Positions 1 through 64,000 of a DNA stretch of 64,000 nt are shown here, one piece after another; the stretch's first letter is position 1; each line of letters begins with the position of its first letter. The position numbers were made by a program, and so were the translations under genes. The notes under the pieces were generated by a model. The model was given only the letters and a program-made list of their open reading frames with translations, did no database searches and was not told where the DNA came from. Origin of the DNA: Candidatus Omnitrophota bacterium. Its GTDB lineage: Bacteria; Omnitrophota; Gorgyraeia; Gygaellales; Profunditerraquicolaceae. The stretch lies in assembly GCA_041662125.1 (NCBI GenBank), contig JBAZTA010000001.1, positions 195,118 to 259,117 of the forward strand, in the 5' to 3' direction.

Positions 1-806
1 TGTTCTTGAATATACCCGGAGATCCTTACCCGCTCCTGCAGCTTCTTTTGCGCTATTATTTTTAAAAGCCCCTGGTAATATTCTTGATCAATGCTGTTAT
101 CAGTCATGCAGCCTCCGGCAATAAAAAAAATAACCTCCGGCGGTAATTGAGGCAAAATATCTAAAATAAGTTCATACCCTTTTTTCTTATTAATAAACCC
201 GAAAATAGTGACAACAGCCTTATCTTCCAACCCCAGCTTTTTCTTGGCTTGCGCTTTTGCCATCAGGCTCTCAAACCGTGAAAACTCCGGGATCCCGTGA
301 GGGATAAGCACGATTTTTTCACGGCTATCAACAAAAGGATTCACCATTATTTGCTGGCAACGGGTATGCACGATGATCTTATTGACACGGCTATACACCA
401 CCTTATGGTACAGATGTGACCAGGTATTCCAAAACAAAAGCGTATGGTTAAAAATAAACTTTTTTACATCCCCATTAAATCCACCCTGTCCCGGCTTATA
501 CGACGGCCTTACTTCATGCGCGGTCATAATAACGGGAACTTTTACGTTTTCCAAGAAATAAAGGAATCGGTTACGATAGGGTAGTTCACCGTTAAAATAA
601 ACATAGTTAAACTGCACATGGCAGACATCAACACCTTCAATACTCTTGGCCAATGCCTGGTAATACGATTTATCATCGATATAAAACCCAAGCTTGGCTA
701 TTTTGATACTAACGCCGCAGCGTTTTAAGCTGGTAACCAGGTGCTGTGAATAATCCGCGATCCCGTCTCGCGGGGTATCCCAACCGGTACAAAAGGCAAC
801 TCTCAT
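1..806 (-). CDS. Glycosyltransferase family 4 (group 1), N-terminal part; 3' end runs off the window start
   Basis: Reverse-strand translation from ATG at 806-804 gives MRVAFCTGWDTPRDGIADYSQHL..., a GT4-like N-terminal Rossmann domain. GGAGG RBS 7 nt upstream. Not in ORF track because it is truncated by the window edge. Confidence 0.55.
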   Translation of the reverse strand, partial: MRVAFCTGWDTPRDGIADYSQHLVTSLKRCGVSIKIAKLGFYIDDKSYYQALAKSIEGVDVCHVQFNYVYFNGELPYRNRFLYFLENVKVPVIMTAHEVRPSYKPGQGGFNGDVKKFIFNHTLLFWNTWSHLYHKVVYSRVNKIIVHTRCQQIMVNPFVDSREKIVLIPHGIPEFSRFESLMAKAQAKKKLGLEDKAVVTIFGFINKKKGYELILDILPQLPPEVIFFIAGGCMTDNSIDQEYYQGLLKIIAQKKLQERVRISGYIQE

Positions 807-807
807 C

Positions 808-1380
808 TTACTTTTTAACCTCCAATTCTAAATAAATCCCTTCAGCCCTGAATACATAACAAAACACTTCTTCGTATAATGCAATATGCCTGTTAAAGAA
901 CCCCTCCAGGCGCCTAAAAAACCTGTGCAGCATGACGTGCCGCTGCCGAAGGATAAAGCGGCAAGAGGCATAAAAGCCATATTCTTTCGATAAAGACGCC
1001 CCTTCAATAAAGTAATCGAGAGAGCGGGCGCTGAAATGATGAATATGCGTCGGATCGATAAAAGAGCCGTCATCGCTAAAATGAGGTGTCAGAATATAGA
1101 GTACGGCTGCGGGTTTTGAAACCCGATAGATTTCTTTCATACTACCGACCGTATCCTGCAAGTGTTCAAGCGCATTGATGCAAATCACGGTATCAAACTC
1201 ATTGTCCTTAAACGGCCAGGGGAACACATTGAGGTCAGCAAACACATCCGCATGAGAGTCACGATTATTATCTATGCCGATAGAGCCGGGATATTTATTC
1301 TTTCCGCAGCACATATGAAGCGTTTTGGTAGCGCGCGAGCGTTCCTGGATCTTTATGATATTGTTCGTCCAATGTTTCAT
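808..1380 (-). CDS. Class I SAM-dependent methyltransferase
   Basis: 190 aa. Methyltransf_11-like core: GSIGIDNN...DLNVFPWPFKDNEFDTVICINALEHL. Confidence 0.65.
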   Translation of the reverse strand: MKHWTNNIIKIQERSRATKTLHMCCGKNKYPGSIGIDNNRDSHADVFADLNVFPWPFKDNEFDTVICINALEHLQDTVGSMKEIYRVSKPAAVLYILTPHFSDDGSFIDPTHIHHFSARSLDYFIEGASLSKEYGFYASCRFILRQRHVMLHRFFRRLEGFFNRHIALYEEVFCYVFRAEGIYLELEVKK

Positions 1381-1401
1381 AGATCACCCGCCATTTCTCT
1401 T

Positions 1402-2544
1402 TTAGCTAACTTGCTGGTAAATCGCCAGAGTCTTCTCTGCAGTTTTTTTCCACGACAGGTCTCTTGTTATACTTGAGCAATTTTGCCGGGACTGCATAGT
1501 CAGGTCTTTATCCGTAAGCAACGCCCGAATTGAGCGGGCGATTTCTTGGCTCTGGGACGGATCAAAGCTTACCACGCGCTCTCCAACCACTTCCAAAGCC
1601 CCTGTATTACGCGAACAGGCCACGGGAACACCGCAGGCCAAAGCCTCTAAAACCGGCATACCAAACCATTCATAGAGGGTCGGTAAAACAAAAGCTGCTG
1701 CCCCGTTATAAAGAACAGGCAGATAGAGGTGGCTTATATAATCAGTAAAGATCACTCTTTCGGAAATCCCTGCTTTTTGAGCTTCTCTGAGTAATGCCTG
1801 ATAATTAGCATCGATCCTGCCTACCAGCACTAAATAATGCTCCCCCAGGCTTTTCTCCTGCAGCACTGTTTTATAAGCATCGAGGAGTCGCGAGAGGTTT
1901 TTATTAGCTTCCGCTGAGCCGATATACAACAAAAACCTTTTTCCTGAAAGGCCAAAACGCGACAATACCGGCTCGAGCTGTTTTTCATCGGGAATACGCC
2001 GAAAAATATCATCAACGCCCAGATGCACGACCGTAACACGATTGTACGGAAGAGAAATACGCCTTAATAAATCTTTTTTTGCTAATTCCGAGACCGCGAT
2101 TATCTTATGCGCCGTCCGGCCTACCCGCTGGAGCCACTGGCGTACCTTATCAACGCTATATTCGGCCCAAAGCGTTTCTGGATCAGCCATACCATGAAAA
2201 GTAACAACCATTTTTCCACGGGCAGGGACCGGAGAATAATGAGTGAAATTATAATTCATCGTATTATGAAACACATCCAGGTTCCCAAGAAAACATTCAA
2301 CAGGAGGAAAAGACAACCGCTCCCAGGATCTCGCCAGGAACCTTCCCGGGAAACGGCACCACACCTGTTTTAATCGCGGAGTATTCTCAGGGAAAGCAAA
2401 TTGCCCTTTTTTAAGCCCATTATAAAAAAGGACATATTCATGCTCCGGGCCGGTTTCCAACAAATTCTTAATTAAATAATACGCGTATTGCCCCTGTCCG
2501 CGCAACTCATTCTGCAATACCCGTGCATCAATACCTATGCGCAT
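1402..2544 (-). CDS. Glycosyltransferase family 4 (GT1 superfamily)
   Basis: 380 aa. C-terminal EX7E-type motif region: EWFGMPVLEALACGVPVACSRNTGALEVVG. Confidence 0.8.
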   Translation of the reverse strand: MRIGIDARVLQNELRGQGQYAYYLIKNLLETGPEHEYVLFYNGLKKGQFAFPENTPRLKQVWCRFPGRFLARSWERLSFPPVECFLGNLDVFHNTMNYNFTHYSPVPARGKMVVTFHGMADPETLWAEYSVDKVRQWLQRVGRTAHKIIAVSELAKKDLLRRISLPYNRVTVVHLGVDDIFRRIPDEKQLEPVLSRFGLSGKRFLLYIGSAEANKNLSRLLDAYKTVLQEKSLGEHYLVLVGRIDANYQALLREAQKAGISERVIFTDYISHLYLPVLYNGAAAFVLPTLYEWFGMPVLEALACGVPVACSRNTGALEVVGERVVSFDPSQSQEIARSIRALLTDKDLTMQSRQNCSSITRDLSWKKTAEKTLAIYQQVS

Positions 2545-2546
2545 AA

Positions 2547-3545
2547 TTACTTCCTGTTGTAGTAAGAGAATAAAGCTTTGACAACTACCCCCCAGAGACG
2601 AATATTCTTTAATACGCCGGTTCTGCCTTTAGACGTGCGAGGGAAAGCCCGTCTCTGCTGCTTCCAGGCGCCGTGCAGCGCTGACCAAACCCCATCCATG
2701 ACCGCATCCGCTAAATCCTGTTTTCCACTGGCTGCTAATTGCTGGAATTTATTTACTGAATCAACAACGTACGTGACACTAAATTGTATCTTTCTCAAGA
2801 GTGGCGCATGTTTCTTTATAAAAATAAAACGGTTGCGAAAAAGATAAAAATAAACCGATGCTGAATAGACTCCGCCGGTAGCCCGTGACCCTTTATGATA
2901 CACCAGGATTTTCGGATACAAAAAAGACTTTATACCCAGTTTAGCGCCGCGCACCCCCCACTCTACATCTTCATAATACGCAAAGAAATCTTCATCCAGC
3001 AATCCGATCCGGTCAATGGCCTCCCGTTTAAAAAAAATAGCGCACCAGGAAGCAAAATCAATTTCCAAAAGCCCTTTCTGTGACACAATATATTCCCATT
3101 CATACTGTCTGCACAAATCACCATTACCCCAATCGATCTGAGTGCCTGAAAATTGCATTTTTTGCCGGTCATCATAATAAGCAATAAGAGGAGAAACAAC
3201 TGATACCTGACTACGCTCTCCCAGCACATTTCTTAAATCATGAATAATTGCCGGTTCAACTACCGTATCGTTATTGAGGACAAGAAAATACTCCGTGCCG
3301 TATTTCAAAGCATATTGGATACCGATATTGTTGGCGACGCAAAAACCTTTATTTTCCTTATTCTCGATTATCACGGCATCTTTAAAACGAGCGCGGATCG
3401 CCTGAAGTGAACCGTCAGTTGACCCATTATCAACCAGAATGACCTGAAAATTGGAATAATCAATCTGAAAAACTGATTCCAGGCACTCCAGAGTATCAAC
3501 TTTACCGTTCCAATTCAAAATTATGATACTGACTTTTGGTTCCAT
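2547..3545 (-). CDS. Glycosyltransferase family 2
   Basis: 332 aa. N-terminal GT2 signature VSIIILNWNG...ILVDNGSTDGS. Confidence 0.8.
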   Translation of the reverse strand: MEPKVSIIILNWNGKVDTLECLESVFQIDYSNFQVILVDNGSTDGSLQAIRARFKDAVIIENKENKGFCVANNIGIQYALKYGTEYFLVLNNDTVVEPAIIHDLRNVLGERSQVSVVSPLIAYYDDRQKMQFSGTQIDWGNGDLCRQYEWEYIVSQKGLLEIDFASWCAIFFKREAIDRIGLLDEDFFAYYEDVEWGVRGAKLGIKSFLYPKILVYHKGSRATGGVYSASVYFYLFRNRFIFIKKHAPLLRKIQFSVTYVVDSVNKFQQLAASGKQDLADAVMDGVWSALHGAWKQQRRAFPRTSKGRTGVLKNIRLWGVVVKALFSYYNRK

Positions 3546-3559
3546 ACGCCTATTTACCC

Positions 3560-4210
3560 TTATATCCTATCTATATTTTTATGTAAGAATTCTTTCAGAC
3601 GCTGCTTAAAAATAAGCCTTTTGAACCGGCCAGAACGAAGGTCAGCATCACGCAGATCATTTATACGCCTTCGAGTAACAATTGAATACAGTGACAATTT
3701 CCGCAGGTCTTGTTCATGAAACTCCTGCGGCTTTACACATTTCAGCAAAACTCCCGGCTGCACATCACACTCGAGCTTATCTATATGGCAATCCTGAAAG
3801 ATAGTACGCATATCCTCTTCTTCATATCTCCAGAAATCAAAGGGATACCCGTGATACACAAAACCTTCAGAGCGAGTCGTAACTAAAATAACCCCGCCTG
3901 GCTTGCAAATTGTTTTCATATTGTGTATTGCCAGCCTCCAATCTCTGACATGTTCCAGCAATTCAGTAGAAACGACCAGATCAAAACTCCGCTCGCCGAA
4001 TCGAGAAACCAAAGCCGTAACGTCACAAACAACGTCAACTCCTTGCCCTGCCGCAATATCCACACCGATATATTCCTGGGGCCCATACTGTTCGATCAAA
4101 GGACGCAAGGAACCGTTAACATTACATGCGCCTATTTCAATAACCCTTTTCCCTTTGATTTCCTCTGCGCTGAGGTTCTTCATACCAAACATAAAACAGT
4201 TAATATTCAT
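3560..4210 (-). CDS. SAM-dependent methyltransferase
   Basis: 216 aa. Class I MTase motifs VIEIGACNVNGSL / FDLVVSTELLEHV. Confidence 0.65.
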   Translation of the reverse strand: MNINCFMFGMKNLSAEEIKGKRVIEIGACNVNGSLRPLIEQYGPQEYIGVDIAAGQGVDVVCDVTALVSRFGERSFDLVVSTELLEHVRDWRLAIHNMKTICKPGGVILVTTRSEGFVYHGYPFDFWRYEEEDMRTIFQDCHIDKLECDVQPGVLLKCVKPQEFHEQDLRKLSLYSIVTRRRINDLRDADLRSGRFKRLIFKQRLKEFLHKNIDRI

Positions 4211-4226
4211 TACTCTACCTTCATCT

Positions 4227-5222
4227 TTATTGTTTCGTTAAATAAATACAGACTTGGTCTCCGGTTCTCTCTTTATTCAATGCAACAGCTTTCACCTGGA
4301 ATTCTTTTATCCTTTCCGCAGAAAAAATGCTCTTTTGAGGATTCACACAATACGATCGCTCATCTCTTAAAGGAATATCCTGCGCATATTGAAGGCTGCC
4401 TATAAATTGAAACTCAGTCGAATCAAACTCAATTTCTTTGATTGCTAAACCGGAGTTCCGCGCAAGTGTTTCAATATTCTTAAGAGAGAACAAGAAGAAA
4501 TGGCGCGGCGCGTCGATCTGTACCCAGTTTACGCCGAACGCTCCCCAGGCATAGGAAGATACTGTCGGGATCCTGATCAAAACGCAGCCATCTTTAGTCA
4601 AAAGCCGAGTGATATCCGAAAATACTTTCGCAGGCTCAGACATATGTTCCAAAGCATGATGCAGCATAATAATATCGAAGCTTCCGGAAACAGCGGATAT
4701 TTCCTTCTTTTCTATCCGCACAGAGCCCTCAAGAATATGACTTTCAATAAAACTATCAACTCCGCGAAGCCGGCGGAAACCATACCAGGCTAACTCTAAC
4801 AAGAGCCTTCCCCTGCCGCTTCCCACATCCAATATCCGAGAACTAAGGTTAGCATTACATTTCTTAAGCCAGGATAGATATTCAACTAATTGCCGCTCTG
4901 CAGGCTTATACCTGTGCACCAACCTTCCAATATAACTTTTGCCTCCCAGATAATATTCAGTCCGTTTATGGCGTAAAAATCGAGCAGTAGGCGAATCCGG
5001 TTTATTCAGAGATAAGCGTTCATCTTCCTGAAACGAATAGTAATCTTCAGGATAATAACGGGACATATCAGCAGGTATATCTTTTATCTGCAAACACCCG
5101 CAGAAAGAACATTCAAAATAAACAAATACCTCTCGGGACCCAAACATCATTTCCCTAACACGGTATTCTTTATTCTCTCCCTGATTTCCACAGATCTTAC
5201 AAACAAGGCCATGATTCTGCAT
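4227..5222 (-). CDS. SAM-dependent methyltransferase with N-terminal Cys4 zinc ribbon
   Basis: 331 aa. CKICGN...CSFCG zinc ribbon, then RILDVGSGRGRLLLEL MTase motif I and LHHALEHM. Confidence 0.6.
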   Translation of the reverse strand: MQNHGLVCKICGNQGENKEYRVREMMFGSREVFVYFECSFCGCLQIKDIPADMSRYYPEDYYSFQEDERLSLNKPDSPTARFLRHKRTEYYLGGKSYIGRLVHRYKPAERQLVEYLSWLKKCNANLSSRILDVGSGRGRLLLELAWYGFRRLRGVDSFIESHILEGSVRIEKKEISAVSGSFDIIMLHHALEHMSEPAKVFSDITRLLTKDGCVLIRIPTVSSYAWGAFGVNWVQIDAPRHFFLFSLKNIETLARNSGLAIKEIEFDSTEFQFIGSLQYAQDIPLRDERSYCVNPQKSIFSAERIKEFQVKAVALNKERTGDQVCIYLTKQ

Positions 5223-5227
5223 ATACT

Positions 5228-6835
5228 CTACGCCAGGCTCTTTATGATGTTGCGGGCAAACGGCACCTTTTCCTGCAAAAACAGGATATCATTTACGCCG
5301 AGCAATTTCCCAGAGCGTATCCCCGCAATATAAACACACGTAAAAATCGTTCCCCGTGCCAAGAGGATGAAAAAAAGCAAATACCGCGACGGGACAGGAA
5401 CAATATATCTCAGGAGCATATCAAAAGCATAGACGAACGCAACAGCAAGGACACTCACGAACAAATACGGGATTATAATTTGAAAAAATCTTTTTACAGG
5501 GATTCCCAGCACTTTATGCAGAATTACCAGAAAATAGACCGTCCCGGCATTTGTAGCTACCATCGTACCCCAGGCAACACCGTAAAACCCCATCATTTTT
5601 ATAAACACAATGCTTAAGATAACATTTAACACGACAACAATAATCGAGCCCCGCGCCATTAATTGCGGTTTATCGATCGCCAGGCAGGTTGAGGAAGCGA
5701 CTTGAGCAATAACATTGATCATGGAACTTAAAGCCAGTATCTGAATGATAAACGCTGATTTTTCATACCCCTGCCCCATCCACACCGACATAATATGAAA
5801 CGCCGATATGATCACAAATATAAATAAGGGCACCATAAAAAATGCTAGGTATTTGGTCGTCATTAAATATGCTTCAATAAGTTTAACGCGCTCACCCCTG
5901 GCTTCGATCTCGGCAAAAGCGGGGATAAGAGCTGAAACAAGCATGTACGAGAACCCCATGACTGCCCCGACAATACCGCTGCCTAACTGATAATACGTAA
6001 CCAGTCCTAACGACAGGAAATACCCGATCAAGATCTTATCTGTTTGCGTAGTGATGACTCCGGCAACCTTGGTCATCTGCACCCGGAAACCAAAATTAAA
6101 TAACATTCCCAACATCCTGCGGTTCACAAAACGCACTCCTAAGCGTAACGAAGGCACCAAGCGAAAAGCTACCGCGATATTGACAATAGTTGCGATACAA
6201 AAAAGGATGATATTATTCACCATTAAACCGGCAAGCCCATAGCCTAAAGACAAAAACATAAGAATTCCCGTAACATTGATCAATGACATCCCTATTGCTA
6301 TTTTATTAGTCACATCCATTCTCTGTATTCCGCTCTGGAGAGAAGAAAATGAGCTCAGTGCATTATTACAGGTAAACAGAACGATCCCCGCTGACACAAC
6401 AAACTTTGTTTCGCCATATAACGCAGCAGAGACCTTAAACAAAACGAGGAGTTGGTCAATAAAAATGAAGGTTACCCCTATTACGCCGATGCCGAAAAAA
6501 GAATAAAAAACTAGCCCCGTATTGATCACTTGGTTTATCTTATCGTATTCTTTTCTGGTATAATATTCCGATAAATATTTTACAAACGAGGAACCGACGC
6601 CAAAATCAAACAAACTAAAATAACCGGTAATAACACCAATAATTGCCCAGACCCCAAAGCGTTCTATACCAATACATTTAATAATATACGGTGTTAAGAA
6701 TACACCGACGATCAAAATCCAGAAACGCCCCAAAAAATTATACAGGGTATTACGGACTATCTTGCCTGAGACGCCCCCTCTGAGCTCTGAGTGCTCATCC
6801 ATGCTGATACGCCTCCGCCGCATTTTCTTCAGCAA
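5228..6835 (-). CDS. Wzx-type oligosaccharide flippase (polysaccharide biosynthesis protein family)
   Basis: 535 aa polytopic membrane protein. N-terminal LYNFLGRFWILIVGVFLTPYII motif typical of the Wzx/MOP family. True start may be the internal Met (MDEHSEL, about 6802), which would reduce the overlap with the next gene. Confidence 0.7.
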   Translation of the reverse strand: MLKKMRRRRISMDEHSELRGGVSGKIVRNTLYNFLGRFWILIVGVFLTPYIIKCIGIERFGVWAIIGVITGYFSLFDFGVGSSFVKYLSEYYTRKEYDKINQVINTGLVFYSFFGIGVIGVTFIFIDQLLVLFKVSAALYGETKFVVSAGIVLFTCNNALSSFSSLQSGIQRMDVTNKIAIGMSLINVTGILMFLSLGYGLAGLMVNNIILFCIATIVNIAVAFRLVPSLRLGVRFVNRRMLGMLFNFGFRVQMTKVAGVITTQTDKILIGYFLSLGLVTYYQLGSGIVGAVMGFSYMLVSALIPAFAEIEARGERVKLIEAYLMTTKYLAFFMVPLFIFVIISAFHIMSVWMGQGYEKSAFIIQILALSSMINVIAQVASSTCLAIDKPQLMARGSIIVVVLNVILSIVFIKMMGFYGVAWGTMVATNAGTVYFLVILHKVLGIPVKRFFQIIIPYLFVSVLAVAFVYAFDMLLRYIVPVPSRYLLFFILLARGTIFTCVYIAGIRSGKLLGVNDILFLQEKVPFARNIIKSLA

Positions 6836-8171
6836 GTATATCCGGCAGGATTGCTACCAAAGCAGTCAAAAACCAAAACGGTTCCATGATGCGGATAATA
6901 ATGAACGTTGCTGAAGAGAAAGAATGGAATAAAAGCCCGACTAACCCCGCTAAATACCCTAAACAGAGCCCTTGAATAAAATTATTCTCACTTGCCTGAA
7001 CATACGATGTCCACGCCACCCGGAAGATCATCACGATAAGGACCAAAAACGCTGAAAAACCGATAAGGCCGGTTTCACTCAAAACCCTGGTATATTGATT
7101 ATCAACAACACTGCCTATCGGTATACCATAGCCAAGTAACGGTTTCTCTTGTACCCGCTGAAAAGCGGTACTCCAGGCGTCAATACGCGCCGCCGCAGAC
7201 TCTGAAACATCAATACGCTTGCCCATCATCTTATAGGAACGTTCAGGCGCAAACGTTTCATTGACACGCTTATATACCTTCTGGGGAAAAATAAACGGCG
7301 AGAGCAAGATCAAAGAAACAAAAACAGTGACTAACTGCGCTTTATATTTCTTACTCAACACGATGATAACCAGGAACATCGGGAAAAAAGCCAGCCACCC
7401 GCCGCGGGAAAGAGTCAGGATAAACACTAACCCGATAAACCCCAGGAAGAAGATCAGGGCTAAACGCTTCATTCTTGTTTCAGGATATACGATGAATCCC
7501 AGCGTTAAAGAAATTATCAAAAGTAAATACCCTGCAAACGTATTTGGTTCCCCCGCTTTACCCTCAAAAGGCGCTGATAACCGGCCTCCCCCGGGTATTT
7601 GGACCCAAGCGTATACACAAGCAAAAAAACAAGTCAGGAGAATAAAAAAAATAAAAATCTTAGCCTGTTTTATGGAACGCAGATTATTAACAACCATAAA
7701 ATAGAGCAGAAAATATTCTACATATTTCAAAAGAAAGAAAAATGAATGTTTTGCATTCAAATACCCTTGCAATATCCCTAATAGTGTGGAAAAAAAACAA
7801 ATAAAAGTATAAAACAGTATCGGCCGGTTTAACGTAGTGACTTTCAATAAGCCGAATTCTTTATTGACTGCCATTTTCGCAAGCCAGCCGAAGAAAATAA
7901 CGAACAAAAAAATATCATCAACACGCACCATCACAGCCCTGCCGGAGACGCCTCCTCCCGCTTCTAATTCCGGAGAGAGGAGCATGGAAAGAATAAGTAT
8001 GACTAATGCGAAATGAGTGTTCGCAAAAGAAATAGCGAAGATTACCGAAGCAAAAATAAAAACAAACGCGTACTGGACAGGAAAGCGGAAAACCACAAAA
8101 AGAAGGGATAAGAATATCGCGAAGAGGAAAACAACAACATGGACCGTCTGTGCCTTTTGATTATGAATCAT
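6795..8171 (-). CDS. O-antigen ligase/polymerase (Wzy-like) membrane protein
   Basis: 458 aa with about 10-12 TM helices and a large periplasmic loop. Called from its position in the EPS cluster. Confidence 0.5.
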   Translation of the reverse strand: MIHNQKAQTVHVVVFLFAIFLSLLFVVFRFPVQYAFVFIFASVIFAISFANTHFALVILILSMLLSPELEAGGGVSGRAVMVRVDDIFLFVIFFGWLAKMAVNKEFGLLKVTTLNRPILFYTFICFFSTLLGILQGYLNAKHSFFFLLKYVEYFLLYFMVVNNLRSIKQAKIFIFFILLTCFFACVYAWVQIPGGGRLSAPFEGKAGEPNTFAGYLLLIISLTLGFIVYPETRMKRLALIFFLGFIGLVFILTLSRGGWLAFFPMFLVIIVLSKKYKAQLVTVFVSLILLSPFIFPQKVYKRVNETFAPERSYKMMGKRIDVSESAAARIDAWSTAFQRVQEKPLLGYGIPIGSVVDNQYTRVLSETGLIGFSAFLVLIVMIFRVAWTSYVQASENNFIQGLCLGYLAGLVGLLFHSFSSATFIIIRIMEPFWFLTALVAILPDILAEENAAEAYQHG

Positions 8172-8214
8172 ACATGTCCAAATGGAGTCAATACTACCAA
8201 ATTACATTTTTCTC

Positions 8215-8255
8215 TAAAAAAGAAAAGAGGGACATTCCGCCCCTTTCGTAATTTC
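8215..8255 (-). terminator. Putative intrinsic terminator after the Wzc gene
   Basis: On the minus strand: AAAGGGGcggaatgtCCCCTcTTT stem-loop followed by TCTTTTTTAG. Confidence 0.35.
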
Positions 8256-8288
8256 TAAAAAAACCAAAACTTTGCGCACGAGCACGAT

Positions 8289-10223
8289 CTATCCTTCTGC
8301 CTCCTTCTTTGCCGATTTATATGGTTTCGGAGGCTCTTCTTTTCCGTAATAGCGGTACTTGTGCGAATAATACGGATATGTCGCGATCGCTTCAGTCTGA
8401 GATTTGGTATGGTTTAAAACTACTCCCGCAATTTTTGCGCCAACGGACTCTAACTGTCCCTTTGCCCGGATAAGGGCCTCTCGGCTTGTCCTGCCGATTT
8501 CATAAACAATAACCACACAATCAATCTTGGGCGCAAGAAGGCTTGCATCAGTAACGGGCAGGATTGGCGGAGCGTCAAAAATGATCACATCAAATCTCAC
8601 TTTTAATTTATCGATAACAGTCGCTAATTCTTTAGATTCTATAAGTTCAGGAGGATTAAACGGCAGGCGGCCGGAAGTAAGCAGCCATATATTCTCAAGG
8701 CCGGGTGTCATCCTGATCTCTTCAAAATTCATCTCCCCCATCATAAGGTCAGTAACATTTTTCAATGCGTCTTCAAGGGTTACCGTCCCCGTCAAAAGTT
8801 CATTGAGCCCAGGCTCTTTCTTTATTCCGAATGTTTTTGCTATTACAGGCCTCCTCAGGTCAGCAGAAACTAAGAGTGTCTTTAACCCGGCCTGCGCCAT
8901 AACAATCGAAAGATTGACTGCAATACTGCTCTTACCTTCACGCGGACCGGAGCTGGTGACAAGAATCGACTTCTTGGAAGGATTGAGTTTTAAGTTTGTA
9001 TGAATATTACGGTAGGCTTCGGTTGTCGGAGATTTCGGGTTATAATGAGAAAATAAACGGATCAGCCTTTCCTGTTCCTCTGTTTTCTGCGCCGGAGAAA
9101 ACTTTGCCCTGATGCGGTCGATGATCCCATACCCCTGATCGCTTTCATTGATCACTGAAGGAATAACGCCTAAAACCGGCAGCTTAACCACATTTTCTAC
9201 ATCTTCGATAGTACCGATGGAAGTATCTAAGGTTTCAAGCACAAACGCCAGCGCTACCCCCAGGATCAGCCCCATGAACGCCCCTACCACAACCCCCATT
9301 TTCTCGTTGCCGGAAACAGGCGCTGAAGGAAGTACTGCGGGGTTGACGACTGAAATATCCCCGACCTTTTGGGCCTCAGTAATACGGGCCTCCTCAAGCT
9401 TTTCTTTAAGCATAGCGTAGAGCTTTTTATTAACATCGATCTCCCTGGTTAAACGGGTATATTCAAGTTCCTGCCCGGAAAAACCTTTGACCTGAGATTC
9501 AATTTGTTCGATCTGTTCACGGGCCTGTATAACACGGGGATGTTTTTCCGTATATTTTTGCATTAAATCCGCCAGTTGAAATTCCAACTCAAGCAATTTC
9601 TGCTGCATAGGTTCAGCTAATTTAATGTTTTTCACCTCATCGCCAAAAATCCGCAATTTATCTTCTGCCTGGCGTAAACGGTCTTCCAAAGACGCTAACT
9701 GTTCTTCAATGAACTGACGAGTATGACGCGCCTGTTTGGCTTTATCAACCAGGTTTTCTTCAATATAGACATCTGCAACGCTGTTTGCCAAATCCATAGC
9801 TTCCTTGGCATTGTCAGCGGTAGCGACAATACGGATCATATTGGTATTGCCGACTTTTTCCGAATCGATGCTCCCTTGCAAATTGCTCACCACGCTGTTA
9901 ACCAATTCTACAGGAGACTTCTCATCGATCAAACCGCGCAGCAATGCGACTTTCTTCATAACCGGATAGCCTTTAATAAATTTGGTTTCCGATTCCATCA
10001 CATCGCCAGGGCTATACATGACCATTTCAGTCAAAAGGCCGGCGATGGTTTTTCGTTCTTCTATTTTGATAGTAGCGCTTGCTTGATAGACAGGCTGTTT
10101 TTTGGAAAGATAAAAAAGACTGCCGATAAAAACGGCAAAAAAGGTAAAAAGAATGACTAATTTTCTTTTATGAAAGATGCGGACATAATCTCTTAAATTA
10201 AGTTCATACTGCGGCAAAATCAC
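8289..10223 (-). CDS. Polysaccharide co-polymerase / tyrosine autokinase (Wzc/EpsB-like)
   Basis: 644 aa. N-terminal Wzz-like TM domain, coiled coil, Walker A SSGPREGKSS, Walker B VIIFDAPP, C-terminal Tyr-rich tail YPYYSHKYRYYG. GAGGAGG RBS. Confidence 0.8.
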   Translation of the reverse strand: MILPQYELNLRDYVRIFHKRKLVILFTFFAVFIGSLFYLSKKQPVYQASATIKIEERKTIAGLLTEMVMYSPGDVMESETKFIKGYPVMKKVALLRGLIDEKSPVELVNSVVSNLQGSIDSEKVGNTNMIRIVATADNAKEAMDLANSVADVYIEENLVDKAKQARHTRQFIEEQLASLEDRLRQAEDKLRIFGDEVKNIKLAEPMQQKLLELEFQLADLMQKYTEKHPRVIQAREQIEQIESQVKGFSGQELEYTRLTREIDVNKKLYAMLKEKLEEARITEAQKVGDISVVNPAVLPSAPVSGNEKMGVVVGAFMGLILGVALAFVLETLDTSIGTIEDVENVVKLPVLGVIPSVINESDQGYGIIDRIRAKFSPAQKTEEQERLIRLFSHYNPKSPTTEAYRNIHTNLKLNPSKKSILVTSSGPREGKSSIAVNLSIVMAQAGLKTLLVSADLRRPVIAKTFGIKKEPGLNELLTGTVTLEDALKNVTDLMMGEMNFEEIRMTPGLENIWLLTSGRLPFNPPELIESKELATVIDKLKVRFDVIIFDAPPILPVTDASLLAPKIDCVVIVYEIGRTSREALIRAKGQLESVGAKIAGVVLNHTKSQTEAIATYPYYSHKYRYYGKEEPPKPYKSAKKEAEG

Positions 10224-10241
10224 CTCCTCGTATAATGTTCT

Positions 10242-10270
10242 AACATATCATAGAATCAACAGGTTATCAA
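10242..10270 (-). promoter_or_regulatory. Candidate sigma70 promoter for the Wzc operon
   Basis: Minus strand: TTGATA, 17-nt spacer, TATGTT, about 20 nt upstream of the GAGGAGG RBS. Confidence 0.3.
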
Positions 10271-10359
10271 GTGAATAATGCGTAAGAAGAACGCACACCT
10301 GCCGCAGAAAGCGGCATACCCAGCACTCCGATATGCTGGGGTGCAATAAGTCCGGGGAC

Positions 10360-10388
10360 TTGACTGCCTATTTCTTTTCTGTTAGACT
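10360..10388 (+). promoter_or_regulatory. Candidate sigma70 promoter for the ABC exporter genes
   Basis: TTGACT, 17-nt spacer, TAGACT, about 35 nt upstream of the ATG at 10424. Confidence 0.4.
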
Positions 10389-10423
10389 AAAAACAAATAA
10401 AACCCTATACTTAAAACAATACT

Positions 10424-11209
10424 ATGAATCCTATCTTAGAAGTTAACGCAATAACCAAGAATTTCTTTTCTCCCCCTTCCTTCAAACAACTCTTCAGAGG
10501 CAACAAAAAAAAAGAAACTCCGGTACGAGCGCTGGAAAACATTTCATTTTCTCTTAAACCTGGAGAAATCATCTCCCTGCTTGGACCCAATGGGGCGGGA
10601 AAAACGACACTTCTTAAGATTATCGTAAAGCTTCTACTTCCAGACCAAGGCTCAATTATTGTAAACGGTTATACCAGTGAGGTTAACGATGAGAAAATAA
10701 AATCCACCTTGGGTATAGCAACTTCTGCTGAACGCAGCTTTTACGCCAGGTTAAGCGGAAGGCAAAACCTGGAATTCTTTGCCGCGCTGTATGGACTAAA
10801 CAAAAAACAAACTAAAAACAAGATCCAGGAACTGGGCGGATTCTTCAATGCGCATTACCTCGATAAACGCTTTGATACATATTCCGCAGGCATGCAACAA
10901 ACCTTAGGGCTCATACGAGGGCTTATGCATGAACCAAAATTACTCCTGCTTGATGAGCCCACAAAATCACTCGATTACATAAGCACGCAACACCTGCATG
11001 GGTTTATCAGAGATTTATCAAAACAATACGGCACGGCCATTATCATGACAACACATCGTATGGATGAAGCGGCACATTTCGCGGGGCTCATCATGATACT
11101 TGATAAAGGCAGGCTTCGCGCGTTCGGGAGCCGGGATGAGATCAGAAAACAAATAGCTCAACCTCATGCCACCTTAGAGGAAATATTTACCCGGCTGACG
11201 ACCCTATGA
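10424..11209 (+). CDS. ABC transporter ATP-binding protein (Wzt-like, ABC-2 exporter)
   Basis: 261 aa. Walker A GPNGAGKTT, signature YSAGMQQ, Walker B LLLLDEPT. Confidence 0.8.
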   Translation: MNPILEVNAITKNFFSPPSFKQLFRGNKKKETPVRALENISFSLKPGEIISLLGPNGAGKTTLLKIIVKLLLPDQGSIIVNGYTSEVNDEKIKSTLGIATSAERSFYARLSGRQNLEFFAALYGLNKKQTKNKIQELGGFFNAHYLDKRFDTYSAGMQQTLGLIRGLMHEPKLLLLDEPTKSLDYISTQHLHGFIRDLSKQYGTAIIMTTHRMDEAAHFAGLIMILDKGRLRAFGSRDEIRKQIAQPHATLEEIFTRLTTL

Positions 11210-12012
11210 CCAATAAAATCATCGCCTTTTTAAAAAAAGACTTTCTCATCGAATCAAGTTACAAGTTATCATTTATTTTTAACGCGTTAAGCGTTCTGGC
11301 CAGTACCCTGGCTTATTTCTTTATCGATAAATTATTCGGGCATCTGATCGTCGGGCATTTGCAGGAATTTGGCGTGACCTATTTCTCGTATGTGCTTTTA
11401 GGCATGGCTACTTTTAGCTATGTCGGAGTCGGCATAGGATCATTTTCAGCGCGGCTGCACTCTGAACAGGTCCAGGGGACATTGGAAGCAATCCTTTCGA
11501 CCCCAACGTCGATCCCTACCCTCTTATATTCACTGGCTAACTAGAACCTCTGCCTGGCGACATTCGATATGCTGATCTATATTATTTTAGGGGTCTATTT
11601 GTTTCATATAGACCTTTCCCATATTAATATCCTCTCAACCGGGATAATCTTTATACTTACCATCGCCACTTTCAGCAGCCTCGGCATTATTTCTGCGAGT
11701 TTCATCATGGTCTTTAAACGGGGCAATCCTATCAGTTGGCTGGCCAGCAACCTTGAAGGGCTTATTGGAGGGGTTTATTTCCCGATAACGGTTTTGCCGG
11801 CATGGGGGCAATTCCTGGCAAAACTTTTTCCCATTACCTATGCGATCAGGGCGCTGCAATTGTCAGTCTATCAGGGCTACAGTCCCCAACAGTTAAAAAA
11901 AGAGATCCTCGCCCTCTTCCTCTTTACCCTTATCCTGCTCCCCTTGAGCCTTTCCTTATTCAAACACAGCATTAAAATAGCGAAGAAAAACGGCAGCCTC
12001 GCAAAATATTAA
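11206..12012 (+). pseudogene. ABC-2 type transporter permease (Wzm-like) interrupted by an in-frame TAG at 11542-11544
   Basis: ORFs 11206-11544 and 11569-12012 are in the same frame (…LYSLAN*NLCLATFDMLIYII…) and together give a canonical ~265-aa six-TM ABC-2 permease. Start overlaps the ATPase stop (ATGA). Confidence 0.6.
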
Positions 12013-12051
12013 TGCTCAAAGGCAAAGACTAAAAAAGAAATCTTGTCTCAT

Positions 12052-12285
12052 AATGAACCTATCGATTTTTCTCGCTCAACACGATTTTTCACCTCAAAGC
12101 ATAACGGACGCCAATGATCTTTGGCATTTCGGTGGCTGCTGAACTCGTGTTTTTTGCTCTAGCAAAAAACCCTCGAACAGCATCGCCATCCCAGATTGTC
12201 AGCCTTTCGGCTGACCTGGGATTCCCTCAATGCCAAAGCTCCATTGGCTAAAATCGTGATTCGCTCGAAAAACCGATAGGTTCAT
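12052..12285. repeat. Long composite hairpin / MITE-like inverted-repeat element
   Basis: ~35-bp imperfect terminal inverted repeats: aatgaacctatcgatttttctcgctcaacacgattt / aaatcgtgattcgctcgaaaaaccgataggttcatt. Nested inner inverted repeats (gccaatgatctttggcatt / aatgccaaagctccattggc). Internal perfect hairpins (GTTTTTTGCT..AGCAAAAAAC; GTCAGCCtttcGGCTGAC). Confidence 0.5.
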
Positions 12286-12328
12286 TTTTATCCCTCTACC
12301 TCATAAAAGTTTATTCTACCCTGACTAC

Positions 12329-12492
12329 TAACGGGTGGCTTGGACTGTTTTCGAGCGGGGCATAAAGGCAAGGAGCGGGCACGGTGTCCGAGTGAAACGA
12401 GGACGAGCGACGCAGCCGACCTGAGTGCAGCCACGCCACGCCGGGGCGTGGCAAACGTCCCCGCGAGAAACAGTCCAAGACAGGACCCGTTA
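12329..12492. ncRNA. Candidate structured ncRNA, family not identified; GC-rich rod-like element
   Basis: Nested complementary helices: taacgggt/acccgtta (12329-36 / 12485-92), cttggactgttt/aaacagtccaag (12339-50 / 12468-79), gcgggg/ccccgc, gccacgcc/ggcgtggc. About 62% GC in a genome of about 41% GC. Sits in a convergent intergenic region. Confidence 0.3.
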
Positions 12493-12600
12493 CCTGGCAT
12501 AATATCATTAAGAGAAAAAAACCGACAGATTCATTCTAAAATAGCAGGCTATAATAGATTTAGTGGTTTGTTAAGGTTAGGATATTAGACAGGAACAATT

Positions 12601-12876
12601 TTAAACGGGAATTACCAGGCCTTTGCTCACTAGCTCTTCAATAAACTCCACAGCATCCTTTTGCAGGCTGCTTTCTTCGACTTCAAATTCATCATGAATA
12701 ATCACGAGGATCTCCCGGCAGGTTTTAGTGCCGTCAATAAGTTCCCAAATTCTCGTACCTGCCGCATTCAAAGGATAGATCAATCCGTCTTTCGGATCAA
12801 CCAACAATGCCTCTTCTTCAATCGTCCTCCAGGCAATACTCTGGTTACGCTTTATTTTCTTATCCAATAATTCCAT
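12601..12876 (-). CDS. PqqD-family RiPP recognition element (RRE) protein, stand-alone
   Basis: Matches K. pneumoniae PqqD from memory: W..(hydrophobic)..P..G....LN..(A/G)..I.EL.DG..........EF.........V.EF…L…KG motifs line up (IAWRT…YPLNAAGTRIWELIDGTKT…DAVEFIEELVSKGLV). Start assigned to the internal ATG at 12876, which has a GGAGG RBS; the ORF-track start at 12933 would overlap the kinase gene by 74 nt. Confidence 0.75.
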   Translation of the reverse strand: MELLDKKIKRNQSIAWRTIEEEALLVDPKDGLIYPLNAAGTRIWELIDGTKTCREILVIIHDEFEVEESSLQKDAVEFIEELVSKGLVIPV

Positions 12877-13669
12877 CAATATACCTCCAGATAGCTTCAT
12901 CCTGTTTAAAATAAAGTTGGTAACAGGGCACATTGTGCGTCAGATCCGCCAAAGAGACTAATAAAGTATTAACAATAGCCCTATCAGGAATATTGACCAA
13001 AATATTATGCAGTAATTCCTTAACGGCATCAGCCTGTTTAAGGCGGCGATGCGTAAACAATCTATCTTTAGAAATCAAGAAGATCGCTTTAAGCGGCGCT
13101 CCCTTGTTTTCATCAGGTAAACCAAAATCACCAAAGAAAGGCGTCGCATACGCATAGAATTTGCCTTTACGCTTAAGGATCGCCGCTGTTTCATCTGTCA
13201 AAACAATACTGCCTTGAGACAGCCGCGCAATAGTAGTTTTACCGCTCTCTGAGGGCCCAAAGAACACATACGAAAAACCACGGTGTAAAACTACACTTGC
13301 GTGCAGCAGGAATCCGCTTTTTTTCAATAAAACAACAAAACACAAAAACCGCAGCACATCAACAATCCCGACATCGGGCACTGCTGAAACACTCACCTTT
13401 TTCTTGCAAAAATCAACCTTCAGGTCAAAGGTCGCTGTTTTAAATTTCGATAAACTCTTTTGAAAGCAGTTGCAAGAACTATACCGCAGATCCTTAGGTC
13501 CTTTTCTTTTGTTTAATTGCAATGATACCAGATAATCCGGCCTATCCTGAGTGACAAAAAGGCAATAATTTTTCTTCAACCAAGTGATCTGCCGCAACTC
13601 TGCGCATCCAACTTCAAAAACAATGTCTACAAGTTTAATTTTTATCCGGTGGGCCATAATTCTTATCAA
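12860..13669 (-). CDS. HprK-related kinase (HPr kinase/phosphorylase C-terminal-domain-like), RiPP-tailoring-kinase type
   Basis: 269 aa. LHASVVLHRGFSYVFFGPSESGKTTIA is the HprK P-loop (G.SG.GKS/T) context. Start overlaps the upstream peptidase stop (ATGA). Confidence 0.7.
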   Translation of the reverse strand: MIRIMAHRIKIKLVDIVFEVGCAELRQITWLKKNYCLFVTQDRPDYLVSLQLNKRKGPKDLRYSSCNCFQKSLSKFKTATFDLKVDFCKKKVSVSAVPDVGIVDVLRFLCFVVLLKKSGFLLHASVVLHRGFSYVFFGPSESGKTTIARLSQGSIVLTDETAAILKRKGKFYAYATPFFGDFGLPDENKGAPLKAIFLISKDRLFTHRRLKQADAVKELLHNILVNIPDRAIVNTLLVSLADLTHNVPCYQLYFKQDEAIWRYIDGIIG

Positions 13670-14112
13670 AATTTTTTAAGCAGATATCTAAGCCGCGCTA
13701 TGCAGGGAAGAAAAAACGCTAAACACAACCCAAAGATCCGGGCATTCCAGGTATCAAGACAAACCACGCCTTTGTCTTTCTTAACCAAAGTTACCTTGCC
13801 AAGCAATTCTTTTGAGCCGATAAAAGTTTCAAGTGAAAAACCGGTATCAGCTTTCGCCATGACAAGCAATTCGCCGTTTCTACGCGCTTTCTTGATGACT
13901 CTATGGCTTATGAGACTATTCTGCCTCTTAAAAACAACTATATCACCATAATGCAGCTGGCTGAGCAAACAAGGAGAAATCGAGACAAGATCATTTTCTT
14001 TTAAAACCGGCACCATACTCTTACCGGTAACCCGCGCCCAACTTCCTTGATTCTTTTGCAACGCTTCGCTAAACAAAGTAAGTGAGCACAAAGAAAAATC
14101 ATGCTCAGTCAT
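13666..14112 (-). CDS. S24/S26-family (LexA/signal-peptidase-like) serine peptidase; candidate leader peptidase
   Basis: 148 aa. TGKSMVPVLKENDLV…YGDIVVFKR matches the G-x-S-M-x-P…GD…K Ser/Lys-dyad motif. ATG overlaps the TAA of the upstream peptide ORF (TAATG). Confidence 0.5.
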   Translation of the reverse strand: MTEHDFSLCSLTLFSEALQKNQGSWARVTGKSMVPVLKENDLVSISPCLLSQLHYGDIVVFKRQNSLISHRVIKKARRNGELLVMAKADTGFSLETFIGSKELLGKVTLVKKDKGVVCLDTWNARIFGLCLAFFLPCIARLRYLLKKF

Positions 14113-14270
14113 TATGAAGAATTAGTAGTACGCTGGCCCTTGCCTGTGCCAGTACGGCTGGTTTGAGAACACGTTACTGCAGTTGCCCTGCAACAAAGCG
14201 CAGCCCCTACTTCCATCATTTTAACTGCCTTTAACTGCGGTTTCTCATATGGTTTCTTTTTTTTGTTCAT
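14112..14270 (-). CDS. Candidate RiPP precursor peptide (52 aa), not in ORF track
   Basis: Minus strand AGGGAGGTGCC-ATG…TAA translates to MNKKKKPYEKPQLKAVKMMEVGAALCCRATAVTCSQTSRTGTGKGQRTTNSS. Basic leader with a Y-x-x-P-x-L motif; Cys/Ser/Thr-rich C-terminal half ending in Ser-Ser. 10 nt after the rSAM stop; stop overlaps the peptidase start. Confidence 0.5.
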   Translation of the reverse strand: MNKKKKPYEKPQLKAVKMMEVGAALCCRATAVTCSQTSRTGTGKGQRTTNSS

Positions 14271-14280
14271 GGCACCTCCC

Positions 14281-15354
14281 TTAACTTATCCTGTCATTAT
14301 ACAACTCATAATCAACTTTTGAAATACAACGCAGGGTATCATAACAAGCTTTTACATCTTTTTTCTCTAAATATGCTAACCCTAAGCACTTCTTGCAAAA
14401 ACGGATATACCGGCAATCCAGGCAATCCGGCATATCAGCGTAGGTGCGCAAATTATCCAATTCTTTGCGTAATGCTGACGGCGATTGCCAGATCTCTCGA
14501 AAACTCATCTTTCTGATATTTCCCATGGGGATCAACAGTTGAATACAGGGATACACATCCCCGTACGGAGAAATATAACAACCGATCACTCCTGTTCCGC
14601 ATAAGAGTTTTTCAAGCGGCTTATCCCAATAACCATGCTTCTTTTCAGAAAGAGGGATATTCGCGCGGGCAATCATTGAACGGATCTGGCCCTCATTGAT
14701 CTGATATTGTTTAGGCTCAGGCGAACCGTCATTTTTACAGGAAAGCTCCATGGTAAAACGATACGCCTGCGCTCCTATCTGATAACAGAATTCTTCAATT
14801 TCTTTTTCTTGATGCACATTACCATTCATTATAGCTGATTTCAATACTACCTTCAAATGATTATCTTTCAAGGATTTCACCGCTCTGCAGAGCTCTTCAA
14901 ACGATCCCGGCCGCCGCGTAATAGCATCATGCACTGCTGCAGTTGAACCATAAACGCTCATTTCAACACATAAAGGAGAAAGCTCTGCAATACGCCTGGC
15001 GCAGGTATCATCGATCAAGGTAGCGTTGGTGAAAATATTCAGCGCGAAATTCTTTTTTCTGGCATAGCGGGCAATCTTAAAAAAATCCCGGCGCAAGAAA
15101 ACTTCCCCTCCGGAAAGGGTAAGATATAATGATCCGACCTCAGATAACTGGTCTAAGAGAGAGAATATTTCACCGGTAGATAATTCTTTTTGGTTAGAAG
15201 GAAAGCTTTCTGACAAACCTTGACAATAACAGTGGATACAATCCTGATTACACCGATAGGTCAGGTCAAGATGGGCCCAAAGAGGTATTTTTCGCTCTTC
15301 TACCTTAGCTAAGATGGTATTAAATTGATATTCTGCCTTGTGGCACGATTGCAT
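14281..15354 (-). CDS. Radical SAM / SPASM-domain peptide-modifying enzyme
   Basis: 357 aa. CNQDCIHCY is the CxxxCxxC radical SAM motif. C-terminal SPASM-type Cys cluster: CGTGVIGCYISPYGDVYPC…CLDCRYIRFCKKC. Confidence 0.8.
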   Translation of the reverse strand: MQSCHKAEYQFNTILAKVEERKIPLWAHLDLTYRCNQDCIHCYCQGLSESFPSNQKELSTGEIFSLLDQLSEVGSLYLTLSGGEVFLRRDFFKIARYARKKNFALNIFTNATLIDDTCARRIAELSPLCVEMSVYGSTAAVHDAITRRPGSFEELCRAVKSLKDNHLKVVLKSAIMNGNVHQEKEIEEFCYQIGAQAYRFTMELSCKNDGSPEPKQYQINEGQIRSMIARANIPLSEKKHGYWDKPLEKLLCGTGVIGCYISPYGDVYPCIQLLIPMGNIRKMSFREIWQSPSALRKELDNLRTYADMPDCLDCRYIRFCKKCLGLAYLEKKDVKACYDTLRCISKVDYELYNDRIS

Positions 15355-15372
15355 CGTATCGAAAAAAACAGC

Positions 15373-18300
15373 TTACTTCTTAATGACCATAGCCGGGTCG
15401 CCAAAAAGATTATAGGTTTCTAAGATCGCCCTGATATTAGGATTATTCTTTTCGTACACATATTTCTTTGCCAACTGTATTGCTTCACCAAAACTCATAT
15501 TCATATTATTGTTATCAAATACCGCCTGATAGAAACCTTTCGCGAAGAATTCCTGCTCTTCAGGAGAACTCACGATACTGGGAAATACCCCGCCTGCCGC
15601 TCCTTTATCAGGAGTTAAAAGCAATACTTCACCCACTGAATCAAGAATCCTTTGCGGATATATAAAATAACCGTTAGCGCAGGTCAAAGTAATAAAGAAT
15701 GGATATTTTCCCGTATTGGTAAGGCGCCCCACATCCGCATTGGTAAATACACGGCTGGTCGACCATAAACTTATTCCTCCGTGTCCCGTATACGTGACAA
15801 AAGAAACTCCCCGGTTAATTTCCTCAAGGATCCCCTGATGCACGGCCGATGCGCTATCATTATCGAGGTATAACTTGACCTTTTGATCAGGAGCAGGGAA
15901 TTCCAGCGCCAGCCTATCAGAAAGCGACGAATAGGCTTTATGTTCATCTCCATCAGCTACGAGAAGATGGTTTCCGGTAGAATACCCTGCTGTTTCATAA
16001 TTAATGATCTTCTGTATGACTGCCTGCAGTTGCACTGTGTCGTTAACCGGGAGTCGGCCGATCATCATTTTTGGCAGAGCTGAATCTTCAAATGTAGCAA
16101 ACCAGCCATCTGAAGGCCCTTCTCCAAAACGGCCTGCATATACCAGGTATGCCGGCACCAGATTTTTAGCGCCTAATTGATACTGATCTTTATAATCAAA
16201 CGTACCGTCCCCGACAAACAACACATATTTTGGCTTCGGCAGCTGCCAATTCAGATAGGCATACTTCAAGAAATCTTTAATAGCAACCGGCGAGAAAACC
16301 CCGTAATTAAACGCATCATATATCTCATCGACCGTTACAACTTTGACCGAGTACCCTTGAGATGCCCTATACTCTACTAAAGGTTTAATACCCTCGAGGA
16401 AATCGCTATGCGTAATGACAATATAATCCGCCTGGTTAGTTTTCTTTATGATATCAGAAGGCCCAGATTGCGTGATCTCAACCGGCGAGCGCACCCCTTT
16501 ATCGGATACCGCCACGTACATCCGCTTATTCTTGTCACGATTATTAAATCGCGCGCTGTATGTTAACCCGTTATTTTCAACGCTGACATTGGCAAGCCGC
16601 ACCGGCCGGTTTTCTCTCGTAATATCAAACACATTAATTTTATCTGAGCTAAACCCAGTAATATAATACGTCGAGGCTTGAGCTTTTCCTTCAAACACAA
16701 GCGCATCATTTTGAGCAACGAAATTACGCGGGTATTGCAGCTTAACCCAATCCAAAAGCACTAATTGAGGAAGCAGGCCACCGTCGTCAGGAACTTCGAT
16801 CCTGAGGATATTCGAGCCTTCGGATAAAACAGTCGCATCAAATTCCCCCTGACAGACATAATACGTATCTCCATTCCACTGCCCAGCAGCAACGGCAACT
16901 CCATTAATATACACTTTTATTTTTTGCAGGTTGTTGCCCGCCATTAATATACTTGAGAACCCCTGCAGCCCTATTTGAATACGCGCGCTGCCTCCGGAAA
17001 CATTTAATTGGTCAACAGAAAGCTCTAATTCATAGTCCATAGGAGAAAATAATTCATCCGCCCAAAACCAGTGCTCTTCGCCGTTAATTTCAGGATAATA
17101 ACTGCTGTTATCTTCCAGCTTTACCTCGCTCATATAATAACCTTGCACAGTTCCGGCAGAAGACGCAAGCCTATTTTCTATTCTTTCTCCATTTTTATTT
17201 ATCATAAGCCAATAAATATTGCGTTTGGCATAACGGGTATCAATTGCCTTGGCGTAAAACTCGATATAATCATCCCCGGCAATGACCGACACCACTTTAC
17301 CCTGATTAAGCAGTTTGATATTCGCAGGGTCAAACAGGCTTGCATCAAAGCCTGCCGTTTGCAGATCAAGTTTAGTGAGCCGGTACATCCCATCCTGCTC
17401 AACTGCCAGTTTGAACACATCTTTCTGATTTTGCACCCTTTGCAGGCGAACCGCGGGAACATTCAGGGCATCCTTAAGGGTATTACGCTCTTTAAGTTTC
17501 TTGCCGTTACGCAATAGTATACTCTCTTCTTTATCCAGCCAGGAATTATCTCCGACTCCGACACTTACCGGGCCGACATACGTTTCTCCTGTAGGCCGGT
17601 TAAGAACTCCCAAGATATAATAATAATTCACATTGGGTTCGGTATCAATCACTTCGTAATTCTTGCCGCTGATCGGGCCGCCGCAGGAAGGAATGAATTT
17701 ACCTACCGGCACATAACTTTCTTTGTTATCCGGGGTCAAGCTGCGGTATACCTGGAAGCCTTTAACGGCAATTTCTGATTCGCTGGTAAAACGCACAGAA
17801 ATATTATTATCTCTGTTGTAATTCGCCGCTAATGAAACGATCTTTGCCGCGGTAGGTTCGCTAATAGCGATATAACGCAGGCTCATAAGAGCAAAGTCCC
17901 AATCCCTGGTTGCTGCGGCAGTCGCGGTAGATGTAGAAGTACCCAGCCTTAAATTTCCCAGGTTATTCGTCGTATCGATATAATCAGGCAGATTATTCTG
18001 ATACGTAGTAGTATAAAACGTTAACGTTGTAGTCGCGTTAGTCGAACCGGAACTGATCCAGCCTCCGGTCGTATTATTAATTCCGGTATAATCTAGCAAA
18101 CCTAATGTCACGGTATTGGTTGCCAGATTGCTCCTAAACCTGTTCGCAAGCCTGATACCGGTGATTTTTGAACCATATGGGATCGTTAAAGGGAATGAAA
18201 GATTACTTGATGAGCAATAGTTCGTTGCCCATGTCCCTGCCCGGTCTAAAGCATAAAACGTTGCAGCGCTCGTCGTAACCGTAGTATGCTGCCAGGTGGA

Positions 18301-20931
18301 ATCAGCGGAGCTGGTATCCATAGTCATGGTATTAGCTGCGGTAGTGCCTCCAGCCTCAGTTCCGAAGCTCGTTTCCGATAAAGAAACATTATTATTAACT
18401 GAACCTACAATGATATACATTAAATCAAGGGAATGATTATAACTTAACGCGGGAGCATTCGTCAGAATACCGACGCGCATTTCCCCTTCAGAAGACATAT
18501 AATCCGATAACGTAACATTTGACTTGGCGAAATAATAGGTTGCTTCCGTGGTATTTGAAAGGGTAGTAGCGTTCAAATTCTCCCAAAGTGTCGTGTTAAA
18601 ATTATAAATCTGCACATTATAGGTCAATGCCACATTAGAAACCAATCCTTCATATGCGACCATGACCGTATTAGCCCCGGTATAAGCGGCAACATTCATA
18701 AATGACAAATAATACTGTAATGCCGCCCCTGCAACATTAGGAACAGTAATACGGTTATTATCAGTCGTAAAGGTATAATCATAGGTATTGGTTTCTGTGC
18801 CTCCGGCAACTTTCGTATATCCGGCTGGTTCATAATAAGGATCAATAGCTACTTCTAATACCATTCTATCCATATAATGGATATACGAATTTGTTGTATA
18901 GCTGGAATATATCCGCAGCATCACCCTGTTATTATTTGCGGTATCTACAAAGTTTGACAGAGGCGTGGATACAGGACTGTTGCCTGACTGCCAATATCCG
19001 TCATAGATCTCCCAAACCCGGTCAGCATCAGCGGTATTGGTTAATGTCGTATTTCGCTCATTTAACGGCCTCCAGGTAGCATTCAACACATCATAGATCT
19101 GCACCTGATAGGTCAAAGCGGCATTAGATACATAGCCGCCTTCATAAATAATTAATTTATTAGCTGCCTTTAAATCAACTCCTTCAATATAGATCCGTTT
19201 ATCTAACCCATCACTTCCTCCCGTAACACTACTGGTTGCCCAATATACCGTATCATTAGCTAATGTCCCTTTCCATCCTGCAGAGGTAGCAGAAAGCGCT
19301 GCTTCTGTGCCCATGGCAAGACTAAATCCTGTTGGGCTATAACCGGCTTGTATCGAAGGACGGGTCGGAACTTCAACCCAGCGGATACTCATCATAGCAA
19401 AATCCCAGTCCCGGGTCACGGTCGCGGTCGCGGTAGAAGCGGAAGTTCGCAGCCTCAAATTACCCAGATCATTCGTACTATCGATAAAATCAGGACAGTT
19501 ATTCTGATAGGTCGTAGTATAAAATGTTATGGTTGTCGTAAGATTCGTTGAGCCTGAATCAACCCAGCCTCCTGTCGCGGCATTAATCCCTGAATAATCT
19601 TTTAAACTTAAGGCAACGGTATTTGCGGTTGAGTTACTTCTGAACCTGTTCACCATCCTGATACCGGTGACCGCGCAGCCATCCGGCACGGTGATCGGAA
19701 ATGAAAGATTTGACGAAGCAGAATAATTAGTCCCCCAGGTTCCTGCCCTATCGGAAGTATAAAACGTAGCAGCGCTCGTCGCAACCGTATCATGCTGCCA
19801 GGTAGAATTAGCGGAGCTACTGTCCATATCCCTGGTATTAGCAACAGAGGAGCCCACGGTTTCTGTGCCAAAAGATGTTTCAGACAAGCCCGCGTCGGTA
19901 TTGACGGAACCGACAATAATATACAATGAATCAATATTATGGTTACGGGTTGCCGCAGGGGCATTGGTCAAGAAACCTATTCGAGCCTCTCCATCCTGTA
20001 TATAATCAGCCAGATCGACATTTGACTTCGCGAAATAATAGGTGGTTTCCGTAGTATTAGAAAGCGTGGTGCCGGAAAGATTTTCCCAGTTTGAAGTAGT
20101 AAAATTATATATTTGTACATCATAGGTTAAAGCAACGTTAGAAACAGCGCCTTCATACGTCACCTCTATAGCGTTAGCACCGGGATAAGTCTTTACATTG
20201 TTAAAAGAGAAATAATATTGCGACGTAGCTGCTACATTACTAGCGACCGTTAAACGCGTATTATCCGAAGTAAAGGTATAATCATAGGTATTAGTAACTG
20301 CGCCGCCTGAAACTTTAGTAAAACCCGCCGCCTCATAATACGGGTCAACGGCTACTTCTAACAACATACGCTCTACATAGTGAGTACGGGCAACCGAAAC
20401 ATATGTCGAATAAATACGCAAGGTTACCCGCTGATTGGCATCCTGGGTCACAAAATTGGATAAGGGAGTTGAAATGGGGATGTTGCCTGCCTGCCAATAT
20501 CCATCATATATTTCATAGGTATAATTGGTATCAGCGGTATTGGCTAAGGTAACATTGCGTTCATTAAGCGTCCGCCAAGTGGCATTAACCACATCATAGA
20601 TCTCCACCAGATACACTAATGCCGCGTTAGAACTATACCCGCTATAACTAATAATGAATTTATTAGCGCCTTTTATATCCACACCGTCAATATAAATTTC
20701 CTTATCTAAGCCAACGCCTCCGGCTATAAGGTTGCCCGTCGCCCAATAAACGTTCTCATTTGCCAAAGCCCCTTTCCATCCCGAAGAGGTGGCAGAAAGC
20801 GCTACTTCTGTACCAACAACCAAATTATAACCGGTAGGAGTATAGCCGGAGTTAGCCCATACCTTATAAAAAACACACAATACTGAAAAACAGATGAAGA
20901 ATAATAAAAAAACAAGATTTATTTTTCTCAT
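15373..20931 (-). CDS. Giant secreted protein: signal peptide, two ~500-aa tandem repeat domains, pro-region, C-terminal peptidase C25 (gingipain-like) catalytic domain
   Basis: 1852 aa. N-terminal signal peptide MRKINLVFLLFFICFSVLCVFYKVWA. C-terminal YTGHGGISLWSTS…PFFITLTCANGYF matches the gingipain His/Cys dyad context (Kgp NYAGHGSETAWGTS…FIFDVACVNGDF). AAGGAG RBS. Confidence 0.8.
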   Translation of the reverse strand: MRKINLVFLLFFICFSVLCVFYKVWANSGYTPTGYNLVVGTEVALSATSSGWKGALANENVYWATGNLIAGGVGLDKEIYIDGVDIKGANKFIISYSGYSSNAALVYLVEIYDVVNATWRTLNERNVTLANTADTNYTYEIYDGYWQAGNIPISTPLSNFVTQDANQRVTLRIYSTYVSVARTHYVERMLLEVAVDPYYEAAGFTKVSGGAVTNTYDYTFTSDNTRLTVASNVAATSQYYFSFNNVKTYPGANAIEVTYEGAVSNVALTYDVQIYNFTTSNWENLSGTTLSNTTETTYYFAKSNVDLADYIQDGEARIGFLTNAPAATRNHNIDSLYIIVGSVNTDAGLSETSFGTETVGSSVANTRDMDSSSANSTWQHDTVATSAATFYTSDRAGTWGTNYSASSNLSFPITVPDGCAVTGIRMVNRFRSNSTANTVALSLKDYSGINAATGGWVDSGSTNLTTTITFYTTTYQNNCPDFIDSTNDLGNLRLRTSASTATATVTRDWDFAMMSIRWVEVPTRPSIQAGYSPTGFSLAMGTEAALSATSAGWKGTLANDTVYWATSSVTGGSDGLDKRIYIEGVDLKAANKLIIYEGGYVSNAALTYQVQIYDVLNATWRPLNERNTTLTNTADADRVWEIYDGYWQSGNSPVSTPLSNFVDTANNNRVMLRIYSSYTTNSYIHYMDRMVLEVAIDPYYEPAGYTKVAGGTETNTYDYTFTTDNNRITVPNVAGAALQYYLSFMNVAAYTGANTVMVAYEGLVSNVALTYNVQIYNFNTTLWENLNATTLSNTTEATYYFAKSNVTLSDYMSSEGEMRVGILTNAPALSYNHSLDLMYIIVGSVNNNVSLSETSFGTEAGGTTAANTMTMDTSSADSTWQHTTVTTSAATFYALDRAGTWATNYCSSSNLSFPLTIPYGSKITGIRLANRFRSNLATNTVTLGLLDYTGINNTTGGWISSGSTNATTTLTFYTTTYQNNLPDYIDTTNNLGNLRLGTSTSTATAAATRDWDFALMSLRYIAISEPTAAKIVSLAANYNRDNNISVRFTSESEIAVKGFQVYRSLTPDNKESYVPVGKFIPSCGGPISGKNYEVIDTEPNVNYYYILGVLNRPTGETYVGPVSVGVGDNSWLDKEESILLRNGKKLKERNTLKDALNVPAVRLQRVQNQKDVFKLAVEQDGMYRLTKLDLQTAGFDASLFDPANIKLLNQGKVVSVIAGDDYIEFYAKAIDTRYAKRNIYWLMINKNGERIENRLASSAGTVQGYYMSEVKLEDNSSYYPEINGEEHWFWADELFSPMDYELELSVDQLNVSGGSARIQIGLQGFSSILMAGNNLQKIKVYINGVAVAAGQWNGDTYYVCQGEFDATVLSEGSNILRIEVPDDGGLLPQLVLLDWVKLQYPRNFVAQNDALVFEGKAQASTYYITGFSSDKINVFDITRENRPVRLANVSVENNGLTYSARFNNRDKNKRMYVAVSDKGVRSPVEITQSGPSDIIKKTNQADYIVITHSDFLEGIKPLVEYRASQGYSVKVVTVDEIYDAFNYGVFSPVAIKDFLKYAYLNWQLPKPKYVLFVGDGTFDYKDQYQLGAKNLVPAYLVYAGRFGEGPSDGWFATFEDSALPKMMIGRLPVNDTVQLQAVIQKIINYETAGYSTGNHLLVADGDEHKAYSSLSDRLALEFPAPDQKVKLYLDNDSASAVHQGILEEINRGVSFVTYTGHGGISLWSTSRVFTNADVGRLTNTGKYPFFITLTCANGYFIYPQRILDSVGEVLLLTPDKGAAGGVFPSIVSSPEEQEFFAKGFYQAVFDNNNMNMSFGEAIQLAKKYVYEKNNPNIRAILETYNLFGDPAMVIKK
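17854..20850 (-). repeat. Tandem duplication, 2 x ~1.5 kb, encoding two ~500-aa paralogous domains inside the giant C25 gene
   Basis: Protein residues 28-528 and 529-1026 align end to end at about 65-70% identity (SGYTPTGYNLVVGTEVALSATSSGWKG… / AGYSPTGFSLAMGTEAALSATSAGWKG…). DNA blocks are visibly similar about 1.5 kb apart. Confidence 0.7.
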
Positions 20932-20979
20932 AATCCCGAACTCCTTATTTTGTTACTGTTAAGACATCCCGAAAATAAA

Positions 20980-21010
20980 AAAACCCATTGCCTAATCATC
21001 AATGGGTTTT
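20980..21010 (-). terminator. Intrinsic terminator-like hairpin plus U-tract, between the NTase gene and the giant C25 gene
   Basis: Minus strand: AAAACCCATTGatgattaggCAATGGGTTTT stem-loop (11-bp stem), then TTTTTTTATTTTCGGG. Lies only about 30 nt upstream of the AAGGAG RBS of the next gene. Confidence 0.5.
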
Positions 21011-21169
21011 ACCTAAAAACTCACCATCATTTTCGGCAGCTGACTGTCTTGGCCTTTTGGCTTTAGACTCTTTAAGCTTTGCGCCCTGAGCTTTCGCTAA
21101 GTTTGCCCTTTTCGTATCTCTTTTCCTATCCAAATGTAAGTATATCATATGATTACAACAAAAACAAGT

Positions 21170-22231
21170 TTAAAAAGACTTAGCGGCTTTCCAGCGCACA
21201 CCCGCAGAAATAGCCTTTATTTTGTTAAAAAATCCTTTCTGTATCGCTAAGTATAAAAGAACACATGCGTCTTCACGGGGAAAATCGTTATTTTTCGCAT
21301 AAGTAAAGAAATATTTCTCTAAAAGAGACATTCCCTGCGGCCGTAATGTCGAAAGAAAATCCTCAGGCACAGGAGTAGAAAACAATTCTTTGATCAACGA
21401 AACTCCCATATATATAGGTAAAACAAGCCCCCATTGACGGCCCAAAGCAGCAATTTCCTGCCAATCAAGTGAATCTCGATACGCCAACACAAATGCATGT
21501 AAATCATAAAGGATATTGAGCCGTGCAAATCCATGGCGCATCCCATGTTCACACAACGCGGTAAACATCTGTTCTGGTGGCATCATAAACAAATTATCTT
21601 TATTTTTATCTATTCGAACTCCTGCATCCCAGATTTCTTCAACATCGACTCCTGAGGCTTGCTTGCGTAATAAAGGCATCGAAACATTAGATAAACCCCA
21701 ATGCAGATGCAGCGGCATAAAGACCGATTGGTCCTTATCGTGTTTTAAGAACATTGCCGCGGTCGATTCGCCTGATGGTGCATTTTTTTCCCGCGTATCA
21801 AAATTTCTATATCCCAGCGATCCAATAAGATGGCGTGCTTTCTCCACATTGGCCGCTTTTACAAGAAAATCAACATCTTCCATGCGCCTTACCCCAATGC
21901 GAGCCTGATAAACTACATGTAAAAAAAACATCCCCTTAAGCACTATGATCTCTATCCCAGCGGCCGCAAAGGCCGTGCGCAACTTTTCAAATTCCTCTAA
22001 CAAGAGGGTATTACGAAAAAGATTCATTCTATACTTCTCTTGGAGCTGTTGGTAAACCTCATCAGGAATACTTAAATCTTTTTGCCGGTCTCTGACAATA
22101 TGAAATAAAAGGGCTGATACTTTCGAACGAGCAGCAATACTCACTAACCGCCCCCAATCGCATTTCTTCCCGTTATAAGGAAGAAATTTTCCATTCAATA
22201 ACGAAACTAAATATGTTTTTACCGGTGTCAT
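21170..22231 (-). CDS. Nucleotidyltransferase-family protein, PF14907/NTP_transf_5-like
   Basis: 353 aa. IIVLKGMFFLHVVY…RRMEDVDFLVKAANVEKARHLIGSLGY resembles the LKG…D(I/V)D(L/F)LV core of the uncharacterised nucleotidyltransferase family that co-occurs with HprK-like kinases in lasso/RiPP clusters. Confidence 0.45.
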   Translation of the reverse strand: MTPVKTYLVSLLNGKFLPYNGKKCDWGRLVSIAARSKVSALLFHIVRDRQKDLSIPDEVYQQLQEKYRMNLFRNTLLLEEFEKLRTAFAAAGIEIIVLKGMFFLHVVYQARIGVRRMEDVDFLVKAANVEKARHLIGSLGYRNFDTREKNAPSGESTAAMFLKHDKDQSVFMPLHLHWGLSNVSMPLLRKQASGVDVEEIWDAGVRIDKNKDNLFMMPPEQMFTALCEHGMRHGFARLNILYDLHAFVLAYRDSLDWQEIAALGRQWGLVLPIYMGVSLIKELFSTPVPEDFLSTLRPQGMSLLEKYFFTYAKNNDFPREDACVLLYLAIQKGFFNKIKAISAGVRWKAAKSF

Positions 22232-22249
22232 AGAGAACAGATTGGCGGA

Positions 22250-23149
22250 TTAGAACTTTTGTATTTCCTGATTGACATACGAGCCTCGTGAAAGAGGTTC
22301 AAGTATCTGGCTGAGGAAGTAATTAAGGTTGGCAATGAATTTCTTCGGGACAAAGATTATATCTTCCGACACAAGAGAGATATTCTGATTAGCATCCCCT
22401 TTAAGCACCTTATTGAGCGTGATACGTTTGACTTCAGGCTTTTCCAAACCGCCCCGTATAATAACAATACTGGAAGCGACAGCATCCTTGGTCAGCCCGC
22501 CGGCTAAGGTAATAGCTTCAACGATCGTTTTAGCGCCGGTAAGGGAATAGACACCTGGCCGGTAAATTTCGCCCAGCAGCAGCACTTTTTGCCCTCCTAT
22601 TTTCTTAATAGAGATAGAGACTTCCGGATGCTTTACGTATTCCTTTAATCGCTCTGTAAGCAAGGCATCAAGTTCAGTAATAGTAAGTCCTACCACATCA
22701 ACATCTCCAATTAAGGGAAAAGAAATCTTTCCATCCGGCCGTACCACAACTTCCTGGTCAAGGTCCTGATTTTGCCAAACTAAAATATGCAAAACATCAT
22801 CTTCGCCAATGGTATATTCCTGAAGCGGCTTTTTCTTTGCATTCAAATTCTTTGCTACCGGCGGCTGAAGCGGTTGTTCCAGGCTCATCGGCTCTCCGGC
22901 CGCAGTTTGCGCTGCCTGCTTATCCTGAAACGTTATCGCCGGTGTTTCTTCCTTCTGATTCAAAAGGCCTAATGCATTGTTAAACTCAGCTTGAGCTTCC
23001 TGGAACTTTCCCTGCTGGTAATACAAATTACCTTTGAGATAATGTTCACGTGCCTGCTCCTGGGCATGGTCATCCTGCCCGTATATGCACGGAACCACCA
23101 TCCCGGACATTAAGAGAACAAACACTATTTTTTTAACGCGATCAAGCAT
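22250..23149 (-). CDS. Polysaccharide export protein (Wza/GumB/KpsD family; Poly_export + SLBB)
   Basis: 299 aa. Signal peptide, then YTIGEDDVLHILVWQNQDL…VRPDGKISFPLIGDVDVVGLTITEL (Poly_export), then an SLBB-like C-terminal part. Confidence 0.75.
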   Translation of the reverse strand: MLDRVKKIVFVLLMSGMVVPCIYGQDDHAQEQAREHYLKGNLYYQQGKFQEAQAEFNNALGLLNQKEETPAITFQDKQAAQTAAGEPMSLEQPLQPPVAKNLNAKKKPLQEYTIGEDDVLHILVWQNQDLDQEVVVRPDGKISFPLIGDVDVVGLTITELDALLTERLKEYVKHPEVSISIKKIGGQKVLLLGEIYRPGVYSLTGAKTIVEAITLAGGLTKDAVASSIVIIRGGLEKPEVKRITLNKVLKGDANQNISLVSEDIIFVPKKFIANLNYFLSQILEPLSRGSYVNQEIQKF

Positions 23150-23154
23150 AGATA

Positions 23155-25110
23155 TTAGTTTTTGTTATTTGCAGGCTCTAAGATCACTTCGATCTTTCTT
23201 TTTAATTCTTCAGCGTCCTGCTTATCTTTAGAAAATATATCTGGAGACTCATTGCCGTAAGAGTTGGTGTTTATCTTATTCTGCAGAAGGGCATTGATAC
23301 GCACTGCGGAGGCCAAGTCATCAATGGTTTTTTTCTGAAGGTCTCTGGTTGCCGCTAATTCTTCCTGCAATTTTTCTGAACGCACGCGTAAACCAGCGAT
23401 CTCCTGGCGCAAGGAACCAAGTTCCCTGTTTTTTTGTTTCAACTCCGCCTCTTTATCATTCAAAAGCTGAGTTAACTGCGTAATCTGCGACCTCAGGCTG
23501 TTATATAATAAATTTACTTCATCAACATGCGATTGCTGTTTGGCTAACTCTTCCTGTGTTGAAGCTTTCGAGGCCTGGATCGCGGCAAGATTATTCTCCA
23601 GGGAGCGCTTCTCCTCTTCTTTACGTAATATCTGCTGGCTTAAATAATCGAGATTCTTTTGCAAAGAGGTACTTATTTCCTCTTTCTTTACCAGCGCCGA
23701 TTGGGCATCGTTTAACTGCGCCTGTAACGAAAGCTTCTGCGTTTCCAAATCCCGCACTTTCTCTTTATTATCCAAAGATGCCTTTTGGTTATTCTCCAAT
23801 TCCCCTACCTTATTCTGCAGTGAAAGCATTTTGTCTTTTGATAAGGATAATTCTGTTTTCACTTTATCTAATTCCAATTCCTTACGGATCATGATATCCG
23901 CCAGTTGCCTTACCTGCCCTGAAGTATTCTCAATTTCCGCGGATACTGCCGGATTACCGCTTTTATTCACCCGCAAACGTTCAAGCGATGCCGATAAGCG
24001 TTCTTTTTCAGCATTGAGTTTTGCGATAAGAGTATCTTGGCTGCTGATCTCATCCTGAGCCTGGCGCAGGGAGTCTTCTGACACACTTCTGCCTGATTCC
24101 CAATCCCTGACTCGCCGGACAGACTGCTTACTGCCGCTCAACTCCTCATCAACCGTCCCCAGGCGTGCTTTTAAGTCCGCGACATCATTCTTCAGGCGCG
24201 CGCTTTCCGTCTTTTGCGCGTCCAATTCCTGCCGTTTCTTTGATAATTCATCAGAGAGCATGGCAAGCTGGCTTTTGAGGTTACGATTAGCCGTCTCCAA
24301 TGAAGTAATCGAATCCTGATACTGCCGCGCCTGTTTTTCCTGAGTGAATTTGGCGGAATTTAATTGTGTAAACTCTGCCTGAAGAGAACTGATCTGGCTT
24401 CTCTTTTGAGCAAGTTCAGCATTAAGCTGCGAGATATTCTCTTCTAATGATTTTAACGGCCCACTCTGACGGGAAACCGTCTGCTGAAATTCAGAGATCT
24501 TAGACAGCAGAGATGACTTTTCAGTTTCCAGGTCTTTCACCTTTTTTTCAAGCAGTTTATTAATTTGGCGCTCGCCTTGCAGCTCTTTTAATTCTTTTTT
24601 AGCCTGGGCTAATTCCTCATCTTTGCCTTGGCTGCTCAAGGATAATTTCTCTATTTTCTCCCTTAAGGGGAGGATCTGGTTCTTATCCGCATGCAATAAT
24701 TGGCTTTTAATATTCTTAAGCTCTTCGGTCACACGGATAAATTCCTTGGTAGTATTCTGTAAACGATTAACCATACTGGAATTACTTTCCTGCAGCGTGA
24801 TCCGTTCTTTATTGACCGTGGCCAATTCCCGGCTTAACTGGTCTATAGTGGCTTGCGCATTGGTCACTGATTGCCGTATAGCCTCTACATGAGCAAGCCC
24901 TTTTAATGTTTTATCTTTTTCTTGAAGGGACATTTGCAGTTCCGCAGCCCTATTTTCTATCTCCTGGGTATAGCCCTGTAATTCTTCCTTTTCCTGATTT
25001 AATTGGGTATTTAAATCCTGGGCACGCGTCAGTTTTTCATAAACCATAAACGCTGCGTAACCAACAATAGCAATCACTACAATTATCCCTAGTAAACGAA
25101 TACGTTTCAT
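23155..25110 (-). CDS. Membrane-anchored long coiled-coil protein
   Basis: 651 aa. N-terminal TM (LLGIIVVIAIVGYAAFMV) followed by >550 aa of Q/E/K/L-rich heptad-like sequence. Confidence 0.45.
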   Translation of the reverse strand: MKRIRLLGIIVVIAIVGYAAFMVYEKLTRAQDLNTQLNQEKEELQGYTQEIENRAAELQMSLQEKDKTLKGLAHVEAIRQSVTNAQATIDQLSRELATVNKERITLQESNSSMVNRLQNTTKEFIRVTEELKNIKSQLLHADKNQILPLREKIEKLSLSSQGKDEELAQAKKELKELQGERQINKLLEKKVKDLETEKSSLLSKISEFQQTVSRQSGPLKSLEENISQLNAELAQKRSQISSLQAEFTQLNSAKFTQEKQARQYQDSITSLETANRNLKSQLAMLSDELSKKRQELDAQKTESARLKNDVADLKARLGTVDEELSGSKQSVRRVRDWESGRSVSEDSLRQAQDEISSQDTLIAKLNAEKERLSASLERLRVNKSGNPAVSAEIENTSGQVRQLADIMIRKELELDKVKTELSLSKDKMLSLQNKVGELENNQKASLDNKEKVRDLETQKLSLQAQLNDAQSALVKKEEISTSLQKNLDYLSQQILRKEEEKRSLENNLAAIQASKASTQEELAKQQSHVDEVNLLYNSLRSQITQLTQLLNDKEAELKQKNRELGSLRQEIAGLRVRSEKLQEELAATRDLQKKTIDDLASAVRINALLQNKINTNSYGNESPDIFSKDKQDAEELKRKIEVILEPANNKN

Positions 25111-25114
25111 ATTT

Positions 25115-26206
25115 TTAAACTTGATTATTTAAACATTCATCGACATAAATCATGGAATTATCCGCCAGATTAACCTGTTTAGGCTCTTTTAATTCTTTCC
25201 CATACGCGTCAATAATGATATTAACTACCGGACGCAGCGGTAAATCAAGATTTTCCCTGACCACTAAACCGATCTCTTTAGTATTAAGCCTGACCAGTGT
25301 CCCGAGAGGAAATACCCCTATGCGTTCGATCAATAATTTAATGATCTTATGGTCAAAAAATGACTTATTCTTTAAAATTGTTTTAATCGTCTCCAAAGGG
25401 CTGAATTTAAGGCGGTACGGGCGCTTATGGTTCATCGCCTCATAAACATCGACTAACCCGACAATGCGCGCATATTCACAGATCTGATCCTCCTTAAGGC
25501 CGGCAGGATACCCGGCACCATCCATACGCTCATGTTCCTGGCGCACGACATCAAAAACCCGCTGTCCGAATTCCCGGCCAAACTTTTGTACTATTTCAAG
25601 CCCTGCCAAAGGATGCTCTTTAATACGCTTGGTTTCTTCAAGCCTCAAAACATCTGGTTTATTGATAATATCGAAACACTTCACCATTCCTATGTCATGT
25701 GTCAGCGCAGCAACGCCTAATTCCATTAATCCAGCCTGGTCAAAGCGTAAACCTATCCCCAGCTCAAGAGAAATAACGCAGACATTAACGGTATGATAAT
25801 AAAAGTAATCCGTGGCTTGAGGATAATCAATTAAGCAACACCGCAATAAATTCTTATTGCCCCCTTGCAGCAACCCAATAGTTTTTTCAACCAACGGGGA
25901 AAGCGAAGCAAGGAATCCTTCCTCATATTTTAAATCAGGATTATACAATACGCGGGATGCCGATACGAGATGGTCATACAATTCAGAGGCTTTTGTGGCG
26001 TTAATACTATTTAACTCTTTATGAACAGCTGCTGAAATGCTGACTTGCTGTGCTTGCGGGACTTGGTTTTGATCTGCCGATCCTCCTGTACCCTGCGGGG
26101 GAACCCTGTACGCGCTTCCTAAAACACCCGAATTTATCTCAAAATCAGTATCAAGGTTTTTCTTTTGCTCCCTGTGTTTCTTGAAAATATCGGATATTCT
26201 AAGCAT
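25115..26206 (-). CDS. HD-GYP domain protein (putative c-di-GMP phosphodiesterase)
   Basis: 363 aa. HDIG motif (ALTHDIGM) and HERMDGAGYPAGL (HD-GYP signature). Confidence 0.7.
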   Translation of the reverse strand: MLRISDIFKKHREQKKNLDTDFEINSGVLGSAYRVPPQGTGGSADQNQVPQAQQVSISAAVHKELNSINATKASELYDHLVSASRVLYNPDLKYEEGFLASLSPLVEKTIGLLQGGNKNLLRCCLIDYPQATDYFYYHTVNVCVISLELGIGLRFDQAGLMELGVAALTHDIGMVKCFDIINKPDVLRLEETKRIKEHPLAGLEIVQKFGREFGQRVFDVVRQEHERMDGAGYPAGLKEDQICEYARIVGLVDVYEAMNHKRPYRLKFSPLETIKTILKNKSFFDHKIIKLLIERIGVFPLGTLVRLNTKEIGLVVRENLDLPLRPVVNIIIDAYGKELKEPKQVNLADNSMIYVDECLNNQV

Positions 26207-27041
26207 TCTTCTTGTCTAGCGGGAGTTGATTGCTGAAATTAGAGGCTTCGAGGTCATCATTTATTTTAGTAACTGTTTTCTTCTCGATCACGCTCATTTC
26301 ACTGCCAAAACCGACTAATAAGGCTAAATCACAAATATTATTGATCCGCCGCGGTATACCTCCCGAACAAAGGAATATTTCTTGATAGGCATCTTCTTCA
26401 AAGATCTGTTTTAAGGCTCCCGCGACATTTAAACGGTGCAGGATATATTCTTTCGTTTCCTGTTCGTTTAAGGCTTTGAGGTGAAAACGGACCGCCATAC
26501 GCTGGCTCAGCTGAGGTAAATTCGATACCGCGTAATTAAGCTCCGGCTGGCCTAATAAAATAAGCGTCAAAAGAAAAGCATTATCGAGCTGAAAATTCAA
26601 GAGAAGACGCAATTCCTCAAATATGTCTTTACTCTCAATGGCCTGGGCTTCATCGATCATGATCACAACATGCTTACCCATACTATGATTTGAATACAAT
26701 ATCTTATGCAGGCAATGGAACAGATCGATCTTCGTGGCCAGCTCTTCCCCTCCCAACTGATGGATGATCTCGCGGATGAATTCCAAACCGGAAAGCCGGG
26801 GGTTCAAGATAAAAACAGAATGGTATAAATGCTCCTGCTGTAATTCCTGCCAGAGGATACGGTTTAACAGAGTCTTGCCGCTTCCGTATTCTCCGGTAAT
26901 TAAACCCGCGCCCTTACGTTCCCGCACCACATACAGCATGCGCGCCAAAGCCTCTTTATGCTGTTGTGAATAATACACAAACCGCGGGTCAGGCGTATTC
27001 TCAAAGGGCTTCTCTTTTAAACCCCAGTATGGTTCATACAT
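26199..27041 (-). CDS. ExeA/GspA-like AAA+ ATPase (AAA_22), secretion- or EPS-locus-associated
   Basis: 280 aa. Walker A GLITGEYGSGKTLL, Walker B VVIMIDEAQ. Architecture typical of ExeA-type secretin-assembly ATPases. Confidence 0.65.
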   Translation of the reverse strand: MYEPYWGLKEKPFENTPDPRFVYYSQQHKEALARMLYVVRERKGAGLITGEYGSGKTLLNRILWQELQQEHLYHSVFILNPRLSGLEFIREIIHQLGGEELATKIDLFHCLHKILYSNHSMGKHVVIMIDEAQAIESKDIFEELRLLLNFQLDNAFLLTLILLGQPELNYAVSNLPQLSQRMAVRFHLKALNEQETKEYILHRLNVAGALKQIFEEDAYQEIFLCSGGIPRRINNICDLALLVGFGSEMSVIEKKTVTKINDDLEASNFSNQLPLDKKNA

Positions 27042-27044
27042 GCG

Positions 27045-27629
27045 TTAGTTCCCGCTAACCGGGATACCCTTCTTGCTGACGCTTACAAACGAAAAATCTT
27101 CTTTAGCCTTAGCATCGATCTGATGGCTCAAGACTCCGCGCATACCCTGCATATCCGCTGACATTTCACCGCGCCAGAAAGAAACACCTGATTTCTCTGA
27201 AGTCTGCATAGTCTCCCAAACTACCTGATTATCATCCTGCACTGTTAAGGTATAATTGGTTATGGGAAACCCCTTTTTCCCGTAATTAACAAAGGAAACC
27301 TGGTTATTCTTAAATATGACGGTTTCTTTATCTTTCTTACCTTGGCCTGAAAGAGGAGACAACTCAATAAGCCATTCGGTATTATTCAATTCTTGGCGTT
27401 TCTTCTCAGCCAACGCCTTTTGGTTCTTATCTGCTGCTTCTTTGGCTTTATCAACTTTCTTCTCCGGGGCTTTTTTGGCTACGGGAGCAGCCTTTACATC
27501 GGCAGCCTTCGATTGAACCTGTGTTGAAGCATCATCCGTTTTCTTTTTATTGCCGAACCAGGCGTGCGCGTCATTCATAGTAATAAACATAAAACTTAAA
27601 ACCACCGTGAGTACTAACCCTTTTTTCAT
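27045..27629 (-). CDS. Secreted Lys/Ala-rich hypothetical protein
   Basis: 194 aa. Signal peptide, low-complexity KA-rich region, C-terminal globular part. Confidence 0.35.
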   Translation of the reverse strand: MKKGLVLTVVLSFMFITMNDAHAWFGNKKKTDDASTQVQSKAADVKAAPVAKKAPEKKVDKAKEAADKNQKALAEKKRQELNNTEWLIELSPLSGQGKKDKETVIFKNNQVSFVNYGKKGFPITNYTLTVQDDNQVVWETMQTSEKSGVSFWRGEMSADMQGMRGVLSHQIDAKAKEDFSFVSVSKKGIPVSGN

Positions 27630-27653
27630 TTCTCCTCCTCCTTTAACTAAAGA

Positions 27654-28682
27654 TTAATTCATGGGCTTTTTGCCTTCCCATGTCTGCCACGTTAAAATAT
27701 ATTTCTTGACCCAATCCACATCTTTATCGTTTCCTTTGGTTAAACTCAAGTATTTCCTGAAATGTTCTATTGCCTTTGGCCGATTAACCAGGTATTCCGA
27801 ATAAATGTAACCGATATTATAATGAGACGCGGCATCATCAGGATTTAACTCTACGGCTTTCTCGAATTCCGCGATCGCGCGCGCGTGTTCCTTGTTTTTT
27901 GTGTAGAAAACCCCCAGGTTATAATGCATCAGCGCTGTCTCTTTTATCAAAACCTTATTTTCCCGCGCGATCTCAGCGATACGCGCCGGCTGAGCTTCAG
28001 CTTTTTTCTCAAGCATATGGTTCTTTAACATTGATTCTTCATACCTGCGCTTAAATTCTTTTACCTGGCGGCGGTAAACTTCGATCTGCGCATCAGCATC
28101 AAGTTTACGTTCTTCATAGCGCTTGAGCTTGGCTTCAATACCGCTGTATTTCCTCAGCAGATCTCTTTTATCATTTTGTAACCGGCTTATTTCTTTTCTT
28201 GTTTCAGGGACGACTTTATAATCAATCTCAAGCTTATCAACAGCGTTTTTCAGAGTAAGTTTTTCCTCGGCAAGCAGGTTGATCTGGTCCTGCAACTCTT
28301 TGGCGCCCTTTTTTAAGGCGGCATTTTCTTCTCCTAAAGACTTCTCTACCTCTTCTGACTGCGATTTACTCGCATCCAAAGCTACCTGAAGCTTGTTTTT
28401 CTCATCCTGCAATTTCTTAATTTGCACATCCACCTCTAAATATTTCGCTTTATATTCAAGCAGGTTCTTTGACTGCGTTAAAACATTATCCCTGTCCGCA
28501 ACAACTTTTTCGTATTCTTTTTTCAGCTTATCGTATTCGCTCTTAAGATTATCCTGCGCGTACACATTCGGCAAAAATCCAACCATTATGACCATAATAA
28601 ATAAAATTTTTCTTTTCATAGGTAAGGGCTTATGCTCCATGTTAGAAATTCTTGACCGGTTTAAGCACCGGCAAACGCTCAA
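27654..28682 (-). CDS. Coiled-coil + TPR-repeat protein, paralog of the C-terminus of the 1025-aa protein
   Basis: 342 aa. C-terminal TPR block LMHYNLGVFYTKNKEHARAIAEFEKAVELNPDDAASHYNIGYIY…HFRKYL resembles the 30654-33731 protein (YNLGVMYAQKQEYTKAIKEFEKVLELKPDDAESHYNLGVIF…HFRKYL). Confidence 0.5.
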   Translation of the reverse strand: MSVCRCLNRSRISNMEHKPLPMKRKILFIMVIMVGFLPNVYAQDNLKSEYDKLKKEYEKVVADRDNVLTQSKNLLEYKAKYLEVDVQIKKLQDEKNKLQVALDASKSQSEEVEKSLGEENAALKKGAKELQDQINLLAEEKLTLKNAVDKLEIDYKVVPETRKEISRLQNDKRDLLRKYSGIEAKLKRYEERKLDADAQIEVYRRQVKEFKRRYEESMLKNHMLEKKAEAQPARIAEIARENKVLIKETALMHYNLGVFYTKNKEHARAIAEFEKAVELNPDDAASHYNIGYIYSEYLVNRPKAIEHFRKYLSLTKGNDKDVDWVKKYILTWQTWEGKKPMN

Positions 28683-30435
28683 CTTCTTGTTTTATCGATT
28701 GATAATTCTGGTACGCCTTGAGTTCTACCGGAACATTCTCCTCAGAGAAATCCTGGTATTTCTGATACTCTTTATCCAAAGAATGGCCAAAATCACGGTC
28801 ATAACCGGTAACAAGCTCATCGCCTTCCACGACATGCGGAGTCAATAAAATAACCAATTCTGACCGCACCTTCTTATTGGTTTTCGTCTTAAAGGCATCC
28901 CCGATAAACGGGATCTTGCTTAAAAACGGCGTGCCGGTAGAATCAAGGGTCTTTTCTTCTTTACTTAACCCTCCGATTAAAATACTGGAACCATCCTTGA
29001 CCATAACGATCGTTTCTGCGGTCGAGGTATCGATTATCGGGATCTTATTCTTACTGGAAGTCTCCAGGAATGAGATAACGCTTGAGATCTCTGGCTTTAC
29101 TTTGACGGTGACAAAACCATCGTCATTGATCGTCGGAGTAACCATCATCTGTATACCGACATCAACATAGGTGACCGCTTCTGATACAGTCGTACTTGTC
29201 TGCGTCTGAGTAGTAGTCGTCGTTATATATGCCTGCTTCTCGCCGACATGGATCTTGGCTTCCTGATTATTGACCACGGCAAGTTTTGGGTTAGAGAGTA
29301 TGCGCGTTTCGCCTAAAGTCTGCAGGTATTTTATAATCGCGTCAAAATCATGCTTACCGACAACACCCAAATGCATTTCTTCGGTCGCTGTTTTCGCAGT
29401 TGAGGCGGAAAAATCGGTCGTCGTGCCCGAAAAAGGATATGATCCGACATATCCGGTATCCGCTACGACTTCCTTACGTGAACGCCAAGTATTGCTCGTC
29501 GCTGTCGTAGAAGGCCCGACTGAACTTAAAGGATACGACCCCAGATAGGTAGTCCCCCATTTCTTCCCGAGGTTAAACAACCCTTCCCATTCAACACCAG
29601 ACCCCACAGAATCAGTTAATTTGACCTGAATGATCTTTGCGTCAATAAGTATCTGCTTGGTCTTTTTGTCCAGGCTCTGGATCAAACGGCTGATATCATC
29701 CATACGATCAGGCAATGTTTGCACGATAACCTGGTTTGTCCGTTCATCGGCTTTAATTGAGCCTAATTTTTTTACATCAATTTGAGGCTTTAATTGTTCT
29801 TCAATATCTTTGGCACGGGCGTATTTTAAGTCAAATACAATAATAATATTCTTTTGCTCCATTGCCTGCAAAGTAGACTCCATGCTCCTGACTCGTTCCG
29901 GGGTATCCATGACCAGAATGACCCCGGAATCCTGATCCAGGAGAATCTTGCCGATATCGCTCTTAAGCGTGTTCAAAAGATTATAGGCTTGTTCGGGGAT
30001 CGCGTATTTTAAATTAAAGACCTTCGTGACTCTGCTATCCGTAAAATTCTTGCCATAGCGGGCCTTGTATTCGTTCTCGGTCATCACATTATAAATATCG
30101 CCCTTTTTCTCATACGCCAGGTTATTACTGCGCAAGATGATATCAAAAACATCCCTCGCAGGCACACCATCAACCATAAGCGATGTACGGCCTGAAACCT
30201 CTTTTGTAGGGATGATATTTAAATTCGCTTTAGTAGCGATATATTTTAATGCTTCGATTATCTCCATATCCCTAAGGTCCAAAGAAATATTTACCTTTGG
30301 AAAATTATCATGTGCGATATTTGCTTCCTCTTGAAAAGGAAGTTTATCCGCACGCTGCAACCCTTGCGCGTAAGTTTTTATTATCCCGCAAAACAGGAAA
30401 ATAATCAATAATGGATATACTTTATGTACTTTCAT
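28642..30435 (-). CDS. Secretin (GspD/PilQ/MshL superfamily outer-membrane channel), copy A
   Basis: 597 aa. C-terminal secretin domain KIPIIDTSTAETIVMVKDGSSILIGGL…GTPFLSKIPFIGDAFKTK…ELVILLTPHVV. N-terminal N0/STN-like part. Confidence 0.75.
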   Translation of the reverse strand: MKVHKVYPLLIIFLFCGIIKTYAQGLQRADKLPFQEEANIAHDNFPKVNISLDLRDMEIIEALKYIATKANLNIIPTKEVSGRTSLMVDGVPARDVFDIILRSNNLAYEKKGDIYNVMTENEYKARYGKNFTDSRVTKVFNLKYAIPEQAYNLLNTLKSDIGKILLDQDSGVILVMDTPERVRSMESTLQAMEQKNIIIVFDLKYARAKDIEEQLKPQIDVKKLGSIKADERTNQVIVQTLPDRMDDISRLIQSLDKKTKQILIDAKIIQVKLTDSVGSGVEWEGLFNLGKKWGTTYLGSYPLSSVGPSTTATSNTWRSRKEVVADTGYVGSYPFSGTTTDFSASTAKTATEEMHLGVVGKHDFDAIIKYLQTLGETRILSNPKLAVVNNQEAKIHVGEKQAYITTTTTQTQTSTTVSEAVTYVDVGIQMMVTPTINDDGFVTVKVKPEISSVISFLETSSKNKIPIIDTSTAETIVMVKDGSSILIGGLSKEEKTLDSTGTPFLSKIPFIGDAFKTKTNKKVRSELVILLTPHVVEGDELVTGYDRDFGHSLDKEYQKYQDFSEENVPVELKAYQNYQSIKQEVERLPVLKPVKNF

Positions 30436-30436
30436 A

Positions 30437-30664
30437 TTAGTTGCCCAAAAGTTTCTTGCGGATCAGCGTAAGCGAATATCCCTCTTTAGAAAGGGAGGTA
30501 ATTTGTTTCAGGCGCCTGTTTGCCTGTGTACGCTCATAAAACCTTACATTACCTTTTTTAAAGGCAACACTCAACAATCCCACATCAGAATAACGATTGA
30601 TCGTCTGCGGCGATAATCCGTAAAGCTGAGATATTTCTTTTACTGTAATGAATTTATCTGCCAT
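30437..30664 (-). CDS. Small MerR/excisionase-like HTH DNA-binding protein, copy A
   Basis: 75 aa. MADKFITVKEISQLYGLSPQTINRY… is paralogous to the 37139-37372 product. Confidence 0.5.
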   Translation of the reverse strand: MADKFITVKEISQLYGLSPQTINRYSDVGLLSVAFKKGNVRFYERTQANRRLKQITSLSKEGYSLTLIRKKLLGN

Positions 30665-33600
30665 TTTTTAAATCCTGATCCGCGGTCTCCCAGGTAAGCA
30701 CGAACCTTCTGACCTGCTCAGATTCCTGATCATTGGGAGCTAAAGCCAAATATTTCCTAAAATGGAAAATCGCCTTTTTACGGTTATTTAATTGTTCACC
30801 AAAGATAACGCCTAGATTATAGTGGCTTTCAGCGTCATCCGGTTTTAACTCCAAAACTTTCTCAAACTCTTTGATAGCCTTAGTATATTCCTGTTTCTGA
30901 GCATACATAACGCCCAGATTATACCGCAATACCGTATTTTCCTCAGGGAGTTCAGCATACCGGGTAGTCAGCGTTTGATGCCTTTCCTTAGCTTCTTCAG
31001 TGACTTTGAAACGCTGCGTTAATTGATCATAATTGTTTTTTAAATTTTGATAATCTGCCATTAATTCTTTATATTGCTTTTCCACCTCTTCTTTGTTCTT
31101 AACCCGTTGTTCATAATCCTGGAGCTTGCGATTATACTCTTTTGTCTTCTCAAGCAATTCGTTTTTCGAAGTTTCCAAATCAGCGACCTTCTTGGTCATC
31201 GCAGGAGGAGGCATGCCGCCCATTTTCTCTTTCTCTTTTTCTAATCTGGCAAACTGGTTTTGCAAATCATTAACCTGTTCAGAAACAGCCACGTATTGAT
31301 TTTTCAGGAATGTATTTTGTTCAAGCAACTTCTTATTTTCATCCGTTAAAAGGATCCTCTGCGTTTCCAATTCTTTGAGCTGGCCAAGATTCTGTTTTTG
31401 CTGATTTAAAAGTGAGCTTTTTTCCTGGACTAACTGGTAAGAAAGCTCCTGAGAACTGCTCAGATCAGCCAGGTTTTTATTGGCCGCCTCGGTAATCGCC
31501 CGGATATCCGCTTCTTTTTGCAATTTAAATTCCCGGAATTTGTCATTTAACTGAGCCCACTCGCCGTCTTTATGCGCTTTCACCTGCTCTATCTCGGCAT
31601 CAAGGAGCGCCCTATCCTGCTCTTTATTGGTTTTTAATTTCGTGATCTGCTCGTAAAGCTCTCCGAGCTGTCTTTTAAACTCATCGCATTCCCGCTGCAG
31701 CGCTGACCTCTCTTTTTCGCCCTGAGATATTTGCGCCAGTAATTGTTCTGTTTTCTGCTGGTAATTTTGTACCTGAACCGTTGAACCAGCTTTGAGGTTT
31801 TCCGCATCCGAAAGCCTGACCATAGCCCGCGCTAACTGCTCAGAAATCCTGGTGCGTTCATCAAGGATAGTCAGATTTTTCTGCATACAATCCTGATACT
31901 GCGCTTCTAAAACCGTATTCTCACTCTCCAGGGCTTTGATCTTTACGCCCGACACATTTTCCTGGCTTTGATACACGGCTTTTTCCTGAATCAATTGGCC
32001 GGAGAGCTCCTGAGCAACTTTCAGGTCTTTTTGCAGCTGATGTATCTGCTGAACAAAAACATTGTCACTGACACCCTGAGTGAGGGCAGATTCTTTTTCT
32101 TTACTTTCTTTCAACTGAGCCGATAAAACCGCTTGGCTGCTTTTGAGCTCATCAATCTCTTTCTGCGCGGCCAAACGTTCTTTCTGCGACTGCGCAGATT
32201 TATTTTTCAACTGCTCTACTTCCTGTGACGAAACAATTTTATTCTTACTGTTAAGTGCCTCCTGCCGCAAAAGGTTCCGCTCTGCCTCAAGTTTAACCAG
32301 CTGCTGGCGTAACTGCGCACTATCGCTCTTTGAACCCACCTGTTTTTTTAACTCCTCAGCCTGCGCTTCCAATTGGTCACGTTCAGATTCAACTTTAGCT
32401 AACTTTACGCGCAGCTGATCCAGGTCTTTTTGCAAAGGCAGCTGCTTCTTTAACGCTGCCCCCTCATCCCGCAGTTGATCGCGCTCCTCTTCCAGTTTAA
32501 CCACTTTGTTTCGCAATACAGAAACGTCTTTCTCTGAGCCAAGTTGTTTTTTCAAAGCTCCCACTTGCTCCTGCAAAACATTACGCTCATCTTCTAATGC
32601 CGCGAACTTACTACGCACCCGCGCGATATCATCCTCAGACCCCACCTGCGCCTTGAGCGACTTAACTTCAGACTGCAGGGAATTACGTACCTCTTCCAAT
32701 TCAGAGAATTTCTCGCGTAATTTCTCAATATCTTTTTGAGAAATAAGCTGCTTCTTTAACTCAGCAGCCTCTTGCTGGAGATGGCTACGCTCCCCTTCAA
32801 GCTTTGAGGCCTTATCACGCATAGCGTCAAAATCACGCTTGGTGATAATTTCTTTTTTCAGTCGAGCAGTATCTTCTTTTAGCTTGTCGCGTTCTTCTTC
32901 CACGAGCGATAGTTTTTCGCGAAGCTCATGTACTTCCTGCGAAACAACTGACAATTCCTTGAAACGCATGTCCTTTTCTTTGAGATCATTGACCAGGCGG
33001 CTGCGTTCTTCATCAAACTCTGAGGCCCGCAGGCGAAGCGCATCTATGTCTTTTTGAGCAACGACTTTCTTTTTAAGGGTATTGACTTCTTCCTGCAGCT
33101 GGACGCGCTCTGTCACCGCTTCAGATAATTTATCGCGTAAATTATCAAACTCTTTCTGCGGGATCTGCTTTTTCTTAAGCGCGTTCAATTTAAGGTTAAG
33201 CTCAGTGCGCTCCGATTCAACACGGGTAAACTTATCACGCAGCTGTTCGATCTCTTTCTTTAACGATTCAACTTCACCGCTTAAGACAACCCTGACTGTT
33301 TCCAAATCACTGAGCTGTGAAGAAGCTTCTTTTTGTTTGCCCTGTACAAATTCTTTTTCCTGAGTAAGCCTATTGATCAATTCCTGAAAACTCTTAAAGT
33401 CATCCTGGAGTTTAAATATTTTCTCATTCAAAGACTTATTTTCCTGTTCCTTTAAACCGCAGAGTTCCTTAAGCTGCAGGAGCGCCTGTTGGGAAAGCAA
33501 AAGCTCATCTTTTGCTTTCCTAAGCAAATTTATAAGTTTGTCTTTACTGATCGCTGAATCAACGCTGTCAAGATCAGCCGTGACCGTAGGTGAAGCGTCT

Positions 33601-33731
33601 TTTGCCTGTGCCTGAGCATTCACAAAAGGAAAAAGGAGCATACATCCGGACAGTATAATACTGATACTTAAGCACACTCCAAGCGAACCAGTTTTTTTCT
33701 CCATATGATCTCCACTTAAAATCACAATCAC
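30654..33731 (-). CDS. Giant coiled-coil protein with signal peptide/TM, ~34-aa tandem repeats and C-terminal TPR domain
   Basis: 1025 aa. N-terminal hydrophobic segment, long E/K/L/Q coiled coil, C-terminal TPR block paralogous to the 27654-28682 product. Confidence 0.55.
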   Translation of the reverse strand: MIVILSGDHMEKKTGSLGVCLSISIILSGCMLLFPFVNAQAQAKDASPTVTADLDSVDSAISKDKLINLLRKAKDELLLSQQALLQLKELCGLKEQENKSLNEKIFKLQDDFKSFQELINRLTQEKEFVQGKQKEASSQLSDLETVRVVLSGEVESLKKEIEQLRDKFTRVESERTELNLKLNALKKKQIPQKEFDNLRDKLSEAVTERVQLQEEVNTLKKKVVAQKDIDALRLRASEFDEERSRLVNDLKEKDMRFKELSVVSQEVHELREKLSLVEEERDKLKEDTARLKKEIITKRDFDAMRDKASKLEGERSHLQQEAAELKKQLISQKDIEKLREKFSELEEVRNSLQSEVKSLKAQVGSEDDIARVRSKFAALEDERNVLQEQVGALKKQLGSEKDVSVLRNKVVKLEEERDQLRDEGAALKKQLPLQKDLDQLRVKLAKVESERDQLEAQAEELKKQVGSKSDSAQLRQQLVKLEAERNLLRQEALNSKNKIVSSQEVEQLKNKSAQSQKERLAAQKEIDELKSSQAVLSAQLKESKEKESALTQGVSDNVFVQQIHQLQKDLKVAQELSGQLIQEKAVYQSQENVSGVKIKALESENTVLEAQYQDCMQKNLTILDERTRISEQLARAMVRLSDAENLKAGSTVQVQNYQQKTEQLLAQISQGEKERSALQRECDEFKRQLGELYEQITKLKTNKEQDRALLDAEIEQVKAHKDGEWAQLNDKFREFKLQKEADIRAITEAANKNLADLSSSQELSYQLVQEKSSLLNQQKQNLGQLKELETQRILLTDENKKLLEQNTFLKNQYVAVSEQVNDLQNQFARLEKEKEKMGGMPPPAMTKKVADLETSKNELLEKTKEYNRKLQDYEQRVKNKEEVEKQYKELMADYQNLKNNYDQLTQRFKVTEEAKERHQTLTTRYAELPEENTVLRYNLGVMYAQKQEYTKAIKEFEKVLELKPDDAESHYNLGVIFGEQLNNRKKAIFHFRKYLALAPNDQESEQVRRFVLTWETADQDLKNGR
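32230..33200 (-). repeat. Tandem ~102-nt (34-aa) coiled-coil repeats within the 1025-aa gene
   Basis: Protein unit KDxxxLRxKxxxLEEERxxLxxExxxLKKQLxSx recurs about 9-10 times (…LKKQLISQKDIEKLREKFSELEEVRNSLQSEV / …LKKQLGSEKDVSVLRNKVVKLEEERDQLRDEG…). Confidence 0.5.
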
Positions 33732-35545
33732 CGTGAAAGCGACTTAGGCCCTTTTATTTCCAATCTTTGTTTATCAACCGGCATAAAAACCGGAGCCGCC
33801 GGTTCAATCAGCTCTTCTTTCTTTAACGCGGTATAATCTTTCGGCGGCTTAACCGCGCCTCCGCCGACTTCTTTCAAAACAGTACCGGAAACCAAGACCT
33901 CCCCGGAAATTATTTTTGGCGTCAGAATGATCAATAGTTCTGCCTTATCTTTTGACTTCGATTTTACACTGAAGAAGCGGCCAAGTAAAGGAATATCTCC
34001 CAATATCGGAGTCTGCTGGGTACTAAAGACCTCTGTTTCTTTACGCAATCCGCCGATAATGACGGTTGAACCATCTTTAACCATAACCGTAGTTTCCGCT
34101 AGCGACGTATCTATTATCGGGATTTGATTCTTCGTCGGAGTAATAAGCATTTCCAGGACACTGTTTATTTCCGCTTTTATTTTTAAGGTAATAAATCCTT
34201 CGTCGTTTATGGAAGGAACCACTGAAATAATAACGCCGACATCGACAAAAGTTACCTGCTCTGAAACAGTATTGGTTGTCTGCCCGGTCGTCGTTGTCGT
34301 GGTAACATATGCCTCTTTCTGGCCGACGTGAATTTTGGCTTCCTGATTATTAACTACCGCTAATTTAGGATTTGAAACAACTTTGGTCTTGCCGATCGTC
34401 TGTAAATATTTTATAACGGTATCAAAATCGTGTTTTCCGACAACTCCCAAATGCATTTCCTCAGTTCCAATTCTCGAAGTACTTGAAGAATAATTGGTCG
34501 TCGTCCCGCTGAAAGGATATGAACCTACATTTCCCACGGTATTCCATACCGAATTCCGGGAAGTCCAGGTGTCGGTTGACGCCTGCACTGACGCAAAAGG
34601 AGTAGATCCCAGGTAACTCATGCCGAATTGCCTGCCCAGATCAAATAACCCTTCCCACTGTATTCCTTCACTGGTTTCATCTGATAATTTTACATTAACG
34701 ATATTTATATCAACGATGATCTCCTTGGTCTTCTGGTCAAGGTCCTTGATCAGTTTTTCGATCTGATCCATACGCTTCGGCAATGTCTGGACGAGTATTT
34801 GATTGCCCCGTTCATCAGCCTTGATCATCCCGACTTTTTTTGAATCCAGCTGATTTCTTAACGCTTCTTCGACATCCTTAGCTTTGGCGTAATTTAACTT
34901 AAAAACTTTTACCGTATTCTTTTCTTCAAAATCCTTAAGTATCTTCTCCATGATTTCAATACGCGCGGGAGAATCAATCACTAATACATTACCGGATTCC
35001 GGATCCACCAATACCCTGCCGATCTCGCTTTTAAGCATATCCAACAGGCTAAAAGCTTGTTCCGGGACAGTATAATTCAAATAAAAGACTTTTACCTGGC
35101 GCATATCGGAAAAACTCTTCCCATAAAGCACCTTGTATTCTTCCTGAGTCATGACATTATAGATCTCACCTTGCTTATCATACGCGAGATTATTACTGCG
35201 CAACATCAGGTCAAAAACATCCTGAATAGGAGCGTTCTCGACCATAAGCGTAACTCTTCCCATGACAGACTTGGTCGTGACAATATTCAATCCCGCTTTT
35301 ATAGATACGAACTTTAACGCGTCAACAACATCAATATTCCTTAAATCAAGGGATATCTTTCCCGCGATGATAGTCGCAGTAGGAGCCACCATGAGTTTAG
35401 GAAGCGCTGTTTGAGCTAATTGTATTATTTTATCCCCCGATGAACTTTCAGGGGCAGCATGAAGGATGGGAATACAGACAAAACTTAAGCAGGCCAGGGT
35501 ATAAACGAAAATAAGATATTGTAAGAACCTTTTCTTGACTGTCAT
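33728..35545 (-). CDS. Secretin (GspD/PilQ/MshL superfamily), copy B
   Basis: 605 aa. C-terminal secretin domain NQIPIIDTSLAETTVMVKDGSTVIIGGL…TPILGDIPLLGRFFSVKSK…ELLIILTPKII. Colinear with copy A. Confidence 0.75.
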   Translation of the reverse strand: MTVKKRFLQYLIFVYTLACLSFVCIPILHAAPESSSGDKIIQLAQTALPKLMVAPTATIIAGKISLDLRNIDVVDALKFVSIKAGLNIVTTKSVMGRVTLMVENAPIQDVFDLMLRSNNLAYDKQGEIYNVMTQEEYKVLYGKSFSDMRQVKVFYLNYTVPEQAFSLLDMLKSEIGRVLVDPESGNVLVIDSPARIEIMEKILKDFEEKNTVKVFKLNYAKAKDVEEALRNQLDSKKVGMIKADERGNQILVQTLPKRMDQIEKLIKDLDQKTKEIIVDINIVNVKLSDETSEGIQWEGLFDLGRQFGMSYLGSTPFASVQASTDTWTSRNSVWNTVGNVGSYPFSGTTTNYSSSTSRIGTEEMHLGVVGKHDFDTVIKYLQTIGKTKVVSNPKLAVVNNQEAKIHVGQKEAYVTTTTTTGQTTNTVSEQVTFVDVGVIISVVPSINDEGFITLKIKAEINSVLEMLITPTKNQIPIIDTSLAETTVMVKDGSTVIIGGLRKETEVFSTQQTPILGDIPLLGRFFSVKSKSKDKAELLIILTPKIISGEVLVSGTVLKEVGGGAVKPPKDYTALKKEELIEPAAPVFMPVDKQRLEIKGPKSLSR

Positions 35546-36141
35546 CGTAATTCGATTAATTCTTCTCCATAGCGCAAAAGTATCTTATCTTTAAAAACAC
35601 TTTCTACTTTAAGATCTCCGACCATTTGCCCTTTTCTGACAAAAAAAGTTCGAACGGACTTAACATCTTCTATCATAACATCGGGATTATCCGACCAGGA
35701 AATCCCCACGAGCCTTAAATTTTGCATTACTTCAGCCGCTTTAGAAGAAATAACCTCATTAACCGACGAAGATGAGTCACTCATCCCCATCTTAAAAATA
35801 TCTCTGCTTTGTATTTTACCTATATAATAGGCGCTATCTTTTAACCGGGATGTTTCCTGCTTAACGTTTGCATCCTTGGTTAATTCAGGGATCACCCATT
35901 CACCCGGATTTATTTTCTTTATTCCCTGTGAAACACTATAGGCAAAATAAACAGACAAGATAATAACACATAAAAAAAGAACGATATTAATTACTTTAAT
36001 ATCAACTTGATCCTGCTTTTTCTTAAAGGCCTTGAGGATATTCTCTTTAAAAGCAGAAAAAACCACAGCTATTTGTTCTGGGGAGAAAACATTTAAAATA
36101 TTTACTTTTATCGCCATAAGGCCTTGCCGCTCTCCGGTCAA
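35542..36141 (-). CDS. Single-TM secretin-associated inner-membrane protein (PilP/GspC-like?)
   Basis: 199 aa. One TM helix (INIVLFLCVIILSVYFAY) and a small C-terminal beta-rich domain. Overlaps the secretin start. Confidence 0.3.
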   Translation of the reverse strand: MTGERQGLMAIKVNILNVFSPEQIAVVFSAFKENILKAFKKKQDQVDIKVINIVLFLCVIILSVYFAYSVSQGIKKINPGEWVIPELTKDANVKQETSRLKDSAYYIGKIQSRDIFKMGMSDSSSSVNEVISSKAAEVMQNLRLVGISWSDNPDVMIEDVKSVRTFFVRKGQMVGDLKVESVFKDKILLRYGEELIELR

Positions 36142-37130
36142 TTGGTCTTTCCAGGTTTTATTTCTGCCGCCGCGGGTTTAGGATATACCAGGATTTTTGC
36201 TTCAGCCTTTAATTTTCCCAGCCAACCATTAAGCTCATCGTATTTCTTGATCATCTCAACCTGCTTCAAATACGAATCCCGCAATTTCGGAAAATCTTCT
36301 TTATTCGCCAACCTCTTTTTTAAAATACGGATAACGCCATAGCCCTTATATACAGGAATAGGCGGGTATATGGAATTAACTTCTAAATCGAGCATTTTAT
36401 AAAGGTCATCTTTGGGAATCTTCCACATATTAATAAGAAACTCTAGTGACACAAACCCGGGATGCTTGCCAAACTTCTGATCTTTCTTAGATGCTTCATC
36501 CCAAAGGGCCGGGTCCCTCATTTTCGCGTAAAAAGCATCCGCATCCTTTTTCTCGTCAAACGCTACCAGCTCCAGTTCTAAAGTATTGTATTCATTCAGG
36601 AATTCCTGGTAAGCCTCAGCTTCGGTAACGGAAGGCTTAAACGTATCCAGGACCTGCTGGCGCAGTTTTTCTAATTGTATCAAATGGCGCAATTGATTTT
36701 CAAAGAGCTCAGAAGTCTCGCCGGTTTTTTCTTTGAGCCATGTATCGTATGCAGCTTTATCGTTCTGCCAGTCGAATGCTACCTTCTCGCTTTTGAGCGT
36801 CTTAGAAACTTCCTGCTCCAACTCATCCTTGCTGACAGTAATATCCCGGCGAAACGCTTCGTAGGAAAGAAGCAACTGCTCCCAGGTCCTATCCTCAAAC
36901 TCTACATCCGTCGCAGGAGCCTGTCCCCAGCGCGTCCCAAAGACACTGATAACCCTTTTAATAAAATAATAATTACCTACCGTGACCTTGACACCAAAAC
37001 CGCTCAATTCGCCGGCAAATTCATCCGGTTTAATCCGGGTATCCTGACAATACGCGACTTTGCATACGCATACAGTACTACCCGCACACATAAAGAAGAG
37101 AATAAAAACAATAGTGAAATATTTTTTCAT
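36138..37130 (-). CDS. Secreted hypothetical protein (SurA-N-like chaperone domain?)
   Basis: 330 aa. Signal peptide, then a helical domain weakly reminiscent of SurA/PpiD N-terminal chaperone domains. Confidence 0.3.
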   Translation of the reverse strand: MKKYFTIVFILFFMCAGSTVCVCKVAYCQDTRIKPDEFAGELSGFGVKVTVGNYYFIKRVISVFGTRWGQAPATDVEFEDRTWEQLLLSYEAFRRDITVSKDELEQEVSKTLKSEKVAFDWQNDKAAYDTWLKEKTGETSELFENQLRHLIQLEKLRQQVLDTFKPSVTEAEAYQEFLNEYNTLELELVAFDEKKDADAFYAKMRDPALWDEASKKDQKFGKHPGFVSLEFLINMWKIPKDDLYKMLDLEVNSIYPPIPVYKGYGVIRILKKRLANKEDFPKLRDSYLKQVEMIKKYDELNGWLGKLKAEAKILVYPKPAAAEIKPGKTN

Positions 37131-37138
37131 CTAACCCC

Positions 37139-37372
37139 TTAAACACCTACTACTTTTTTTCTGATCAGGCGCAAGGAATAACCTTCGCGCGACAAACGAA
37201 CAATTAACGAGATACGCTGTTTCACCAGCTTAGAATCATAAAACCGGATATTCCCTTTCTTAAAAGCAAGCGGCAATAATCCAAAATCGGTATAATGATT
37301 GACCGTCTGATAAGTCAAGTGATACCTGCTCATAATCTCTTTCGCCGAAATCAAGGTATTTTCGTCTGCCAT
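37139..37372 (-). CDS. Small MerR/excisionase-like HTH DNA-binding protein, copy B
   Basis: MADENTLISAKEIMSRYHLTYQTVNHY… is paralogous to copy A. Start assigned to the ATG at 37372, by alignment with copy A, rather than the GTG at 37387. Confidence 0.5.
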   Translation of the reverse strand: MADENTLISAKEIMSRYHLTYQTVNHYTDFGLLPLAFKKGNIRFYDSKLVKQRISLIVRLSREGYSLRLIRKKVVGV

Positions 37373-37406
37373 TCTCAATCCAATCACTTTAAAAACGACA
37401 TCTGAT

Positions 37407-37464
37407 ATATGTAGTATATATATGAGTTATTGTAGTTACAATAACTCATATATATACTACATAT
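37407..37464. promoter_or_regulatory. Perfect 28-bp / 2-nt spacer / 28-bp AT-rich palindrome; candidate operator/promoter element upstream of the module-B operon
   Basis: atatgtagtatatatatgagttattgta-gt-tacaataactcatatatatactacatat. Arms are exact reverse complements. Lies 35-92 nt upstream of the HTH gene start. Confidence 0.5.
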
Positions 37465-37566
37465 TCCAGGCTTGTCAATAGTTTTTTTTATTATTTATGG
37501 AGAGAGGATGCTGGAGTGCTGCCTTACACCCGGCCTTATCGGATAGGCCGGTGTGGGCTTACTGCC

Positions 37567-37962
37567 CTACTTCTTAAGCTTCTTATGTGTACGTAACGCA
37601 GCCTCAAGGAGGGATAAACCTTCCTGAAAATCGGTACCCTTGTAAAAGACGCCTGAAACACCATAACTCATCGCTTCATTGACGCGCTTATCATCGACAA
37701 AAGCACTGATAAAAATAACAGGGATATTCGCATTAAACTTCCTGATTCTTTTTAACGATTCAACACCATCCATAACCGGCATATTCAGATCCAGGAAAAT
37801 AATATCGGGATTCTGCTCCTTGACCATGGCGAGCGCATTTTCACCGTTAGAGGCCGAAATAACGCTATAGCCTTTGGATTGCAGCCAGAACGTCATTACC
37901 TGACGAAAATCAGACTCATCATCAACAACTAAAACCTTAATATCATTATTTTCCATGAGCAA
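37567..37962 (-). CDS. Single-domain response regulator (CheY-like receiver)
   Basis: 131 aa. KVLVVDDESDFRQV…DIIFLDLNMPVMDG receiver-domain motifs. Confidence 0.8.
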   Translation of the reverse strand: MLMENNDIKVLVVDDESDFRQVMTFWLQSKGYSVISASNGENALAMVKEQNPDIIFLDLNMPVMDGVESLKRIRKFNANIPVIFISAFVDDKRVNEAMSYGVSGVFYKGTDFQEGLSLLEAALRTHKKLKK

Positions 37963-39961
37963 CCTCCGTTATTGGTACTCCTGAAAAAGGAAGCGTAAAA
38001 TTAAAAACTGTCCCCTCTCCCCTTTTACTCTCAACCCAGATTTTTCCTCCATGCAGCTCGACGATCTCCTTGGCGACCGCTAAACCAATGCCGGTGCCTC
38101 CTACATCAGCAGTCGACTTCTCTCCTATCTGATAAAATTTATCAAAAACCTTTTTAAGGTTCTGCTCTTCAATACCGATCCCATTATCTTTCACCAGGAC
38201 ATGGCACTCTTGTTTTTCCACAGAAGCCCTGGCTTCTACGGTGATCAAACCGTTTTCAGGCGTAAATTTGATCGAATTACCGATGAGATTATTTAAAACC
38301 TGGATGACCCTGTTAGCGTCGATATTAATTTCAGGAAGGCCTTCCTGAATAGACTTACGTATTTCTATCGATTTTGTCTTTGCCCAGATAGTGAGGCTCT
38401 CAGTTGAATCGGTGATCACCGTATCAATCCGGCACAAAGAACGCTGGATCCGCATTTGGCCCGCCTCAAGTTTGGAAAGGTCCAACAGATCATTGATCAA
38501 AAGGCTCAAACGCTTAAGGTTGCGCTCTGCGATAGAAAGAAACTGTTCCTGAGGCTCTGATAACTCTCCTGCGGTTTTCTCTAATATCAATGAAATTGAC
38601 TTCTGAATAGCAACAAGCGGCGTGCGCAATTCATGCGAGACATTGGCGACAAAATTTGATTTTATCTGGTCGAGCTCTTTCTGTTTCGTGACATCATTGA
38701 GTATCGTCACCATACCGACAGTCTTGCCAAAGCTGTCCTCGACAACAGCTGAACTCGTACGCAGGATCTTCTTTGTCGTTTCATTGCTGCCGACTAATTC
38801 AATATCCTTCTGCATGACTTCATCTTTGGTAGTGGGAATATCTTTTACCACGGTCAAAAGATGTTCATCTTTAACCAACTCTTTGATGGGGGTACCCGAG
38901 TATTGCTGATTAACCCCCAGCATTGTTTCTGCCTGAGGGTTCATGAGCAGTATTTTACCCTGCGGATCAATGACCACTAAACCATCAGCCATATGGTGGA
39001 TGATATTATCAATGCGATCCTTCTCGCTCTGAACGACTTTGCTGTGTTTTTTCACCTGATCTAACTCAAGGTTAAACTGATCGCGTTCTTCTTGAAGGCG
39101 GTGAAGTCTTGCCCTTAATTCCTCATTTTCATTCTTAAGATTCTCAGTTTCTTCTTGAGGGACCCCCTTGGCGCGCACTTTCGAGGGGCCGGAAATCTCC
39201 CTCTGGATCTTATTCACCAGCGTTTCGACTTCCTGCGGCGGGCAACCGTAACCAATCAATGCCTCTTTTAAAACCTGCAGCGTATCATTTTTGTCTTTTG
39301 TTGTCGCGGCGATGAACTTCTTAAAGATGCTCTTGGTCGCCGGGCTTATTTTATTTTTTTCTTTAAATTCAGCGCTCATCATGGAAAAAAGCTCTTTTTC
39401 TATCCCTCCGACATCCTGCGGCTTAACCGCTTTACCATGAGACAATTCTTTTATTTTTTCTTTTAAAGCATCCAAAGCTGATAATTCGGCCCCCAGGAGC
39501 GCTTCTTTGTCTTTATTGATTTTAATGTAAGAATACTGGTCAGCCTTAACATGCAGGATATTCTTATCAGAAAATATTTTATTGATATCGCCCAACTTCT
39601 TGACCTGCGCGGAGTCTAAAAGCAATATCTGAATAAAATCTTCGATTTCTTTCTCAGTTATACCGCGCTGAAAAGTCATATTCTCTATGTCAATTTTCTT
39701 AAGATACGGCAGGACATCCTTGGCAAGCGCGGGATTTTTATCGCTTAAGGGCTCTCCGTCAATAAGCACCTTATTATCCTGAGACAGGCTTAAACTTAAC
39801 GTTTCTTTATAAGAAAGTATCTCGGATATCACCCCATAAACATTTTTGATGGAATCCATGACAATAGGATGTTTCGCAGGATAAATAGAAATCTTTCTGA
39901 CAGCGGTTACGAGATTGGAAATAAACTGAGGGGATTTATTTTGAGATGGTTGATTCTCCAT
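37946..39961 (-). CDS. Sensor histidine kinase (PAS, HisKA, HATPase_c)
   Basis: 671 aa. H-box SHELRTPL, N/G boxes LNNLIGNSIKF and GGTGIGLAVAKEIVELHGG. Confidence 0.8.
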   Translation of the reverse strand: MENQPSQNKSPQFISNLVTAVRKISIYPAKHPIVMDSIKNVYGVISEILSYKETLSLSLSQDNKVLIDGEPLSDKNPALAKDVLPYLKKIDIENMTFQRGITEKEIEDFIQILLLDSAQVKKLGDINKIFSDKNILHVKADQYSYIKINKDKEALLGAELSALDALKEKIKELSHGKAVKPQDVGGIEKELFSMMSAEFKEKNKISPATKSIFKKFIAATTKDKNDTLQVLKEALIGYGCPPQEVETLVNKIQREISGPSKVRAKGVPQEETENLKNENEELRARLHRLQEERDQFNLELDQVKKHSKVVQSEKDRIDNIIHHMADGLVVIDPQGKILLMNPQAETMLGVNQQYSGTPIKELVKDEHLLTVVKDIPTTKDEVMQKDIELVGSNETTKKILRTSSAVVEDSFGKTVGMVTILNDVTKQKELDQIKSNFVANVSHELRTPLVAIQKSISLILEKTAGELSEPQEQFLSIAERNLKRLSLLINDLLDLSKLEAGQMRIQRSLCRIDTVITDSTESLTIWAKTKSIEIRKSIQEGLPEINIDANRVIQVLNNLIGNSIKFTPENGLITVEARASVEKQECHVLVKDNGIGIEEQNLKKVFDKFYQIGEKSTADVGGTGIGLAVAKEIVELHGGKIWVESKRGEGTVFNFTLPFSGVPITEVAHGK

Positions 39962-40048
39962 GGATATAGATTATATAGCAGACGCCTTGGTTTTACAACA
40001 AGAAATAGGAATAATTCTAAAGAGAGGCTATCTATAGATCCCGAGGGA

Positions 40049-41242
40049 TTATAATCTGACTCGCTCGACTTTTTCCTGCAGTTTCTTAGCGATGTCTGAA
40101 AGCTGCATTGTGGCTCCTGCTATTTCTTCGGTTGCGGCAGTCTGTTCTTGCGCAACAGCGGTAACCTCCTCTGAAGCTCCAGCGGTTTGCTGCACCGCAG
40201 CAACAATACGTTCTACCTGAGAAGTAATGACATTTACTCCCGATGAGATCTCATCAAACTGCAAAGCGACAGTCTTGATCAACACCGCTCCAACCTGGAT
40301 ACGCTGTTTGGTCTCACCGGCAGTGGTCGTTGCCTGGACGATCGATTCCTGAACCTGCTGGACGATTTTCTTTATTTCCTTGACCGATTCAGCGGAGTTT
40401 TCCGCAAGCTTTCGCACTTCATCAGCGACAACAGCAAACCCCACTCCTGCCTCACCCGCGCGCGCGGCTTCAATAGCGGCGTTTAACGCCAAGAGATTTG
40501 TCTGCTCAGCGATCTTAGTGATCATATTGACCATTTTACTGATCTGTTCGGAATATTCCGAAACCCGCTGCATGATCTTGGTATTGAACTCGGCATGAAC
40601 CTGCAGCTGTTGCACCTGCTCTGTAAACCTATCGATGTTTTCTTTGCCTTTTTCGGTACAACTATAGGTCTGCTTGGCGCTATTCAAGGCCTTCATGGAA
40701 CTGCCTGAAATCTCTGAGATTGATTGCGATATCTGATACACAGTTTCGGTAAACTCACTCACGCGCTCTTTAAACGACTGAGAAGTACTTGCCAAAACGC
40801 CAGAGTGATTCGAAACGATCGTCGATGACTCCTGCAGCTGCTGCATCAAACCCCTTAAATATTCTAATATCCGATTAGTTGTTTTCCCTAAAGATTTTAG
40901 TAAGTCATCTTCCACAGACTCATTAGCAACCACACTAAAATCCCCCTCACTAATACTCTTTAAGGTATGAAAGAACTCGGTTAAATAGCACGCCATATTC
41001 ATGGCATTATCGTGTACCCCTTCTTGATCTGCAACGAAAGTTTCCATCTCATGACGGGCATTCCTTATCCAATTAAAAACCAGGAAAAAGGACACTCCCA
41101 ACACCCCTGAAAAAATACGGGCCATTAATCCAACTTTTGCCATATTTATTAAGACCAGCAAAAGAAAAGCGGCAAGAAACAAAAGCTGCGATCCTATTTT
41201 AATTTTCGTAGCCGCTGGTAATGTCCGAAAACTCATACCCAT
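40049..41242 (-). CDS. Methyl-accepting chemotaxis protein
   Basis: 397 aa. Two TM helices; MCP signalling domain [32 protein letters not shown]. Confidence 0.75.
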
Positions 41243-41257
41243 AGAAGCTATCCTTAA

Positions 41258-41482
41258 CTAGAATTGAATTTGCGCCCTGTTTGTTCCAGCGCCTTCATCA
41301 CGGCAAAATAACAAGGTTTTCTTCGAGCGTTCACACCACATCTGGACATCTTTCGGAAATGACGGACAATCCGCCACAACTTCTAAAACGTCCCCTGGTT
41401 TTACTTCAGGGACTTTTGCCGCTATTTTTAGTACAGGTTGCGGGCATTTTAAACCTGTCGCGTCCAATCGTATTACTGCCAT
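41258..41482 (-). CDS. TusA-like sulfurtransferase (CPxP motif)
   Basis: 74 aa. LDATGLKCPQPVLK is the TusA CPxP active-site context. AGGAGGAGG RBS. Confidence 0.7.
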   Translation of the reverse strand: MAVIRLDATGLKCPQPVLKIAAKVPEVKPGDVLEVVADCPSFPKDVQMWCERSKKTLLFCRDEGAGTNRAQIQF

Positions 41483-41542
41483 TTCGCCTCCTCCTTTGTA
41501 TTTTCCTTGTTACTCAAGCACAAACGTTCTTAGAATGCACCA

Positions 41543-41571
41543 ATTCTACCTATACGGTCATGCTTTGTCAA
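41543..41571 (-). promoter_or_regulatory. Candidate sigma70 promoter for the tusA-like gene
   Basis: Minus strand: TTGACA, 17-nt spacer, TAGAAT, about 55 nt upstream of the ATG. Confidence 0.4.
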
Positions 41572-41598
41572 GAAATATTAAGCACTCAGACACCTGGA

Positions 41599-41847
41599 TT
41601 ATTCGCCCTCTATCGACGCTAATGTTGCTAATTTTGAATCCACCTCTTCAATATCAAACCTGCATCCATGGACACTCCCTGCTTCTTTTTGCGCTAAAAC
41701 CTGCAAACAGTCACGAAATTCATCAATACCGATATGTAAGCTTTTACCCAGTTTTATTTCTGCCGCAACGACTTTGGCGATCCCGTTCTCTAATGCGTTT
41801 TCTTTGATCTTTTCGATAATATTCGAAGCGATCCCCCACTCATGCAT
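41599..41847 (-). CDS. HypA-like hydrogenase nickel-insertion protein, N-terminal domain only (no zinc-finger module)
   Basis: MHEWGIASNIIEKIKENALENGIAKVVAAEIKLGKSLHIGIDEF…HGCRFDIEE aligns with HypA (MHEITLCQRALELIEQQAAKHGAKRVTGVWLKIGAFSCV…). ORF stops before any CxxC…CxxC motif. Start assigned to the MHE Met. Confidence 0.45.
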   Translation of the reverse strand: MHEWGIASNIIEKIKENALENGIAKVVAAEIKLGKSLHIGIDEFRDCLQVLAQKEAGSVHGCRFDIEEVDSKLATLASIEGE

Positions 41848-42328
41848 AAAGTTGGCCTCCATCTTGAGTTATTCCCGAAAACTCATTTTTAATGATTTCA
41901 GACAAAATACCCGGCACCCTGGACAGGATCTGCTCGCTGATTTGCTCGGAAAACTCATAAATTGTACGTGCGGCAACCGCATACACAACAATCTCTCCTG
42001 CCGTAATCATACCCGTTTGACGGGCTAACTCCAGCATTTCAAGAAAACCGACATTATGAGAACTTTGCCGGTGTAAAGGAATAGTCGCGGGAAGGTCCAT
42101 TTTAAAACAGTCCCCCGGCTGGCGTTTATCATCGCATATCACATCAATAATAATGATCTTTTCATACCCCGGGAAGAAATCGATACACCGCCAGCCCGCG
42201 TACGACGATTCAATAAAATCAACGTGCTCTGATTTAACCCGGGAATAGACTTCCCGCGCGATCAAAAGGCCGGCTCCGTCATCACTTAAAATATTATTGC
42301 CTAAACCGACAATAAGGGTCTTACCCAC
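41840..42328 (-). CDS. Hydrogenase maturation protease (HycI/HoxW/FrhD family)
   Basis: 162 aa. LIVGLGNNILSDDGAGLLIA is the GxGNxxxxDDGxG signature. Confidence 0.75.
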   Translation of the reverse strand: MGKTLIVGLGNNILSDDGAGLLIAREVYSRVKSEHVDFIESSYAGWRCIDFFPGYEKIIIIDVICDDKRQPGDCFKMDLPATIPLHRQSSHNVGFLEMLELARQTGMITAGEIVVYAVAARTIYEFSEQISEQILSRVPGILSEIIKNEFSGITQDGGQLYA

Positions 42329-42332
42329 AAAA

Positions 42333-43793
42333 TCAGTCCCTTCGTATAGTATGCATTACTTTCCCGAAACTATTGTAAACATTCACAATTAATGGTGTTT
42401 CGCCAATAGCATGCGTGGCGCAGGAAAAACACGGGTCATACGCCCGGAAAGCCATCTCTACCATATTCAACAACCCGTCATTGACCTTTCCCTTTTTAAT
42501 AACCCCTTTTGCCACATCTCTAATGGACATACAGATGGAGGCATGATTATTACACGTAGCGACGATCAAGTTAACCGCTTGAGTGATACCCGATGCATCG
42601 GTCTTATAATGATGGAACAACGTTCCCCGGGGAGCTTCCACCACCCCCACTCCTTCATCAGGCGTTTGGGATGGAAGAATCCTTACCTGGGGAGAAGTTA
42701 TTTCAGGGTCACGGCTTAATTGCAGCATACGCTCTGAGGAGTAGAGCAATTCAATGATCCGCGCCCAATGCATGGCAAGCGTATGATGGACAGGTTTACC
42801 GCCTAAAGTATGATACATCGTATCATATTCAGCCTGCGCTAAAGGAGTAGACATTCCGTCTGCCACGTTTAAACGGGCAAGAGGAGCGACCCGGTAAATC
42901 CCTGAATCCCGGCCGGCTTTCAAACCATGCCAGCCGATCTTCTTCAAATAGGTAAACTTCAAATACGTCCATGGTTCAACGATCTCAGCAATATGCTCCA
43001 GGTAATCCTGCGGCCTGAATTTCAGGAATTCCTTCCCATCTGGTGAAACAACCCTGATATCACCGTCATAAAAGTTCACTTTATTATCTTTATCAACCAT
43101 CCCCATATAATATGTCTCCATATAATAAAGGTCTTTTGCCAGGATCAGATCAACATAGTGCTTGTTCTTTAAAACAATATTTTCGAAAACTTTCTGAGTA
43201 AACTGCGAGAATTCAACACAAGAGCTTGATTTTTCTTCGATTTTTTTTCTTTCCTCTTCGGTAAGCGCTTTTGAACAACCTCCCGGAAGGCCGCAGACCG
43301 GTTGAGTGGCCCTGCCTCCGATAATCGACTGGATATCCTGCGCATAGGCGCGGTGTTTAATGACTTCTTTACCGATATCCAAACCAACTTTAGCTATCAC
43401 TCCCAGAATATTTCGCTCTGACGCAGGAGCATCAGGGCCAACGATAAAATCAGGCCCGGCCAAGGCGTAAAAATGCGCGATATGCGAATGGATGATATGA
43501 GCGCAGTAAAACAATTCCCGCAATTTCTTTGCCGCTGGCGGCGGGTCAACCTTATAGACCGCATCCACCGCTTTAGCTGCCGCCAAATGATGGGCTTCAG
43601 GGCATACCCCGCATATTTTCGGGGTTATTCTCGGCAATTCTTCAACATTCCTGCCTTCGCAGAATTTTTCAAAACCACGCAATTCAGGCACCTGAAAATA
43701 AGCATTTTCCACATCACCTGCGTCATTTAAGAAAATATCGATTTTACCATGCCCTTCCAACCTGGTAACAGGATCTATGGTAATCTTTTTCAT
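42333..43793 (-). CDS. [NiFe] hydrogenase large subunit (group 3/Mvh-type)
   Basis: 486 aa. N-terminal RLEGHGKI and ICGVCPEAH; C-terminal DPCFSCATH metal-binding motifs. Confidence 0.85.
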   Translation of the reverse strand: MKKITIDPVTRLEGHGKIDIFLNDAGDVENAYFQVPELRGFEKFCEGRNVEELPRITPKICGVCPEAHHLAAAKAVDAVYKVDPPPAAKKLRELFYCAHIIHSHIAHFYALAGPDFIVGPDAPASERNILGVIAKVGLDIGKEVIKHRAYAQDIQSIIGGRATQPVCGLPGGCSKALTEEERKKIEEKSSSCVEFSQFTQKVFENIVLKNKHYVDLILAKDLYYMETYYMGMVDKDNKVNFYDGDIRVVSPDGKEFLKFRPQDYLEHIAEIVEPWTYLKFTYLKKIGWHGLKAGRDSGIYRVAPLARLNVADGMSTPLAQAEYDTMYHTLGGKPVHHTLAMHWARIIELLYSSERMLQLSRDPEITSPQVRILPSQTPDEGVGVVEAPRGTLFHHYKTDASGITQAVNLIVATCNNHASICMSIRDVAKGVIKKGKVNDGLLNMVEMAFRAYDPCFSCATHAIGETPLIVNVYNSFGKVMHTIRRD

Positions 43794-44749
43794 TTGACAA
43801 CCCCTTTGAGTATTGATTTAGCCAAACTGAATTGATAGAAAGTCCCGATTGGATCCTTAATATCGGAAACGATTCTTGCTATTTCCTGCTCATCATTAGA
43901 ATCAATAGCGGAAGTGATCGCGCTTAACATCTTTGCGCCTTGATCTTTGATACCCGGTGGCGCGCCGTAACAGCCGCGGCAGGGCATATTTACTTCCATG
44001 CATTTAGCGCCGCAGCCGCCCCGGGTAGCAGGGCCGCAACAAATGATCCCCTGATCAAGCAGGCATTGCTTTGTATCAGGAATAATCTCGTGCGGACGAA
44101 AAAACTTCTTGATCTTCCTATCAGAGGATTTCTCGCGGGGGCACTCATCACAGAGCGTCTTTTCCAGCCCGATCACTGAGCCCACAGGCCCAAGATTATT
44201 CGAGGCGATCGCTTCAATGGCTTTAAGCACCCACTCAACTGTCGGCGGACATCCGGGAAGATAATATTCAACCGTAACTATCTCATCAAGGGGAAAAACT
44301 TTATCATAGAATTTTGGTATTTCCAACTCACCCTCCGGCATCATGGTCTTCATAGCGGGACGTATACGTTTCGGGTTAATAGTAGAAGGTGTGGTCTCAT
44401 AAACCCGCTTTAAGATATCTTCGGCATGGAATTGATTCGCTAACCCCGGGATCCCGCCCCAGCTGGCGCATGCGCCATAGGAAATCATTACTTGGGACTT
44501 CTCCCGCAAGAGCTTTGCTAAATGTTCGGCTTCAGAATTCCTGATGCCTCCGTTAAAAAAACATATATCAATCGCCTTCTCAGGCAAAGCCTCAATATCT
44601 TTATATTTACCGTCAAAAGCAACCGGCATGATCAAAACATCAACCAGCGCACTTACTTCAACTATTTTTTCATTAATATCCAAAAAAGATATCTCGCAGC
44701 CGCCGCAGGAAGCTCCCCAGTAAAAAGCGATCTTCAATTTATTGCTCAT
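43790..44749 (-). CDS. [NiFe] hydrogenase small subunit (MvhG-like)
   Basis: 319 aa. ASCGGCEISFLD proximal-cluster motif plus additional Cys clusters. Confidence 0.8.
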   Translation of the reverse strand: MSNKLKIAFYWGASCGGCEISFLDINEKIVEVSALVDVLIMPVAFDGKYKDIEALPEKAIDICFFNGGIRNSEAEHLAKLLREKSQVMISYGACASWGGIPGLANQFHAEDILKRVYETTPSTINPKRIRPAMKTMMPEGELEIPKFYDKVFPLDEIVTVEYYLPGCPPTVEWVLKAIEAIASNNLGPVGSVIGLEKTLCDECPREKSSDRKIKKFFRPHEIIPDTKQCLLDQGIICCGPATRGGCGAKCMEVNMPCRGCYGAPPGIKDQGAKMLSAITSAIDSNDEQEIARIVSDIKDPIGTFYQFSLAKSILKGVVK

Positions 44750-45168
44750 CGATTATCCCCCTTATTCACCATGAGCGGCCCCAATCTTCTCACTGTTTCA
44801 ACCATCTCTTGAGTCAAGAGCGAAAAACGTTCCGCTTGGGCCGCAGAAACCCAATCAAGACGCAAACGCTCTTTTTCAATGCCAAACTGCTCGAGCATCA
44901 CCTCTAATAATTTCATCCGCCGCAGTGTTTTATAATTACCTTCTTTATAATGGCAGTCACCAGGATGACAGCCTAAGACCATCACGCCGTCTGCTCCCTG
45001 TTGAAATGCCTTGAGGACAAACTGCGGATCAACCCTTCCTGAACACATGACCCGGATAACCTTAAGGTTGCTGGGAACATCCTTGTGTTGATTTCCCGCT
45101 AGATCAGCCCCCGCGTAACTGCACCAATTACATAAAAATCCTATTATCTTGGGTTGGAATTCATTCAT
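44746..45168 (-). CDS. mvhD: MvhD/FlpD-like hydrogenase iron-sulfur subunit
   Basis: 140 aa. IIGFLCNWCSYAGADLAG…VMCSGRV matches the MvhD family. Confidence 0.7.
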   Translation of the reverse strand: MNEFQPKIIGFLCNWCSYAGADLAGNQHKDVPSNLKVIRVMCSGRVDPQFVLKAFQQGADGVMVLGCHPGDCHYKEGNYKTLRRMKLLEVMLEQFGIEKERLRLDWVSAAQAERFSLLTQEMVETVRRLGPLMVNKGDNR

Positions 45169-47102
45169 GGCAACAATCCTTCGATTTCGGCAAATATTTC
45201 ATCTTCGGTAAAATGTTTGCTTTTGATTGCCCCCGCCGGGCAGGCAGCAGTGCAAACCCCGCAGCCAAGGCATAAAACCTCGTTAATGACCGCGACTTTC
45301 TTTCCCTCGTCAAATTTAATCGCCTGGAATGGGCATAACGGGATACAGCTGTGGCAAGCGCCGCAGAGTTTTTCATCGACACTGGATGTAAAGACTTCCA
45401 GCTCCAATTTCTCTCCCGGGACAATTAAGCTTAACGCCATTCCGGCAGCAGCCTGCGCGTGCAATACTGACTGTGCAATATCCTTTGGTCCGGCAGCGCA
45501 TCCTGCACTATATATCCCGCGTAAATGAGTAGATGCCGGAGCTAATGCGTCATGCTCAGCGGCATAAAAACCGTATTGATCCGCTGTTATCCCTAAGAGA
45601 GCCGCAAGCGTGAAAGCATCAGGGTTAGAGACCATTGCAGAAGCTAAAACACACATATCAACCAAGATCCTTCTATCCCCGTCTTTCATGACAAGGCCGT
45701 TACCCTGCGAATATATTAACAGCTCATTGGGATTATTCACCCTGATATATTCCGTTCCCGCGTCAAAAACATGCTTACAAAAAGAGGGATACTCTTTTCC
45801 AGGCAGGCACCAATCGGAATAAAATTCATATATCTTTACATCACCGAGCTTTTTCTTTGCCAAATACGCTAACTTCAATGAATACGAGCAGCAGACACCG
45901 CTACAGTATTCCTTATAATTCTTGTCCCTTCCTCCTGCGCAATGCACAAACGCAAGGCTTGTGGGCTTTTTTCCGGAAGCAGTCAGTATCTTGCCTTCAG
46001 TCGGGCCGGTAGAACTCATTAAACGTTCAAATTGAAAAGCATCAACGATATGAGGGTTATCAACAGCGATATTCTTAAGTATCGTTTTATCCAAAAGTTC
46101 AAATCCCGTTGCTACCACAATCGCCCCAACTTCTACAGAAAGCGCCTGATCTTTCTGTTCATAATCAATCGCTCCAAAGGGGCATGACTCCTGACATTTA
46201 CGGCAATCCTGGCCTTTTAACCTTAAACAATTTTGAGCATCTATAACGGGTAAATTCGGAAGAGCTCCCGCAAAGGGAGTATATACCGCATGGCGAAGTG
46301 ATAAATTACCATTGAACTTGTTTTTAACGCTGACCGGGCATGCTTCAAAACAAGCGCCACAACCGATACATTTTTCAGCGTCAATACCACGCGCCTTCTG
46401 CTTTATCTGAACATTAAAATTACCAAAAAACCCTGTGACATTCTCTATCGTGCTATTTGTCAGGAGCCTGATGCGCTCATGGTGCATAACGCTGTCCATT
46501 GTTGGCTCAAGCATGCACGGCGCGCATTCCATATTCGGGAATATCTCTTCAAAGGCCACGATCTTACCCCCGATCCAGGCTTCTTTTTCAACAAGGTATA
46601 CTTTTCGGTTTTTTTGCTGGGCGAGAGTCAATGCGGCGGTCATACCGGAAACGCCGGCGCCAATGACCAGAAAATCAGTCTTACATTCTATCTCTGATCT
46701 TTCCAGCGGTTCGTGAAATTGCACGCGCTTAATCGCGGCGCCAAGCTGAAGGATCGCTTTTTGTGTCGCGGCTGCTTTATCTTTTGTCACCCAGGCAATC
46801 TGCTCCCGGATGTTTACTATTTGCAGGAGATACGGGTTTAACCCCGCTTGAGTGAGGACTTTTTGGAAAGTTAATTCGTGCTGTTTGGGAGAACACGCGG
46901 CAATGATAACGCGGGAAATTTCTTTTTCTCTGATCGCCCGTTTCAGCTCTTCGCGGCCTTCTTGTGAACACCAAAGCCGGTGGACTTTAATTTCAACTAC
47001 CCCGGGTATTGCCCGGGCAAATTCTGACAATGCTTGTGTGTCAATACCCTCAGAAATATTATTGCCGCAATCGCAAATAAAAACACCGGTTTTTAGATTC
47101 AT
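45165..47102 (-). CDS. hdrA: HdrA-like FAD-dependent oxidoreductase with 4Fe-4S ferredoxin domains (heterodisulfide reductase subunit A family)
   Basis: 645 aa. FAD motif FLVIGAGVSGMTAAL and several CxxCxxCxxxCP ferredoxin motifs. Confidence 0.7.
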   Translation of the reverse strand: MNLKTGVFICDCGNNISEGIDTQALSEFARAIPGVVEIKVHRLWCSQEGREELKRAIREKEISRVIIAACSPKQHELTFQKVLTQAGLNPYLLQIVNIREQIAWVTKDKAAATQKAILQLGAAIKRVQFHEPLERSEIECKTDFLVIGAGVSGMTAALTLAQQKNRKVYLVEKEAWIGGKIVAFEEIFPNMECAPCMLEPTMDSVMHHERIRLLTNSTIENVTGFFGNFNVQIKQKARGIDAEKCIGCGACFEACPVSVKNKFNGNLSLRHAVYTPFAGALPNLPVIDAQNCLRLKGQDCRKCQESCPFGAIDYEQKDQALSVEVGAIVVATGFELLDKTILKNIAVDNPHIVDAFQFERLMSSTGPTEGKILTASGKKPTSLAFVHCAGGRDKNYKEYCSGVCCSYSLKLAYLAKKKLGDVKIYEFYSDWCLPGKEYPSFCKHVFDAGTEYIRVNNPNELLIYSQGNGLVMKDGDRRILVDMCVLASAMVSNPDAFTLAALLGITADQYGFYAAEHDALAPASTHLRGIYSAGCAAGPKDIAQSVLHAQAAAGMALSLIVPGEKLELEVFTSSVDEKLCGACHSCIPLCPFQAIKFDEGKKVAVINEVLCLGCGVCTAACPAGAIKSKHFTEDEIFAEIEGLLP

Positions 47103-47297
47103 AAAATCGGCTCCTGTTTTTTATCTGAGGCTATTATAACATCTTTATTACCAGAACCTTATTACTCTTTACGAGAACCTATTAAAGAACTTTTCAGCGC
47201 ATAAAAACCAAATCACTGACACTTAGTTTTATTAAAATAATTGTAACAAATCCTTATTAAAAGTAAAGAAGATTTACTCGCAGGCACATCAAGACAG

Positions 47298-48095
47298 TTA
47301 AATTTCTGTCAAGAAATTGACTAAACGCGCAAAATCTTCCAAAGATAACCGTTCAGGCCGAATATTTTTGTCAATGCCATAGTGAACAAAAAATTCAGCA
47401 AGCCTGCTTTCTTCCACCGTATCTCTGAGGCTATTGCGCAAAATCTTTCGTCTCTGTTGAAAAGATGTCCTGATAAGTTTGAACAACAACGCTTCATCTT
47501 TTACCTGAACTGCCGGCTGCTGTCGTATCTCTAATCTGAGCAAGCATGAATCCACCTTCGGCCGCGGATTAAAACATCCCTTTGGTATCATCATTAAAAT
47601 ACGCGGCACCGTAAAATACCGCACAAAACAACTAAAAGAGCCATACAGCTTTGTCCCTGCTTCAGCAACGATCCTTTCGGCAAATTCTTTTTGCACCGTA
47701 ATAAAAATAACACTGATATGCTCACGCGCGGCGAAAAGATGTTCAATTATCGGCGTGGTGATATAATAAGGGATATTCCCGAATACTTTAATTTTGCGGT
47801 TTTTAATCCCGCACTCTAAAGCGATATCCGCTGTTAAGATGTCCTTACCATGAATATGGACATGGCTCTCCCCTTTAAACATATCGGCTAAAACACGCTC
47901 AAGCCGGTGGTCTATCTCAAAAGCGTGGAGTTCTCCAACAGCCGTTGCCAGCAACGCGGTCATGATCCCGGTGCCGGCGCCTATTTCCACAACAGCATCA
48001 AAGGGATCAAAAGCGCAGGTTTTGATTATTTTTCTTTGGATATTCTTATCAACAAGGAAATTCTGGCCTAAACTTTTTTTTGGCTTAATCTGCAT
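47298..48095 (-). CDS. rsmA: 16S rRNA (adenine1518/1519-N6)-dimethyltransferase
   Basis: 265 aa. KKSLGQNFLVDKNI…VVEIGAGTGIMT is the KsgA signature. Confidence 0.85.
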   Translation of the reverse strand: MQIKPKKSLGQNFLVDKNIQRKIIKTCAFDPFDAVVEIGAGTGIMTALLATAVGELHAFEIDHRLERVLADMFKGESHVHIHGKDILTADIALECGIKNRKIKVFGNIPYYITTPIIEHLFAAREHISVIFITVQKEFAERIVAEAGTKLYGSFSCFVRYFTVPRILMMIPKGCFNPRPKVDSCLLRLEIRQQPAVQVKDEALLFKLIRTSFQQRRKILRNSLRDTVEESRLAEFFVHYGIDKNIRPERLSLEDFARLVNFLTEI

Positions 48096-49069
48096 TGTAT
48101 GGCAAGCTGTAGGGCCGCGATTAAAGAACGAGGGTCAGCATTGCCTGTGGCGGCTATACCAAAGGCAGTACCGTGCAAGGGAGAGGTCCGGATAAAGCCA
48201 AGCCCCAAAGTAATGTTAACGCCGCTTGAAGCATCAAGGAGCTTGAGAGGGATCAATGCCTGATCATGGTAACAGGCAATAACACAATCATATTTCTTCG
48301 CATATGCCTGAGCAATAGCGGTATCTGCTGAAACCGGGCCTTTCAAACCAGGCAATTCGTTATGAAGTATTTTTACTGCCGGTGAGATAACATCATTCTC
48401 TTCTCTTCCTAAAAGCCCGTTATCGGAGGCGTGCGGATTCAAACCACAAATGATAATACGCGGTTGCCGGATACCGAATAATTTCTTTAAAGAATCAGCG
48501 GTGACTCGTATAGTATCACAGACCGAATGCTTAACTAAACACTCCGATACGCTTTTAAGCGGAACATGCCTGGTGAGCAAACTGAATCTTAGATATTTAT
48601 TTAACAGCATCATCACGGCATTGCCGGCATGCGTATGGTGCGCGAAATATTCGGTATGCCCTGAATAATGAAATCCCGCCAGATTAATTGCTTCTTTTGA
48701 AATCGGACAGGTCACCAGGCAGTCGATGGTTTGATCCTTTATTAATTCCATAGCCTTATCCAGGTATTCAACCGAAGCTCTGCCATAACCGGCACTAACA
48801 CGGCCGAATGAAAAATTCTTACGCGGGACATTTGCCAGGTCTATGAAGGTAAAATTGCGCGGCGTGCATTGCCTGAAGTTCGATTTGCGGCAAAGTACTT
48901 GAGCTTTATGAAACACACCTTGGTCGCCGATGATCACCAATTCCACAGATGAGTGGACCTGACTCAATGCTAAAGCGATAATAGAAGGCCCGATACCGGA
49001 AGGATCCCCCATCGTAATACCGACTTTAATGGGCCCTCGTTTTTTATTCATAGGTTTAGAAATAGACAT
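48068..49069 (-). CDS. pdxA: 4-hydroxythreonine-4-phosphate dehydrogenase
   Basis: 333 aa. ITMGDPSGIGPSII and HTEYF motifs of PdxA. 3' end overlaps rsmA by 28 nt. Confidence 0.85.
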   Translation of the reverse strand: MSISKPMNKKRGPIKVGITMGDPSGIGPSIIALALSQVHSSVELVIIGDQGVFHKAQVLCRKSNFRQCTPRNFTFIDLANVPRKNFSFGRVSAGYGRASVEYLDKAMELIKDQTIDCLVTCPISKEAINLAGFHYSGHTEYFAHHTHAGNAVMMLLNKYLRFSLLTRHVPLKSVSECLVKHSVCDTIRVTADSLKKLFGIRQPRIIICGLNPHASDNGLLGREENDVISPAVKILHNELPGLKGPVSADTAIAQAYAKKYDCVIACYHDQALIPLKLLDASSGVNITLGLGFIRTSPLHGTAFGIAATGNADPRSLIAALQLAIQCRLSQKKV

Positions 49070-49143
49070 GCGAAAATCAGGAATAATAGTTAAATTTTAA
49101 ATTTTCAAGGTTGCGGATTATTACAACAATACAAGAATCAACC

Positions 49144-50091
49144 TTATAAGATCTTTATGTAGGCCTGTTTTTTCAATCCTTCTACCCATGTGAGGAGTTC
49201 TTCCTGCATTTTCTTCTCGAAAATAAAGCGGTAGATTTCATGCTGAGCCTCTTCAAAGCTCTGCTCTTTCGGCGGGATGATAGTATTTAATTTAAAGACA
49301 TAGAAATAACCTTCACTCTTGACCGGCTGGCTCAGTTCACCTATGGTTAGGTTAAAGACTGCATCTTCAATCTCTTTGCGTAATTCCTGCCCGCCACCTC
49401 TTGCGCTGAGCTTATTAATCTTTACCGGGTATTTAAGCGAAAGGTCGATCAGGCTCTCTCCCGCTGCCAGTTTATTGTGCACTTCCTGAGCAATCTTTTC
49501 ATCCTCAGCTTCAATAGAATCAAACTCACGCTGTTCAGGGAGCTTAAAATCTTTAATATTTTTGTAATAGAAATCGGTAACCTCGCCCGGATTTATATTA
49601 ATCTTAGCGCGCACCTGAGTTTCAACGACTGTATACATAAGCATCTGCTCCCGTATCCTTTTATCCAAATCCGCGGCTACCAGCCCTTGAACGGCCAAAG
49701 AACTCTGAAATTCTGCTTCACTAGTATACCGCTTGCGGATTTCAGATAATTTCTCTTTAACCCTGGTTTCGTCTATTTGAGTGTCTTTCTTCTTGGCTTC
49801 CTGCAAAATAAGCCGGTCCTCGATCAAGCGGTCCAGCAAGTCAGACTTGATCGAAGTGATCTTTTGCTGCACCTGGTCTTCAGGATATTCGCGTGAAAGC
49901 TGCACATAGGTGAAATTAATAAAATCATCCAGGTCTTTTTGAGTTATTATATCGTTATTGACCACCGCGATCATTTTATCAGCGGCGAAAACTTCAAGCG
50001 CCGCTTGCGGGAGAAAGGCAGCAGATCCAAAAACTACGATAAGTAAAGAAAGAACCACCCACACCTGATTTTGAACATTACATTTCTGCAT
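49144..50091 (-). CDS. SurA-like periplasmic chaperone / parvulin-type PPIase
   Basis: Signal peptide MQKCNVQNQVWVVLSLLIVVFGSAA (start trimmed to this Met to avoid overlap with mfd), SurA-N-like domain, and parvulin-like segment SARGGGQELRKEIEDAVFNLTIGELSQPV. Confidence 0.55.
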   Translation of the reverse strand: MQKCNVQNQVWVVLSLLIVVFGSAAFLPQAALEVFAADKMIAVVNNDIITQKDLDDFINFTYVQLSREYPEDQVQQKITSIKSDLLDRLIEDRLILQEAKKKDTQIDETRVKEKLSEIRKRYTSEAEFQSSLAVQGLVAADLDKRIREQMLMYTVVETQVRAKININPGEVTDFYYKNIKDFKLPEQREFDSIEAEDEKIAQEVHNKLAAGESLIDLSLKYPVKINKLSARGGGQELRKEIEDAVFNLTIGELSQPVKSEGYFYVFKLNTIIPPKEQSFEEAQHEIYRFIFEKKMQEELLTWVEGLKKQAYIKIL

Positions 50092-51985
50092 GGTTAAAAA
50101 CCCCTGCTTTCTTAAAGTTGTTAATCGCTTCCCTGAGCAGCCGGCAATACAGGTCAAATCCGACGGCATTAATAAAACCGTGTTGTTGAACGCCCAAAAG
50201 ATTTCCTGCTCCCCGGATTTCCAGGTCTTCCATGGCGATCTTAAACCCGGAACCTAATTGTGCGTACTCAGAAATAGCATGCAACCGTTTATGAGCATCA
50301 CTGCTTAAAACACCATGGCGGGGAACCATAAAATAGGCGTAGGCCGGACGGTTAAACCTGCCAACCCTTCCCCTGAGTTGATGTAAATCTGATACCCCGA
50401 AAGTATGCGCGTTATCAATAATAATGGTATTCACGTTAGGGATATCAATACCCGATTCAATGATCATAGTACATAAAAAAACGTCGATTTCACCCTTCAA
50501 GAGCTCATACATCACCTTTTCCAGGTATTGCGGCGGCATCTGCCCGTGAGCGACCGCAATTACGGTATTTGCCGGAAGCATCTTCGAAAGACGCTCTTTT
50601 ACTTTATCAATATCATGGATACGGTTATGTAAAAAATAAACCTGCCCTTTACGGTGTATTTCCCGCAGTATTGCCTGGCGGATAATATCTTCGTCATATT
50701 CTATCACAATCGTTTTTATAGGCAACCTATTTTCAGGAGGGGTATTAATAACGGAGAAATCTTTTGCGTTCATCAGGCTTAAATATAACGTCCGGGGGAT
50801 AGGGGTGGCCGTTAACGTCAAAACATCGGTGGTCAAACGAAGGGATTTGAGTTTTTCCTTGGCTTTGACGCCGAAACGCTGCTCTTCATCTATGATCACC
50901 AAGCCCAGGTCTTTAAACCTGACATCGTCAGACAATAAACGGTGCGTCCCGATGACAATATCAACCGCTCCCAGGCGCATGGCTTCAACAATCTGTTTTT
51001 GCTGAGCCTGCGTCTTAAACCGGCAGAGCATTTCGACTTTAACGGGAAAATCTTTAAGGCGCTGGGTAAAATTCTGGTAATGCTGTTCAGCCAAGATGGT
51101 CGTCGGTACCAGATACGCCACCTGCTTATTATCCATGACTGCTTTAAAAGCGGCGCGCATCGCCACTTCGGTCTTTCCGTAACCGACATCGCCGCACAAA
51201 AGGCGGTCCATCGGCTTAAGGCTTTCCATATCTTTTTTTACATCACAAACGGCAGTAACCTGGTCCGGGGTCTCTTGATAGGGAAATGTCCGCTCAAATT
51301 CTTTCTGCCACTCTGAATCTGTTGCGAAAGAAAAACCCTGTATCGACAAACGCATCGCTTGCAAAGATAACAGTTCGATCGCCAGCTTTTGTATCCCCTT
51401 CTTTGCGCGCTCTTTTATCCTCAACCATTCTTTACTTCCCAGACGGTAGAGTTTTGGCCGGCGCAGCTGGAAGGCGACATATTTTTGAACCAGGTTCATG
51501 CTATCGACCGGGACAAAAAGCTTCTCCTGGCGGTCGTATTCAATAACAAGATGCTCGAGCATTTTGTCGCGGACTTTGATTTTCTCAAACCCAAGGAACC
51601 TGCCGATCCCGTGCTGGTTATGGACGACATAATCGCCTTTATGTAAATCAAGAAAATTATCCAGGGGGAACGCTTCATTAAAAGCAAAGGTTTTAAAAGA
51701 ATGCAGTTTCTTTACAGGCAGGATAATGACCATCGTATGCGGCCACAGAGGATTACCTTGCGCGGGATTATACGTTTTTATTGACACGATCAAGTCATTA
51801 TCAAGTTCAATACGGATAGGAAGCTCAAACGTATAAGGAAAAATATCTATAAGAGAGCCGCGGCAGGCAAAATCCCCTTCTTCAGAAACAAAATCCTGGC
51901 GCGTATACCCGAATTCAACCAGCAAGCGGGTAATCGTTTCAAAATCAAAGGTAGCGCCAATATTTAGTTTGAGTGATTTAAACAT
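50078..51985 (-). CDS. mfd: Transcription-repair coupling factor Mfd, short form lacking N-terminal UvrB-homology D1a/D2 and C-terminal D7
   Basis: 635 aa. GDFACRGSLIDIFP (UvrB-like D1b/D3), CarD-like RID KGDYVVHNQHGIGRF, helicase motifs LLCGDVGYGKTEVA, DEEQRFGV, and TRG region LEIRGAGNLLGVQQHG. Only 109 nt separate the start from secDF. Confidence 0.7.
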   Translation of the reverse strand: MFKSLKLNIGATFDFETITRLLVEFGYTRQDFVSEEGDFACRGSLIDIFPYTFELPIRIELDNDLIVSIKTYNPAQGNPLWPHTMVIILPVKKLHSFKTFAFNEAFPLDNFLDLHKGDYVVHNQHGIGRFLGFEKIKVRDKMLEHLVIEYDRQEKLFVPVDSMNLVQKYVAFQLRRPKLYRLGSKEWLRIKERAKKGIQKLAIELLSLQAMRLSIQGFSFATDSEWQKEFERTFPYQETPDQVTAVCDVKKDMESLKPMDRLLCGDVGYGKTEVAMRAAFKAVMDNKQVAYLVPTTILAEQHYQNFTQRLKDFPVKVEMLCRFKTQAQQKQIVEAMRLGAVDIVIGTHRLLSDDVRFKDLGLVIIDEEQRFGVKAKEKLKSLRLTTDVLTLTATPIPRTLYLSLMNAKDFSVINTPPENRLPIKTIVIEYDEDIIRQAILREIHRKGQVYFLHNRIHDIDKVKERLSKMLPANTVIAVAHGQMPPQYLEKVMYELLKGEIDVFLCTMIIESGIDIPNVNTIIIDNAHTFGVSDLHQLRGRVGRFNRPAYAYFMVPRHGVLSSDAHKRLHAISEYAQLGSGFKIAMEDLEIRGAGNLLGVQQHGFINAVGFDLYCRLLREAINNFKKAGVFNHAEM

Positions 51986-52039
51986 GATCGTTTAGTTCGT
52001 TAATTTCGTTAAACGATACTGCCAATAAGCAAAAGGACG

Positions 52040-52073
52040 CAAAGGAAATCCTTTGCGTCCTTTTAAAGACGTG
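52040..52073 (-). terminator. Putative terminator after secDF
   Basis: Perfect 14-bp stem AAAGGACGCAAAGG-aaat-CCTTTGCGTCCTTT, followed on the minus strand by TTTTGCTTATT. Confidence 0.35.
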
Positions 52074-52094
52074 GCGTGATACAATGAATATCAG

Positions 52095-54296
52095 TTATTT
52101 CTCACCTTTACGTGCCCACGCTAATACCAACGGTGAGGCGATATAAACGGTAGAATAAACACCGGAAATAAATCCGACAAGTAACGCGAACGCAAAATTA
52201 CTTAAAACTGCTCCTCCATACCATAAAATTGAAACGACGGTCAAAAGCGTAACTCCGGATGTCAAAATAGTCCTGCCTAAACACTGATTTACGCTAAGAT
52301 TGATCTGTTCATACAAACTTTTCTTCGGAAAAAGACGCATATTCTCGCGCACCCGGTCATAAATAACTATCGTATCATTAATAGAGTAGCCGGCAATGGT
52401 CAAGAATGCGGTCACACTCAACAAATCAACCTGCCGTGACGTCAACACCATAAATCCTAATGCTACTAACACGTCATGGAACAATGCGATCACACCCGCC
52501 GCGGCGAAATTAAAATGCTTAAACCGGAAAGCGACATACACTAAAATACCCAGCAATGACCAAAAAAGCGCCCATGACGCTTTCTCTTTTAAATGCTTTC
52601 CAGCGACAGGGCCAACGCGTTCAATCCGTAACATTTGAATATCCTCAGCCGGGAAAGCCTCTTTTAATTTCTGAGTCATTACATTGCTCTTATCCTGGGT
52701 TGTCTTTACCAAAATCACGTTAGGCGTATCATTAAATTGCTGAATTGAAGCATCAGCTAAACCCAGATCTTTTAAGGCCTGGCGTACATGCTCAATGTTT
52801 GGAGAATTTTTAAACTTGTATTCCTGGATTTGACCTCCCGAAAAATCAATGCCAAACGCTTTAGTCCCCTTCTGGAAACACACAGCCAACCCAATCCCAA
52901 CCACCAAAAGCGATATGGCGTAGAAAATCTTTCTTTTGCCGATAAAGTCAAACTTTGTTTCCTTGATCAATTGCAACATCGGCAAAGATTTGATCAAATT
53001 AAAATGCAATAACACCTCAAAGATAACACGGGTAACCACGATTGCCGTGAACATGCTGGCGAGCAAACCGATGGTTAAGGTAACCGCAAAACCTCTAATA
53101 GGCCCGGTCCCGAATTGAAACAATAAAAAAGCGGCAATTAACGTTGTAAAATTAGAATCAAAAATTGCACTGAATGCTTTATGATACCCATTTTGGATTG
53201 CCGCGCGCAAAGTTTTCCCCGTTAACAACTCTTCACGAATACGCTCATTGATAAGGACATTGGCATCAACCGCCATACCCAAAGACAAAACAATACCGGC
53301 AATGCCCGGCAAAGTCAGCGTTGCTGAGATCCCCGGGAATAAAACAGGAAGGATCCCTAATCCCCCCAAAATCATCAACAGGTTACACAAAAGCGCTACA
53401 TCGGATATAACGCCTGCCAAAAGATAATACCCCGCCATAAAAACAAACACTAACGTAATACCGACAAGGCTTGCTTTAATCCCTTTATTGATAGAATCCT
53501 GCCCCAACAAAGGCCCGATAGTCCTTTCTTCTTCAATAATCATAGGAGCGGGAAGCGCGCCAACTCGTAAAACAAGCGCTAAATCCTGAGCTTGCTCAAC
53601 ATCAAATCGCCCTGAAATAACTGCTTCCCCTGAGGGAATAGCTTCTTTAATGTTCGGGGCTGATTGCACTTTCCCATCCAGGACGATCGCCAGCCTCCTG
53701 CCAACATTGGCAGCAGTGATCTCTCCAAACTTCTTAGCGCCTTCAGCGTTAAATTTCAAACCGACCGCTGGTTCATTAAATTGCGAAGAGCTGAAATGCA
53801 CCGAAGCGTCAGTCAAAGCATCACCGGTCAAAACTGCTTGTTTTTCCAGGAGTATCGGCTCATTGTTTTCTTCCGTATATTTCAACTCCAGGCCTTCCGC
53901 AACAGTACCGGCGAGGGCATCTTTGAGTTTCACAGGATCAGCGACAGCGAGTTTAAACTCAAGCATCGCAGTTTTTCCGATAATTTCAATCGCTCGTTCA
54001 CGATCGGTAACACCCGGCAACTGAACAATAACTTCATCATCACCCTGTTTCTGAATAGAAGTCTCTCTGACACCAAATTGGTCTATCCTGTTGCGGATAA
54101 CTTCAACAGCCCTGTCCGCAGCATCAAGTTTTGCTTTCTCAGATAAATGAGATGTATCGACTTTAAGCAAAAGATGCATTCCTCCCTTGAGATCCAGGCC
54201 CAAATTAATTCTCTTATTGACCGGAAAAGCATAAAAAGCACAGGTGCCTACAATAGCGAGAATTAAAACTATCTTACCAATTAACTTACGCTCCAT
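52095..54296 (-). CDS. secDF: Protein translocase subunit SecDF (fused)
   Basis: 733 aa. SecD-type N-terminal part (GLDLKGGMHLLLKVD) and SecF-type C-terminal part (FGIDFSGGQIQEY), 12 TM helices. Confidence 0.85.
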   Translation of the reverse strand: MERKLIGKIVLILAIVGTCAFYAFPVNKRINLGLDLKGGMHLLLKVDTSHLSEKAKLDAADRAVEVIRNRIDQFGVRETSIQKQGDDEVIVQLPGVTDRERAIEIIGKTAMLEFKLAVADPVKLKDALAGTVAEGLELKYTEENNEPILLEKQAVLTGDALTDASVHFSSSQFNEPAVGLKFNAEGAKKFGEITAANVGRRLAIVLDGKVQSAPNIKEAIPSGEAVISGRFDVEQAQDLALVLRVGALPAPMIIEEERTIGPLLGQDSINKGIKASLVGITLVFVFMAGYYLLAGVISDVALLCNLLMILGGLGILPVLFPGISATLTLPGIAGIVLSLGMAVDANVLINERIREELLTGKTLRAAIQNGYHKAFSAIFDSNFTTLIAAFLLFQFGTGPIRGFAVTLTIGLLASMFTAIVVTRVIFEVLLHFNLIKSLPMLQLIKETKFDFIGKRKIFYAISLLVVGIGLAVCFQKGTKAFGIDFSGGQIQEYKFKNSPNIEHVRQALKDLGLADASIQQFNDTPNVILVKTTQDKSNVMTQKLKEAFPAEDIQMLRIERVGPVAGKHLKEKASWALFWSLLGILVYVAFRFKHFNFAAAGVIALFHDVLVALGFMVLTSRQVDLLSVTAFLTIAGYSINDTIVIYDRVRENMRLFPKKSLYEQINLSVNQCLGRTILTSGVTLLTVVSILWYGGAVLSNFAFALLVGFISGVYSTVYIASPLVLAWARKGEK

Positions 54297-54339
54297 AGCA
54301 TATTCCCCTTTATGTTGTAAATTCGATTATCATGGGACA

Positions 54340-54627
54340 TTACACATTTTGCGTCTTCTTGACAAAAGAAACGCAATTCTTTTCAACTTCGATCTTGACG
54401 TTTTCATCAACGCGCATGATCACGGTTTTTTCTTTTACCGTAACGACCGTACCGTGTATCCCGCCGGTAGTAACGACCTCATCATTTTTATTCAAGCTGC
54501 CGATCATTTTCTGCCGCAGATTCTCCTGCTTTTTCTGCGGGCGGATGATAAGAAAATAAAAAATAATGAACAACAGGACCAACGGGACCAGGTTTAAAAT
54601 CGGATTAACCGGTGTTTGCGGTGACAT
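54340..54627 (-). CDS. yajC: Preprotein translocase subunit YajC
   Basis: 95 aa. Single TM, then FLIIRPQKK…TTGGIHGTVV, the YajC signature. Confidence 0.8.
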   Translation of the reverse strand: MSPQTPVNPILNLVPLVLLFIIFYFLIIRPQKKQENLRQKMIGSLNKNDEVVTTGGIHGTVVTVKEKTVIMRVDENVKIEVEKNCVSFVKKTQNV

Positions 54628-54658
54628 AGTTCTCCTCCTCTATAAAAATAAATAGTTA

Positions 54659-54895
54659 TTATTGCGCTTTATCAACAAGCCGTGCGATCGTCTGGGAAAC
54701 CAAGGCTCCCTTGCCTTTCCAGTATTCCAGCCGTTCTTTATCGACCTTGATCGCACCGGTTACCGGGTTATAAAAACCGATCTCTTCAACAAACCTGCTG
54801 TCTCTTCCGGCAGCGCTGTTAAAGACCGAAACGCGAAAATGCGGATTTTTCTTTGGATTTTTACCTATTCTTCTGAGCCTGATACGTACTGCCAT
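54659..54895 (-). CDS. rpsP: 30S ribosomal protein S16
   Basis: 78 aa. MAVRIRLRRIGKNPKKNPHFRVSV…FYNP. Confidence 0.85.
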   Translation of the reverse strand: MAVRIRLRRIGKNPKKNPHFRVSVFNSAAGRDSRFVEEIGFYNPVTGAIKVDKERLEYWKGKGALVSQTIARLVDKAQ

Positions 54896-54957
54896 GATAC
54901 CCTCCCTTTATTTTTTTATAATCACCCAAGCTACTTTAAGTGAAAGCCCGCGCCGTT

Positions 54958-56481
54958 TTAACAACGCAGCGCCTCAAGTAATACCTTGGCCTTATTAACT
55001 GATTCCATATATTCCCGTTCGGGTATAGAATCAGCGACAATACCCGCGCCTGCCTGAACATACGCGACGCCATTTTTAACCAGGATCGTCCGTATGGTAA
55101 TACAAGTATCCATATTATGCGAAAAACTGAAATACCCCACTGCCCCCGCGTAGGTAGCGCGCTTGGCATTCTCTAACTCATCAACGATCTCCATCGCCCT
55201 GATCTTCGGGCTGCCGGAAACAGTGCCGGCAGGAAAACACGCTCGCAAGGCATCATAAACATCCTTGCCTTTTTGTAACTGGCCGCTGACATCACTAACC
55301 AGGTGCATAACGTGGGAATAGCGTTCTACCGCCATAAAGGTATTAACCTTCACCTTACCCTGCTGACAAACCCTGCCTAAATCATTTCTTCCCAGGTCAA
55401 CCAACATTATATGTTCTGCTTTTTCTTTGGCATCCGCTAAAAGCTCTTTTTCTAAAAGAACATCTTCGCTTTCACTCTTGCCGCGCCGGCGAGTCCCGGC
55501 AATAGGCCTGGTCTCGACATACTTATCTTCGCAGCGCACCAGCATTTCCGGAGAAGAACCGATCAAAGTAACCGTATTCAATTTCAAAAAGAACATATAG
55601 GGAGACGGATTGAGGCTGCGCAAGTCCCGGTAAATGTCAAACGGCCCTTTTGAAATCCGGGCCTTAAACCGCTGCGAAAGAACGACCTGAATAATATCTC
55701 CCTTACGGATATATTCTTTGGCTTTATTTACTATACCACAAAACTCAGATTTTTTAAAATTAGATTCTATTGTTATCGCGCGGGCAGGGCTACGCTCTTT
55801 TCTTTCCACTTTAAGCGTTTTCTTGAAATCATCGCTGATAGACTCAATATTTTTAATCGCCCGGCAATAAATCCTCTCTTTTTCATTCAAGGAGAGCTTC
55901 CCGGCCCCCTGAGGCAGAATAATATTTGAAACGATCTTAATGGTATGGTTAACGTGGTCAAAAACCAATAAGGTATCCGTTAAGATAAAAATACAATCCG
56001 GCACTCCCAGGTCATCCGGATTCTTATCCGGGATCTCTTCAAAAAACCGCACCATATCATAACCGATATACCCGACAAACCCTCCGTAAAAACGCGGCAG
56101 CCCTTTAATATCCGCCGCACGGAAATCTTTCATGATCTTCTTGATCTCATCCAAGGGGTCAGTCGCAGTTACATACTGCTCACGTGCTTTTTGCGTTGCC
56201 CCAAAATTGTTTATCTGATTTTTCCCCGCGCCGCGGTATTCAACGCTGATATTTCTGCCTTTACTCTGGAACACCAGGCAGGGGTTACTTCCCAGAAAAG
56301 AAAACCGCGCGATATTCTCCTGGCCTTCCACAGACTCCAGCAAAAACGCGTAGGCATCCTTCTTTATTTTAAGGAAAGACGATACCGGCGTATCCAGGTC
56401 AGCATTGATCTGCTTATAAACAGGGATAATGTTGTACTGTTTCGATAATTGCAAGAATTCTTTTAGTGATGGAGTGTACAT
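54958..56481 (-). CDS. Anthranilate synthase component I family (TrpE/PabB)
   Basis: 507 aa. AFLLESVEG…, C-terminal chorismate-binding motifs GAVGYFSF…ITIRT. Confidence 0.75.
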   Translation of the reverse strand: MYTPSLKEFLQLSKQYNIIPVYKQINADLDTPVSSFLKIKKDAYAFLLESVEGQENIARFSFLGSNPCLVFQSKGRNISVEYRGAGKNQINNFGATQKAREQYVTATDPLDEIKKIMKDFRAADIKGLPRFYGGFVGYIGYDMVRFFEEIPDKNPDDLGVPDCIFILTDTLLVFDHVNHTIKIVSNIILPQGAGKLSLNEKERIYCRAIKNIESISDDFKKTLKVERKERSPARAITIESNFKKSEFCGIVNKAKEYIRKGDIIQVVLSQRFKARISKGPFDIYRDLRSLNPSPYMFFLKLNTVTLIGSSPEMLVRCEDKYVETRPIAGTRRRGKSESEDVLLEKELLADAKEKAEHIMLVDLGRNDLGRVCQQGKVKVNTFMAVERYSHVMHLVSDVSGQLQKGKDVYDALRACFPAGTVSGSPKIRAMEIVDELENAKRATYAGAVGYFSFSHNMDTCITIRTILVKNGVAYVQAGAGIVADSIPEREYMESVNKAKVLLEALRC

Positions 56482-56490
56482 CGTTAATCT

Positions 56491-56841
56491 TTATATTTTA
56501 GTTTTTAGCGCTATTTTTCTAAAAAAACACGAACGGTTTCCGGTGTGGCAGGCAACTCCGATCTGCCGAACCTTGATCAACAAGGCATCCATATCACAAT
56601 CATAGGAAATGGATTTTACAAATTGAAAATTTCCTGAAGTAGCGCCCTTGACCCAATATTCCTTGCGTGAACGGGACCAAAAACAGGTTTTACCAAGTTT
56701 GACCGTCCTCCTGACCGACTCAGCGTTCATATAGGCAACCATTAAGACTTCATGGTCTTTATAATCCTGAATAATAGCCGGGATCAACCCTTTTTCATCA
56801 AATTTAAGCTCTTTAACGTTACATGCCGTTTTCTTCTCCAC
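56491..56841 (-). CDS. hisI: Phosphoribosyl-AMP cyclohydrolase
   Basis: 116 aa. [21 protein letters not shown]…[11 protein letters not shown]…CHTG. Confidence 0.8.
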
Positions 56842-56864
56842 GATTACTCCATCCTCCTCTCAAC

Positions 56865-57635
56865 TCAAAACCTGACTGCTACCCCTTTTTCCTTCAAATA
56901 TTCTTTTACCTGTTTAACGTCTAATTCCTGATAGTGAAAAAGAGATGCCGCTAAACAGGCATCCGCTTTTGCTTTATCAATAACCTCATAAAAATCTGAC
57001 AACTTGCCCGCTCCCCCTGAAGCAATGACCGGGATATTGATTGCTCCAGCCACACTTCTGGTCAAGGCGATATCATAACCGTCTTTTGTCCCGTCAAAAT
57101 CCATACTGGTCAAAAGGATCTCTCCTGCTCCCAGGCAAGCGGCTTGCTTTGCCCAATCCAGCGCGTCAATCCCTGTTGCTGTCCTGCCTCCATTAATATA
57201 TACTTCCCATTTTTCCGCCGGGGCACTGCCGCTGGCCGCCTTAGCGTCAATTGCCACTACGATACATTGGCTTCCAAACCTGGCTGCCGCGTCGCTTATT
57301 AAATCAGGGAATCTTACGGCAGAAGTATTAATTGAAACTTTTTCCGCTCCCGCGTTAAGCAGAGTGCGAATATCAGCAACAGAGCCGATACCGCCGCCCA
57401 CGGTAAAAGGCATGAATATATTTTGGGCGATCCGTTCCACCAGGTCTACTAAAGTCTTACGCTTCTCAAAACTTGCCGTGATATCAAGGAAGACCAACTC
57501 ATCAGAGCCTTGAGCATCATATACTTTAGCAACCTCAACCGGGTCGCCGGCATCCCGCAAGCCTAAGAACTTGACTCCTTTAACAACTCTTCCCTCTTTA
57601 ATGTCCAGGCAGGGAATAATACGCTTAGTAAGCAT
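56865..57635 (-). CDS. hisF: Imidazole glycerol phosphate synthase cyclase subunit
   Basis: 256 aa. [23 protein letters not shown]. Confidence 0.9.
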
Positions 57636-57646
57636 TCGTCTTTAGA

Positions 57647-58093
57647 TTACTTCTCATTCTGATATAAATATTTACTGAGTAACTCCCAGGTCTTCTTACC
57701 AGCGGCTCCATCAGCCTTCAAGTTATTGCCTCTCTGAAAAGACTTGATCGCTTCCTTGGTCTGTTTTCCCTTACGTCCATCGATCCTTCCCGGATCAAAA
57801 CCCGCATTCTTTAACGCGACCTGAATTTGCTTCATAGTAGGGCGCATGACTTTTAAAGAAACTGTTTCGACAAACGTTACTTTAGATGAAGAGTTTTCTT
57901 CAGTCACCCTGCGCAAAGCATCGCGTAAACTGCTGATTTCCTGGTCTTTAGCCTGAAGCTGCGCTTCCAAGACACCGACCTGATTACGTAAACCCTGGCT
58001 CTCAAGATCAGCTGATTTATGGGTTGTCGCGCATCCGTTTAAAAGAAATAAACCAGATAAAGCCATGGAAAAAACTATTGCCTTCTTAACCAT
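57647..58093 (-). CDS. Lipoprotein with peptidoglycan-binding (PG_binding_1) domain
   Basis: 148 aa. Lipobox LLNGC; C-terminal ALKNAGFDPGRIDGRKGKQTKEAIKSFQRGNNLKADGAAGKKTWELL. Confidence 0.6.
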   Translation of the reverse strand: MVKKAIVFSMALSGLFLLNGCATTHKSADLESQGLRNQVGVLEAQLQAKDQEISSLRDALRRVTEENSSSKVTFVETVSLKVMRPTMKQIQVALKNAGFDPGRIDGRKGKQTKEAIKSFQRGNNLKADGAAGKKTWELLSKYLYQNEK

Positions 58094-58135
58094 CTTCTAC
58101 CTCCTTGGTATCCAAGTTACATTTCATTGACTCAC

Positions 58136-58861
58136 CTACGCTAACCGCAACGCTTCCTGAAGCGTAAACTTACCTTCATACAGCGCTTTCCCGACAATAA
58201 CACCCGTCAAGCCTTCCTTTTCTAATGACTTCAGCCTCGAAATATCAGCCAGGTTTGATATCCCTCCTGAAGCAACAACACCGATACCAACTTTCTTTAA
58301 CAAAACACTGATCGCCTCAATATTAGGCCCTTTGAGAGTCCCATCTTTCAAGATATCCGTATAAATAAGTTCGGTAAACCCTAAGCTTTTTAATTGACGG
58401 GCGAATTCCAGCACTTCGACACCTTCAAAACTTTCTTTCCACCCCTTCGTCAATATGTGGCCGCTTTTAGCATCGATACTGACAATGACCTTATTTTTGA
58501 AACGCTTAAACGCATCTTCCAGGAAATTACGATCTTCAACTGCCTTAGTTCCTAAAATAACCCGGGAAACTCCTGCTTCAAGCAGTTCTTTGATCGTATC
58601 AATAGTGCGTACTCCTCCGCCAAATTCAACCGGTGTTTTAATTGTTTCAATGATCTGTTTTACTTTATCTAAATTACGCGGCCTGCCTAATGCCGCGCCA
58701 TCCAAATCAACGATATGGATAAGCGAAGCTCCCTGCGCCGCCCATTTCTTGGCAACTACTACCGGCTCATCAGCGTATACATTGATCGTTTTATCAAACC
58801 TGCCCTGCGTAAGCCTGACAACCTTACCATCTTTGATATCTATAGCGGGAATAAGTAACAT
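58136..58861 (-). CDS. hisA: 1-(5-phosphoribosyl)-5-[(5-phosphoribosylamino)methylideneamino]imidazole-4-carboxamide isomerase
   Basis: 241 aa. MLLIPAIDIKDGKVVRL. Confidence 0.9.
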   Translation of the reverse strand: MLLIPAIDIKDGKVVRLTQGRFDKTINVYADEPVVVAKKWAAQGASLIHIVDLDGAALGRPRNLDKVKQIIETIKTPVEFGGGVRTIDTIKELLEAGVSRVILGTKAVEDRNFLEDAFKRFKNKVIVSIDAKSGHILTKGWKESFEGVEVLEFARQLKSLGFTELIYTDILKDGTLKGPNIEAISVLLKKVGIGVVASGGISNLADISRLKSLEKEGLTGVIVGKALYEGKFTLQEALRLA

Positions 58862-58910
58862 TAAAAGCTCCTCAAAACAAACTATGTTAATTGTAACTTT
58901 GTATACTGTA

Positions 58911-59543
58911 TTACAATTCTACAAAGTTCCTTAGTATCTCCAGGCCAACGGTCTGGCTTTTTTCCGGGTGGAACTGCGCGCCGAACACAGTATCCTTCCA
59001 AACCATGGAAGTAAAATCCTCACCGTAATCAGTCACTGCCGCGGAAACTTCAAGCTCTTCGGGCACCGGATAATATGAGTGGCAAAAATAAACAAACACG
59101 TTATCTTTTACCCCTTTTAACAACGGACACTCAAGCATCCTTTGGCTGCGAGTGACTTGATGCAGCTGGTTCCACCCCATATGCGGAACTTTGAGCCCTG
59201 GGCGGGAAGGAAACCGCTTTACCCCTCCTTTAAGAATCCCTAAACCTAACACGCCAGGAGATTCTTCGCTGTATTCAAACAAAAGCTGCATCCCTAAACA
59301 GATCCCCAAAAAAATCTTTTTCTGGCGAATATCCTCTTTGATCGCTGCAACCAAACCTTGTTTTTTAAGTTCCTCCATGGCATCGCCAAAAGCCCCGACT
59401 CCGGGCAATACCAATTTCTCGCATTTCTTGATCTCTTGCGGCTTATTGGTCACCAGCGTCTCTGCACCCATGACTTCCAGTGCTTTCTTGACGCTATGAA
59501 TATTACCCATGCCATAGTCGATGATCGCGATCATGTCAATCAA
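58911..59543 (-). CDS. hisH: Imidazole glycerol phosphate synthase glutamine amidotransferase subunit
   Basis: 210 aa. IAIIDYGMGNIHSV…GVGAFG; catalytic Cys in LGICLGMQ. Confidence 0.9.
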   Translation of the reverse strand: MIDMIAIIDYGMGNIHSVKKALEVMGAETLVTNKPQEIKKCEKLVLPGVGAFGDAMEELKKQGLVAAIKEDIRQKKIFLGICLGMQLLFEYSEESPGVLGLGILKGGVKRFPSRPGLKVPHMGWNQLHQVTRSQRMLECPLLKGVKDNVFVYFCHSYYPVPEELEVSAAVTDYGEDFTSMVWKDTVFGAQFHPEKSQTVGLEILRNFVEL

Positions 59544-60168
59544 TCACACCCTTCGTAGAAGGTACACCTTTGCGACGAGGATCAATCTGAGTTGCCTGGT
59601 CCAAAGCAATGCCTAACGCCTTAAAGACCGGCTCTAAAGTCGTATGCAAATCAATTGATATCGGTTCAACAAAAATATTCAGATTCATTCCTAAATGCTC
59701 TGCGAACTGCTCAAGTAAATGCTCCACATCTTTAAGTTCATAGCCTTCTTGATGCTTTGGATTTTCTTTGCGTATACCGCTGAACTTATAAAATGGCCTT
59801 CCGCTAATATCAATTACTACACGTGCGACAACTTCTTCCATCGGAACCGCGGCAAAACCAAATCTTTTAATACCTTTTCTATCGCCAAGGGCTTTACTAA
59901 ACGCCTGCCCCAGAACAATCCCGATGTCTTCGTTAGTATGATGAATATCTACTTTTTTGAAATCACCGGTTGCGTTAATATCCAAATCAAATTGCCCGTG
60001 AAAAGCAAACAACTCTAACATATGGTTTAATAACTTCAAAGGAGTTTTTATCTTTACTTTTCCGCTCCCATCAATATTCAGCGTTACCGTTATATCGGTC
60101 TCTGTAGTTTTTCTTTTTACCGTCGCAATCCTCTTTTTCATGCTCTTCCCCTTCTTTAAACTAGCCAC
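59536..60168 (-). CDS. hisB: Imidazoleglycerol-phosphate dehydratase
   Basis: 210 aa. RKTTETDITVTLNIDGSGK and HH-containing motifs. Confidence 0.85.
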   Translation of the reverse strand: MASLKKGKSMKKRIATVKRKTTETDITVTLNIDGSGKVKIKTPLKLLNHMLELFAFHGQFDLDINATGDFKKVDIHHTNEDIGIVLGQAFSKALGDRKGIKRFGFAAVPMEEVVARVVIDISGRPFYKFSGIRKENPKHQEGYELKDVEHLLEQFAEHLGMNLNIFVEPISIDLHTTLEPVFKALGIALDQATQIDPRRKGVPSTKGVID

Positions 60169-60192
60169 TCTACGCTCTATGGAATACGCTGC

Positions 60193-61419
60193 CTATTCAA
60201 ACCTCGTTTTCACCGAATCAAGATGCTGATGCAGCCCTTCAATACCGGCGATTTTCTCTAAGGGTTCCCGGACTTTTTCCAGAGCCTTCTTAGAATAGCT
60301 GATAATATGGCTGCACTTGACAAAATCCTGCACCGATATCCCGGAGAAAAAACGCGCTGTACCATTGGTCGGTAACACGTGGCTTGGGCCGGCGACATAA
60401 TCTCCTACTGCTGTTGGGCTATAGGGCCCTAAGAAGATCGCGCCCGCGTGCTTAATGCCTTTTACCAAACGCTGGGGATTCTTCACCAGAATTTCTAAAT
60501 GTTCAGGCGCGATTTTATTAGCAACCTCAACCGCCTGTTCTAAATTTTTAGTCAAAACTATAGAACCATTCACCTGGAGAAGCTCAGACTTTATCTCTTT
60601 AGCAAGCGCCTTGGAATTGGTTATTAAGATCGCTACTCCATGCGCATGTTCAGACTGCGCTTTTAAGTCCGCGATAATATATTTCGGGTCGCTATGGCGA
60701 TTAGCTATAATCACCAGTTCAGTGGGTCCGGCAATCATATCAATATCCACATACCCGAATACCTGGCGCTTTGCCTCACTGACATAGATATTGCCGGGGC
60801 CTACGATCTTATCCACACGAGGAATAGTCTTAGTGCCATAAGCCAGTGCCGCGATCCCCTGCGCCCCTCCTACCCGGTAAATCTCATCCACCTTTAAAAG
60901 ATTAGCGACCACCAGGATGTGCGGATTAATATTACCTGATTTATCAGGAGGGCTTATTAAGACTATTTTCTTAACACCGGCAATTTTTGCCGGTAACACC
61001 GTCATATATACCGTTGATACCAGCGGCGCAGTACCCGCAGGGATATAGACTCCGACTTTTTCTAAAGGTTGATAGTTTTCACCCAGAACTAAGCCGTCAG
61101 CATCCCTCATTTTCCAGGATTTCCTGACCGTTTTACGGTAGAATCTATTGACATTATCGATAACAACCTTTAAGCTGGAGACAAAATTCTGCGTAATACT
61201 CTGATAGGCGCCACTGATCTCGGTTTCAGAAACTCGCAGCTGCCGGGGGGCAAACTTAACCTTATCAAATTTCTTAGTATATTTAATAACCGCTTCGTCA
61301 CCGAGCAAACGGACATCCTGCAGGATCTGCCTGACTTTCTCTTCAACGCGCCGGGATTTCACCATCCCGCGGCTATAAATCTTTTCCAATTGTTTACTGT
61401 TAAAACGAATGATCTTCAT
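60193..61419 (-). CDS. hisD: Histidinol dehydrogenase
   Basis: GPGNIYVSEAKRQVFGYVDIDMIAGPTELVIIAN is the HisD signature. Start trimmed to MKIIRF (the ORF-track start at 61461 adds 14 unlikely residues). Confidence 0.85.
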   Translation of the reverse strand: MKIIRFNSKQLEKIYSRGMVKSRRVEEKVRQILQDVRLLGDEAVIKYTKKFDKVKFAPRQLRVSETEISGAYQSITQNFVSSLKVVIDNVNRFYRKTVRKSWKMRDADGLVLGENYQPLEKVGVYIPAGTAPLVSTVYMTVLPAKIAGVKKIVLISPPDKSGNINPHILVVANLLKVDEIYRVGGAQGIAALAYGTKTIPRVDKIVGPGNIYVSEAKRQVFGYVDIDMIAGPTELVIIANRHSDPKYIIADLKAQSEHAHGVAILITNSKALAKEIKSELLQVNGSIVLTKNLEQAVEVANKIAPEHLEILVKNPQRLVKGIKHAGAIFLGPYSPTAVGDYVAGPSHVLPTNGTARFFSGISVQDFVKCSHIISYSKKALEKVREPLEKIAGIEGLHQHLDSVKTRFE

Positions 61420-61472
61420 AATGAGGTCATGGTTTATGTTTACCAAGTAAACATAAACCATCGCTTGTTATT

Positions 61473-64000
61473 TTACTTGCCGACTTCCTGCGCAATGATT
61501 TCCTTTAACTTCGCAAATGCCTGAGGGAAATTCTCAGGTTTGGTCCCACCTGCCTGAGCAAAATCTTTTCTTCCGCCGCCGCTTCCGCCTATGACAGGAG
61601 CAATCTCCTTGTTTAATTTACCAGCATCAAGGGTGAACCCCTGCGCGCTAAAATTAGTCGCAGTAACTAAAAAAGCTTTGCCTTCATACGTAGAGCCTAA
61701 AGCAATAACGCAATTATCAGTTTTTTGCTTAATCATATCAACAGTTTTTCTCAACAGATCCATGTCAACATTATTAAAAACATGGGTAATCAGCAGGATG
61801 TCTTTGATTATCTGGGCACCCTTGATCAAGCTGTCGATTGAAGATTTAACCGCTTCTAATTTCTGGGCGTTCAATTGTTTTTCCAACTCTTTGATATACC
61901 CGATTTTCTTTTGAGCTTCCTGTGCTAATTTCTCTTCCGGCGCCTGCAAAAGCTCAGAAACCTGCTCAATGATCGCTTCCTGTTGCTTGATAGCTTTATA
62001 TGCGTAATGGCCGGTTACCGCTTCGATCCTTCGAACACCACTGGCAACTGAACCTTCCTGAATGATCTTAAAAAGCCCAATTTGTCCGGTTGCAGTAAGG
62101 TGCGTTCCGCCGCATAACTCTAAAGAAACATGAGCGATAGCAACAACCCTTACCTCATCTTCGTATTTTTCACCGAAAAATGCCAACGCGTCGGTTTTTT
62201 TAGCTTCTGCTAAAGACATTTGATGAATATCAAGAGCGCGGTCATCCATAACATATCTATTGACTGCTTCTTCAATACGGTCAAGCTCTTCTTGTGCGAT
62301 ATCCTTAAAATGCGTAAAATCAAAACGCAGCCGCTCAGCAGCCACAAAAGAACCTTGTTGCTGCACGTGCGCGCCCAAAACTTTGCGCAGTGCCGACTGC
62401 AAAAGATGCGTGGCAGTATGGTTACGGGCAATAGAAAGCCTGCGTTCCACATCAAGCTTTGCCACAACCCTATCACCCTTTTTAAACGTCCCGGCTTTCA
62501 CCCGGCCTATATGTAAAACAACTTTATCGATTTTCTTGGTAGCGGTCACTTCGAAAATATTACCATTGTTTTCTATATGGCCCGTATCGCCGACTTGCCC
62601 GCCTGATTCCCCGTAAAAAACTGTTTCATCCAGAATGATTGTCACTTCATCATCCTTCTGGACGCTTTGGATCTGAACAGTATCTTTTATAAGAGCTACT
62701 ATTCTGGCCTCACGAGTAGTGGCGTTATACCCCAAAAAAACAGATTCTTTGATGCCTAACTGCAACTCTTTAACACTGAATACATCGCCCTTCATCTGAC
62801 TCTGCGATTTTGAACGGGATTTCTGCTTTTCCACCTCTTTCTCAAAAGTGTCGAAAGAAATAGTGATTCTATGAGTGTCCAGCCAATGTTTGGTCAACTC
62901 AAACGGGATGCCATACGTATCATACAGCTGAAAGGCAATAACGCCTACTTTCTCGGCATCCGGGGAATTGATAAACCCGTGGAATTTTTCCTTTAATAAC
63001 TCGGGGCTTGCGTTTAACGTATCAATAAAACTCTTTTCTTCCGCCAGTATAATTTCGGCGATATTTTCCCTGCGCTTCTCTAAATCAGGATACGGCACTT
63101 TCATGACTGACGATAAAACCGGCACCAAAGTATACAGAAACGGATGCGCCAGCCCAAGGCCACGTAAATGCAAACAGCTTTTTCTGATCAATTTTCTGAC
63201 AATGTAACCCCGCCCTTCATTTGCAGGCAATACCCCGTCATAAATCGAAAAGCTGATCGCGCGGATATGGTCGGTCACCGCGTAAATGAATTCTTTTGAA
63301 TCTTGCGCATTATGTTTGGCATGCTGCGTGATCTCTTTAATAAGAGGAGCAAACAGGTCAGTTTCAAAATTACTTTTTACCCCCTGCATAACCGCCGCCA
63401 AACGCTCTAATCCCATGCCGGTATCGATATTTTTCTGAGGCAGCGGCTCCAACACTCCTGCGTCTTTACGGTTAAACTGTGTAAAAACCAGGTTCCAAAC
63501 TTCAAGGAACCTGCCGCAGCTGCAACCCGGGTCACAATCATCTTTCCCGCAGCCAACGAGTTTACCCTGGTCAAAAAATATTTCTGAACAGGGCCCGCAA
63601 GGCCCGTTCGGGCCTTTTTCTTTTGCGTCAGACGGCCAGAAGTTATCCTTATCCCCTAACCTGACGATTCTTTGTTCCGGGACTTTGATCGTATCCTTCC
63701 AGATGGCATACGCTTCGTTATCATCTTTATATACCGAAACCCATAATTTCTCTTGGGGCATCTTTAATTCTTGGGTCAAGAATTCCCATCCCCAGGTGAT
63801 CGCGTCTTCTTTAAAATAATCCCCAAAAGAAAAGTTTCCCAGCATCTCGAAAAACGTATGATGGCCGGAAGTCTTACCAACTTTATCCAGGTCATCCGTG
63901 CGCAGGCACCGCTGAGAAGATGCCGCGCGGCGGTAATCCGTTACCAACCCCAGGAATTGTTTTTTAAACTGGTTCATTCCTGCGGGAGTGAATAAAACAG
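61473..64000 (-). CDS. alaS: Alanine--tRNA ligase; 5' end (N-terminal ~30 aa) lies beyond the window end
   Basis: The reading frame continues upstream of the listed Met (…VLFTPAGMNQFK) and matches AlaS LLFTNAGMNQFK. HHTFFEMLGNFSFGDYFK motif and C-terminal DHHA1 region are present. Confidence 0.9.
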   Translation of the reverse strand, partial: VLFTPAGMNQFKKQFLGLVTDYRRAASSQRCLRTDDLDKVGKTSGHHTFFEMLGNFSFGDYFKEDAITWGWEFLTQELKMPQEKLWVSVYKDDNEAYAIWKDTIKVPEQRIVRLGDKDNFWPSDAKEKGPNGPCGPCSEIFFDQGKLVGCGKDDCDPGCSCGRFLEVWNLVFTQFNRKDAGVLEPLPQKNIDTGMGLERLAAVMQGVKSNFETDLFAPLIKEITQHAKHNAQDSKEFIYAVTDHIRAISFSIYDGVLPANEGRGYIVRKLIRKSCLHLRGLGLAHPFLYTLVPVLSSVMKVPYPDLEKRRENIAEIILAEEKSFIDTLNASPELLKEKFHGFINSPDAEKVGVIAFQLYDTYGIPFELTKHWLDTHRITISFDTFEKEVEKQKSRSKSQSQMKGDVFSVKELQLGIKESVFLGYNATTREARIVALIKDTVQIQSVQKDDEVTIILDETVFYGESGGQVGDTGHIENNGNIFEVTATKKIDKVVLHIGRVKAGTFKKGDRVVAKLDVERRLSIARNHTATHLLQSALRKVLGAHVQQQGSFVAAERLRFDFTHFKDIAQEELDRIEEAVNRYVMDDRALDIHQMSLAEAKKTDALAFFGEKYEDEVRVVAIAHVSLELCGGTHLTATGQIGLFKIIQEGSVASGVRRIEAVTGHYAYKAIKQQEAIIEQVSELLQAPEEKLAQEAQKKIGYIKELEKQLNAQKLEAVKSSIDSLIKGAQIIKDILLITHVFNNVDMDLLRKTVDMIKQKTDNCVIALGSTYEGKAFLVTATNFSAQGFTLDAGKLNKEIAPVIGGSGGGRKDFAQAGGTKPENFPQAFAKLKEIIAQEVGK

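Follow-up and report, generated by a model that had tools for sequence, protein, structure and literature searches.

Lasso peptide precursors carry the leader motif Y-x-x-P-x-L. In the mycofactocin system, a PqqD-type RRE, a radical SAM/SPASM enzyme, a peptidase, and a glycosyltransferase work on a conserved precursor C-terminus. Some lasso precursors are also tailored at their last residue. HprK homologues attach a phosphate to the C-terminal Ser, and the addition of a hexose to that phosphate requires PsmN, an uncharacterised nucleotidyltransferase (PMC6993621; PMC8498205).

We analysed a window of 64,000 nucleotides from a Candidatus Omnitrophota bacterium (GCA_041662125.1 JBAZTA010000001.1:195118-259117), in which all positions are counted from the first letter. 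It contains a cassette that belongs to a large, uncharacterised family. The family joins a ScmC-type protein of the PEPCK/HprK fold to a PqqD RRE, usually with a radical SAM/SPASM enzyme as well. A first-pass annotation had read the cassette as a hybrid RiPP pathway. Our analysis agrees that this is a cassette of RiPP type, in which a genuine precursor is accompanied by a stand-alone PqqD RRE, a radical SAM/SPASM maturase, and a P-loop protein of phosphotransferase fold. That part of the earlier reading stands, but the extent of the unit and the details of its protein families had to be revised.

RESULTS

Organization of the cassette

The five tightly coupled minus-strand genes that had been proposed are all present. 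They encode a radical SAM/SPASM peptide maturase (14281..15354), a 52-aa precursor peptide (14112..14270), an S24/S26-type peptidase that is the candidate leader peptidase (13666..14112), a ScmC-family P-loop protein that is a candidate peptide kinase (12860..13657), and a stand-alone PqqD-family protein (12601..12876). Direct reading of the sequence confirmed two of the reported junctions. The radical SAM stop codon and the peptide ATG are 10 nt apart, and those 10 nt are the ribosome-binding site itself (GGGAGGTGCC); the precursor and peptidase genes overlap in TAATG. The third junction, given as an ATGA overlap between the peptidase and kinase genes, would read TTGA if the TTG at 13669 were the start. 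An ATG at 13657, 8 nt past the peptidase stop, is more likely to be the ScmC start, and the protein in the NCBI/JGI gene model (P0001) has 265 aa. The PqqD protein had also been made too long, at 110 aa. The gene call on an identical public contig makes it 91 aa, with its start at 12876 after a GGAGG, and this is the most likely form.

We also looked for this five-gene synteny in other genomes and found the same gene order in at least 12 independent public loci. Because the order recurs in this way, and because the peptide has a low pN/pS (see below), the cassette is more than a chance arrangement.

The 52-aa ORF is a conserved precursor gene

The peptide consists of a leader (KKPYEKPQLKAVKMMEVGA) and a core, ALCCRATAVTCSQTSRTGTGKGQRTTNSS (ALCCRATAVTC...NSS), and it is encoded by a real gene. 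Its pN/pS is 0.20 to 0.38 with synonymous sites saturated, indicating purifying selection. Orthologues in Omnitrophota loci are 51 to 53 aa long. The first-pass annotation would have been undermined by homologous cassettes that consistently lacked a small peptide gene, but every radical SAM-containing locus examined has one at the equivalent place. Across 14 peptides from such loci in three phyla, Y8, P11, C26, C34, and S52 never vary. A profile search found 1637 unnamed homologues. Among the 120 best, 119 end in Ser, all have two to four Cys, and 118 have P-Y-x-K-P-x-h, a leader motif like that of lasso precursors. The register Y0...E12-x-x-A15 in the leader and a C-terminal [T]-[TS]-S are conserved too, and the invariant Cys pair lies 18 to 26 residues before the C-terminus at conserved spacing.

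Could the ORF nevertheless be non-functional, with the radical SAM enzyme, ScmC, and PqqD acting on another protein or on an EPS polysaccharide intermediate? The peptide matches no Pfam or NCBIfam family, and the cassette lies inside an EPS locus, both of which would suit that idea. However, a ribosome-binding site and translational coupling for a meaningless ORF, its presence in every radical SAM-containing locus examined, and the motif architecture shared by its homologues are all hard to reconcile with it, and a PqqD RRE implies a peptide substrate. The pN/pS values, the invariant residues, and the homologue motifs effectively refute this explanation, to which we give next to no weight.

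The precursors vary in informative ways. Core Cys residues track the radical SAM gene: there are two to four in all loci that have it and none in three of three Chloroflexi loci that lack it. These three distant loci all have ScmC, yet at two of them the peptide does not end in Ser. Therefore, the C-terminal Ser correlates with the radical SAM gene as well as with ScmC. In one large subfamily, G-A-D-T replaces E-x-x-A at the proposed cleavage site, and locus L015 (homologous loci are numbered with L) has several tandem precursor genes.

The core contains no Asp or Glu, so that there is no lasso ring acceptor at position 7 to 9. The absence of a lasso cyclase and a B2 protease had been claimed for the window, and we agree. 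None of the 45 window ORFs scanned had a Pfam match to Asn_synthase or to the transglutaminase family, and the only proteases were of the S24/S26 and C25 types. We also found no Asn_synthase in the homologous loci.

ScmC and PqqD form the most constant pair

The 269-aa protein (in its original, longer form) had been called an HprK-like kinase. This holds at the level of fold only. Searches for HprK_C (PF07475) gave no Pfam match at E≤0.1, so it is not a genuine HPr kinase by that measure, and HprK_rel_A (TIGR04352) scored 12.5 against a cut-off of 200. PF27840 (ScmC) is the precomputed annotation for this protein and for all 120 homologues among the matches listed. Its predicted fold matched only PEPCK and HprK/P. 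The Walker A motif is intact, with an invariant His upstream and an Asp-Glu pair downstream, of which D155 is invariant and E156 is present in at least 90%; the order of these motifs equals that of the PEPCK and HprK catalytic motifs. Overall, the protein is nearer PEPCK than HprK and belongs to the uncharacterised ScmC family. No characterised kinase family in Pfam or NCBIfam matched it. Judged from its motifs and predicted fold, its likeness to the lasso kinases would extend to fold and motif only.

The gene downstream encodes a PqqD-like protein, as had been proposed (Pfam PqqD, 5.9e-16), which is predicted to bind leader peptides. In NCBIfam it comes nearest to the GeoRSP, lasso, and ScmD families of PqqD but reaches the cut-off of none of them; for example, the lasso-specific model NF033536 gave 40.4 against 80. 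PqqD adjoins ScmC in nearly every locus examined. The two are the most constant pair in the family and are kept even where the radical SAM gene is missing.

The peptidase resembles ER and archaeal signal peptidases

The peptidase had been described as an S24/S26 enzyme with a Ser/Lys dyad. The family assignment was sound (Peptidase_S24, 2.8e-7), but the dyad was not, because the motifs are of the Ser-His-Asp type found in ER and archaeal enzymes. The protein matched TIGR02228 (archaeal signal peptidase I) at 2.8e-11, scoring 43.5, below the cut-off of 51.85, and it aligned to SEC11A/C through the SGSMxP, HRV, and KGD motifs. All 10 orthologues have S32 (in SMxP), H70, and R71, and 9 of them have K87-x-D89. 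It has 148 aa and no hydrophobic N-terminus that might serve as a membrane anchor; its sole hydrophobic segment is C-terminal. In two proteins (P0069 and P0074), an S24 domain is fused to ScmC. Type I signal peptidases cut after small residues at positions −3 and −1.

The unit extends beyond five genes

The five-gene extent first proposed was too small. A PF14907 nucleotidyltransferase, a c-di-GMP-I riboswitch, a C25 peptidase, and a convergent ABC-2 exporter belong to the unit as well, and it sits in an EPS context. These extended neighbours recur across Omnitrophota, Acidobacteriota, and Chloroflexi.

Upstream of the radical SAM gene, on the same strand, is a giant gene (15373..20931) for an 1852-aa secreted protein with a C-terminal cysteine peptidase domain of the C25 (gingipain/PorU) type (Peptidase_C25, 1.1e-87). 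It aligns with gingipain R at the catalytic His (YTGHGG) and at the catalytic Cys (LTCANG), and it matches PorU (6za2) at 1.2e-9. Only 18 nt separate its stop codon from the radical SAM start. From this spacing alone, we infer that it is co-transcribed with the cassette, and of the genes in the transcription unit it is probably the first. Its 5' leader contains a c-di-GMP-I riboswitch aptamer (21032..21117, minus strand; Rfam RF01051) with a score of 73.4 bits (gathering score 35; E 1.7e-12). L002 has the riboswitch at the equivalent position (80 bits), and it was seen only in the two closest loci. Farther upstream is a minus-strand gene for a PF14907 (NTP_transf_5) nucleotidyltransferase, a candidate tailoring enzyme (21170..22231; Pfam 2.5e-46, 158.7 bits).

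PF14907 genes are found in or beside the cassette in L002-L005, L007, L011, L017, L021, L022, and two further contigs, and C25 genes adjoin it in Omnitrophota, Chloroflexi, and Acidobacteriota loci. C25 and PF14907 are missing from several homologous loci. On the other side of the cassette, a plus-strand ABC ATPase and ABC-2 permease pair (10424..12012; ABC_tran 2.3e-28, ABC2_membrane 7e-7) converges on PqqD and is a candidate exporter. The same convergent pair follows PqqD in L002, L003, and L007. In the window, the permease is broken by an in-frame TAG at 11542-11544, where the L002 orthologue has Trp.

The radical SAM/SPASM enzyme and the nature of the product

An HMM search confirmed the proposed radical SAM/SPASM assignment (Radical_SAM 4e-21, SPASM 6.5e-12). 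The conserved Cys residues are 35, 39, and 42 (CxxxCxxC) and six in the SPASM domain (252, 270, 311, 314, 320, and 323). The searches gave no sign of an anaerobic sulfatase-maturating enzyme with a sulfatase nearby, a possibility that the first-pass annotation had recognised as damaging to its reading: no family of that kind was among the best 25 of 61 NCBIfam matches, and Pfam scans covering most window ORFs of at least 100 aa revealed no sulfatase. The enzyme falls below every NCBIfam equivalog cut-off. Its best full-length matches are MftC (129.6 bits) and StsB (118.5 bits), and among solved structures the thioether synthase SkfB comes nearest (1.1e-17). By NCBIfam score it is as near to MftC and AhbD as to the sactisynthases.

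A radical SAM/SPASM enzyme, a Cys-containing core, and an RRE are the canonical layout of a sactipeptide or ranthipeptide locus. The product might then be an ordinary bacteriocin of that kind, with thioethers as its sole key modification, ScmC in an accessory role as ATPase or scaffold, for instance in leader handling or immunity, and the EPS genes, C25, and riboswitch there by coincidence. The loci without C25 and PF14907 fit this, as does the lack of any characterised kinase family among the ScmC matches. However, such a bacteriocin gives no role to the near-universal C-terminal Ser. ScmC also persists with PqqD where there is no radical SAM enzyme, its catalytic-type Walker A, His, and Asp residues are invariant, and C25 is found repeatedly in different phyla, as are EPS or glycosylation genes. 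We consider this explanation unlikely.

The MftC match raises another possibility, that the peptide is a sacrificial scaffold, as in mycofactocin and PQQ. The radical SAM enzyme and ScmC would act on T-x-S, and the S24-type or C25 protease would free a small modified, possibly glycosylated fragment to be a cofactor or a building block for decorating the EPS. MftC is the best full-length NCBIfam match, the mycofactocin system also joins an RRE, a radical SAM/SPASM enzyme, a peptidase, and a glycosyltransferase, and here too the C-terminus is conserved ([T]-[TS]-S), with a Ser that correlates with the radical SAM gene. However, the MftC score is far under its cut-off of 265, and the several tandem precursor genes of L015 would be more usual where the end-product is a peptide. 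The invariant Cys pair at conserved spacing also indicates a structured peptide product. We hold a scaffold role to be quite improbable.

DISCUSSION

Our preferred reading, to which we assign a probability of roughly 55%, is that the operon directs RiPP biosynthesis by leader-bound PqqD, with Cys modification by the radical SAM enzyme, phosphorylation by ScmC, possible sugar addition by the PF14907 enzyme, proteolysis, and ABC-2 export. PqqD would bind the lasso-like leader (P-Y-x-K-P-x-h), and the radical SAM/SPASM enzyme would modify the core around the invariant C26...C34, most likely by forming thioether bridges of the sacti or ranthi type. ScmC, with ATP, would then phosphorylate the peptide, most plausibly at the C-terminal Ser, as the HprK-type kinases of paeninodin and pseudomycoidin do. 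The PF14907 enzyme may place a sugar on the Ser phosphate, a step that in pseudomycoidin requires PsmN. The Ser-His-Asp signal-peptidase-like protease would cut the leader after E-[VTA]-x-A (in this peptide, between EVGA and the next A), and the convergent ABC-2 transporter would carry the product out. The invariant C-terminal Ser, together with the lasso-like leader, strengthens the analogy with phospho-lasso tailoring.

The c-di-GMP riboswitch upstream and the EPS locus beside a secreted C25 peptidase suggest a product that works on the cell surface or within the biofilm matrix and is not a classical bacteriocin. A more specific idea, which is speculative and rather improbable, is that the modified peptide, instead of being a free antibiotic, is a c-di-GMP-controlled component of the envelope or matrix. 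In it, the Ser phosphorylated by ScmC would be where PF14907 and the EPS machinery attach a glycan, and C25 would process or transfer the peptide outside the cell. If true, the peptide would end up conjugated to a phosphoglycan or would prime or cap an exopolysaccharide. RiPP-polysaccharide conjugates of this sort would be new, and common to many uncultured phyla.

Comparison with known systems

The phospho-lasso systems (paeninodin with PadeK, and pseudomycoidin with PsmK and PsmN) share with this locus a stand-alone PqqD RRE, a Y-x-x-P-x-h leader, a precursor that ends in Ser, a P-loop protein of the HprK/PEPCK fold, and a PF14907-type nucleotidyltransferase. However, the kinase-like protein here is of the ScmC family and not HprK_C, a radical SAM/SPASM enzyme and a signal-peptidase-like protease replace the lasso enzymes, and the core has no Asp or Glu ring acceptor.

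The sacti/ranthipeptide systems (SkfB, AlbA, StsB, and CteB) resemble it in having a radical SAM/SPASM enzyme with auxiliary-cluster Cys, a Cys-containing core, and dependence on an RRE. Here the RRE is a separate protein, the StsB, AlbA, and SkfB scores are below the NCBIfam cut-offs, and those systems are not known to have anything equivalent to ScmC, PF14907, the signal-peptidase-type component, or the invariant C-terminal Ser.

Mycofactocin (MftA-F) is similar in its PqqD-type RRE, radical SAM/SPASM enzyme, peptidase, glycosylating enzyme, and conserved precursor C-terminus. However, the MftC model TIGR03962 gave 129.6 here against 265, and the C-terminus is T-x-S (N-S-S in this peptide) whereas that of mycofactocin is Val-Tyr. 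The conserved Cys pair, ScmC, and the EPS context are not known from mycofactocin loci.

The protease shares the SM-x-P, H-R, and K-x-D motifs with ER and archaeal signal peptidases (Sec11 and SipW; MEROPS S26B), and the proposed cleavage site has the small residues at −3 and −1. In contrast to those enzymes, it is short, has no N-terminal anchor, scores below the TIGR02228 cut-off, and has its gene in a RiPP operon; fusions of it to ScmC occur in some genomes.

The first-pass annotation could assign the pathway to no described RiPP class. Databases nevertheless list uncharacterised relatives, Haft's SynChlorMet cassette (ScmC/D/E/F; NCBIfam/TIGRFAMs) and the Pfam ScmC family, even if this locus scores under every equivalog cut-off of theirs. 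We found no paper in the literature on SCM or ScmC. SynChlorMet (ScmC TIGR04249, ScmD TIGR04248, and ScmE/ScmF TIGR04250/04251) likewise combines a ScmC-like protein, a PqqD relative, and PqqE-like radical SAM/SPASM enzymes. The scores here are well apart from it, at 24.1 against 125 for ScmC, 37.5 against 100 for ScmD, and 103.7 against 400 for ScmE/F. This locus also has one radical SAM enzyme where SynChlorMet has two, and beyond the shared parts it carries a peptidase, PF14907, C25, ABC-2, and a precursor whose identity is clear.

A conserved peptide gene in a five-gene cassette

An ORF listing of the window placed five genes on the minus strand exactly where the first-pass annotation had drawn them. 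They encode a radical SAM (rSAM)/SPASM enzyme (14281-15354, 357 aa), a precursor peptide (14112-14270, 52 aa), a peptidase (13666-14112, 148 aa), a candidate kinase that we refer to as ScmC (12860-13669, 269 aa as listed), and a PqqD protein (12601-12933, 110 aa as listed). Pfam searches confirmed the Radical_SAM (4e-21), SPASM (6.5e-12), Peptidase_S24 (2.8e-7), and PqqD (5.9e-16) domains. The source locus is on a 646-kb contig of a Candidatus Omnitrophota MAG and carries the locus tags WDL87_00920 and WDL87_00930.

The genes are tightly coupled, although two of the boundaries had to be redrawn. The proposed 10-nt gap between the rSAM stop and the peptide ATG is there (GGGAGGTGCC) and reads as a ribosome-binding site, and a TAATG overlap joins the peptide and peptidase genes as described. 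However, the overlap between peptidase and kinase genes is not ATGA. The peptidase stop overlaps a TTG, as TTGA, and an ATG 8 nt beyond that stop is the ScmC start in the public gene model (protein entry P0001, 265 aa). The length of 110 aa for PqqD was not upheld either. Its start is most likely at 12876, after GGAGG, which gives 91 aa, as on an identical public contig.

The 52-aa ORF is a genuine, conserved gene. The window peptide is MNKKKKPYEKPQLKAVKMMEVGAALCCRATAVTCSQTSRTGTGKGQRTTNSS, and an ORF of the same size occupies the equivalent position in the orthologous Omnitrophota loci (L002, L003, L005, L018, and L020). The L002 peptide is ...YEKPELKAVKMLEVGAALCCRATTGTCSNTNRTSRGKGQRTVTSS, and the other four are similar. 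Pairwise comparison of the orthologous peptides gave pN/pS of 0.20 to 0.38 with pS of 0.65 to 1.0, so the protein is under strong purifying selection. More distant homologous cassettes with an rSAM gene also carry a small peptide gene of the same architecture (L007, L021, L022, L023, and the Acidobacteriota loci L009 and L015).

When 14 of these peptides were aligned, Y8, P11, C26, C34, and S52 were invariant. A profile built from the 14 was required to reach the wider family, and it retrieved 1,637 small-protein homologues at E<=10. (A single-sequence query found 3 proteins only, and a metagenome search with the peptide found 3 loci only.) Among the best 120 of the 1,637 (E<=6e-9), 119 end in Ser, all have 2 to 4 Cys, 118 carry Y-x-[KRA]-P, and all are unnamed and lack Pfam domains. 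The homologues fall into three main subfamilies: CC-x6-C (52 to 54 aa), to which the window's peptide belongs, C-x7-C (38 aa), and C-x9-C (59 to 61 aa). The leader register is fixed (Y0-x-K2-P3-x-h5 ... E12-[A/T/V]13-x-A15, then the core), and in one subfamily the proposed cleavage site reads G-A-D-T. Y-x-x-P-x-L is a lasso-peptide leader motif that is bound by PqqD-type RREs. Judged by sequence, the corresponding part of the leader resembles it.

Predicted activities of the enzymes

The rSAM protein has the CxxxCxxC motif and conserved Cys residues at 252, 270, 311, 314, 320, and 323, which make up a full SPASM domain. Among solved structures, the thioether synthase SkfB comes nearest to it (1.1e-17), and PqqE and CteB are next. 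It was under all equivalog cut-offs in the best 25 of 61 NCBIfam matches, and the best full-length ones among the matches listed were MftC (129.6 bits) and the sactisynthase StsB (118.5 bits). Two other functions were considered. An anSME/sulfatase maturase was rejected because the anSME family was absent from those best 25 of 61 matches and Pfam scans of most window ORFs of 100 aa or more found no sulfatase. Anti-phage defence was rejected because PADLOC showed generic rSAM/viperin similarity only.

The 269-aa protein had been described as an HprK-like kinase. It has no match to Pfam HprK_C, so a genuine HPr kinase was rejected, and precomputed Pfam annotation places it in PF27840 (ScmC) instead. 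Its NCBIfam matches are weak (TIGR04249 ScmC, 2e-5; HprK_rel_A, 0.057). In an alignment of 42 homologues, H119, F132-x-G134, G139-K-T-T142, D155, and T172-P-F174 are invariant and follow the order of the His, Walker A, and acidic motifs in PEPCK, which aligns to ScmC by profile (1.6e-5). The AF2 model was confident (pLDDT 91.9), and Foldseek ranked ATP-PEPCK first (2e-9) and HprK/P next. Because of the missing HprK_C match, the motif order, and the modelled structure, we identify ScmC as a P-loop protein of the PEPCK/HprK fold with catalytic-type residues intact, and not as a canonical HPr kinase. The original description stands for the fold only. The likeness to the lasso-peptide kinases PadeK and PsmK is at the level of the fold only. 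The ScmC family has 1,862 representatives (50%-identity clusters) at E<=1e-30. A profile search of genome contigs was dominated by the P-loop pattern and yielded 8 distant loci only.

A Ser/Lys dyad had been proposed for the peptidase, but its motifs are Ser-His-Asp. It aligns to human SEC11A/C across SGSMxP, HRV, and KGD, and S32, H70, and R71 are invariant in 10 of 10 orthologues, with K87 and D89 in 9 of 10. In NCBIfam it scores best against archaeal-type signal peptidase I (43.5 bits versus a cut-off of 51.85). These motifs point to a Ser-His-Asp peptidase of the ER/archaeal type (SipW/Sec11). In two ScmC homologue entries (P0069 and P0074) an S24-type peptidase is fused to ScmC as a single 420-aa protein, which argues that both work together. 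Among NCBIfam models, PqqD comes nearest to the GeoRSP, lasso, and ScmD PqqD families but stays below threshold for all of them.

A larger unit within an exopolysaccharide locus

The unit as first drawn was too small: a C25 peptidase gene, a c-di-GMP-I riboswitch, a PF14907 gene, and an ABC-2 pair are also present. The C25 domain (1.1e-87) is at the C terminus of a secreted 1,852-aa protein encoded at 15373-20931 on the minus strand, and this gene ends 18 nt from the rSAM gene. The domain keeps the gingipain catalytic His and Cys and is similar to the PorU chain (PDB 6za2). By eye, the N-terminal ~1,000 residues of the protein appear to form two alike modules of ~500 aa; self-BLAST gave the identity match only. 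Residues ~1028-1132 resemble small membrane proteins encoded directly upstream of ScmC in Chloroflexi (L010, 5384-5944; L012, 5032-5664; L013, 3930-4397).

The riboswitch (RF01051, 21032-21117, minus strand, 73.4 bits, E 1.7e-12) is 100 nt upstream of the C25 gene start and is probably upstream of the whole cassette, not just of the C25 gene. L002 has one in the same position (517-602, 80 bits), and none was found in the remaining homologous loci scanned, so that it was seen in the two closest only. Next upstream on the minus strand is the PF14907 nucleotidyltransferase gene (158.7 bits).

Downstream of PqqD is a convergent ABC ATPase and ABC-2 permease pair. The permease gene (11206-12012, plus strand) has an in-frame TAG at 11542-11544, where the L002 orthologue has Trp, and this divides it into ORFs of 112 and 147 aa. 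Either a nonsense mutation (pseudogene) or a misassembly could explain the TAG. Between the ABC-2 and PqqD genes are ~590 nt of non-coding DNA (12013-12600); the two genes abut directly in L002. Two segments of this DNA are bordered by repeats: one of ~235 nt lies between 37-nt inverted repeats (12052-12088 and 12250-12286), and a GC-rich one of ~249 nt has a 19-nt direct repeat on either side (12268 and 12517). They look like small MITE-like insertions. The GC-rich intergenic stretch downstream of PqqD matched no Rfam family, and its fold z-score was only -1.8.

The whole block is within an exopolysaccharide (EPS) locus encoding Wzx, Wzy, Wzz/BY-kinase, Wza, glycosyl- and methyltransferases, an XrtA/PEP-CTERM-like ATPase, an HD-GYP-type HD_5 protein, and secretins. 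The ATPase (AAA_22, XrtA/PEP-CTERM-associated-like, 228 bits, sub-threshold) and the HD_5 protein, which is c-di-GMP phosphodiesterase-like, are encoded as a pair at 25115-27041 (minus strand). The pair is also found in L004, L007, and L022 and recurs directly upstream of the cassette in several Omnitrophota loci, and an HD_5 gene without AAA_22 adjoins the Chloroflexi versions L010 and L013. Just past the EPS genes are two paralogous PilQ/GspD-like secretin genes (28642-30435 and 33728-35545, minus strand) and a gene for a 1,025-aa TPR protein. Among the window ORFs scanned, we noticed no ATPase of a pilus or T2SS.

Homologous loci and an rSAM-less variant

The cassette family is found mainly in uncultured phyla (Omnitrophota, Acidobacteriota, Methylomirabilota, and Chloroflexi). 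ScmC and PqqD are the constant pair across homologous loci, and an rSAM/SPASM gene joins them in about two-thirds. The S24-type peptidase is present in about 12 of 19 loci, as is PF14907, and C25 in about 8 of 19, from three phyla: Omnitrophota (the window, L002, L005, and L021), Chloroflexi (L010, L012, and L013), and Acidobacteriota (L015). C25 sits between precursor and PqqD in the three Chloroflexi loci and directly after the precursors in L015. That locus has three tandem precursor genes (6702-7501; 38, 38, and 45 aa) between its rSAM and C25 genes, all with C-x7-C cores and ending in T-S. Recurring neighbours are the AAA_22 and HD_5 pair, methyltransferases, and EPS genes; two contigs add a PMT_2 glycosyltransferase.

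L010, L012, and L013 have no rSAM gene. They encode a small membrane protein, ScmC, precursor, C25, sometimes S24, and PqqD. Their precursor cores are Cys-free and Pro-rich (GSPIPLKIDPLNPDAW..., GSPLGLPDPFNL...), and the leader is as in the rSAM loci. The modification chemistry of this variant must differ. We rejected the idea that these AGSP... cores belong to lasso peptides because there is no cyclase and because of the position of C25.

Every rSAM locus has Cys in the core, whereas these three do not; therefore, rSAM is tied to Cys. The C-terminal Ser is missing from the peptides of two of these three Chloroflexi loci, which do have ScmC, and it therefore tracks rSAM as well. This leaves room for a less likely, mycofactocin-like reading, in which the rSAM would act at the peptide C terminus.

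Proposed pathway

In the best-supported model, for which we infer all chemical steps, PqqD would bind the P-Y-x-K-P leader and the rSAM would crosslink or otherwise modify the stretch C26...C34. Thioether bridging is the likeliest outcome because SkfB and StsB are the nearest relatives and because Cys correlates with rSAM. ScmC would then add a phosphate to the peptide, and the most plausible site is the invariant C-terminal Ser. HprK homologues phosphorylate the C-terminal Ser when paeninodin and pseudomycoidin are made from their precursors, and in pseudomycoidin PsmN, an uncharacterised nucleotidyltransferase, is needed for hexose addition to the phosphate (PMC6993621; PMC8498205). The signal-peptidase-type protease would cut the leader after E-V-G-A, with small residues at -3 and -1, and the ABC-2 pair would export the product. 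Given the c-di-GMP riboswitch, the surrounding EPS genes, and a C25 peptidase that is secreted, the product may act in the matrix or envelope.

The very large family behind the cassette (~1,860 ScmC clusters and ~1,600 unnamed precursor homologues) is essentially unstudied. The cassette combines parts of normally separate RiPP classes: the leader, RRE, and C-terminal-Ser tailoring logic are of the lasso type, the rSAM chemistry is of the sacti/ranthi type, and the leader protease is of the signal-peptidase type. If the model is true, it would define a new RiPP class, provide the first function for the ScmC/PEPCK-fold family, take C-terminal phospho(glyco)sylation beyond lasso peptides, and link a RiPP to c-di-GMP signalling and exopolysaccharide production. 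Such a setting, unusual for a RiPP, suggests a structural or matrix role. A RiPP specialist would be surprised by this link, as well as by the family size, the near-universal C-terminal Ser, and the mix of lasso and sacti features. Because five residues are invariant (Y8, P11, C26, C34, and S52), mutagenesis and mass spectrometry can test the predictions directly.

Comparison with known systems

The reported absence of a lasso cyclase and a B2 protease was borne out: Pfam found no Asn-synthetase or transglutaminase domain in 45 window ORFs. A true lasso cluster was rejected for this reason, and the cassette also differs from lasso peptides in having no acidic acceptor in the core. It scores far below cut-off against all SynChlorMet equivalogs and has a single rSAM, and it fails the defining tests for mycofactocin. 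It does have the generic prerequisites of sacti- and ranthipeptides (rSAM/SPASM and a Cys core), with the bonds in its product predicted only. Both the ScmC family (Pfam PF27840) and a related cassette (NCBIfam ScmC-F) already have database entries. Our literature search found no publication on either or on the window's gene combination; for PF14907 it found a phosphonate paper only, and papers on Omnitrophota and RiPPs gave generic BGC counts only. The core idea of the first-pass annotation, a hybrid RiPP pathway, holds; our corrections concern which family the kinase belongs to, how the peptidase works, and how far the unit extends. We rate the cassette as an RRE-dependent rSAM RiPP system in which tailoring and processing enzymes are newly combined and whose precursors belong to a large, unnamed family.

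Follow-up and report, generated by a model that had tools for sequence, protein, structure and literature searches.

What is the gene for a large secreted protease doing inside the gene set for a small modified peptide? The question arises from a 64-kb stretch of a Candidatus Omnitrophota MAG (the window), in which a C25 peptidase gene separates a nucleotidyltransferase (NTase) gene from a RiPP cassette. A preliminary description of the sequence had offered two answers, an insertion or a functional partner of the peptide system, and our comparison of about 50 related loci supports elements of both. On balance, we lean towards reading positions 12601-22231 as one conserved system that makes and handles a small ribosomal peptide, set in an Omnitrophota EPS-export locus and divided into two regulatory units, the full mechanism proposed below included. 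The cassette genes all lie on the minus strand where the preliminary description had placed them, and its layout from Wza-like exporter to PqqD was borne out. In order of transcription, the main genes are:

21170-22231, minus strand: NTP_transf_5 (PF14907) nucleotidyltransferase (Pfam, E = 2.5e-46)
15373-20931, minus strand: secreted C25 cysteine peptidase, PorU/gingipain-type, 1852 aa (Peptidase_C25, E = 1.1e-87, aa 1503-1849)
14281-15354, minus strand: radical SAM/SPASM peptide maturase (rSAM; Radical_SAM, E = 4e-21; SPASM, E = 6.5e-12)
14112-14270, minus strand: candidate precursor peptide of 52 aa, MNKKKKPYEKPQLKAVKMMEVGAALCCRATAVTCSQTSRTGTGKGQRTTNSS, with YxxPxL leader, CC...C core and C-terminal Ser
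13666-14112, minus strand: S24/S26 (signal-peptidase-I-like) peptidase, candidate leader peptidase (Peptidase_S24, E = 2.8e-07)
12860-13657/13669, minus strand: ScmC-family (PF27840) P-loop protein, predicted peptide kinase with PEPCK/HprK kinase fold
12601-12876/12933, minus strand: PqqD-family RRE or peptide chaperone (PqqD, E = 5.9e-16), with GGAGG preceding the ATG at 12876

Spacings along C25-rSAM-precursor-peptidase-ScmC-PqqD are 18, 10, -1, about 8 and -17 nt, the first of which, from the C25 stop to the rSAM ATG, agrees with the earlier reading. All of these genes stand behind a riboswitch, and the five cassette genes downstream of C25 show no separate promoter signal. The NTase gene begins 18 nt after the stop of the Wza-like exporter gene and closes the Wza-containing unit upstream. 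Between NTase and C25 lie two control elements and a putative promoter:

21138-21166, minus strand: promoter-like hexamers, TTGTTT-17 nt-TATACT, directly preceding the riboswitch, read from sequence
21032-21117, minus strand: c-di-GMP-I riboswitch aptamer (RF01051), full model 1-87, 73.4 bits, E = 1.7e-12 (gathering score 35 bits)
20972-21010, minus strand: expression platform read from sequence, an 11-bp hairpin, AAAACCCATTG / CAATGGGTTTT, then a T-run

The preliminary description had noted a terminator-like hairpin at this point. A hairpin with a T-run is indeed present, but it is not a plain terminator. An aptamer precedes it, on the same strand and 101 nt ahead of the C25 ATG, and the hairpin serves as expression platform to this c-di-GMP-I riboswitch, which is full-length and had been missed. 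The platform hairpin appears in MFE folds, and an equivalent hairpin and T-run occur in the orthologous locus L021, whose C25 is 65% identical to that of the window (52-59% for ScmC, rSAM and NTase). There, a riboswitch at the matching position scores 80 bits and carries compensatory changes; across three aptamers compared, one hairpin has four of its six pairs altered on both sides. The putative promoter-like block is also kept in L021, as TTGAAA-17-CATATT; the window hexamers score under the threshold of a consensus scan. Because the aptamer carries a G at the position mapped to Vc2 G20, the riboswitch is assigned to the c-di-GMP class and not to cGAMP, following a published rule (PMC6140456). 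MFE folding gave no ON/OFF logic, and we lean only weakly towards c-di-GMP switching the unit ON. We found no paper in which a c-di-GMP riboswitch is tied to a C25 peptidase or to a RiPP cluster.

How the protease gene came to be there is seen by comparison with L023, which runs AAA_22-HD-GYP-Wza-NTase-rSAM-precursor-S24-ScmC-PqqD-...-Wzc-Wzy-Wzx in the same EPS context, with NTase and rSAM 3 nt apart and no C25. Because the NTase gene of this C25-less locus adjoins rSAM, riboswitch and C25 are an insertion in the window lineage relative to the L023 arrangement. In the window and L021, C25 came in between NTase and rSAM together with the c-di-GMP-I riboswitch and terminator hairpin, and in the window NTase remains with the upstream Wza unit. 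The earlier idea that kinase, PqqD and NTase genes normally form a contiguous trio holds only loosely: at 19 distinct ScmC loci, an NTase homologue borders rSAM or the precursor gene, and homologues are missing from L052 and from all five non-Omnitrophota C25-type loci from the ScmC scan. The NTase is thus an accessory that the cassette can do without. No paper was found describing an HprK-related-kinase/PqqD/NTase trio at exosortase loci, as had been suggested, and the 64-kb window contains no exosortase gene.

Synteny in other genomes also supports the second alternative. A PorU-like C25 gene adjoins the same cassette at 11-12 loci. They come from four or more phyla, show five or more gene orders and mostly leave under 100 nt between C25 and cassette; among them are Omnitrophota-type loci (the window, L021, L048 and L022), Chloroflexota (L005 and L013), Acidobacteriota (L006, L014 and L015), Thermodesulfobacteriota (L051) and L052. 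GC, GC3 and codon usage of the window C25 gene match the host. Since the adjacency recurs across phyla and gene orders and there is no compositional anomaly, we read C25 as a functional partner and not as a hitch-hiker. The peptide gene set itself (precursor, rSAM/SPASM, PqqD, ScmC-family protein, S24/S26 peptidase and convergent ABC-2 transporter) forms a large multi-phylum family, of which the PorU/gingipain-type C25 is a recurrent neighbour and not a one-off.

The precursor gene has a GGGAGG ribosome-binding site 5 nt upstream, and homologous peptides are encoded in most related loci. Within Omnitrophota, precursors at loci with and without C25 look alike, and no C25-specific recognition motif was visible. 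The rSAM protein has a CxxxCxxC motif (RCNQDCIHC) and reaches the cutoff of none of the curated NCBIfam maturase models. The S24/S26 peptidase, found in most cassettes, scores 43.5 bits against the archaeal-type signal peptidase I model (cutoff 51.85).

For the ScmC-family protein, the local Pfam copy gave no match and the ScmC match was weak; the protein failed the HprK_rel_A/B models, and its scores against the curated ScmC and HprK-related models lay far under the cutoffs. PF27840 comes from the precomputed annotation of a 100%-identical database copy. The predicted structure of the protein (AF2, pLDDT 89) has a kinase-type fold, with Foldseek matches to PEPCK (E = 5e-9) and HprK/P (E = 1.5e-5). 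By analogy with PadeK and PsmK, which phosphorylate a conserved C-terminal Ser of lasso precursors (PMC6993621, PMC9266682), we infer that ScmC is a kinase acting on the C-terminal Ser of the precursor. Alternatively, ScmC might be an ATP-dependent scaffold or have a different substrate, with the Ser kept for recognition by exporter or peptidase or for rSAM chemistry. In favour of this are the closer Foldseek match to PEPCK than to HprK/P, the failed HprK-related models, a D-E pair where the lasso kinases have D-D, and L008, where ScmC accompanies a precursor candidate ending in Cys. Against it, the P-loop, H119, K140, D155 and E156 are invariant in ScmC, and 28 of the 29 precursors found without constraint on the C terminus combine a terminal Ser with ScmC, on tails that vary in sequence and length. 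Both are missing from L051, the sole relative without ScmC, whose peptide ends in Pro. Moreover, the S24 position of L008 is taken by a Transglut_core3 protease of lasso-B2 type, a link between the cassette and lasso-type machinery. We therefore consider a role other than Ser kinase unlikely.

The C25 protein comprises a signal peptide, two N-terminal beta-sandwich modules of about 500 aa (aa ~30-530 and ~535-1030, repeats read from sequence), a PorU-like region (aa ~1165-1500) and the catalytic domain (aa 1503-1849), as judged from Pfam, NCBIfam and sequence. Alignment to gingipain R shows that the catalytic His (YTGHGG) and Cys (LTCANG) are retained. A model of an N-terminal module is all-beta and CBM-like, with low TM-scores of about 0.2.

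The surrounding EPS genes were only partly where they had been reported. The ExeA-like ATPase and two secretins do lie upstream, but Wzx, Wzy and Wzc lie downstream of the cassette:

28642-30435 and 33728-35545: two secretins, upstream of the cassette
26199-27041, minus strand: ExeA-like AAA_22 ATPase (Pfam, NCBIfam)
25115-26206, minus strand: HD-GYP phosphodiesterase-type protein (Pfam, NCBIfam)
23155-25110, minus strand: coiled-coil protein
22250-23149, minus strand: Wza-like exporter (Poly_export, E = 6.5e-25)
10424-12012, plus strand: ABC-2 transporter, convergent with the cassette (ATPase 10424-11209, permease 11206-12012; Pfam)
8289-10223, 6795-8171 and 5228-6835: Wzc, Wzy and Wzx, past the divergent ABC-2 transporter

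The AAA_22 and HD-GYP pair stands beside the cassette again in L023-L029 (in L029 as a fusion), L034, L036 and L046. The ABC-2 transporter is a conserved neighbour of Omnitrophota cassettes, found in the same place in L001, L021, L023, L025, L027, L035, L048 and L051; in the window assembly, the permease gene has an in-frame TAG at 11542-11544, where L021 encodes Trp. Co-location with polysaccharide export, from which a cell-surface or EPS-linked role of the modified peptide had been proposed, extends to about 13 distinct Omnitrophota-type loci and not to relatives in Methylomirabilota, Acidobacteriota and Chloroflexota, except L052, which has a Wzc-like gene. Because the link is restricted in this way, such a role can be proposed only for the lineage that shows it.

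Taken as one system, the locus would work as follows. PqqD would bind the YxxPxL leader, the rSAM enzyme would crosslink the conserved Cys residues, and ScmC would phosphorylate the near-invariant C-terminal Ser in the manner of PadeK and PsmK; the PF14907 NTase, where present, may extend the Ser-phosphate, like PsmN with hexose. The S24/S26 peptidase would cut off the leader and the ABC-2 system would export the product. In the EPS layer, the secreted C25, with its His/Cys dyad and CBM-like modules, would act on the exported peptide or conjugate by proteolysis or transpeptidation, and c-di-GMP, which the conserved neighbouring HD-GYP protein would also handle, would set the timing of C25 and peptide production. 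The role of C25 may be to process the peptide or to couple it to another partner, or C25 may itself be what the peptide acts on.

The last of these roles reverses the relationship: the modified peptide would act on C25, as a co-expressed inhibitor, an in-trans prodomain or a maturation or anchoring factor. Co-transcription and tight spacing would fit, the window C25 has no Propeptide_C25 match whereas several other cassette-linked C25 proteins have one, and with S24 already a candidate leader peptidase, C25 is not needed for that step. However, three C25 loci (L006, L014 and L048) lack S24 or any other peptidase, most cassettes work without C25, and we know of no protease inhibitor that resembles the cassette peptides, which makes C25 as the target a distinctly unlikely arrangement.

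A protease of the EPS or biofilm programme, secreted under c-di-GMP control and inserted without functional link to the peptide, would explain why C25 is missing from about two thirds of cassettes and from L023, which is collinear in all else, why it comes with a promoter-like block and riboswitch of its own, why a close C25 relative (L050, 34% identical) has no cassette nearby, and why, in Patescibacteria, the N-terminal modules form proteins by themselves. Set against this are the recurrent adjacency described above, the host-like composition, and the five cassette genes placed 18 nt behind C25 with no promoter signal of their own; among C25 relatives taken blind to context, three of the four informative ones were cassette-linked. 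We regard an unrelated insertion as improbable and retain the functional partnership. Least probable is that C25 is a PorU-like sortase using the C-terminally phospho-(glyco)sylated peptide as linker or primer to couple a protein or peptide to exopolysaccharide: PorU and PorU2 are the best curated matches of its conserved 690-aa core (over about 620 residues), its N-terminal modules are CBM-like, the Omnitrophota system is embedded in a Wza/Wzc/Wzy/Wzx locus and NTase-dependent chemistry has a precedent in hexose on Ser-phosphate, but the PorU score is below cutoff (275 versus 420), no T9SS context was seen, and the Acidobacteriota and Chloroflexota C25-type cassettes have neither EPS genes nor NTase.

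Among known systems, XrtA/PEP-CTERM EPS loci resemble the surroundings, in that the ATPase, exporter, chain-length determinant/kinase and Wzy-like proteins all find their best curated matches among PEP-CTERM-system models; however, all these matches are below cutoff, an exosortase is lacking, and two secretins and an HD-GYP gene are added. Like GEMM-I riboswitches that govern surface or secreted proteins, such as Vc2 of Vibrio cholerae and the one that controls the protease Zmp1/PPEP-1 of Clostridioides difficile, the riboswitch has a canonical aptamer and an intrinsic-terminator-type platform, with a secreted protease gene downstream. Unlike the known cases, its unit also holds a complete RiPP maturation cassette, in an Omnitrophota host. 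With PorU (the type IX secretion sortase) and gingipains of family C25, the protease shares the His/Cys dyad, secretion and the PorU/PorU2 similarity; it differs in its sub-cutoff scores, a catalytic domain at the extreme C terminus and the lack of a PorU-type C-terminal region, an N-terminal extension of 1,100 aa with two novel beta-sandwich modules, and its place outside Bacteroidota, beside a RiPP cassette.

The cassette itself recalls SynChlorMet (SCM; ScmC TIGR04249, ScmD TIGR04248, ScmE/ScmF TIGR04250/04251) in its ScmC-family protein, PqqD relative, rSAM/SPASM enzyme and small peptide. Its NCBIfam scores are nevertheless far below the equivalog cutoffs (24 versus 125, 37.5 versus 100 and 104 versus 400), and it has one rSAM gene, not two, plus S24 peptidase, NTase and C25. 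We know of no experimental characterization of the SCM cassette. The module that tailors the C terminus of lasso peptides (the HprK-family kinases PadeK, ThcoK and PsmK, the NTase-like PsmN and the PqqD-like B1 of paeninodin and pseudomycoidin) likewise has a PqqD-type leader binder, a kinase of the PEPCK/HprK fold class with conserved His, Lys and acidic pair, an NTase of uncharacterized family (PsmN, needed for hexose on the Ser-phosphate; PMC6993621, PMC9266682), a YxxPxL-type leader and a near-invariant C-terminal Ser, and the relative L008 carries a B2-type transglutaminase-like protease. By contrast, the window has neither lasso cyclase nor B2 protease, instead pairs a Cys-containing core with a radical SAM/SPASM enzyme, and encodes a kinase of a distinct family (ScmC, PF27840); the partnership of C25, c-di-GMP riboswitch and EPS locus has not been described for lasso clusters. 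In our view, the locus represents a variation on known RiPP tailoring systems that merits experimental work.

The minus-strand gene order of the preliminary description was borne out by an ORF map and domain searches. In the direction of transcription, the features are as follows.

22250–23149, minus strand, Wza-like exporter (domain search)
21170–22231, minus strand, PF14907 nucleotidyltransferase (NTase; E = 2.5e-46)
15373–20931, minus strand, C25 peptidase gene encoding 1852 aa (Peptidase_C25 at aa 1503–1849, E = 1.1e-87)
14281–15354, minus strand, radical SAM (rSAM)/SPASM gene (domain search)
14112–14270, minus strand, precursor ORF of 52 aa (GGGAGG motif ahead of the start)
13666–14112, minus strand, S24/S26-type peptidase (domain search)
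12860–13657, minus strand, ScmC-type P-loop protein (ORF map)
12601–12876, minus strand, PqqD protein (domain search)

The gap between the C25 and rSAM genes measured 18 nt, as had been claimed, and those that follow, from rSAM to PqqD, are 10, −1, approximately 8 and −17 nt. Upstream of the cassette lie genes for a coiled-coil protein, an HD-GYP protein, an ExeA-like AAA_22 ATPase, TPR proteins and two secretins. Downstream, a convergent ABC-2 transporter is followed by Wzc, Wzy, Wzx, methyltransferases and glycosyltransferases; the remainder of the window holds housekeeping genes. The exopolysaccharide (EPS) neighbourhood proposed earlier was thus correct for the secretins and the ATPase, but Wzx, Wzy and Wzc, which had been placed upstream, are found downstream.

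The two secretin genes (28642–35545) are paralogous and PilQ/GspD-like, with scores below cutoffs, and each is preceded by a TPR/coiled-coil protein, one of them 1025 aa long. Because pilus and type II secretion genes are absent nearby, both secretins appear to be part of the EPS locus. The AAA_22 ATPase and HD-GYP protein (25115–27041) are constant neighbours of Omnitrophota cassettes; in one related locus (L029, 5825–7666) they are fused into a single 613-aa protein, suggesting that they act together. On the other side of the cassette, the ABC-2 permease gene (11206–12012, plus strand) carries an in-frame TAG at 11542–11544, where the ortholog in L021, the closest related locus of this layout, encodes Trp. 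The change fits TGG>TAG and the frame is intact beyond the stop; the gene may have decayed to a pseudogene, or the TAG may be an error of sequencing or assembly. The spacer after PqqD, which holds a methyltransferase gene in the related loci L023 and L025, consists here of a MITE-like element and a GC-rich stretch (12336–12482) closed by a 15-nt inverted repeat. The element spans 235 bp (12052–12286), has 37-nt terminal inverted repeats that are 84% complementary, and is followed 249 nt further on by a third copy of its end (12517–12535). Its terminal 19-mer is absent elsewhere in the window, and it has no Rfam match.

Two explanations had been offered for the C25 gene in the middle of this operon: an insertion, or a functional part of the system. 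We gathered 52 loci by four routes (P-loop protein homologues, species-representative genomes, a metagenome scan and homologues of the conserved C25 core) and used the window proteins as queries against every one. C25 was present in 10 distinct cassettes and in L051, a locus with the order peptide–C25–S24–PqqD, then ABC-2 and NTase, that has neither rSAM nor ScmC. The C25 gene lies directly upstream of rSAM in the window, L021 and L048; upstream of a HEAT protein and S24 in L022; directly after rSAM or the precursors in L005, L006, L014 and L015; after PqqD in L013; and after ScmC in L052. L009 is probably a further cassette-linked C25 locus. Such loci span Omnitrophota, Chloroflexota, Acidobacteriota and Thermodesulfobacteriota. 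When five C25 relatives were looked up blind to context, three adjoined cassettes; of the other two, L050 did not and the fifth lay at the end of a contig. The C25 proteins of the window and L021 are 65% identical, compared with 52–59% for ScmC, rSAM and NTase. From this recurrent adjacency, the blind look-ups, the window–L021 identity and the gene's typical composition, we conclude that the cassette has in C25 a recurrent functional partner, set mid-operon in this lineage together with a riboswitch.

Insertion also stands, in a restricted sense. The synteny comparison called for earlier found C25 between NTase and rSAM in L021 as well, and missing from L023. In the latter locus the order is AAA_22, HD-GYP, Wza, NTase–rSAM–precursor–S24–ScmC–PqqD, ABC-2, Wzc, Wzy, Wzx; that is, the EPS context is that of the window, C25 is lacking and only 3 nt separate NTase from rSAM. 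Relative to this layout, the riboswitch and C25 are an insertion in the window/L021 lineage. A recent foreign transfer was rejected on composition: the GC (0.436), GC3 (0.423) and codon usage of the gene are all indistinguishable from those of neighbouring and housekeeping genes.

The protein itself belongs to peptidase family C25 by both its domain score (PF01364, 295 bits against a gathering score of 23) and its catalytic residues, the His of YTGHGG and the Cys of LTCANG, which align with the gingipain R dyad. It starts with a Sec-type signal peptide. Every cassette-linked copy has the C-terminal ~690 aa in common; among curated models, PorU and PorU2 match this part best, over ~620 residues and below cutoff. 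Assignment to the PorU equivalog (NF033707) was rejected at 275.5 bits against 420, with only model positions 106–732 of 1095 matched, and no type IX secretion genes (PorV, PorZ or others) were found within the window. The N-terminal ~1,000 aa (aa ~28–1030; window 17818–20850) consist of two ~500-aa modules that are 67% identical to each other and have no Pfam match. Their homologues are only stand-alone proteins of 600–780 aa (34–67% identical), several of them from Patescibacteria (Magasanikbacteria, Moraniibacteria). A structural model of the module (pLDDT 77) is an array of beta-sandwiches resembling CBM22 tandems, GH101 accessory domains and a Bacteroides surface glycan-binding protein; because the TM-scores are ~0.2, glycan binding by these modules is only a suggestion of the model. 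As to how C25 relates to the peptide, processing, PorU-like transpeptidation and regulation of the protease are all compatible with the data.

The sole Rfam match in a scan of the window was a minus-strand c-di-GMP-I riboswitch aptamer (RF01051) at 21032–21117. It covers model positions 1–87 of 87 and scores 73.4 bits, where the gathering threshold is 35 (E = 1.7e-12). The aptamer sits within the 238 nt that separate the NTase stop from the C25 start, its end 101 nt 5' of the C25 ATG. Between the two is a hairpin (20972–21010; 11-bp stem and T-run). The terminator-like hairpin of the preliminary description therefore exists, but is likely to be the expression platform of an aptamer that had been overlooked. 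L021 carries an aptamer at the same position (80 bits), with helices set apart from those of the window by compensatory changes, and a promoter-like block just 5' of the aptamer is conserved between the two loci. Both sides are altered in 5 of 12 predicted pairs among three sequences compared. Score, 5'-leader placement on the coding strand with a platform, and compensatory structure all place the element in RF01051. A G at Vc2 position G20 denotes the c-di-GMP rather than the cGAMP class (PMC6140456). The position mapped to it, by an inferred mapping, is G in the window, L021 and L008, a further Omnitrophota locus; in the window this residue marks c-di-GMP as the predicted ligand, and on the same mapping a cGAMP-type (GEMM-Ib) riboswitch was rejected. 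In folding calculations, the terminator was present in the minimum free energy structure both with and without the aptamer constraint; for L021, we obtained a long alternative helix built with the aptamer P2 strand. These models lean weakly towards ligand binding acting as an ON switch. No riboswitch was found beside the cassette in L022, the C25-less loci or the C25 loci of other phyla. In L008, a c-di-GMP-I riboswitch (3202–3276, 63 bits) lies ~5 kb upstream of the cassette and precedes small ORFs, of which one has a BamE-like domain and another encodes an RNase T-like exonuclease.

Across the loci, the NTase is an optional part, present in 19 distinct cassettes and always adjoining the rSAM or precursor gene. 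It occurs together with C25 in the window, L021, L022 and L051. No NTase was found in the five non-Omnitrophota C25-type loci from the ScmC scan, even with an iterated profile search, or in L052. Most loci have the S24/S26 peptidase, and C25 is the sole peptidase in L006, L014 and L048. EPS genes (Wza, Wzc, Wzy, AAA_22, HD-GYP) border ~13 distinct Omnitrophota-type loci, and none were seen beside Methylomirabilota, Acidobacteriota or Chloroflexota loci; L052 has a Wzc-like gene. The EPS link proposed earlier thus holds for Omnitrophota-type loci and fails for those three phyla. Large secreted repeat proteins are frequent beside the cassette in other phyla (L043 5085–8309; L013 6250–7677; L052 2–1252; L006 9435–12895), among them beta-propeller/SBBP, DUF7948, cadherin-like/Big_9 and thrombospondin type 3 repeat proteins. 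The Thermodesulfobacteriota locus L051 (1643–9577) has a 321-aa protein of no family upstream.

Most loci yielded a precursor. Common to these peptides are a K/R-rich start, a YxxPxL-type leader (PYEKPQL in the window) and two or three Cys, and their tails differ in sequence and length. Of the 29 distinct precursors found without any condition on the C terminus, 28 end in Ser; two more, from L007 and L017, came from a pattern demanding a terminal Ser and were left out of the evidence. The exception among the 29 is L008, whose precursor candidate ends in Cys and which has two rSAM matches and a lasso-B2-type Transglut_core3 protease in place of S24. L051, which lacks ScmC, encodes a leader-type peptide (RYEPPRI...) with a C-terminal Pro. 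No separate precursor was found between rSAM and C25 in L006, L014 or L009. At the ends of the rSAM ORFs, these Acidobacteriota loci have in its place a conserved extension (…KNAEFR..AYE.WK.KTG…GG.LSKCAM; ~4080–4270, ~3720–3900 and ~2800–2965, respectively), which might be a fused or alternative substrate.

The P-loop protein is identical to a database protein of a Candidatus Omnitrophota MAG that has a precomputed match to Pfam PF27840 (ScmC). Against the NCBIfam equivalog TIGR04249 it scores 24 bits, with a cutoff of 125, and 20 of 25 family members match that model weakly. Its AlphaFold model (pLDDT 89) matches PEP carboxykinases (PEPCK; E = 5e-9) and HPr kinase/phosphorylases (E = 1.5e-5), and its sequence profile gives a PEPCK match around HAS...G.SG.GKTT. 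H119, K140, D155 and E156 are invariant, the acidic pair being D-E, not D-D. Family members match the curated ScmC, HprK_rel_A/B and PEPCK models weakly. For HprK-related kinases A and B (TIGR04352 and TIGR04355), the window protein has no match at E < 0.01, and six of 25 members match each weakly (best E = 6e-5 and 1.6e-5); scores below the curated cutoffs led us to reject membership in either equivalog and in that of TIGR04249. The family is nonetheless large: a profile search at E ≤ 1e-30 gave 1,349 ScmC clusters at 50% identity. The NTase has no sequence match among solved structures. The HprK-family kinases of lasso-peptide clusters act on the linear precursor, phosphorylating its conserved C-terminal Ser by means of a His-Lys-Asp-Asp motif, and PsmN, an 'uncharacterised NTP transferase', is required for a hexose on the Ser phosphate (PMC9266682, PMC6993621). 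Given these activities, we infer by analogy, supported by co-variation, that ScmC would phosphorylate Ser52 of the precursor and that the PF14907 NTase, where present, would extend the Ser phosphate.

The best-supported reading of the locus is a ScmC-type peptide-maturation system with tailoring logic related to that of phosphorylated and glycosylated lasso peptides, to which the secreted PorU/gingipain-type protease is a facultative yet recurrent partner. For the window's lineage, we read the protease and the five cassette genes as a c-di-GMP-riboswitch-gated unit, set in an EPS-export locus with an HD-GYP gene. To our knowledge, the ScmC-type cassette is untouched by experiment. A literature search of the library available, partly obscured by an unrelated acronym, found no paper that describes the cassette or its associations, gives PF14907 such a role, combines HprK with a RiPP and a radical SAM, or links a c-di-GMP riboswitch to a RiPP. 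The analysis makes a concrete chemical prediction for the cassette: a peptide crosslinked by the radical SAM enzyme, whose C-terminal Ser is phosphorylated and, if an NTase is present, further extended. If this holds, the lasso kinase/NTase tailoring logic has been carried to a different RiPP scaffold. Two associations appear to be unreported, namely a PorU/gingipain-type protease as a recurrent RiPP-cassette partner across phyla, and a c-di-GMP riboswitch ahead of a protease-plus-RiPP operon inside an EPS locus. Omnitrophota are uncultured and their surface biology is poorly understood; here, second-messenger signalling, matrix export and peptide modification are tied together in a single locus. 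A joint reading that we consider a long shot is that the crosslinked peptide, with a sugar- or nucleotide-extended Ser phosphate, serves the Omnitrophota exopolysaccharide as a structural linker or primer instead of being a diffusible antibiotic or signal; in the EPS layer, transpeptidation by the PorU-like C25 would couple the peptide or proteins to it, and c-di-GMP would switch the whole step via the riboswitch. If true, this would amount to ribosomal-peptide-based decoration or anchoring of a polysaccharide matrix.

Three known systems invite comparison. The best curated matches of the window EPS genes are models of the XrtA/PEP-CTERM system, to which membership was rejected, all being below cutoff (ATPase, 228 against 324.5; exporter, 126 against 180; chain-length determinant, 149 against 279), and the 64-kb window contains no exosortase domain or gene. 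The SynChlorMet cassette has two rSAM/SPASM maturases, ScmE and ScmF, whereas the window has one rSAM gene, and its equivalogs were rejected on score (ScmE, 103.7 against 400; ScmF, 63.6 against 400; ScmD, 37.5 against 100). The window is not a lasso-peptide cluster, as it lacks an Asn-synthetase-like cyclase (C protein) and a B2 protease; among the loci, a lasso B2-type Transglut_core3 protein occurs only in L008. The window NTase, a PF14907 protein (E = 2.5e-46), is a candidate counterpart of PsmN, which is known by description as an NTP transferase. ScmC is likewise a candidate counterpart of the lasso kinases: its model matches PEPCK and HprK/P folds, and window-type ScmC proteins have D-E where lasso kinases have a D-D pair. 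With the lasso tailoring module of PadeK/PsmK and PsmN, window-type cassettes share the C-terminal Ser of their precursors (28 of 29).

Follow-up and report, generated by a model that had tools for sequence, protein, structure and literature searches.

The question raised by this locus is whether a very short open reading frame, lying between two enzyme genes of an uncultured bacterium, encodes the peptide on which the neighbouring enzymes act. The window, that is the whole 64,000-nucleotide stretch of Candidatus Omnitrophota DNA analyzed here, carries this frame within a minus-strand operon, and we estimate with a probability of roughly 80% that it is a RiPP precursor matured by the products of the surrounding operon genes. 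The original prediction had placed a 52-aa precursor peptide on the minus strand at 14112..14270, and retranslation of the window bears this out, the frame reading MNKKKKPYEKPQLKAVKMMEVGAALCCRATAVTCSQTSRTGTGKGQRTTNSS followed by a stop codon. It had also been claimed that the frame sits between a radical SAM (rSAM)/SPASM gene and a peptidase gene, follows a GGGAGG Shine-Dalgarno sequence and is translationally coupled at both ends, all of which agrees with our findings. Its flanks are Radical_SAM/SPASM at 14281-15354 and Peptidase_S24 at 13666-14112. The GGGAGG (14280..14275, minus strand) directly follows the rSAM stop and is separated by a 4-nt spacer, TGCC, from the ATG at 14270..14268. The rSAM/SPASM stop codon TAA (14283..14281) thus lies 10 nt from the precursor ATG, and the final base of the precursor stop codon TAA (14114..14112) is at once the first base of the S24 peptidase start codon (ATG, 14112..14110), giving a TAATG overlap. 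At the equivalent Shine-Dalgarno position AAGGAGGG is kept in two related loci, L004 and L006. Only the description of the frame as unannotated has to be given up, as it is already present in NCBI/GenBank as hypothetical protein WDL87_00930 of Candidatus Omnitrophota bacterium (MAG). The window holds a single copy of the precursor: of all its ORFs with 30 aa or more, one matches the family profile.

An open frame of 52 codons is not rare by chance (about 8% with uniform codons), is on its own weak evidence, and to that extent would fit a chance ORF in a non-coding spacer or a structured RNA. The pattern of change among homologues speaks against this. Synonymous sites of the precursor gene are saturated (pS about 0.75) while non-synonymous change is low (pN 0.17-0.3), which indicates selection on the protein. 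Differences between the window gene and its counterpart in L008 number 12, 7 and 29 at the three codon positions, so that third positions dominate, and arginine codons alternate between CGT and AGA/AGG among homologues. Conservation is therefore found at the amino-acid and not at the nucleotide level, the latter being what the original prediction had named as the sign of a non-coding spacer, and both length and frame are kept where synonymous sites are saturated relative to the window gene. The precursor stretch matches no Rfam family at E up to 1 and its RNA folding is no better than that of shuffled sequence (z = +0.79), which rules out the structured RNA or attenuator that we considered; promoter and terminator scans stayed at background level. 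Together with the conserved Shine-Dalgarno sequence this leaves a spacer or RNA with a negligible chance, and we regard that reading as refuted. Comparative evidence, drawn from the homologous genes, shows that the precursor gene is translated as a protein.

The family of the peptide comprises 69 distinct homologues of 50-79 aa, 52 of them with a length of 52-57 aa, and neither Pfam nor NCBIfam holds a model for it. In a search of 1.8 billion proteins the family profile gave matches down to E=1e-16 to 1e-18, so conservation of the ORF goes beyond chance. The leader motif recognised in the original prediction, Y-E-K-P-Q-L, is indeed present (Y8 to L13, 14232..14249, minus strand), and in the form Y-x-x-P-x-[LVIF] it is found in all 69 members; it is the predicted RRE-binding element. 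An alignment of 27 sequences shows no variation at Y8, P11, C26, C34 or the C-terminal Ser, and hardly any at C27. Further downstream the triplet M19-E20-V21 (hydrophobic-Glu-small; 14208..14216, minus strand) is the candidate recognition and cleavage site of the SipW-like peptidase described below: the position Y+11 is F, L, M or I in 69/69 members and Y+12 is Glu in 51/69. The block C26-C27-R28...C34 (14169..14195, minus strand) lies in the core and is the predicted site of radical SAM modification. Its first Cys stands at Y+18 in 51 of the 69 members and the spacing from first to last Cys is 8 in 53, while a subgroup of 13 has two Cys (C-G-K) and not C-C-[RK]. The last residue, Ser52 (codon at 14115..14117, minus strand), is the predicted phosphorylation site. 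Of the C-terminal Ser-Ser that had been pointed out, both residues are there in the window peptide, but only the last is conserved (67/69), the penultimate one being mostly Thr. A PDB search with the peptide profile gave no match. It is worth adding that between the window and L008 the precursor is 73% identical and the ScmC-type protein 52%, i.e. the peptide is more conserved than the enzyme.

Peptide and enzymes were then compared across loci. The check that had been proposed, whether homologous cassettes are accompanied by small ORFs that keep the YxxPxL leader and the spacing of the Cys, was carried out, and such ORFs were found. A family member occurs in 7/7 of the ScmC-anchored loci for which DNA was available, including the rearranged L011 and L012, and in L011 the peptide ORF is present though uncalled in the annotation. 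Two peptide-anchored loci, L015 from Rokubacteria and L016, have the order S24-like, ScmC, PqqD, rSAM, peptide, NTP_transf_5. Every cassette-bearing locus has one match of the peptide profile, and there is none in three control loci, which were obtained by a genome scan with the rSAM protein and contain distant rSAM/SPASM paralogues (23-26% identity) outside such cassettes. The rSAM gene is present in 11/11 loci that cover the cassette, with the peptide gene directly downstream in most of them; this adjacency (peptide directly 3' of rSAM) survives rearrangement in L011, L012, L015 and L016, and in L013 the two genes do not adjoin. The comparative evidence shows, on the level of predicted genes, that the peptide gene co-varies with those of the rSAM/SPASM enzyme, the SipW-like peptidase, the ScmC-type kinase, the PqqD RRE and NTP_transf_5. 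No other conserved candidate substrate ORF was found in the cassette loci. A supposed second precursor copy in L013 (a 55-aa ORF at 4975-5142) proved unrelated, and a C25/PorU-like giant protein was rejected as part of the cassette core, being upstream in the window, L004, L008, L010 and L011 and not beside the cassette in L009 and L012-L016. A metagenome scan with N-terminal patterns from a 3-sequence peptide alignment returned one locus only, already known. Fusions of the S24 and ScmC proteins were also found (P0072, P0077).

Directly upstream of the precursor lies the radical SAM/SPASM enzyme of 357 aa (14281..15354, minus strand; Pfam Radical_SAM 4e-21, SPASM 6.5e-12). Its matches to the AlbA, SkfB and StsB profiles begin near position 100 of those profiles, which indicates that it has no N-terminal RRE of its own. 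The nearest solved structure is SkfB (E=1e-17) and the SPASM Cys pattern is complete; NCBIfam matches are all far below cut-offs, the top ones being heme and mycofactocin enzymes and sactipeptide maturases. On the other side of the precursor stands a protease of 148 aa (13666..14112, minus strand) of the SipW/archaeal signal-peptidase type, with TIGR02228 as best NCBIfam match (2.8e-11) and a Peptidase_S24 domain, which is the predicted leader peptidase. The discrete PqqD-family RRE (12601..12933, minus strand; Pfam PqqD 5.9e-16) has 110 aa as the longest ORF, its true start being probably internal because homologues have 89-104 aa. Its PDB matches include the lasso RRE TbiB1 (2e-7) and LppB (9x8z_B, 0.0024), and these best solved relatives support the link which had been drawn from a PqqD-type RRE to the YxxPxL leader; the designed propellers 'Cake' and 'Scone', though top-ranked, were discarded as repeat artefacts. 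By BLASTP the RREs of linear polyphosphorylated peptides (LPPs) reach at most 31% identity and 43.9 bits, and paeninodin-type lasso RREs about 29 bits.

The ScmC-family (PF27840, TIGR04249-like) P-loop kinase-like protein (12860..13669, minus strand) has 269 aa as the longest ORF and 265 aa as called by NCBI. It contains the Walker A sequence GPSESGKTT and invariant H123 and D159, and its homologues carry the precomputed Pfam assignment PF27840 'ScmC'. A PDB search with the single sequence gave nothing meaningful and one with the profile only PEPCK P-loop regions, for which reason we turned to structure prediction and fold search: the AlphaFold2 model (pLDDT 91.7) matches PEPCK at 3e-9 and HprK/P at 1e-5 in Foldseek. 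Judged from this model the protein is similar to HprK/P only at fold level, and PEPCK fits better. Members of its family match TIGR04249 (27/30), TIGR04352 (26/30) and TIGR04355 (23/30), all below cut-offs. A predicted second tailoring enzyme, the NTP_transf_5 nucleotidyltransferase-like protein of 353 aa (21170..22231, minus strand; PF14907 2.5e-46), is present in every locus that covers the whole cassette, i.e. all but the partial L006 and L008. A divergent ABC-2 type transporter on the plus strand (10424..12012; ATPase 10424-11209, permease 11206-12012) is the candidate exporter, and the same divergent pair is found beside the cassette in L004, L008, L009, L012 and L014; in the current assembly the permease is broken by an in-frame TAG at 11542-11544. 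The cassette as a whole is embedded in an exopolysaccharide locus.

This gene set calls for comparison with the LPPs, first described in 2026 and as restricted to Bacillota, which consist of a precursor LppA, an RRE LppB, a SipW-like leader peptidase LppS, a kinase LppK and an NTP transferase LppN (Popov et al., Nat Commun 2026, PMC13381572). In that system YxxP binds the RRE, as it does in lasso peptides, cleavage by LppS is RRE-dependent, and LppK polyphosphorylates Ser (PMC13381572). The window cassette shares the SipW-type peptidase, the discrete PqqD RRE and NTP_transf_5. From Supplementary Data 1 of the LPP paper (PMC13381572) we took 10 LppS-family sequences for a profile, against which the window peptidase scores 67.4 bits over full length; its S32, H70 and D89, kept across 10 cassette homologues, correspond to the catalytic residues S29, H68 and D93 of LppS. 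At the level of profile models the kinase may be likened to LppK through common matches to TIGR04249, TIGR04352 and TIGR04355; these models make up the 'HprK kinase' group of LPPs and paeninodin, and NTP_transf_5 the 'putative NTP transferase' group, as far as the domain tables of the paper go (PMC13381572). Leaders of both systems have a Lys-rich N-terminus, Y-x-x-P-x-[LV] and a later hydrophobic-Glu-[T/A/V] triplet, and the F-E-T of LPP leaders recurs in an Acidobacteria-like subgroup of the window family. Both clusters lack a lasso cyclase and are set within polysaccharide loci.

The differences are equally clear. The rSAM/SPASM enzyme is invariant in the window cassette, whereas the part of the published LPP domain tables that we searched lists no Radical_SAM or SPASM entry (PMC13381572). 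Cores of the window family are short (about 28-31 aa) and conserved, with C-C-[RK]...C and a terminal Ser, while those of LPPs vary greatly. The hydrophobic-Glu triplet stands two residues nearer to YxxP than in LPPs, and in place of the LPP consensus YxxPxVLxHQxIxFETxxS the window family shows no H-Q and no Ser at +3. When the window-family profile was run on LPP precursors it scored at most 10 bits, so that the likeness of the leaders is on the motif level only. The candidate exporter beside the window cassette is of ABC-2 type (ABC_tran and ABC2_membrane), that of LPPs MsbA-like. Hosts of the window family are Omnitrophota, Rokubacteria and 'Candidatus Acidoferrum' MAGs (the last by NCBI name), those of LPPs Bacillota. 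Going by these sequence comparisons, the window set is a radical-SAM-containing relative of the LPP family in uncultured phyla. In LppA the residues F-3, E-2 and T-1 are required for the cut after T-1 (PMC13381572), and by analogy only the leader of the window peptide is predicted to be cut at V21|G22, with alternatives after A23 or A24. The cut after GAA that had been guessed thus stays as one of three candidates, but F-E-T of LPPs favours M19-E20-V21|G22 instead. The target of the LPP kinase is Ser3 of the core and not the C-terminus (PMC13381572).

Lasso peptides are the other group to which the original prediction related the peptide. Lasso-associated HprK-like kinases phosphorylate the C-terminal Ser, which in paeninodin and pseudomycoidin is then glycosylated (PMC6993621, PMC8498205). 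With these two systems (PadeK/PsmK, PsmN) the window has in common a YxxP-type leader, a discrete PqqD RRE, an HprK-superfamily kinase accompanied by an NTP_transf_5-like enzyme, and a precursor ending in Ser; unlike them it lacks both the macrolactam cyclase and the B2 cysteine protease and has a serine SipW-like peptidase and an rSAM enzyme. The YxxPxL leader expected for a PqqD-type lasso RRE is, by motif, matched in 69/69 members of the window family. A lasso peptide precursor could also be argued for from the best solved RRE relative, TbiB1, and from a cut after A24, which would give Y-17, P-14 and L-12 in line with the lasso leader rule. Nevertheless, Pfam revealed no Asn-synthetase-like cyclase and no transglutaminase-like B2 protease in the operon or in ten window ORFs of 535-1025 aa, nor were these found in 11 related loci, barring a weak Asn_synthase match on the QueC of L013. 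The ring Asp/Glu of lasso cores at positions 7-9 is missing: the window core, whether taken from G22 or from L25, lacks acidic residues all the way to S52 and hence would form no isopeptide ring, although some other family members do have Asp/Glu in the core. The leader Thr at -2 is replaced by whichever of Ala, Gly and Glu the cleavage site puts there (Ala with the cut after A24), and the peptidase is of the serine SipW type. With no cyclase, no B2 protease and no ring-forming acidic residue we rejected the lasso identity, to which we leave hardly any probability.

The cassettes named SynChlorMet (ScmC, ScmD, ScmE, ScmF; TIGR04248-04251) and GeoRSP likewise combine ScmC-like, PqqD-like and rSAM/SPASM proteins. 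SynChlorMet models are the best or near-best NCBIfam matches for the kinase-like protein and the RRE and are less close for the rSAM enzyme, and scores against cut-offs (in bits) are 24.1/125 for ScmC, 37.5/100 for ScmD, 103.7/400 for ScmE and 63.6/400 for ScmF, which places the window proteins outside the equivalogs. SynChlorMet has two rSAM enzymes, while the window cassette has one, plus the SipW-like peptidase and NTP_transf_5. To our knowledge, based on the TIGRFAMs description, no precursor has been identified for the SynChlorMet cassette. Our literature search found nothing specific on SynChlorMet, ScmC, the combination of SPASM, HPr kinase and PqqD, or Omnitrophota radical SAM RiPPs. 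With sactipeptides and ranthipeptides (SkfA/SkfB, subtilosin/AlbA) the window appears to share an rSAM/SPASM maturase and a Cys core after an RRE-bound leader, but its maturase is without a fused N-terminal RRE, its leader motif is of the lasso/LPP type, and the cassette further includes kinase, nucleotidyltransferase and signal-peptidase-like protease genes. The StsB, AlbA and SkfB models match the window rSAM far below cut-offs.

It could be supposed that the peptide is handled purely as an LPP-type substrate, with RRE binding, phosphorylation and cleavage, while the rSAM enzyme acts on a cofactor or a polysaccharide sugar and the Cys residues serve for disulfides or metal binding. The best NCBIfam matches of the rSAM enzyme (heme b synthase AhbD, MftC and NirJ2, all below cut-off), the functioning of LPP systems without any rSAM and the distance between the two genes in L013 would agree with this. 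The presence of rSAM in all cassette-covering loci, mostly directly 5' of the peptide gene and coupled to it in the window, is harder to reconcile with such a division, as are the Cys residues at fixed distance from the RRE motif and the pairing of an RRE-less rSAM with a discrete PqqD, as of PqqE with PqqD; we hold it to be improbable. That the peptide is a small cassette-conserved protein which is not modified at all, acting for instance in regulation or immunity or as a structural partner, is in our opinion very improbable: it is basic and its C-terminal half is of low complexity, as such a protein might be, but it carries the leader motif recognised by RREs of its clade, its invariant Y, P, two Cys and terminal Ser are what an RRE, an rSAM enzyme and a Ser kinase would need, and the loci offer no other conserved candidate for the substrate.

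For the RiPP precursor that we favour, the following pathway can be proposed. On the model of lasso peptides and LPPs, the discrete PqqD RRE would recognise Y8-x-x-P11-x-L13 in the Lys-rich leader and hand the peptide to the RRE-less rSAM/SPASM enzyme for modification of the invariant core Cys. These Cys keep a constant spacing to the leader motif, and Cys-derived thioether crosslinks are the likeliest product. The ScmC-type kinase would phosphorylate Ser, most likely the near-invariant Ser52, possibly with several phosphates, and the NTP_transf_5 enzyme may decorate the phosphate (with a hexose in pseudomycoidin). The SipW-like Ser-His-Asp peptidase would cut the leader near M19-E20-V21 and the ABC-2 transporter would export the product. 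Both the crosslinking of Cys by the rSAM enzyme and the phosphorylation of Ser52 are steps that we infer. A side observation which points against is that the phosphoresidue of LPPs is Ser3 and the equivalent position of the window peptide is not Ser. The biological role is probably linked to the surrounding exopolysaccharide locus. It is tempting to go further and see here the founding member of a new RiPP class, which unites rSAM Cys crosslinks, leader removal of signal-peptidase type and phospho(glyco)sylation of a C-terminal Ser, but we consider this unlikely, if worth keeping in mind. In its boldest version NTP_transf_5 would join the phosphorylated C-terminus to sugars of the exopolysaccharide pathway, and the peptide would then prime, cap or anchor a surface polysaccharide and not be secreted as a free compound.

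Among uncultured bacteria ScmC/PqqD/rSAM-SPASM cassettes have a wide distribution, and databases model their enzyme families but assign no precursor; the window peptide offers a concrete and testable substrate for them. The logic of SipW-type peptidase, RRE, kinase and NTP transferase described in 2026 is thereby widened from Bacillota to Omnitrophota, Rokubacteria and Acidobacteria-type MAGs, and as an rSAM enzyme is added to the set, both crosslinks and phosphate would be expected on the product. The setting within polysaccharide loci, common to LPPs and the window family in unrelated phyla, may by analogy strengthen the idea of a role in capsule or biofilm. For further mining the profile can be given as Y..P.[LVIF], hydrophobic-Glu at Y+11/Y+12, Cys at Y+18 and a terminal Ser, and the family alignment is usable as a search profile, at least one member, that of L011, having been overlooked by gene callers.

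The 52-aa ORF (14112..14270, minus strand; translation MNKKKKPYEKPQLKAVKMMEVGAALCCRATAVTCSQTSRTGTGKGQRTTNSS) lies between a radical SAM/SPASM (rSAM) gene directly upstream (14281-15354) and a Peptidase_S24/signal-peptidase-like gene directly downstream (13666-14112), both on the minus strand, the same neighbors as originally described. A GGGAGG (14280..14275, minus) abuts the TAA stop of the rSAM gene (14283..14281, minus) and is followed by a 4-nt spacer to the ATG at 14270, and the TAA of the peptide gene (14114..14112) overlaps the ATG of the downstream gene by one base. The original prediction took the ORF to be unannotated; an NCBI entry does exist, WDL87_00930, a hypothetical protein from a Candidatus Omnitrophota MAG (646-kb contig). 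The peptide matched no Pfam or NCBIfam model, its stretch matched no Rfam family at E up to 1, and RNA folding of the stretch was not better than that of shuffled sequence (z = +0.79).

A word-index search gave two close homologues, a HMMER search with a 3-sequence profile against 1.84 billion representative proteins gave 22 small-protein homologues (E down to 7e-18), and a second profile search gave 54 family members. Taken together, the searches yield 69 distinct sequences, between 50 and 79 aa long; 52 of them have 52-57 aa. In an alignment of 27 sequences no variation occurs at Y8, P11, C26, C34 or the C-terminal Ser, and almost none at K5, E20 and C27. The motif Y..P.[LVIF] is present in 69/69 members, as is a hydrophobic residue at Y+11, with Glu at Y+12 in 51/69; the first Cys stands at Y+18 in 51/69, and 55/69 possess three Cys. 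The last residue is Ser in 67/69 while the penultimate is Thr in most, so that of the "Ser-Ser" ending proposed earlier only the terminal Ser is a conserved feature. Thirteen precursors (proteins P0176-P0188), one of them from a MAG named Candidatus Acidoferrum by NCBI, form a divergent subgroup in which the N-terminus is much extended, R-V-F-E-T-x-A-L-x-C-G-K is present, the Cys number only two, and the tail is shorter, with Ser at its end.

In codon alignments from ten loci, synonymous sites are saturated (pS about 0.75 or more) and pN in the closer pairs is 0.17-0.3; differences are over-represented at third codon positions (e.g. 12/7/29 between the window and the related locus L008), and Arg codons alternate between CGT and AGA/AGG. 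By these substitution patterns selection acts on the peptide protein, the opposite of the nucleotide-level conservation that had been named as evidence against a coding gene.

The ScmC-like protein of the cassette, used as an anchor, has 205 homologues, mostly in Omnitrophota. Seven loci with DNA (L008-L014) were chosen through it irrespective of the peptide. When all ORFs of 30 aa or longer were searched with the profile, each of these loci, like the window, gave a single family member, and three control loci with unrelated rSAM/SPASM genes gave none. The peptide gene directly follows the rSAM gene in most loci, with the order peptidase, ScmC, PqqD, rSAM, peptide in L011 and L012, and in an eighth ScmC-anchored locus, known from gene calls only, a 61-aa gene holds this position. 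Taking two divergent peptides as anchors (one from a Rokubacteria MAG, the other from a sediment contig) led to this set again, as S24-like, ScmC, PqqD, rSAM/SPASM, peptide and NTP_transf_5 genes. In L008 and L009 the peptide is, by sequence identity to the window, more conserved than its enzymes (73% vs 52% for ScmC in L008, 65% vs 45% in L009). The comparison of loci shows a protein-coding gene that travels with those for rSAM, RRE, kinase, SipW-like peptidase and NTP_transf_5.

Individual loci differ in detail. The homologue at L011 8099-8260 (JGI contig) is missing from the gene calls, and the NTP_transf_5 call overlapping it (start 8176) probably starts too early. A 123-aa 23S_rRNA_IVP family gene (4976-5347) breaks the otherwise tight linkage of rSAM and precursor genes in L010. 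In L013 the peptide gene (4630-4803) is upstream of ScmC, not after rSAM, and the gene listing of this locus has no S24-like gene. Peptidase-ScmC fusion proteins occur in two lineages; in some Omnitrophota SipW-like peptidase and ScmC kinase-like parts form one 420-aa protein (L012 7001-8263; proteins P0072 and P0077). In L012 the NTP_transf_5 domain is fused with a methyltransferase (9755-11485).

The rSAM protein possesses a CX3CX2C motif at residues 35-42 and the full SPASM Cys pattern, falls below every NCBIfam cut-off, and has as its closest solved structure SkfB, a thioether-forming enzyme. Its alignments to AlbA, SkfB and StsB start near position 100 of those proteins, which indicates that it lacks their fused RRE, and its alignment to PqqE starts at position 4. 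It therefore resembles PqqE, which depends on a separate PqqD. The closest solved RRE relatives of the PqqD protein are the lasso RRE TbiB1 (E=2e-7), LppB (9x8z) and PbaB1 (9x90). The ScmC-like protein carries a Walker A motif (GPSESGKTT), and its His, Asp and T-P-F positions are invariant; its confidently predicted model (pLDDT 91.7) fits the PEPCK/HprK P-loop kinase fold (PEPCK 3e-9, HprK/P 1e-5 to 1e-4). Family members match TIGR04249 (ScmC) and the HprK-related kinase A and B models TIGR04352 and TIGR04355, in every case below cut-off. The best NCBIfam match of the peptidase is archaeal-type signal peptidase I (TIGR02228), with S32, H70 and D89 conserved.

This set resembles that of the linear polyphosphorylated peptides (LPPs) of Bacillota, whose clusters, located in capsule loci, combine the SipW-like peptidase LppS and the discrete RRE LppB with the HprK-like kinase LppK, the NTP_transf_5 protein LppN and an MsbA-like exporter (Popov et al. 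2026, PMC13381572). LPP precursors carry YxxPxVLxHQxIxFETxxS, of which YxxP is required for RRE binding; LppS (catalytic S29, H68, D93) cleaves after F-E-T only with LppB present, and LppK puts several phosphates onto core Ser3 (PMC13381572). In the supplementary tables of that paper the "HprK kinase" group comprises TIGR04249, TIGR04352, TIGR04355, TIGR00679 and a single AAA_29 hit, the NTP transferase is NTP_transf_5 and the peptidase TIGR02228 (PMC13381572), and these models also match the window's proteins. Against sequences from Supplementary Data 1 of that paper, the window peptidase scored 67.4 bits along its entire length with the LppS-family profile vs 43.5 bits with generic TIGR02228, and the window RRE matched LPP RREs with up to 31% identity and 43.9 bits, and paeninodin-type lasso RREs with about 29 bits. 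The leaders share at most 10 bits, a likeness at motif level only: both open with a Lys-rich stretch and continue with YxxPx[LV] and, after it, a hydrophobic-Glu-[T/A/V] triplet, which reads F-E-T in the Acidobacteria-like subgroup. The triplet is 2 residues nearer YxxP in our family, Ser is absent at the LPP phospho-site position, and the cassette has an rSAM/SPASM gene, for which no entry was found in the available part of the LPP tables.

We rejected a lasso peptide because no cyclase or B2 protease was found in the operon, ten Pfam-scanned window ORFs (535-1025 aa) or eleven related loci, and the window's core is without an acidic residue. Membership of SynChlorMet or GeoRSP was also rejected, as NCBIfam cut-offs were not reached; the kinase-like proteins belong to Pfam PF27840 "ScmC". 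In our rating the cassette is probably LPP-like, extended by a radical SAM step and by a conserved core that contains Cys and ends in Ser. LPPs and paeninodins have been described as confined to Bacillota (PMC13381572), and the LPP-like rSAM system was found in Omnitrophota, Rokubacteria and Acidobacteria-type MAGs. The searchable library yielded no literature combining SPASM, HprK-type kinase and PqqD. As a genome-mining lead the cassette is good and can be tested directly; in principle it is no surprise.

In the proposed maturation the leader would bind the RRE via Y8/P11/L13, and the RRE would present the core to the rSAM enzyme; the fixed 18-residue distance from Tyr to Cys fits such ruler-like presentation. 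Thioether crosslinks, suggested by the invariant Cys, would then form at core Cys. The kinase would phosphorylate Ser, most likely the C-terminal one, the only invariant hydroxyl residue of the peptide and the target of the paeninodin and pseudomycoidin kinases (PMC6993621, PMC8498205). By analogy with PsmN, which adds hexose to phosphate (PMC6993621), NTP_transf_5 may attach a further group. The peptidase would cut near M19-E20-V21: we favor cleavage after V21 (V21|G22) by analogy with F-E-T|, while LPP spacing (Y-16) would place it after A23, and lasso spacing (Y-17) after A24, the site originally guessed, both possible. The ABC-2 transporter may export the product.

The ScmC-like (12860-13669) and PqqD (12601-12933) genes follow the peptidase gene, both on the minus strand. 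The longest PqqD ORF (110 aa, ATG at 12933) runs 74 nt into the ScmC-like 3' end (12860-12933, minus); homologues have 89-104 aa, so the true start is probably an internal Met, M12 or M20. Upstream of the rSAM gene is an 1852-aa C25/PorU-like protein (15373-20931, minus), whose N-terminal half has a large internal tandem duplication (roughly 17700-20850) of two ~530-aa units, starting YTPTGYNLVVGTEVALSATSSGWKG... and YSPTGFSLAMGTEAALSATSAGWKG... Further upstream in cassette orientation are NTP_transf_5 (21170-22231, minus), a polysaccharide export protein and, beyond the latter, a 651-aa protein. On the other side a divergent ABC-2 transporter is accompanied by a Wzz/GNVR chain-length regulator, a Wzy_C protein and a flippase; these surroundings place the cassette within an exopolysaccharide locus. 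Two secretin genes (597 and 605 aa) lie around a 1025-aa TPR protein (28642-35545, minus) upstream of this locus. In the window, L004, L008, L010 and L011 a C25 gene lies ahead of the cassette, which is not the case in L009 or L012-L016; this gene and the polysaccharide genes are frequent but not invariant neighbors. The ABC-2 permease gene (11206-12012, plus) has an in-frame TAG (11542-11544), which divides it into 112-aa and 147-aa pieces in the ORF list. The L008 homologue has Trp there (SLSLWNLIF vs SLAN*NLCL), and the TAG suggests either a nonsense mutation (TGG to TAG) or a sequencing error.
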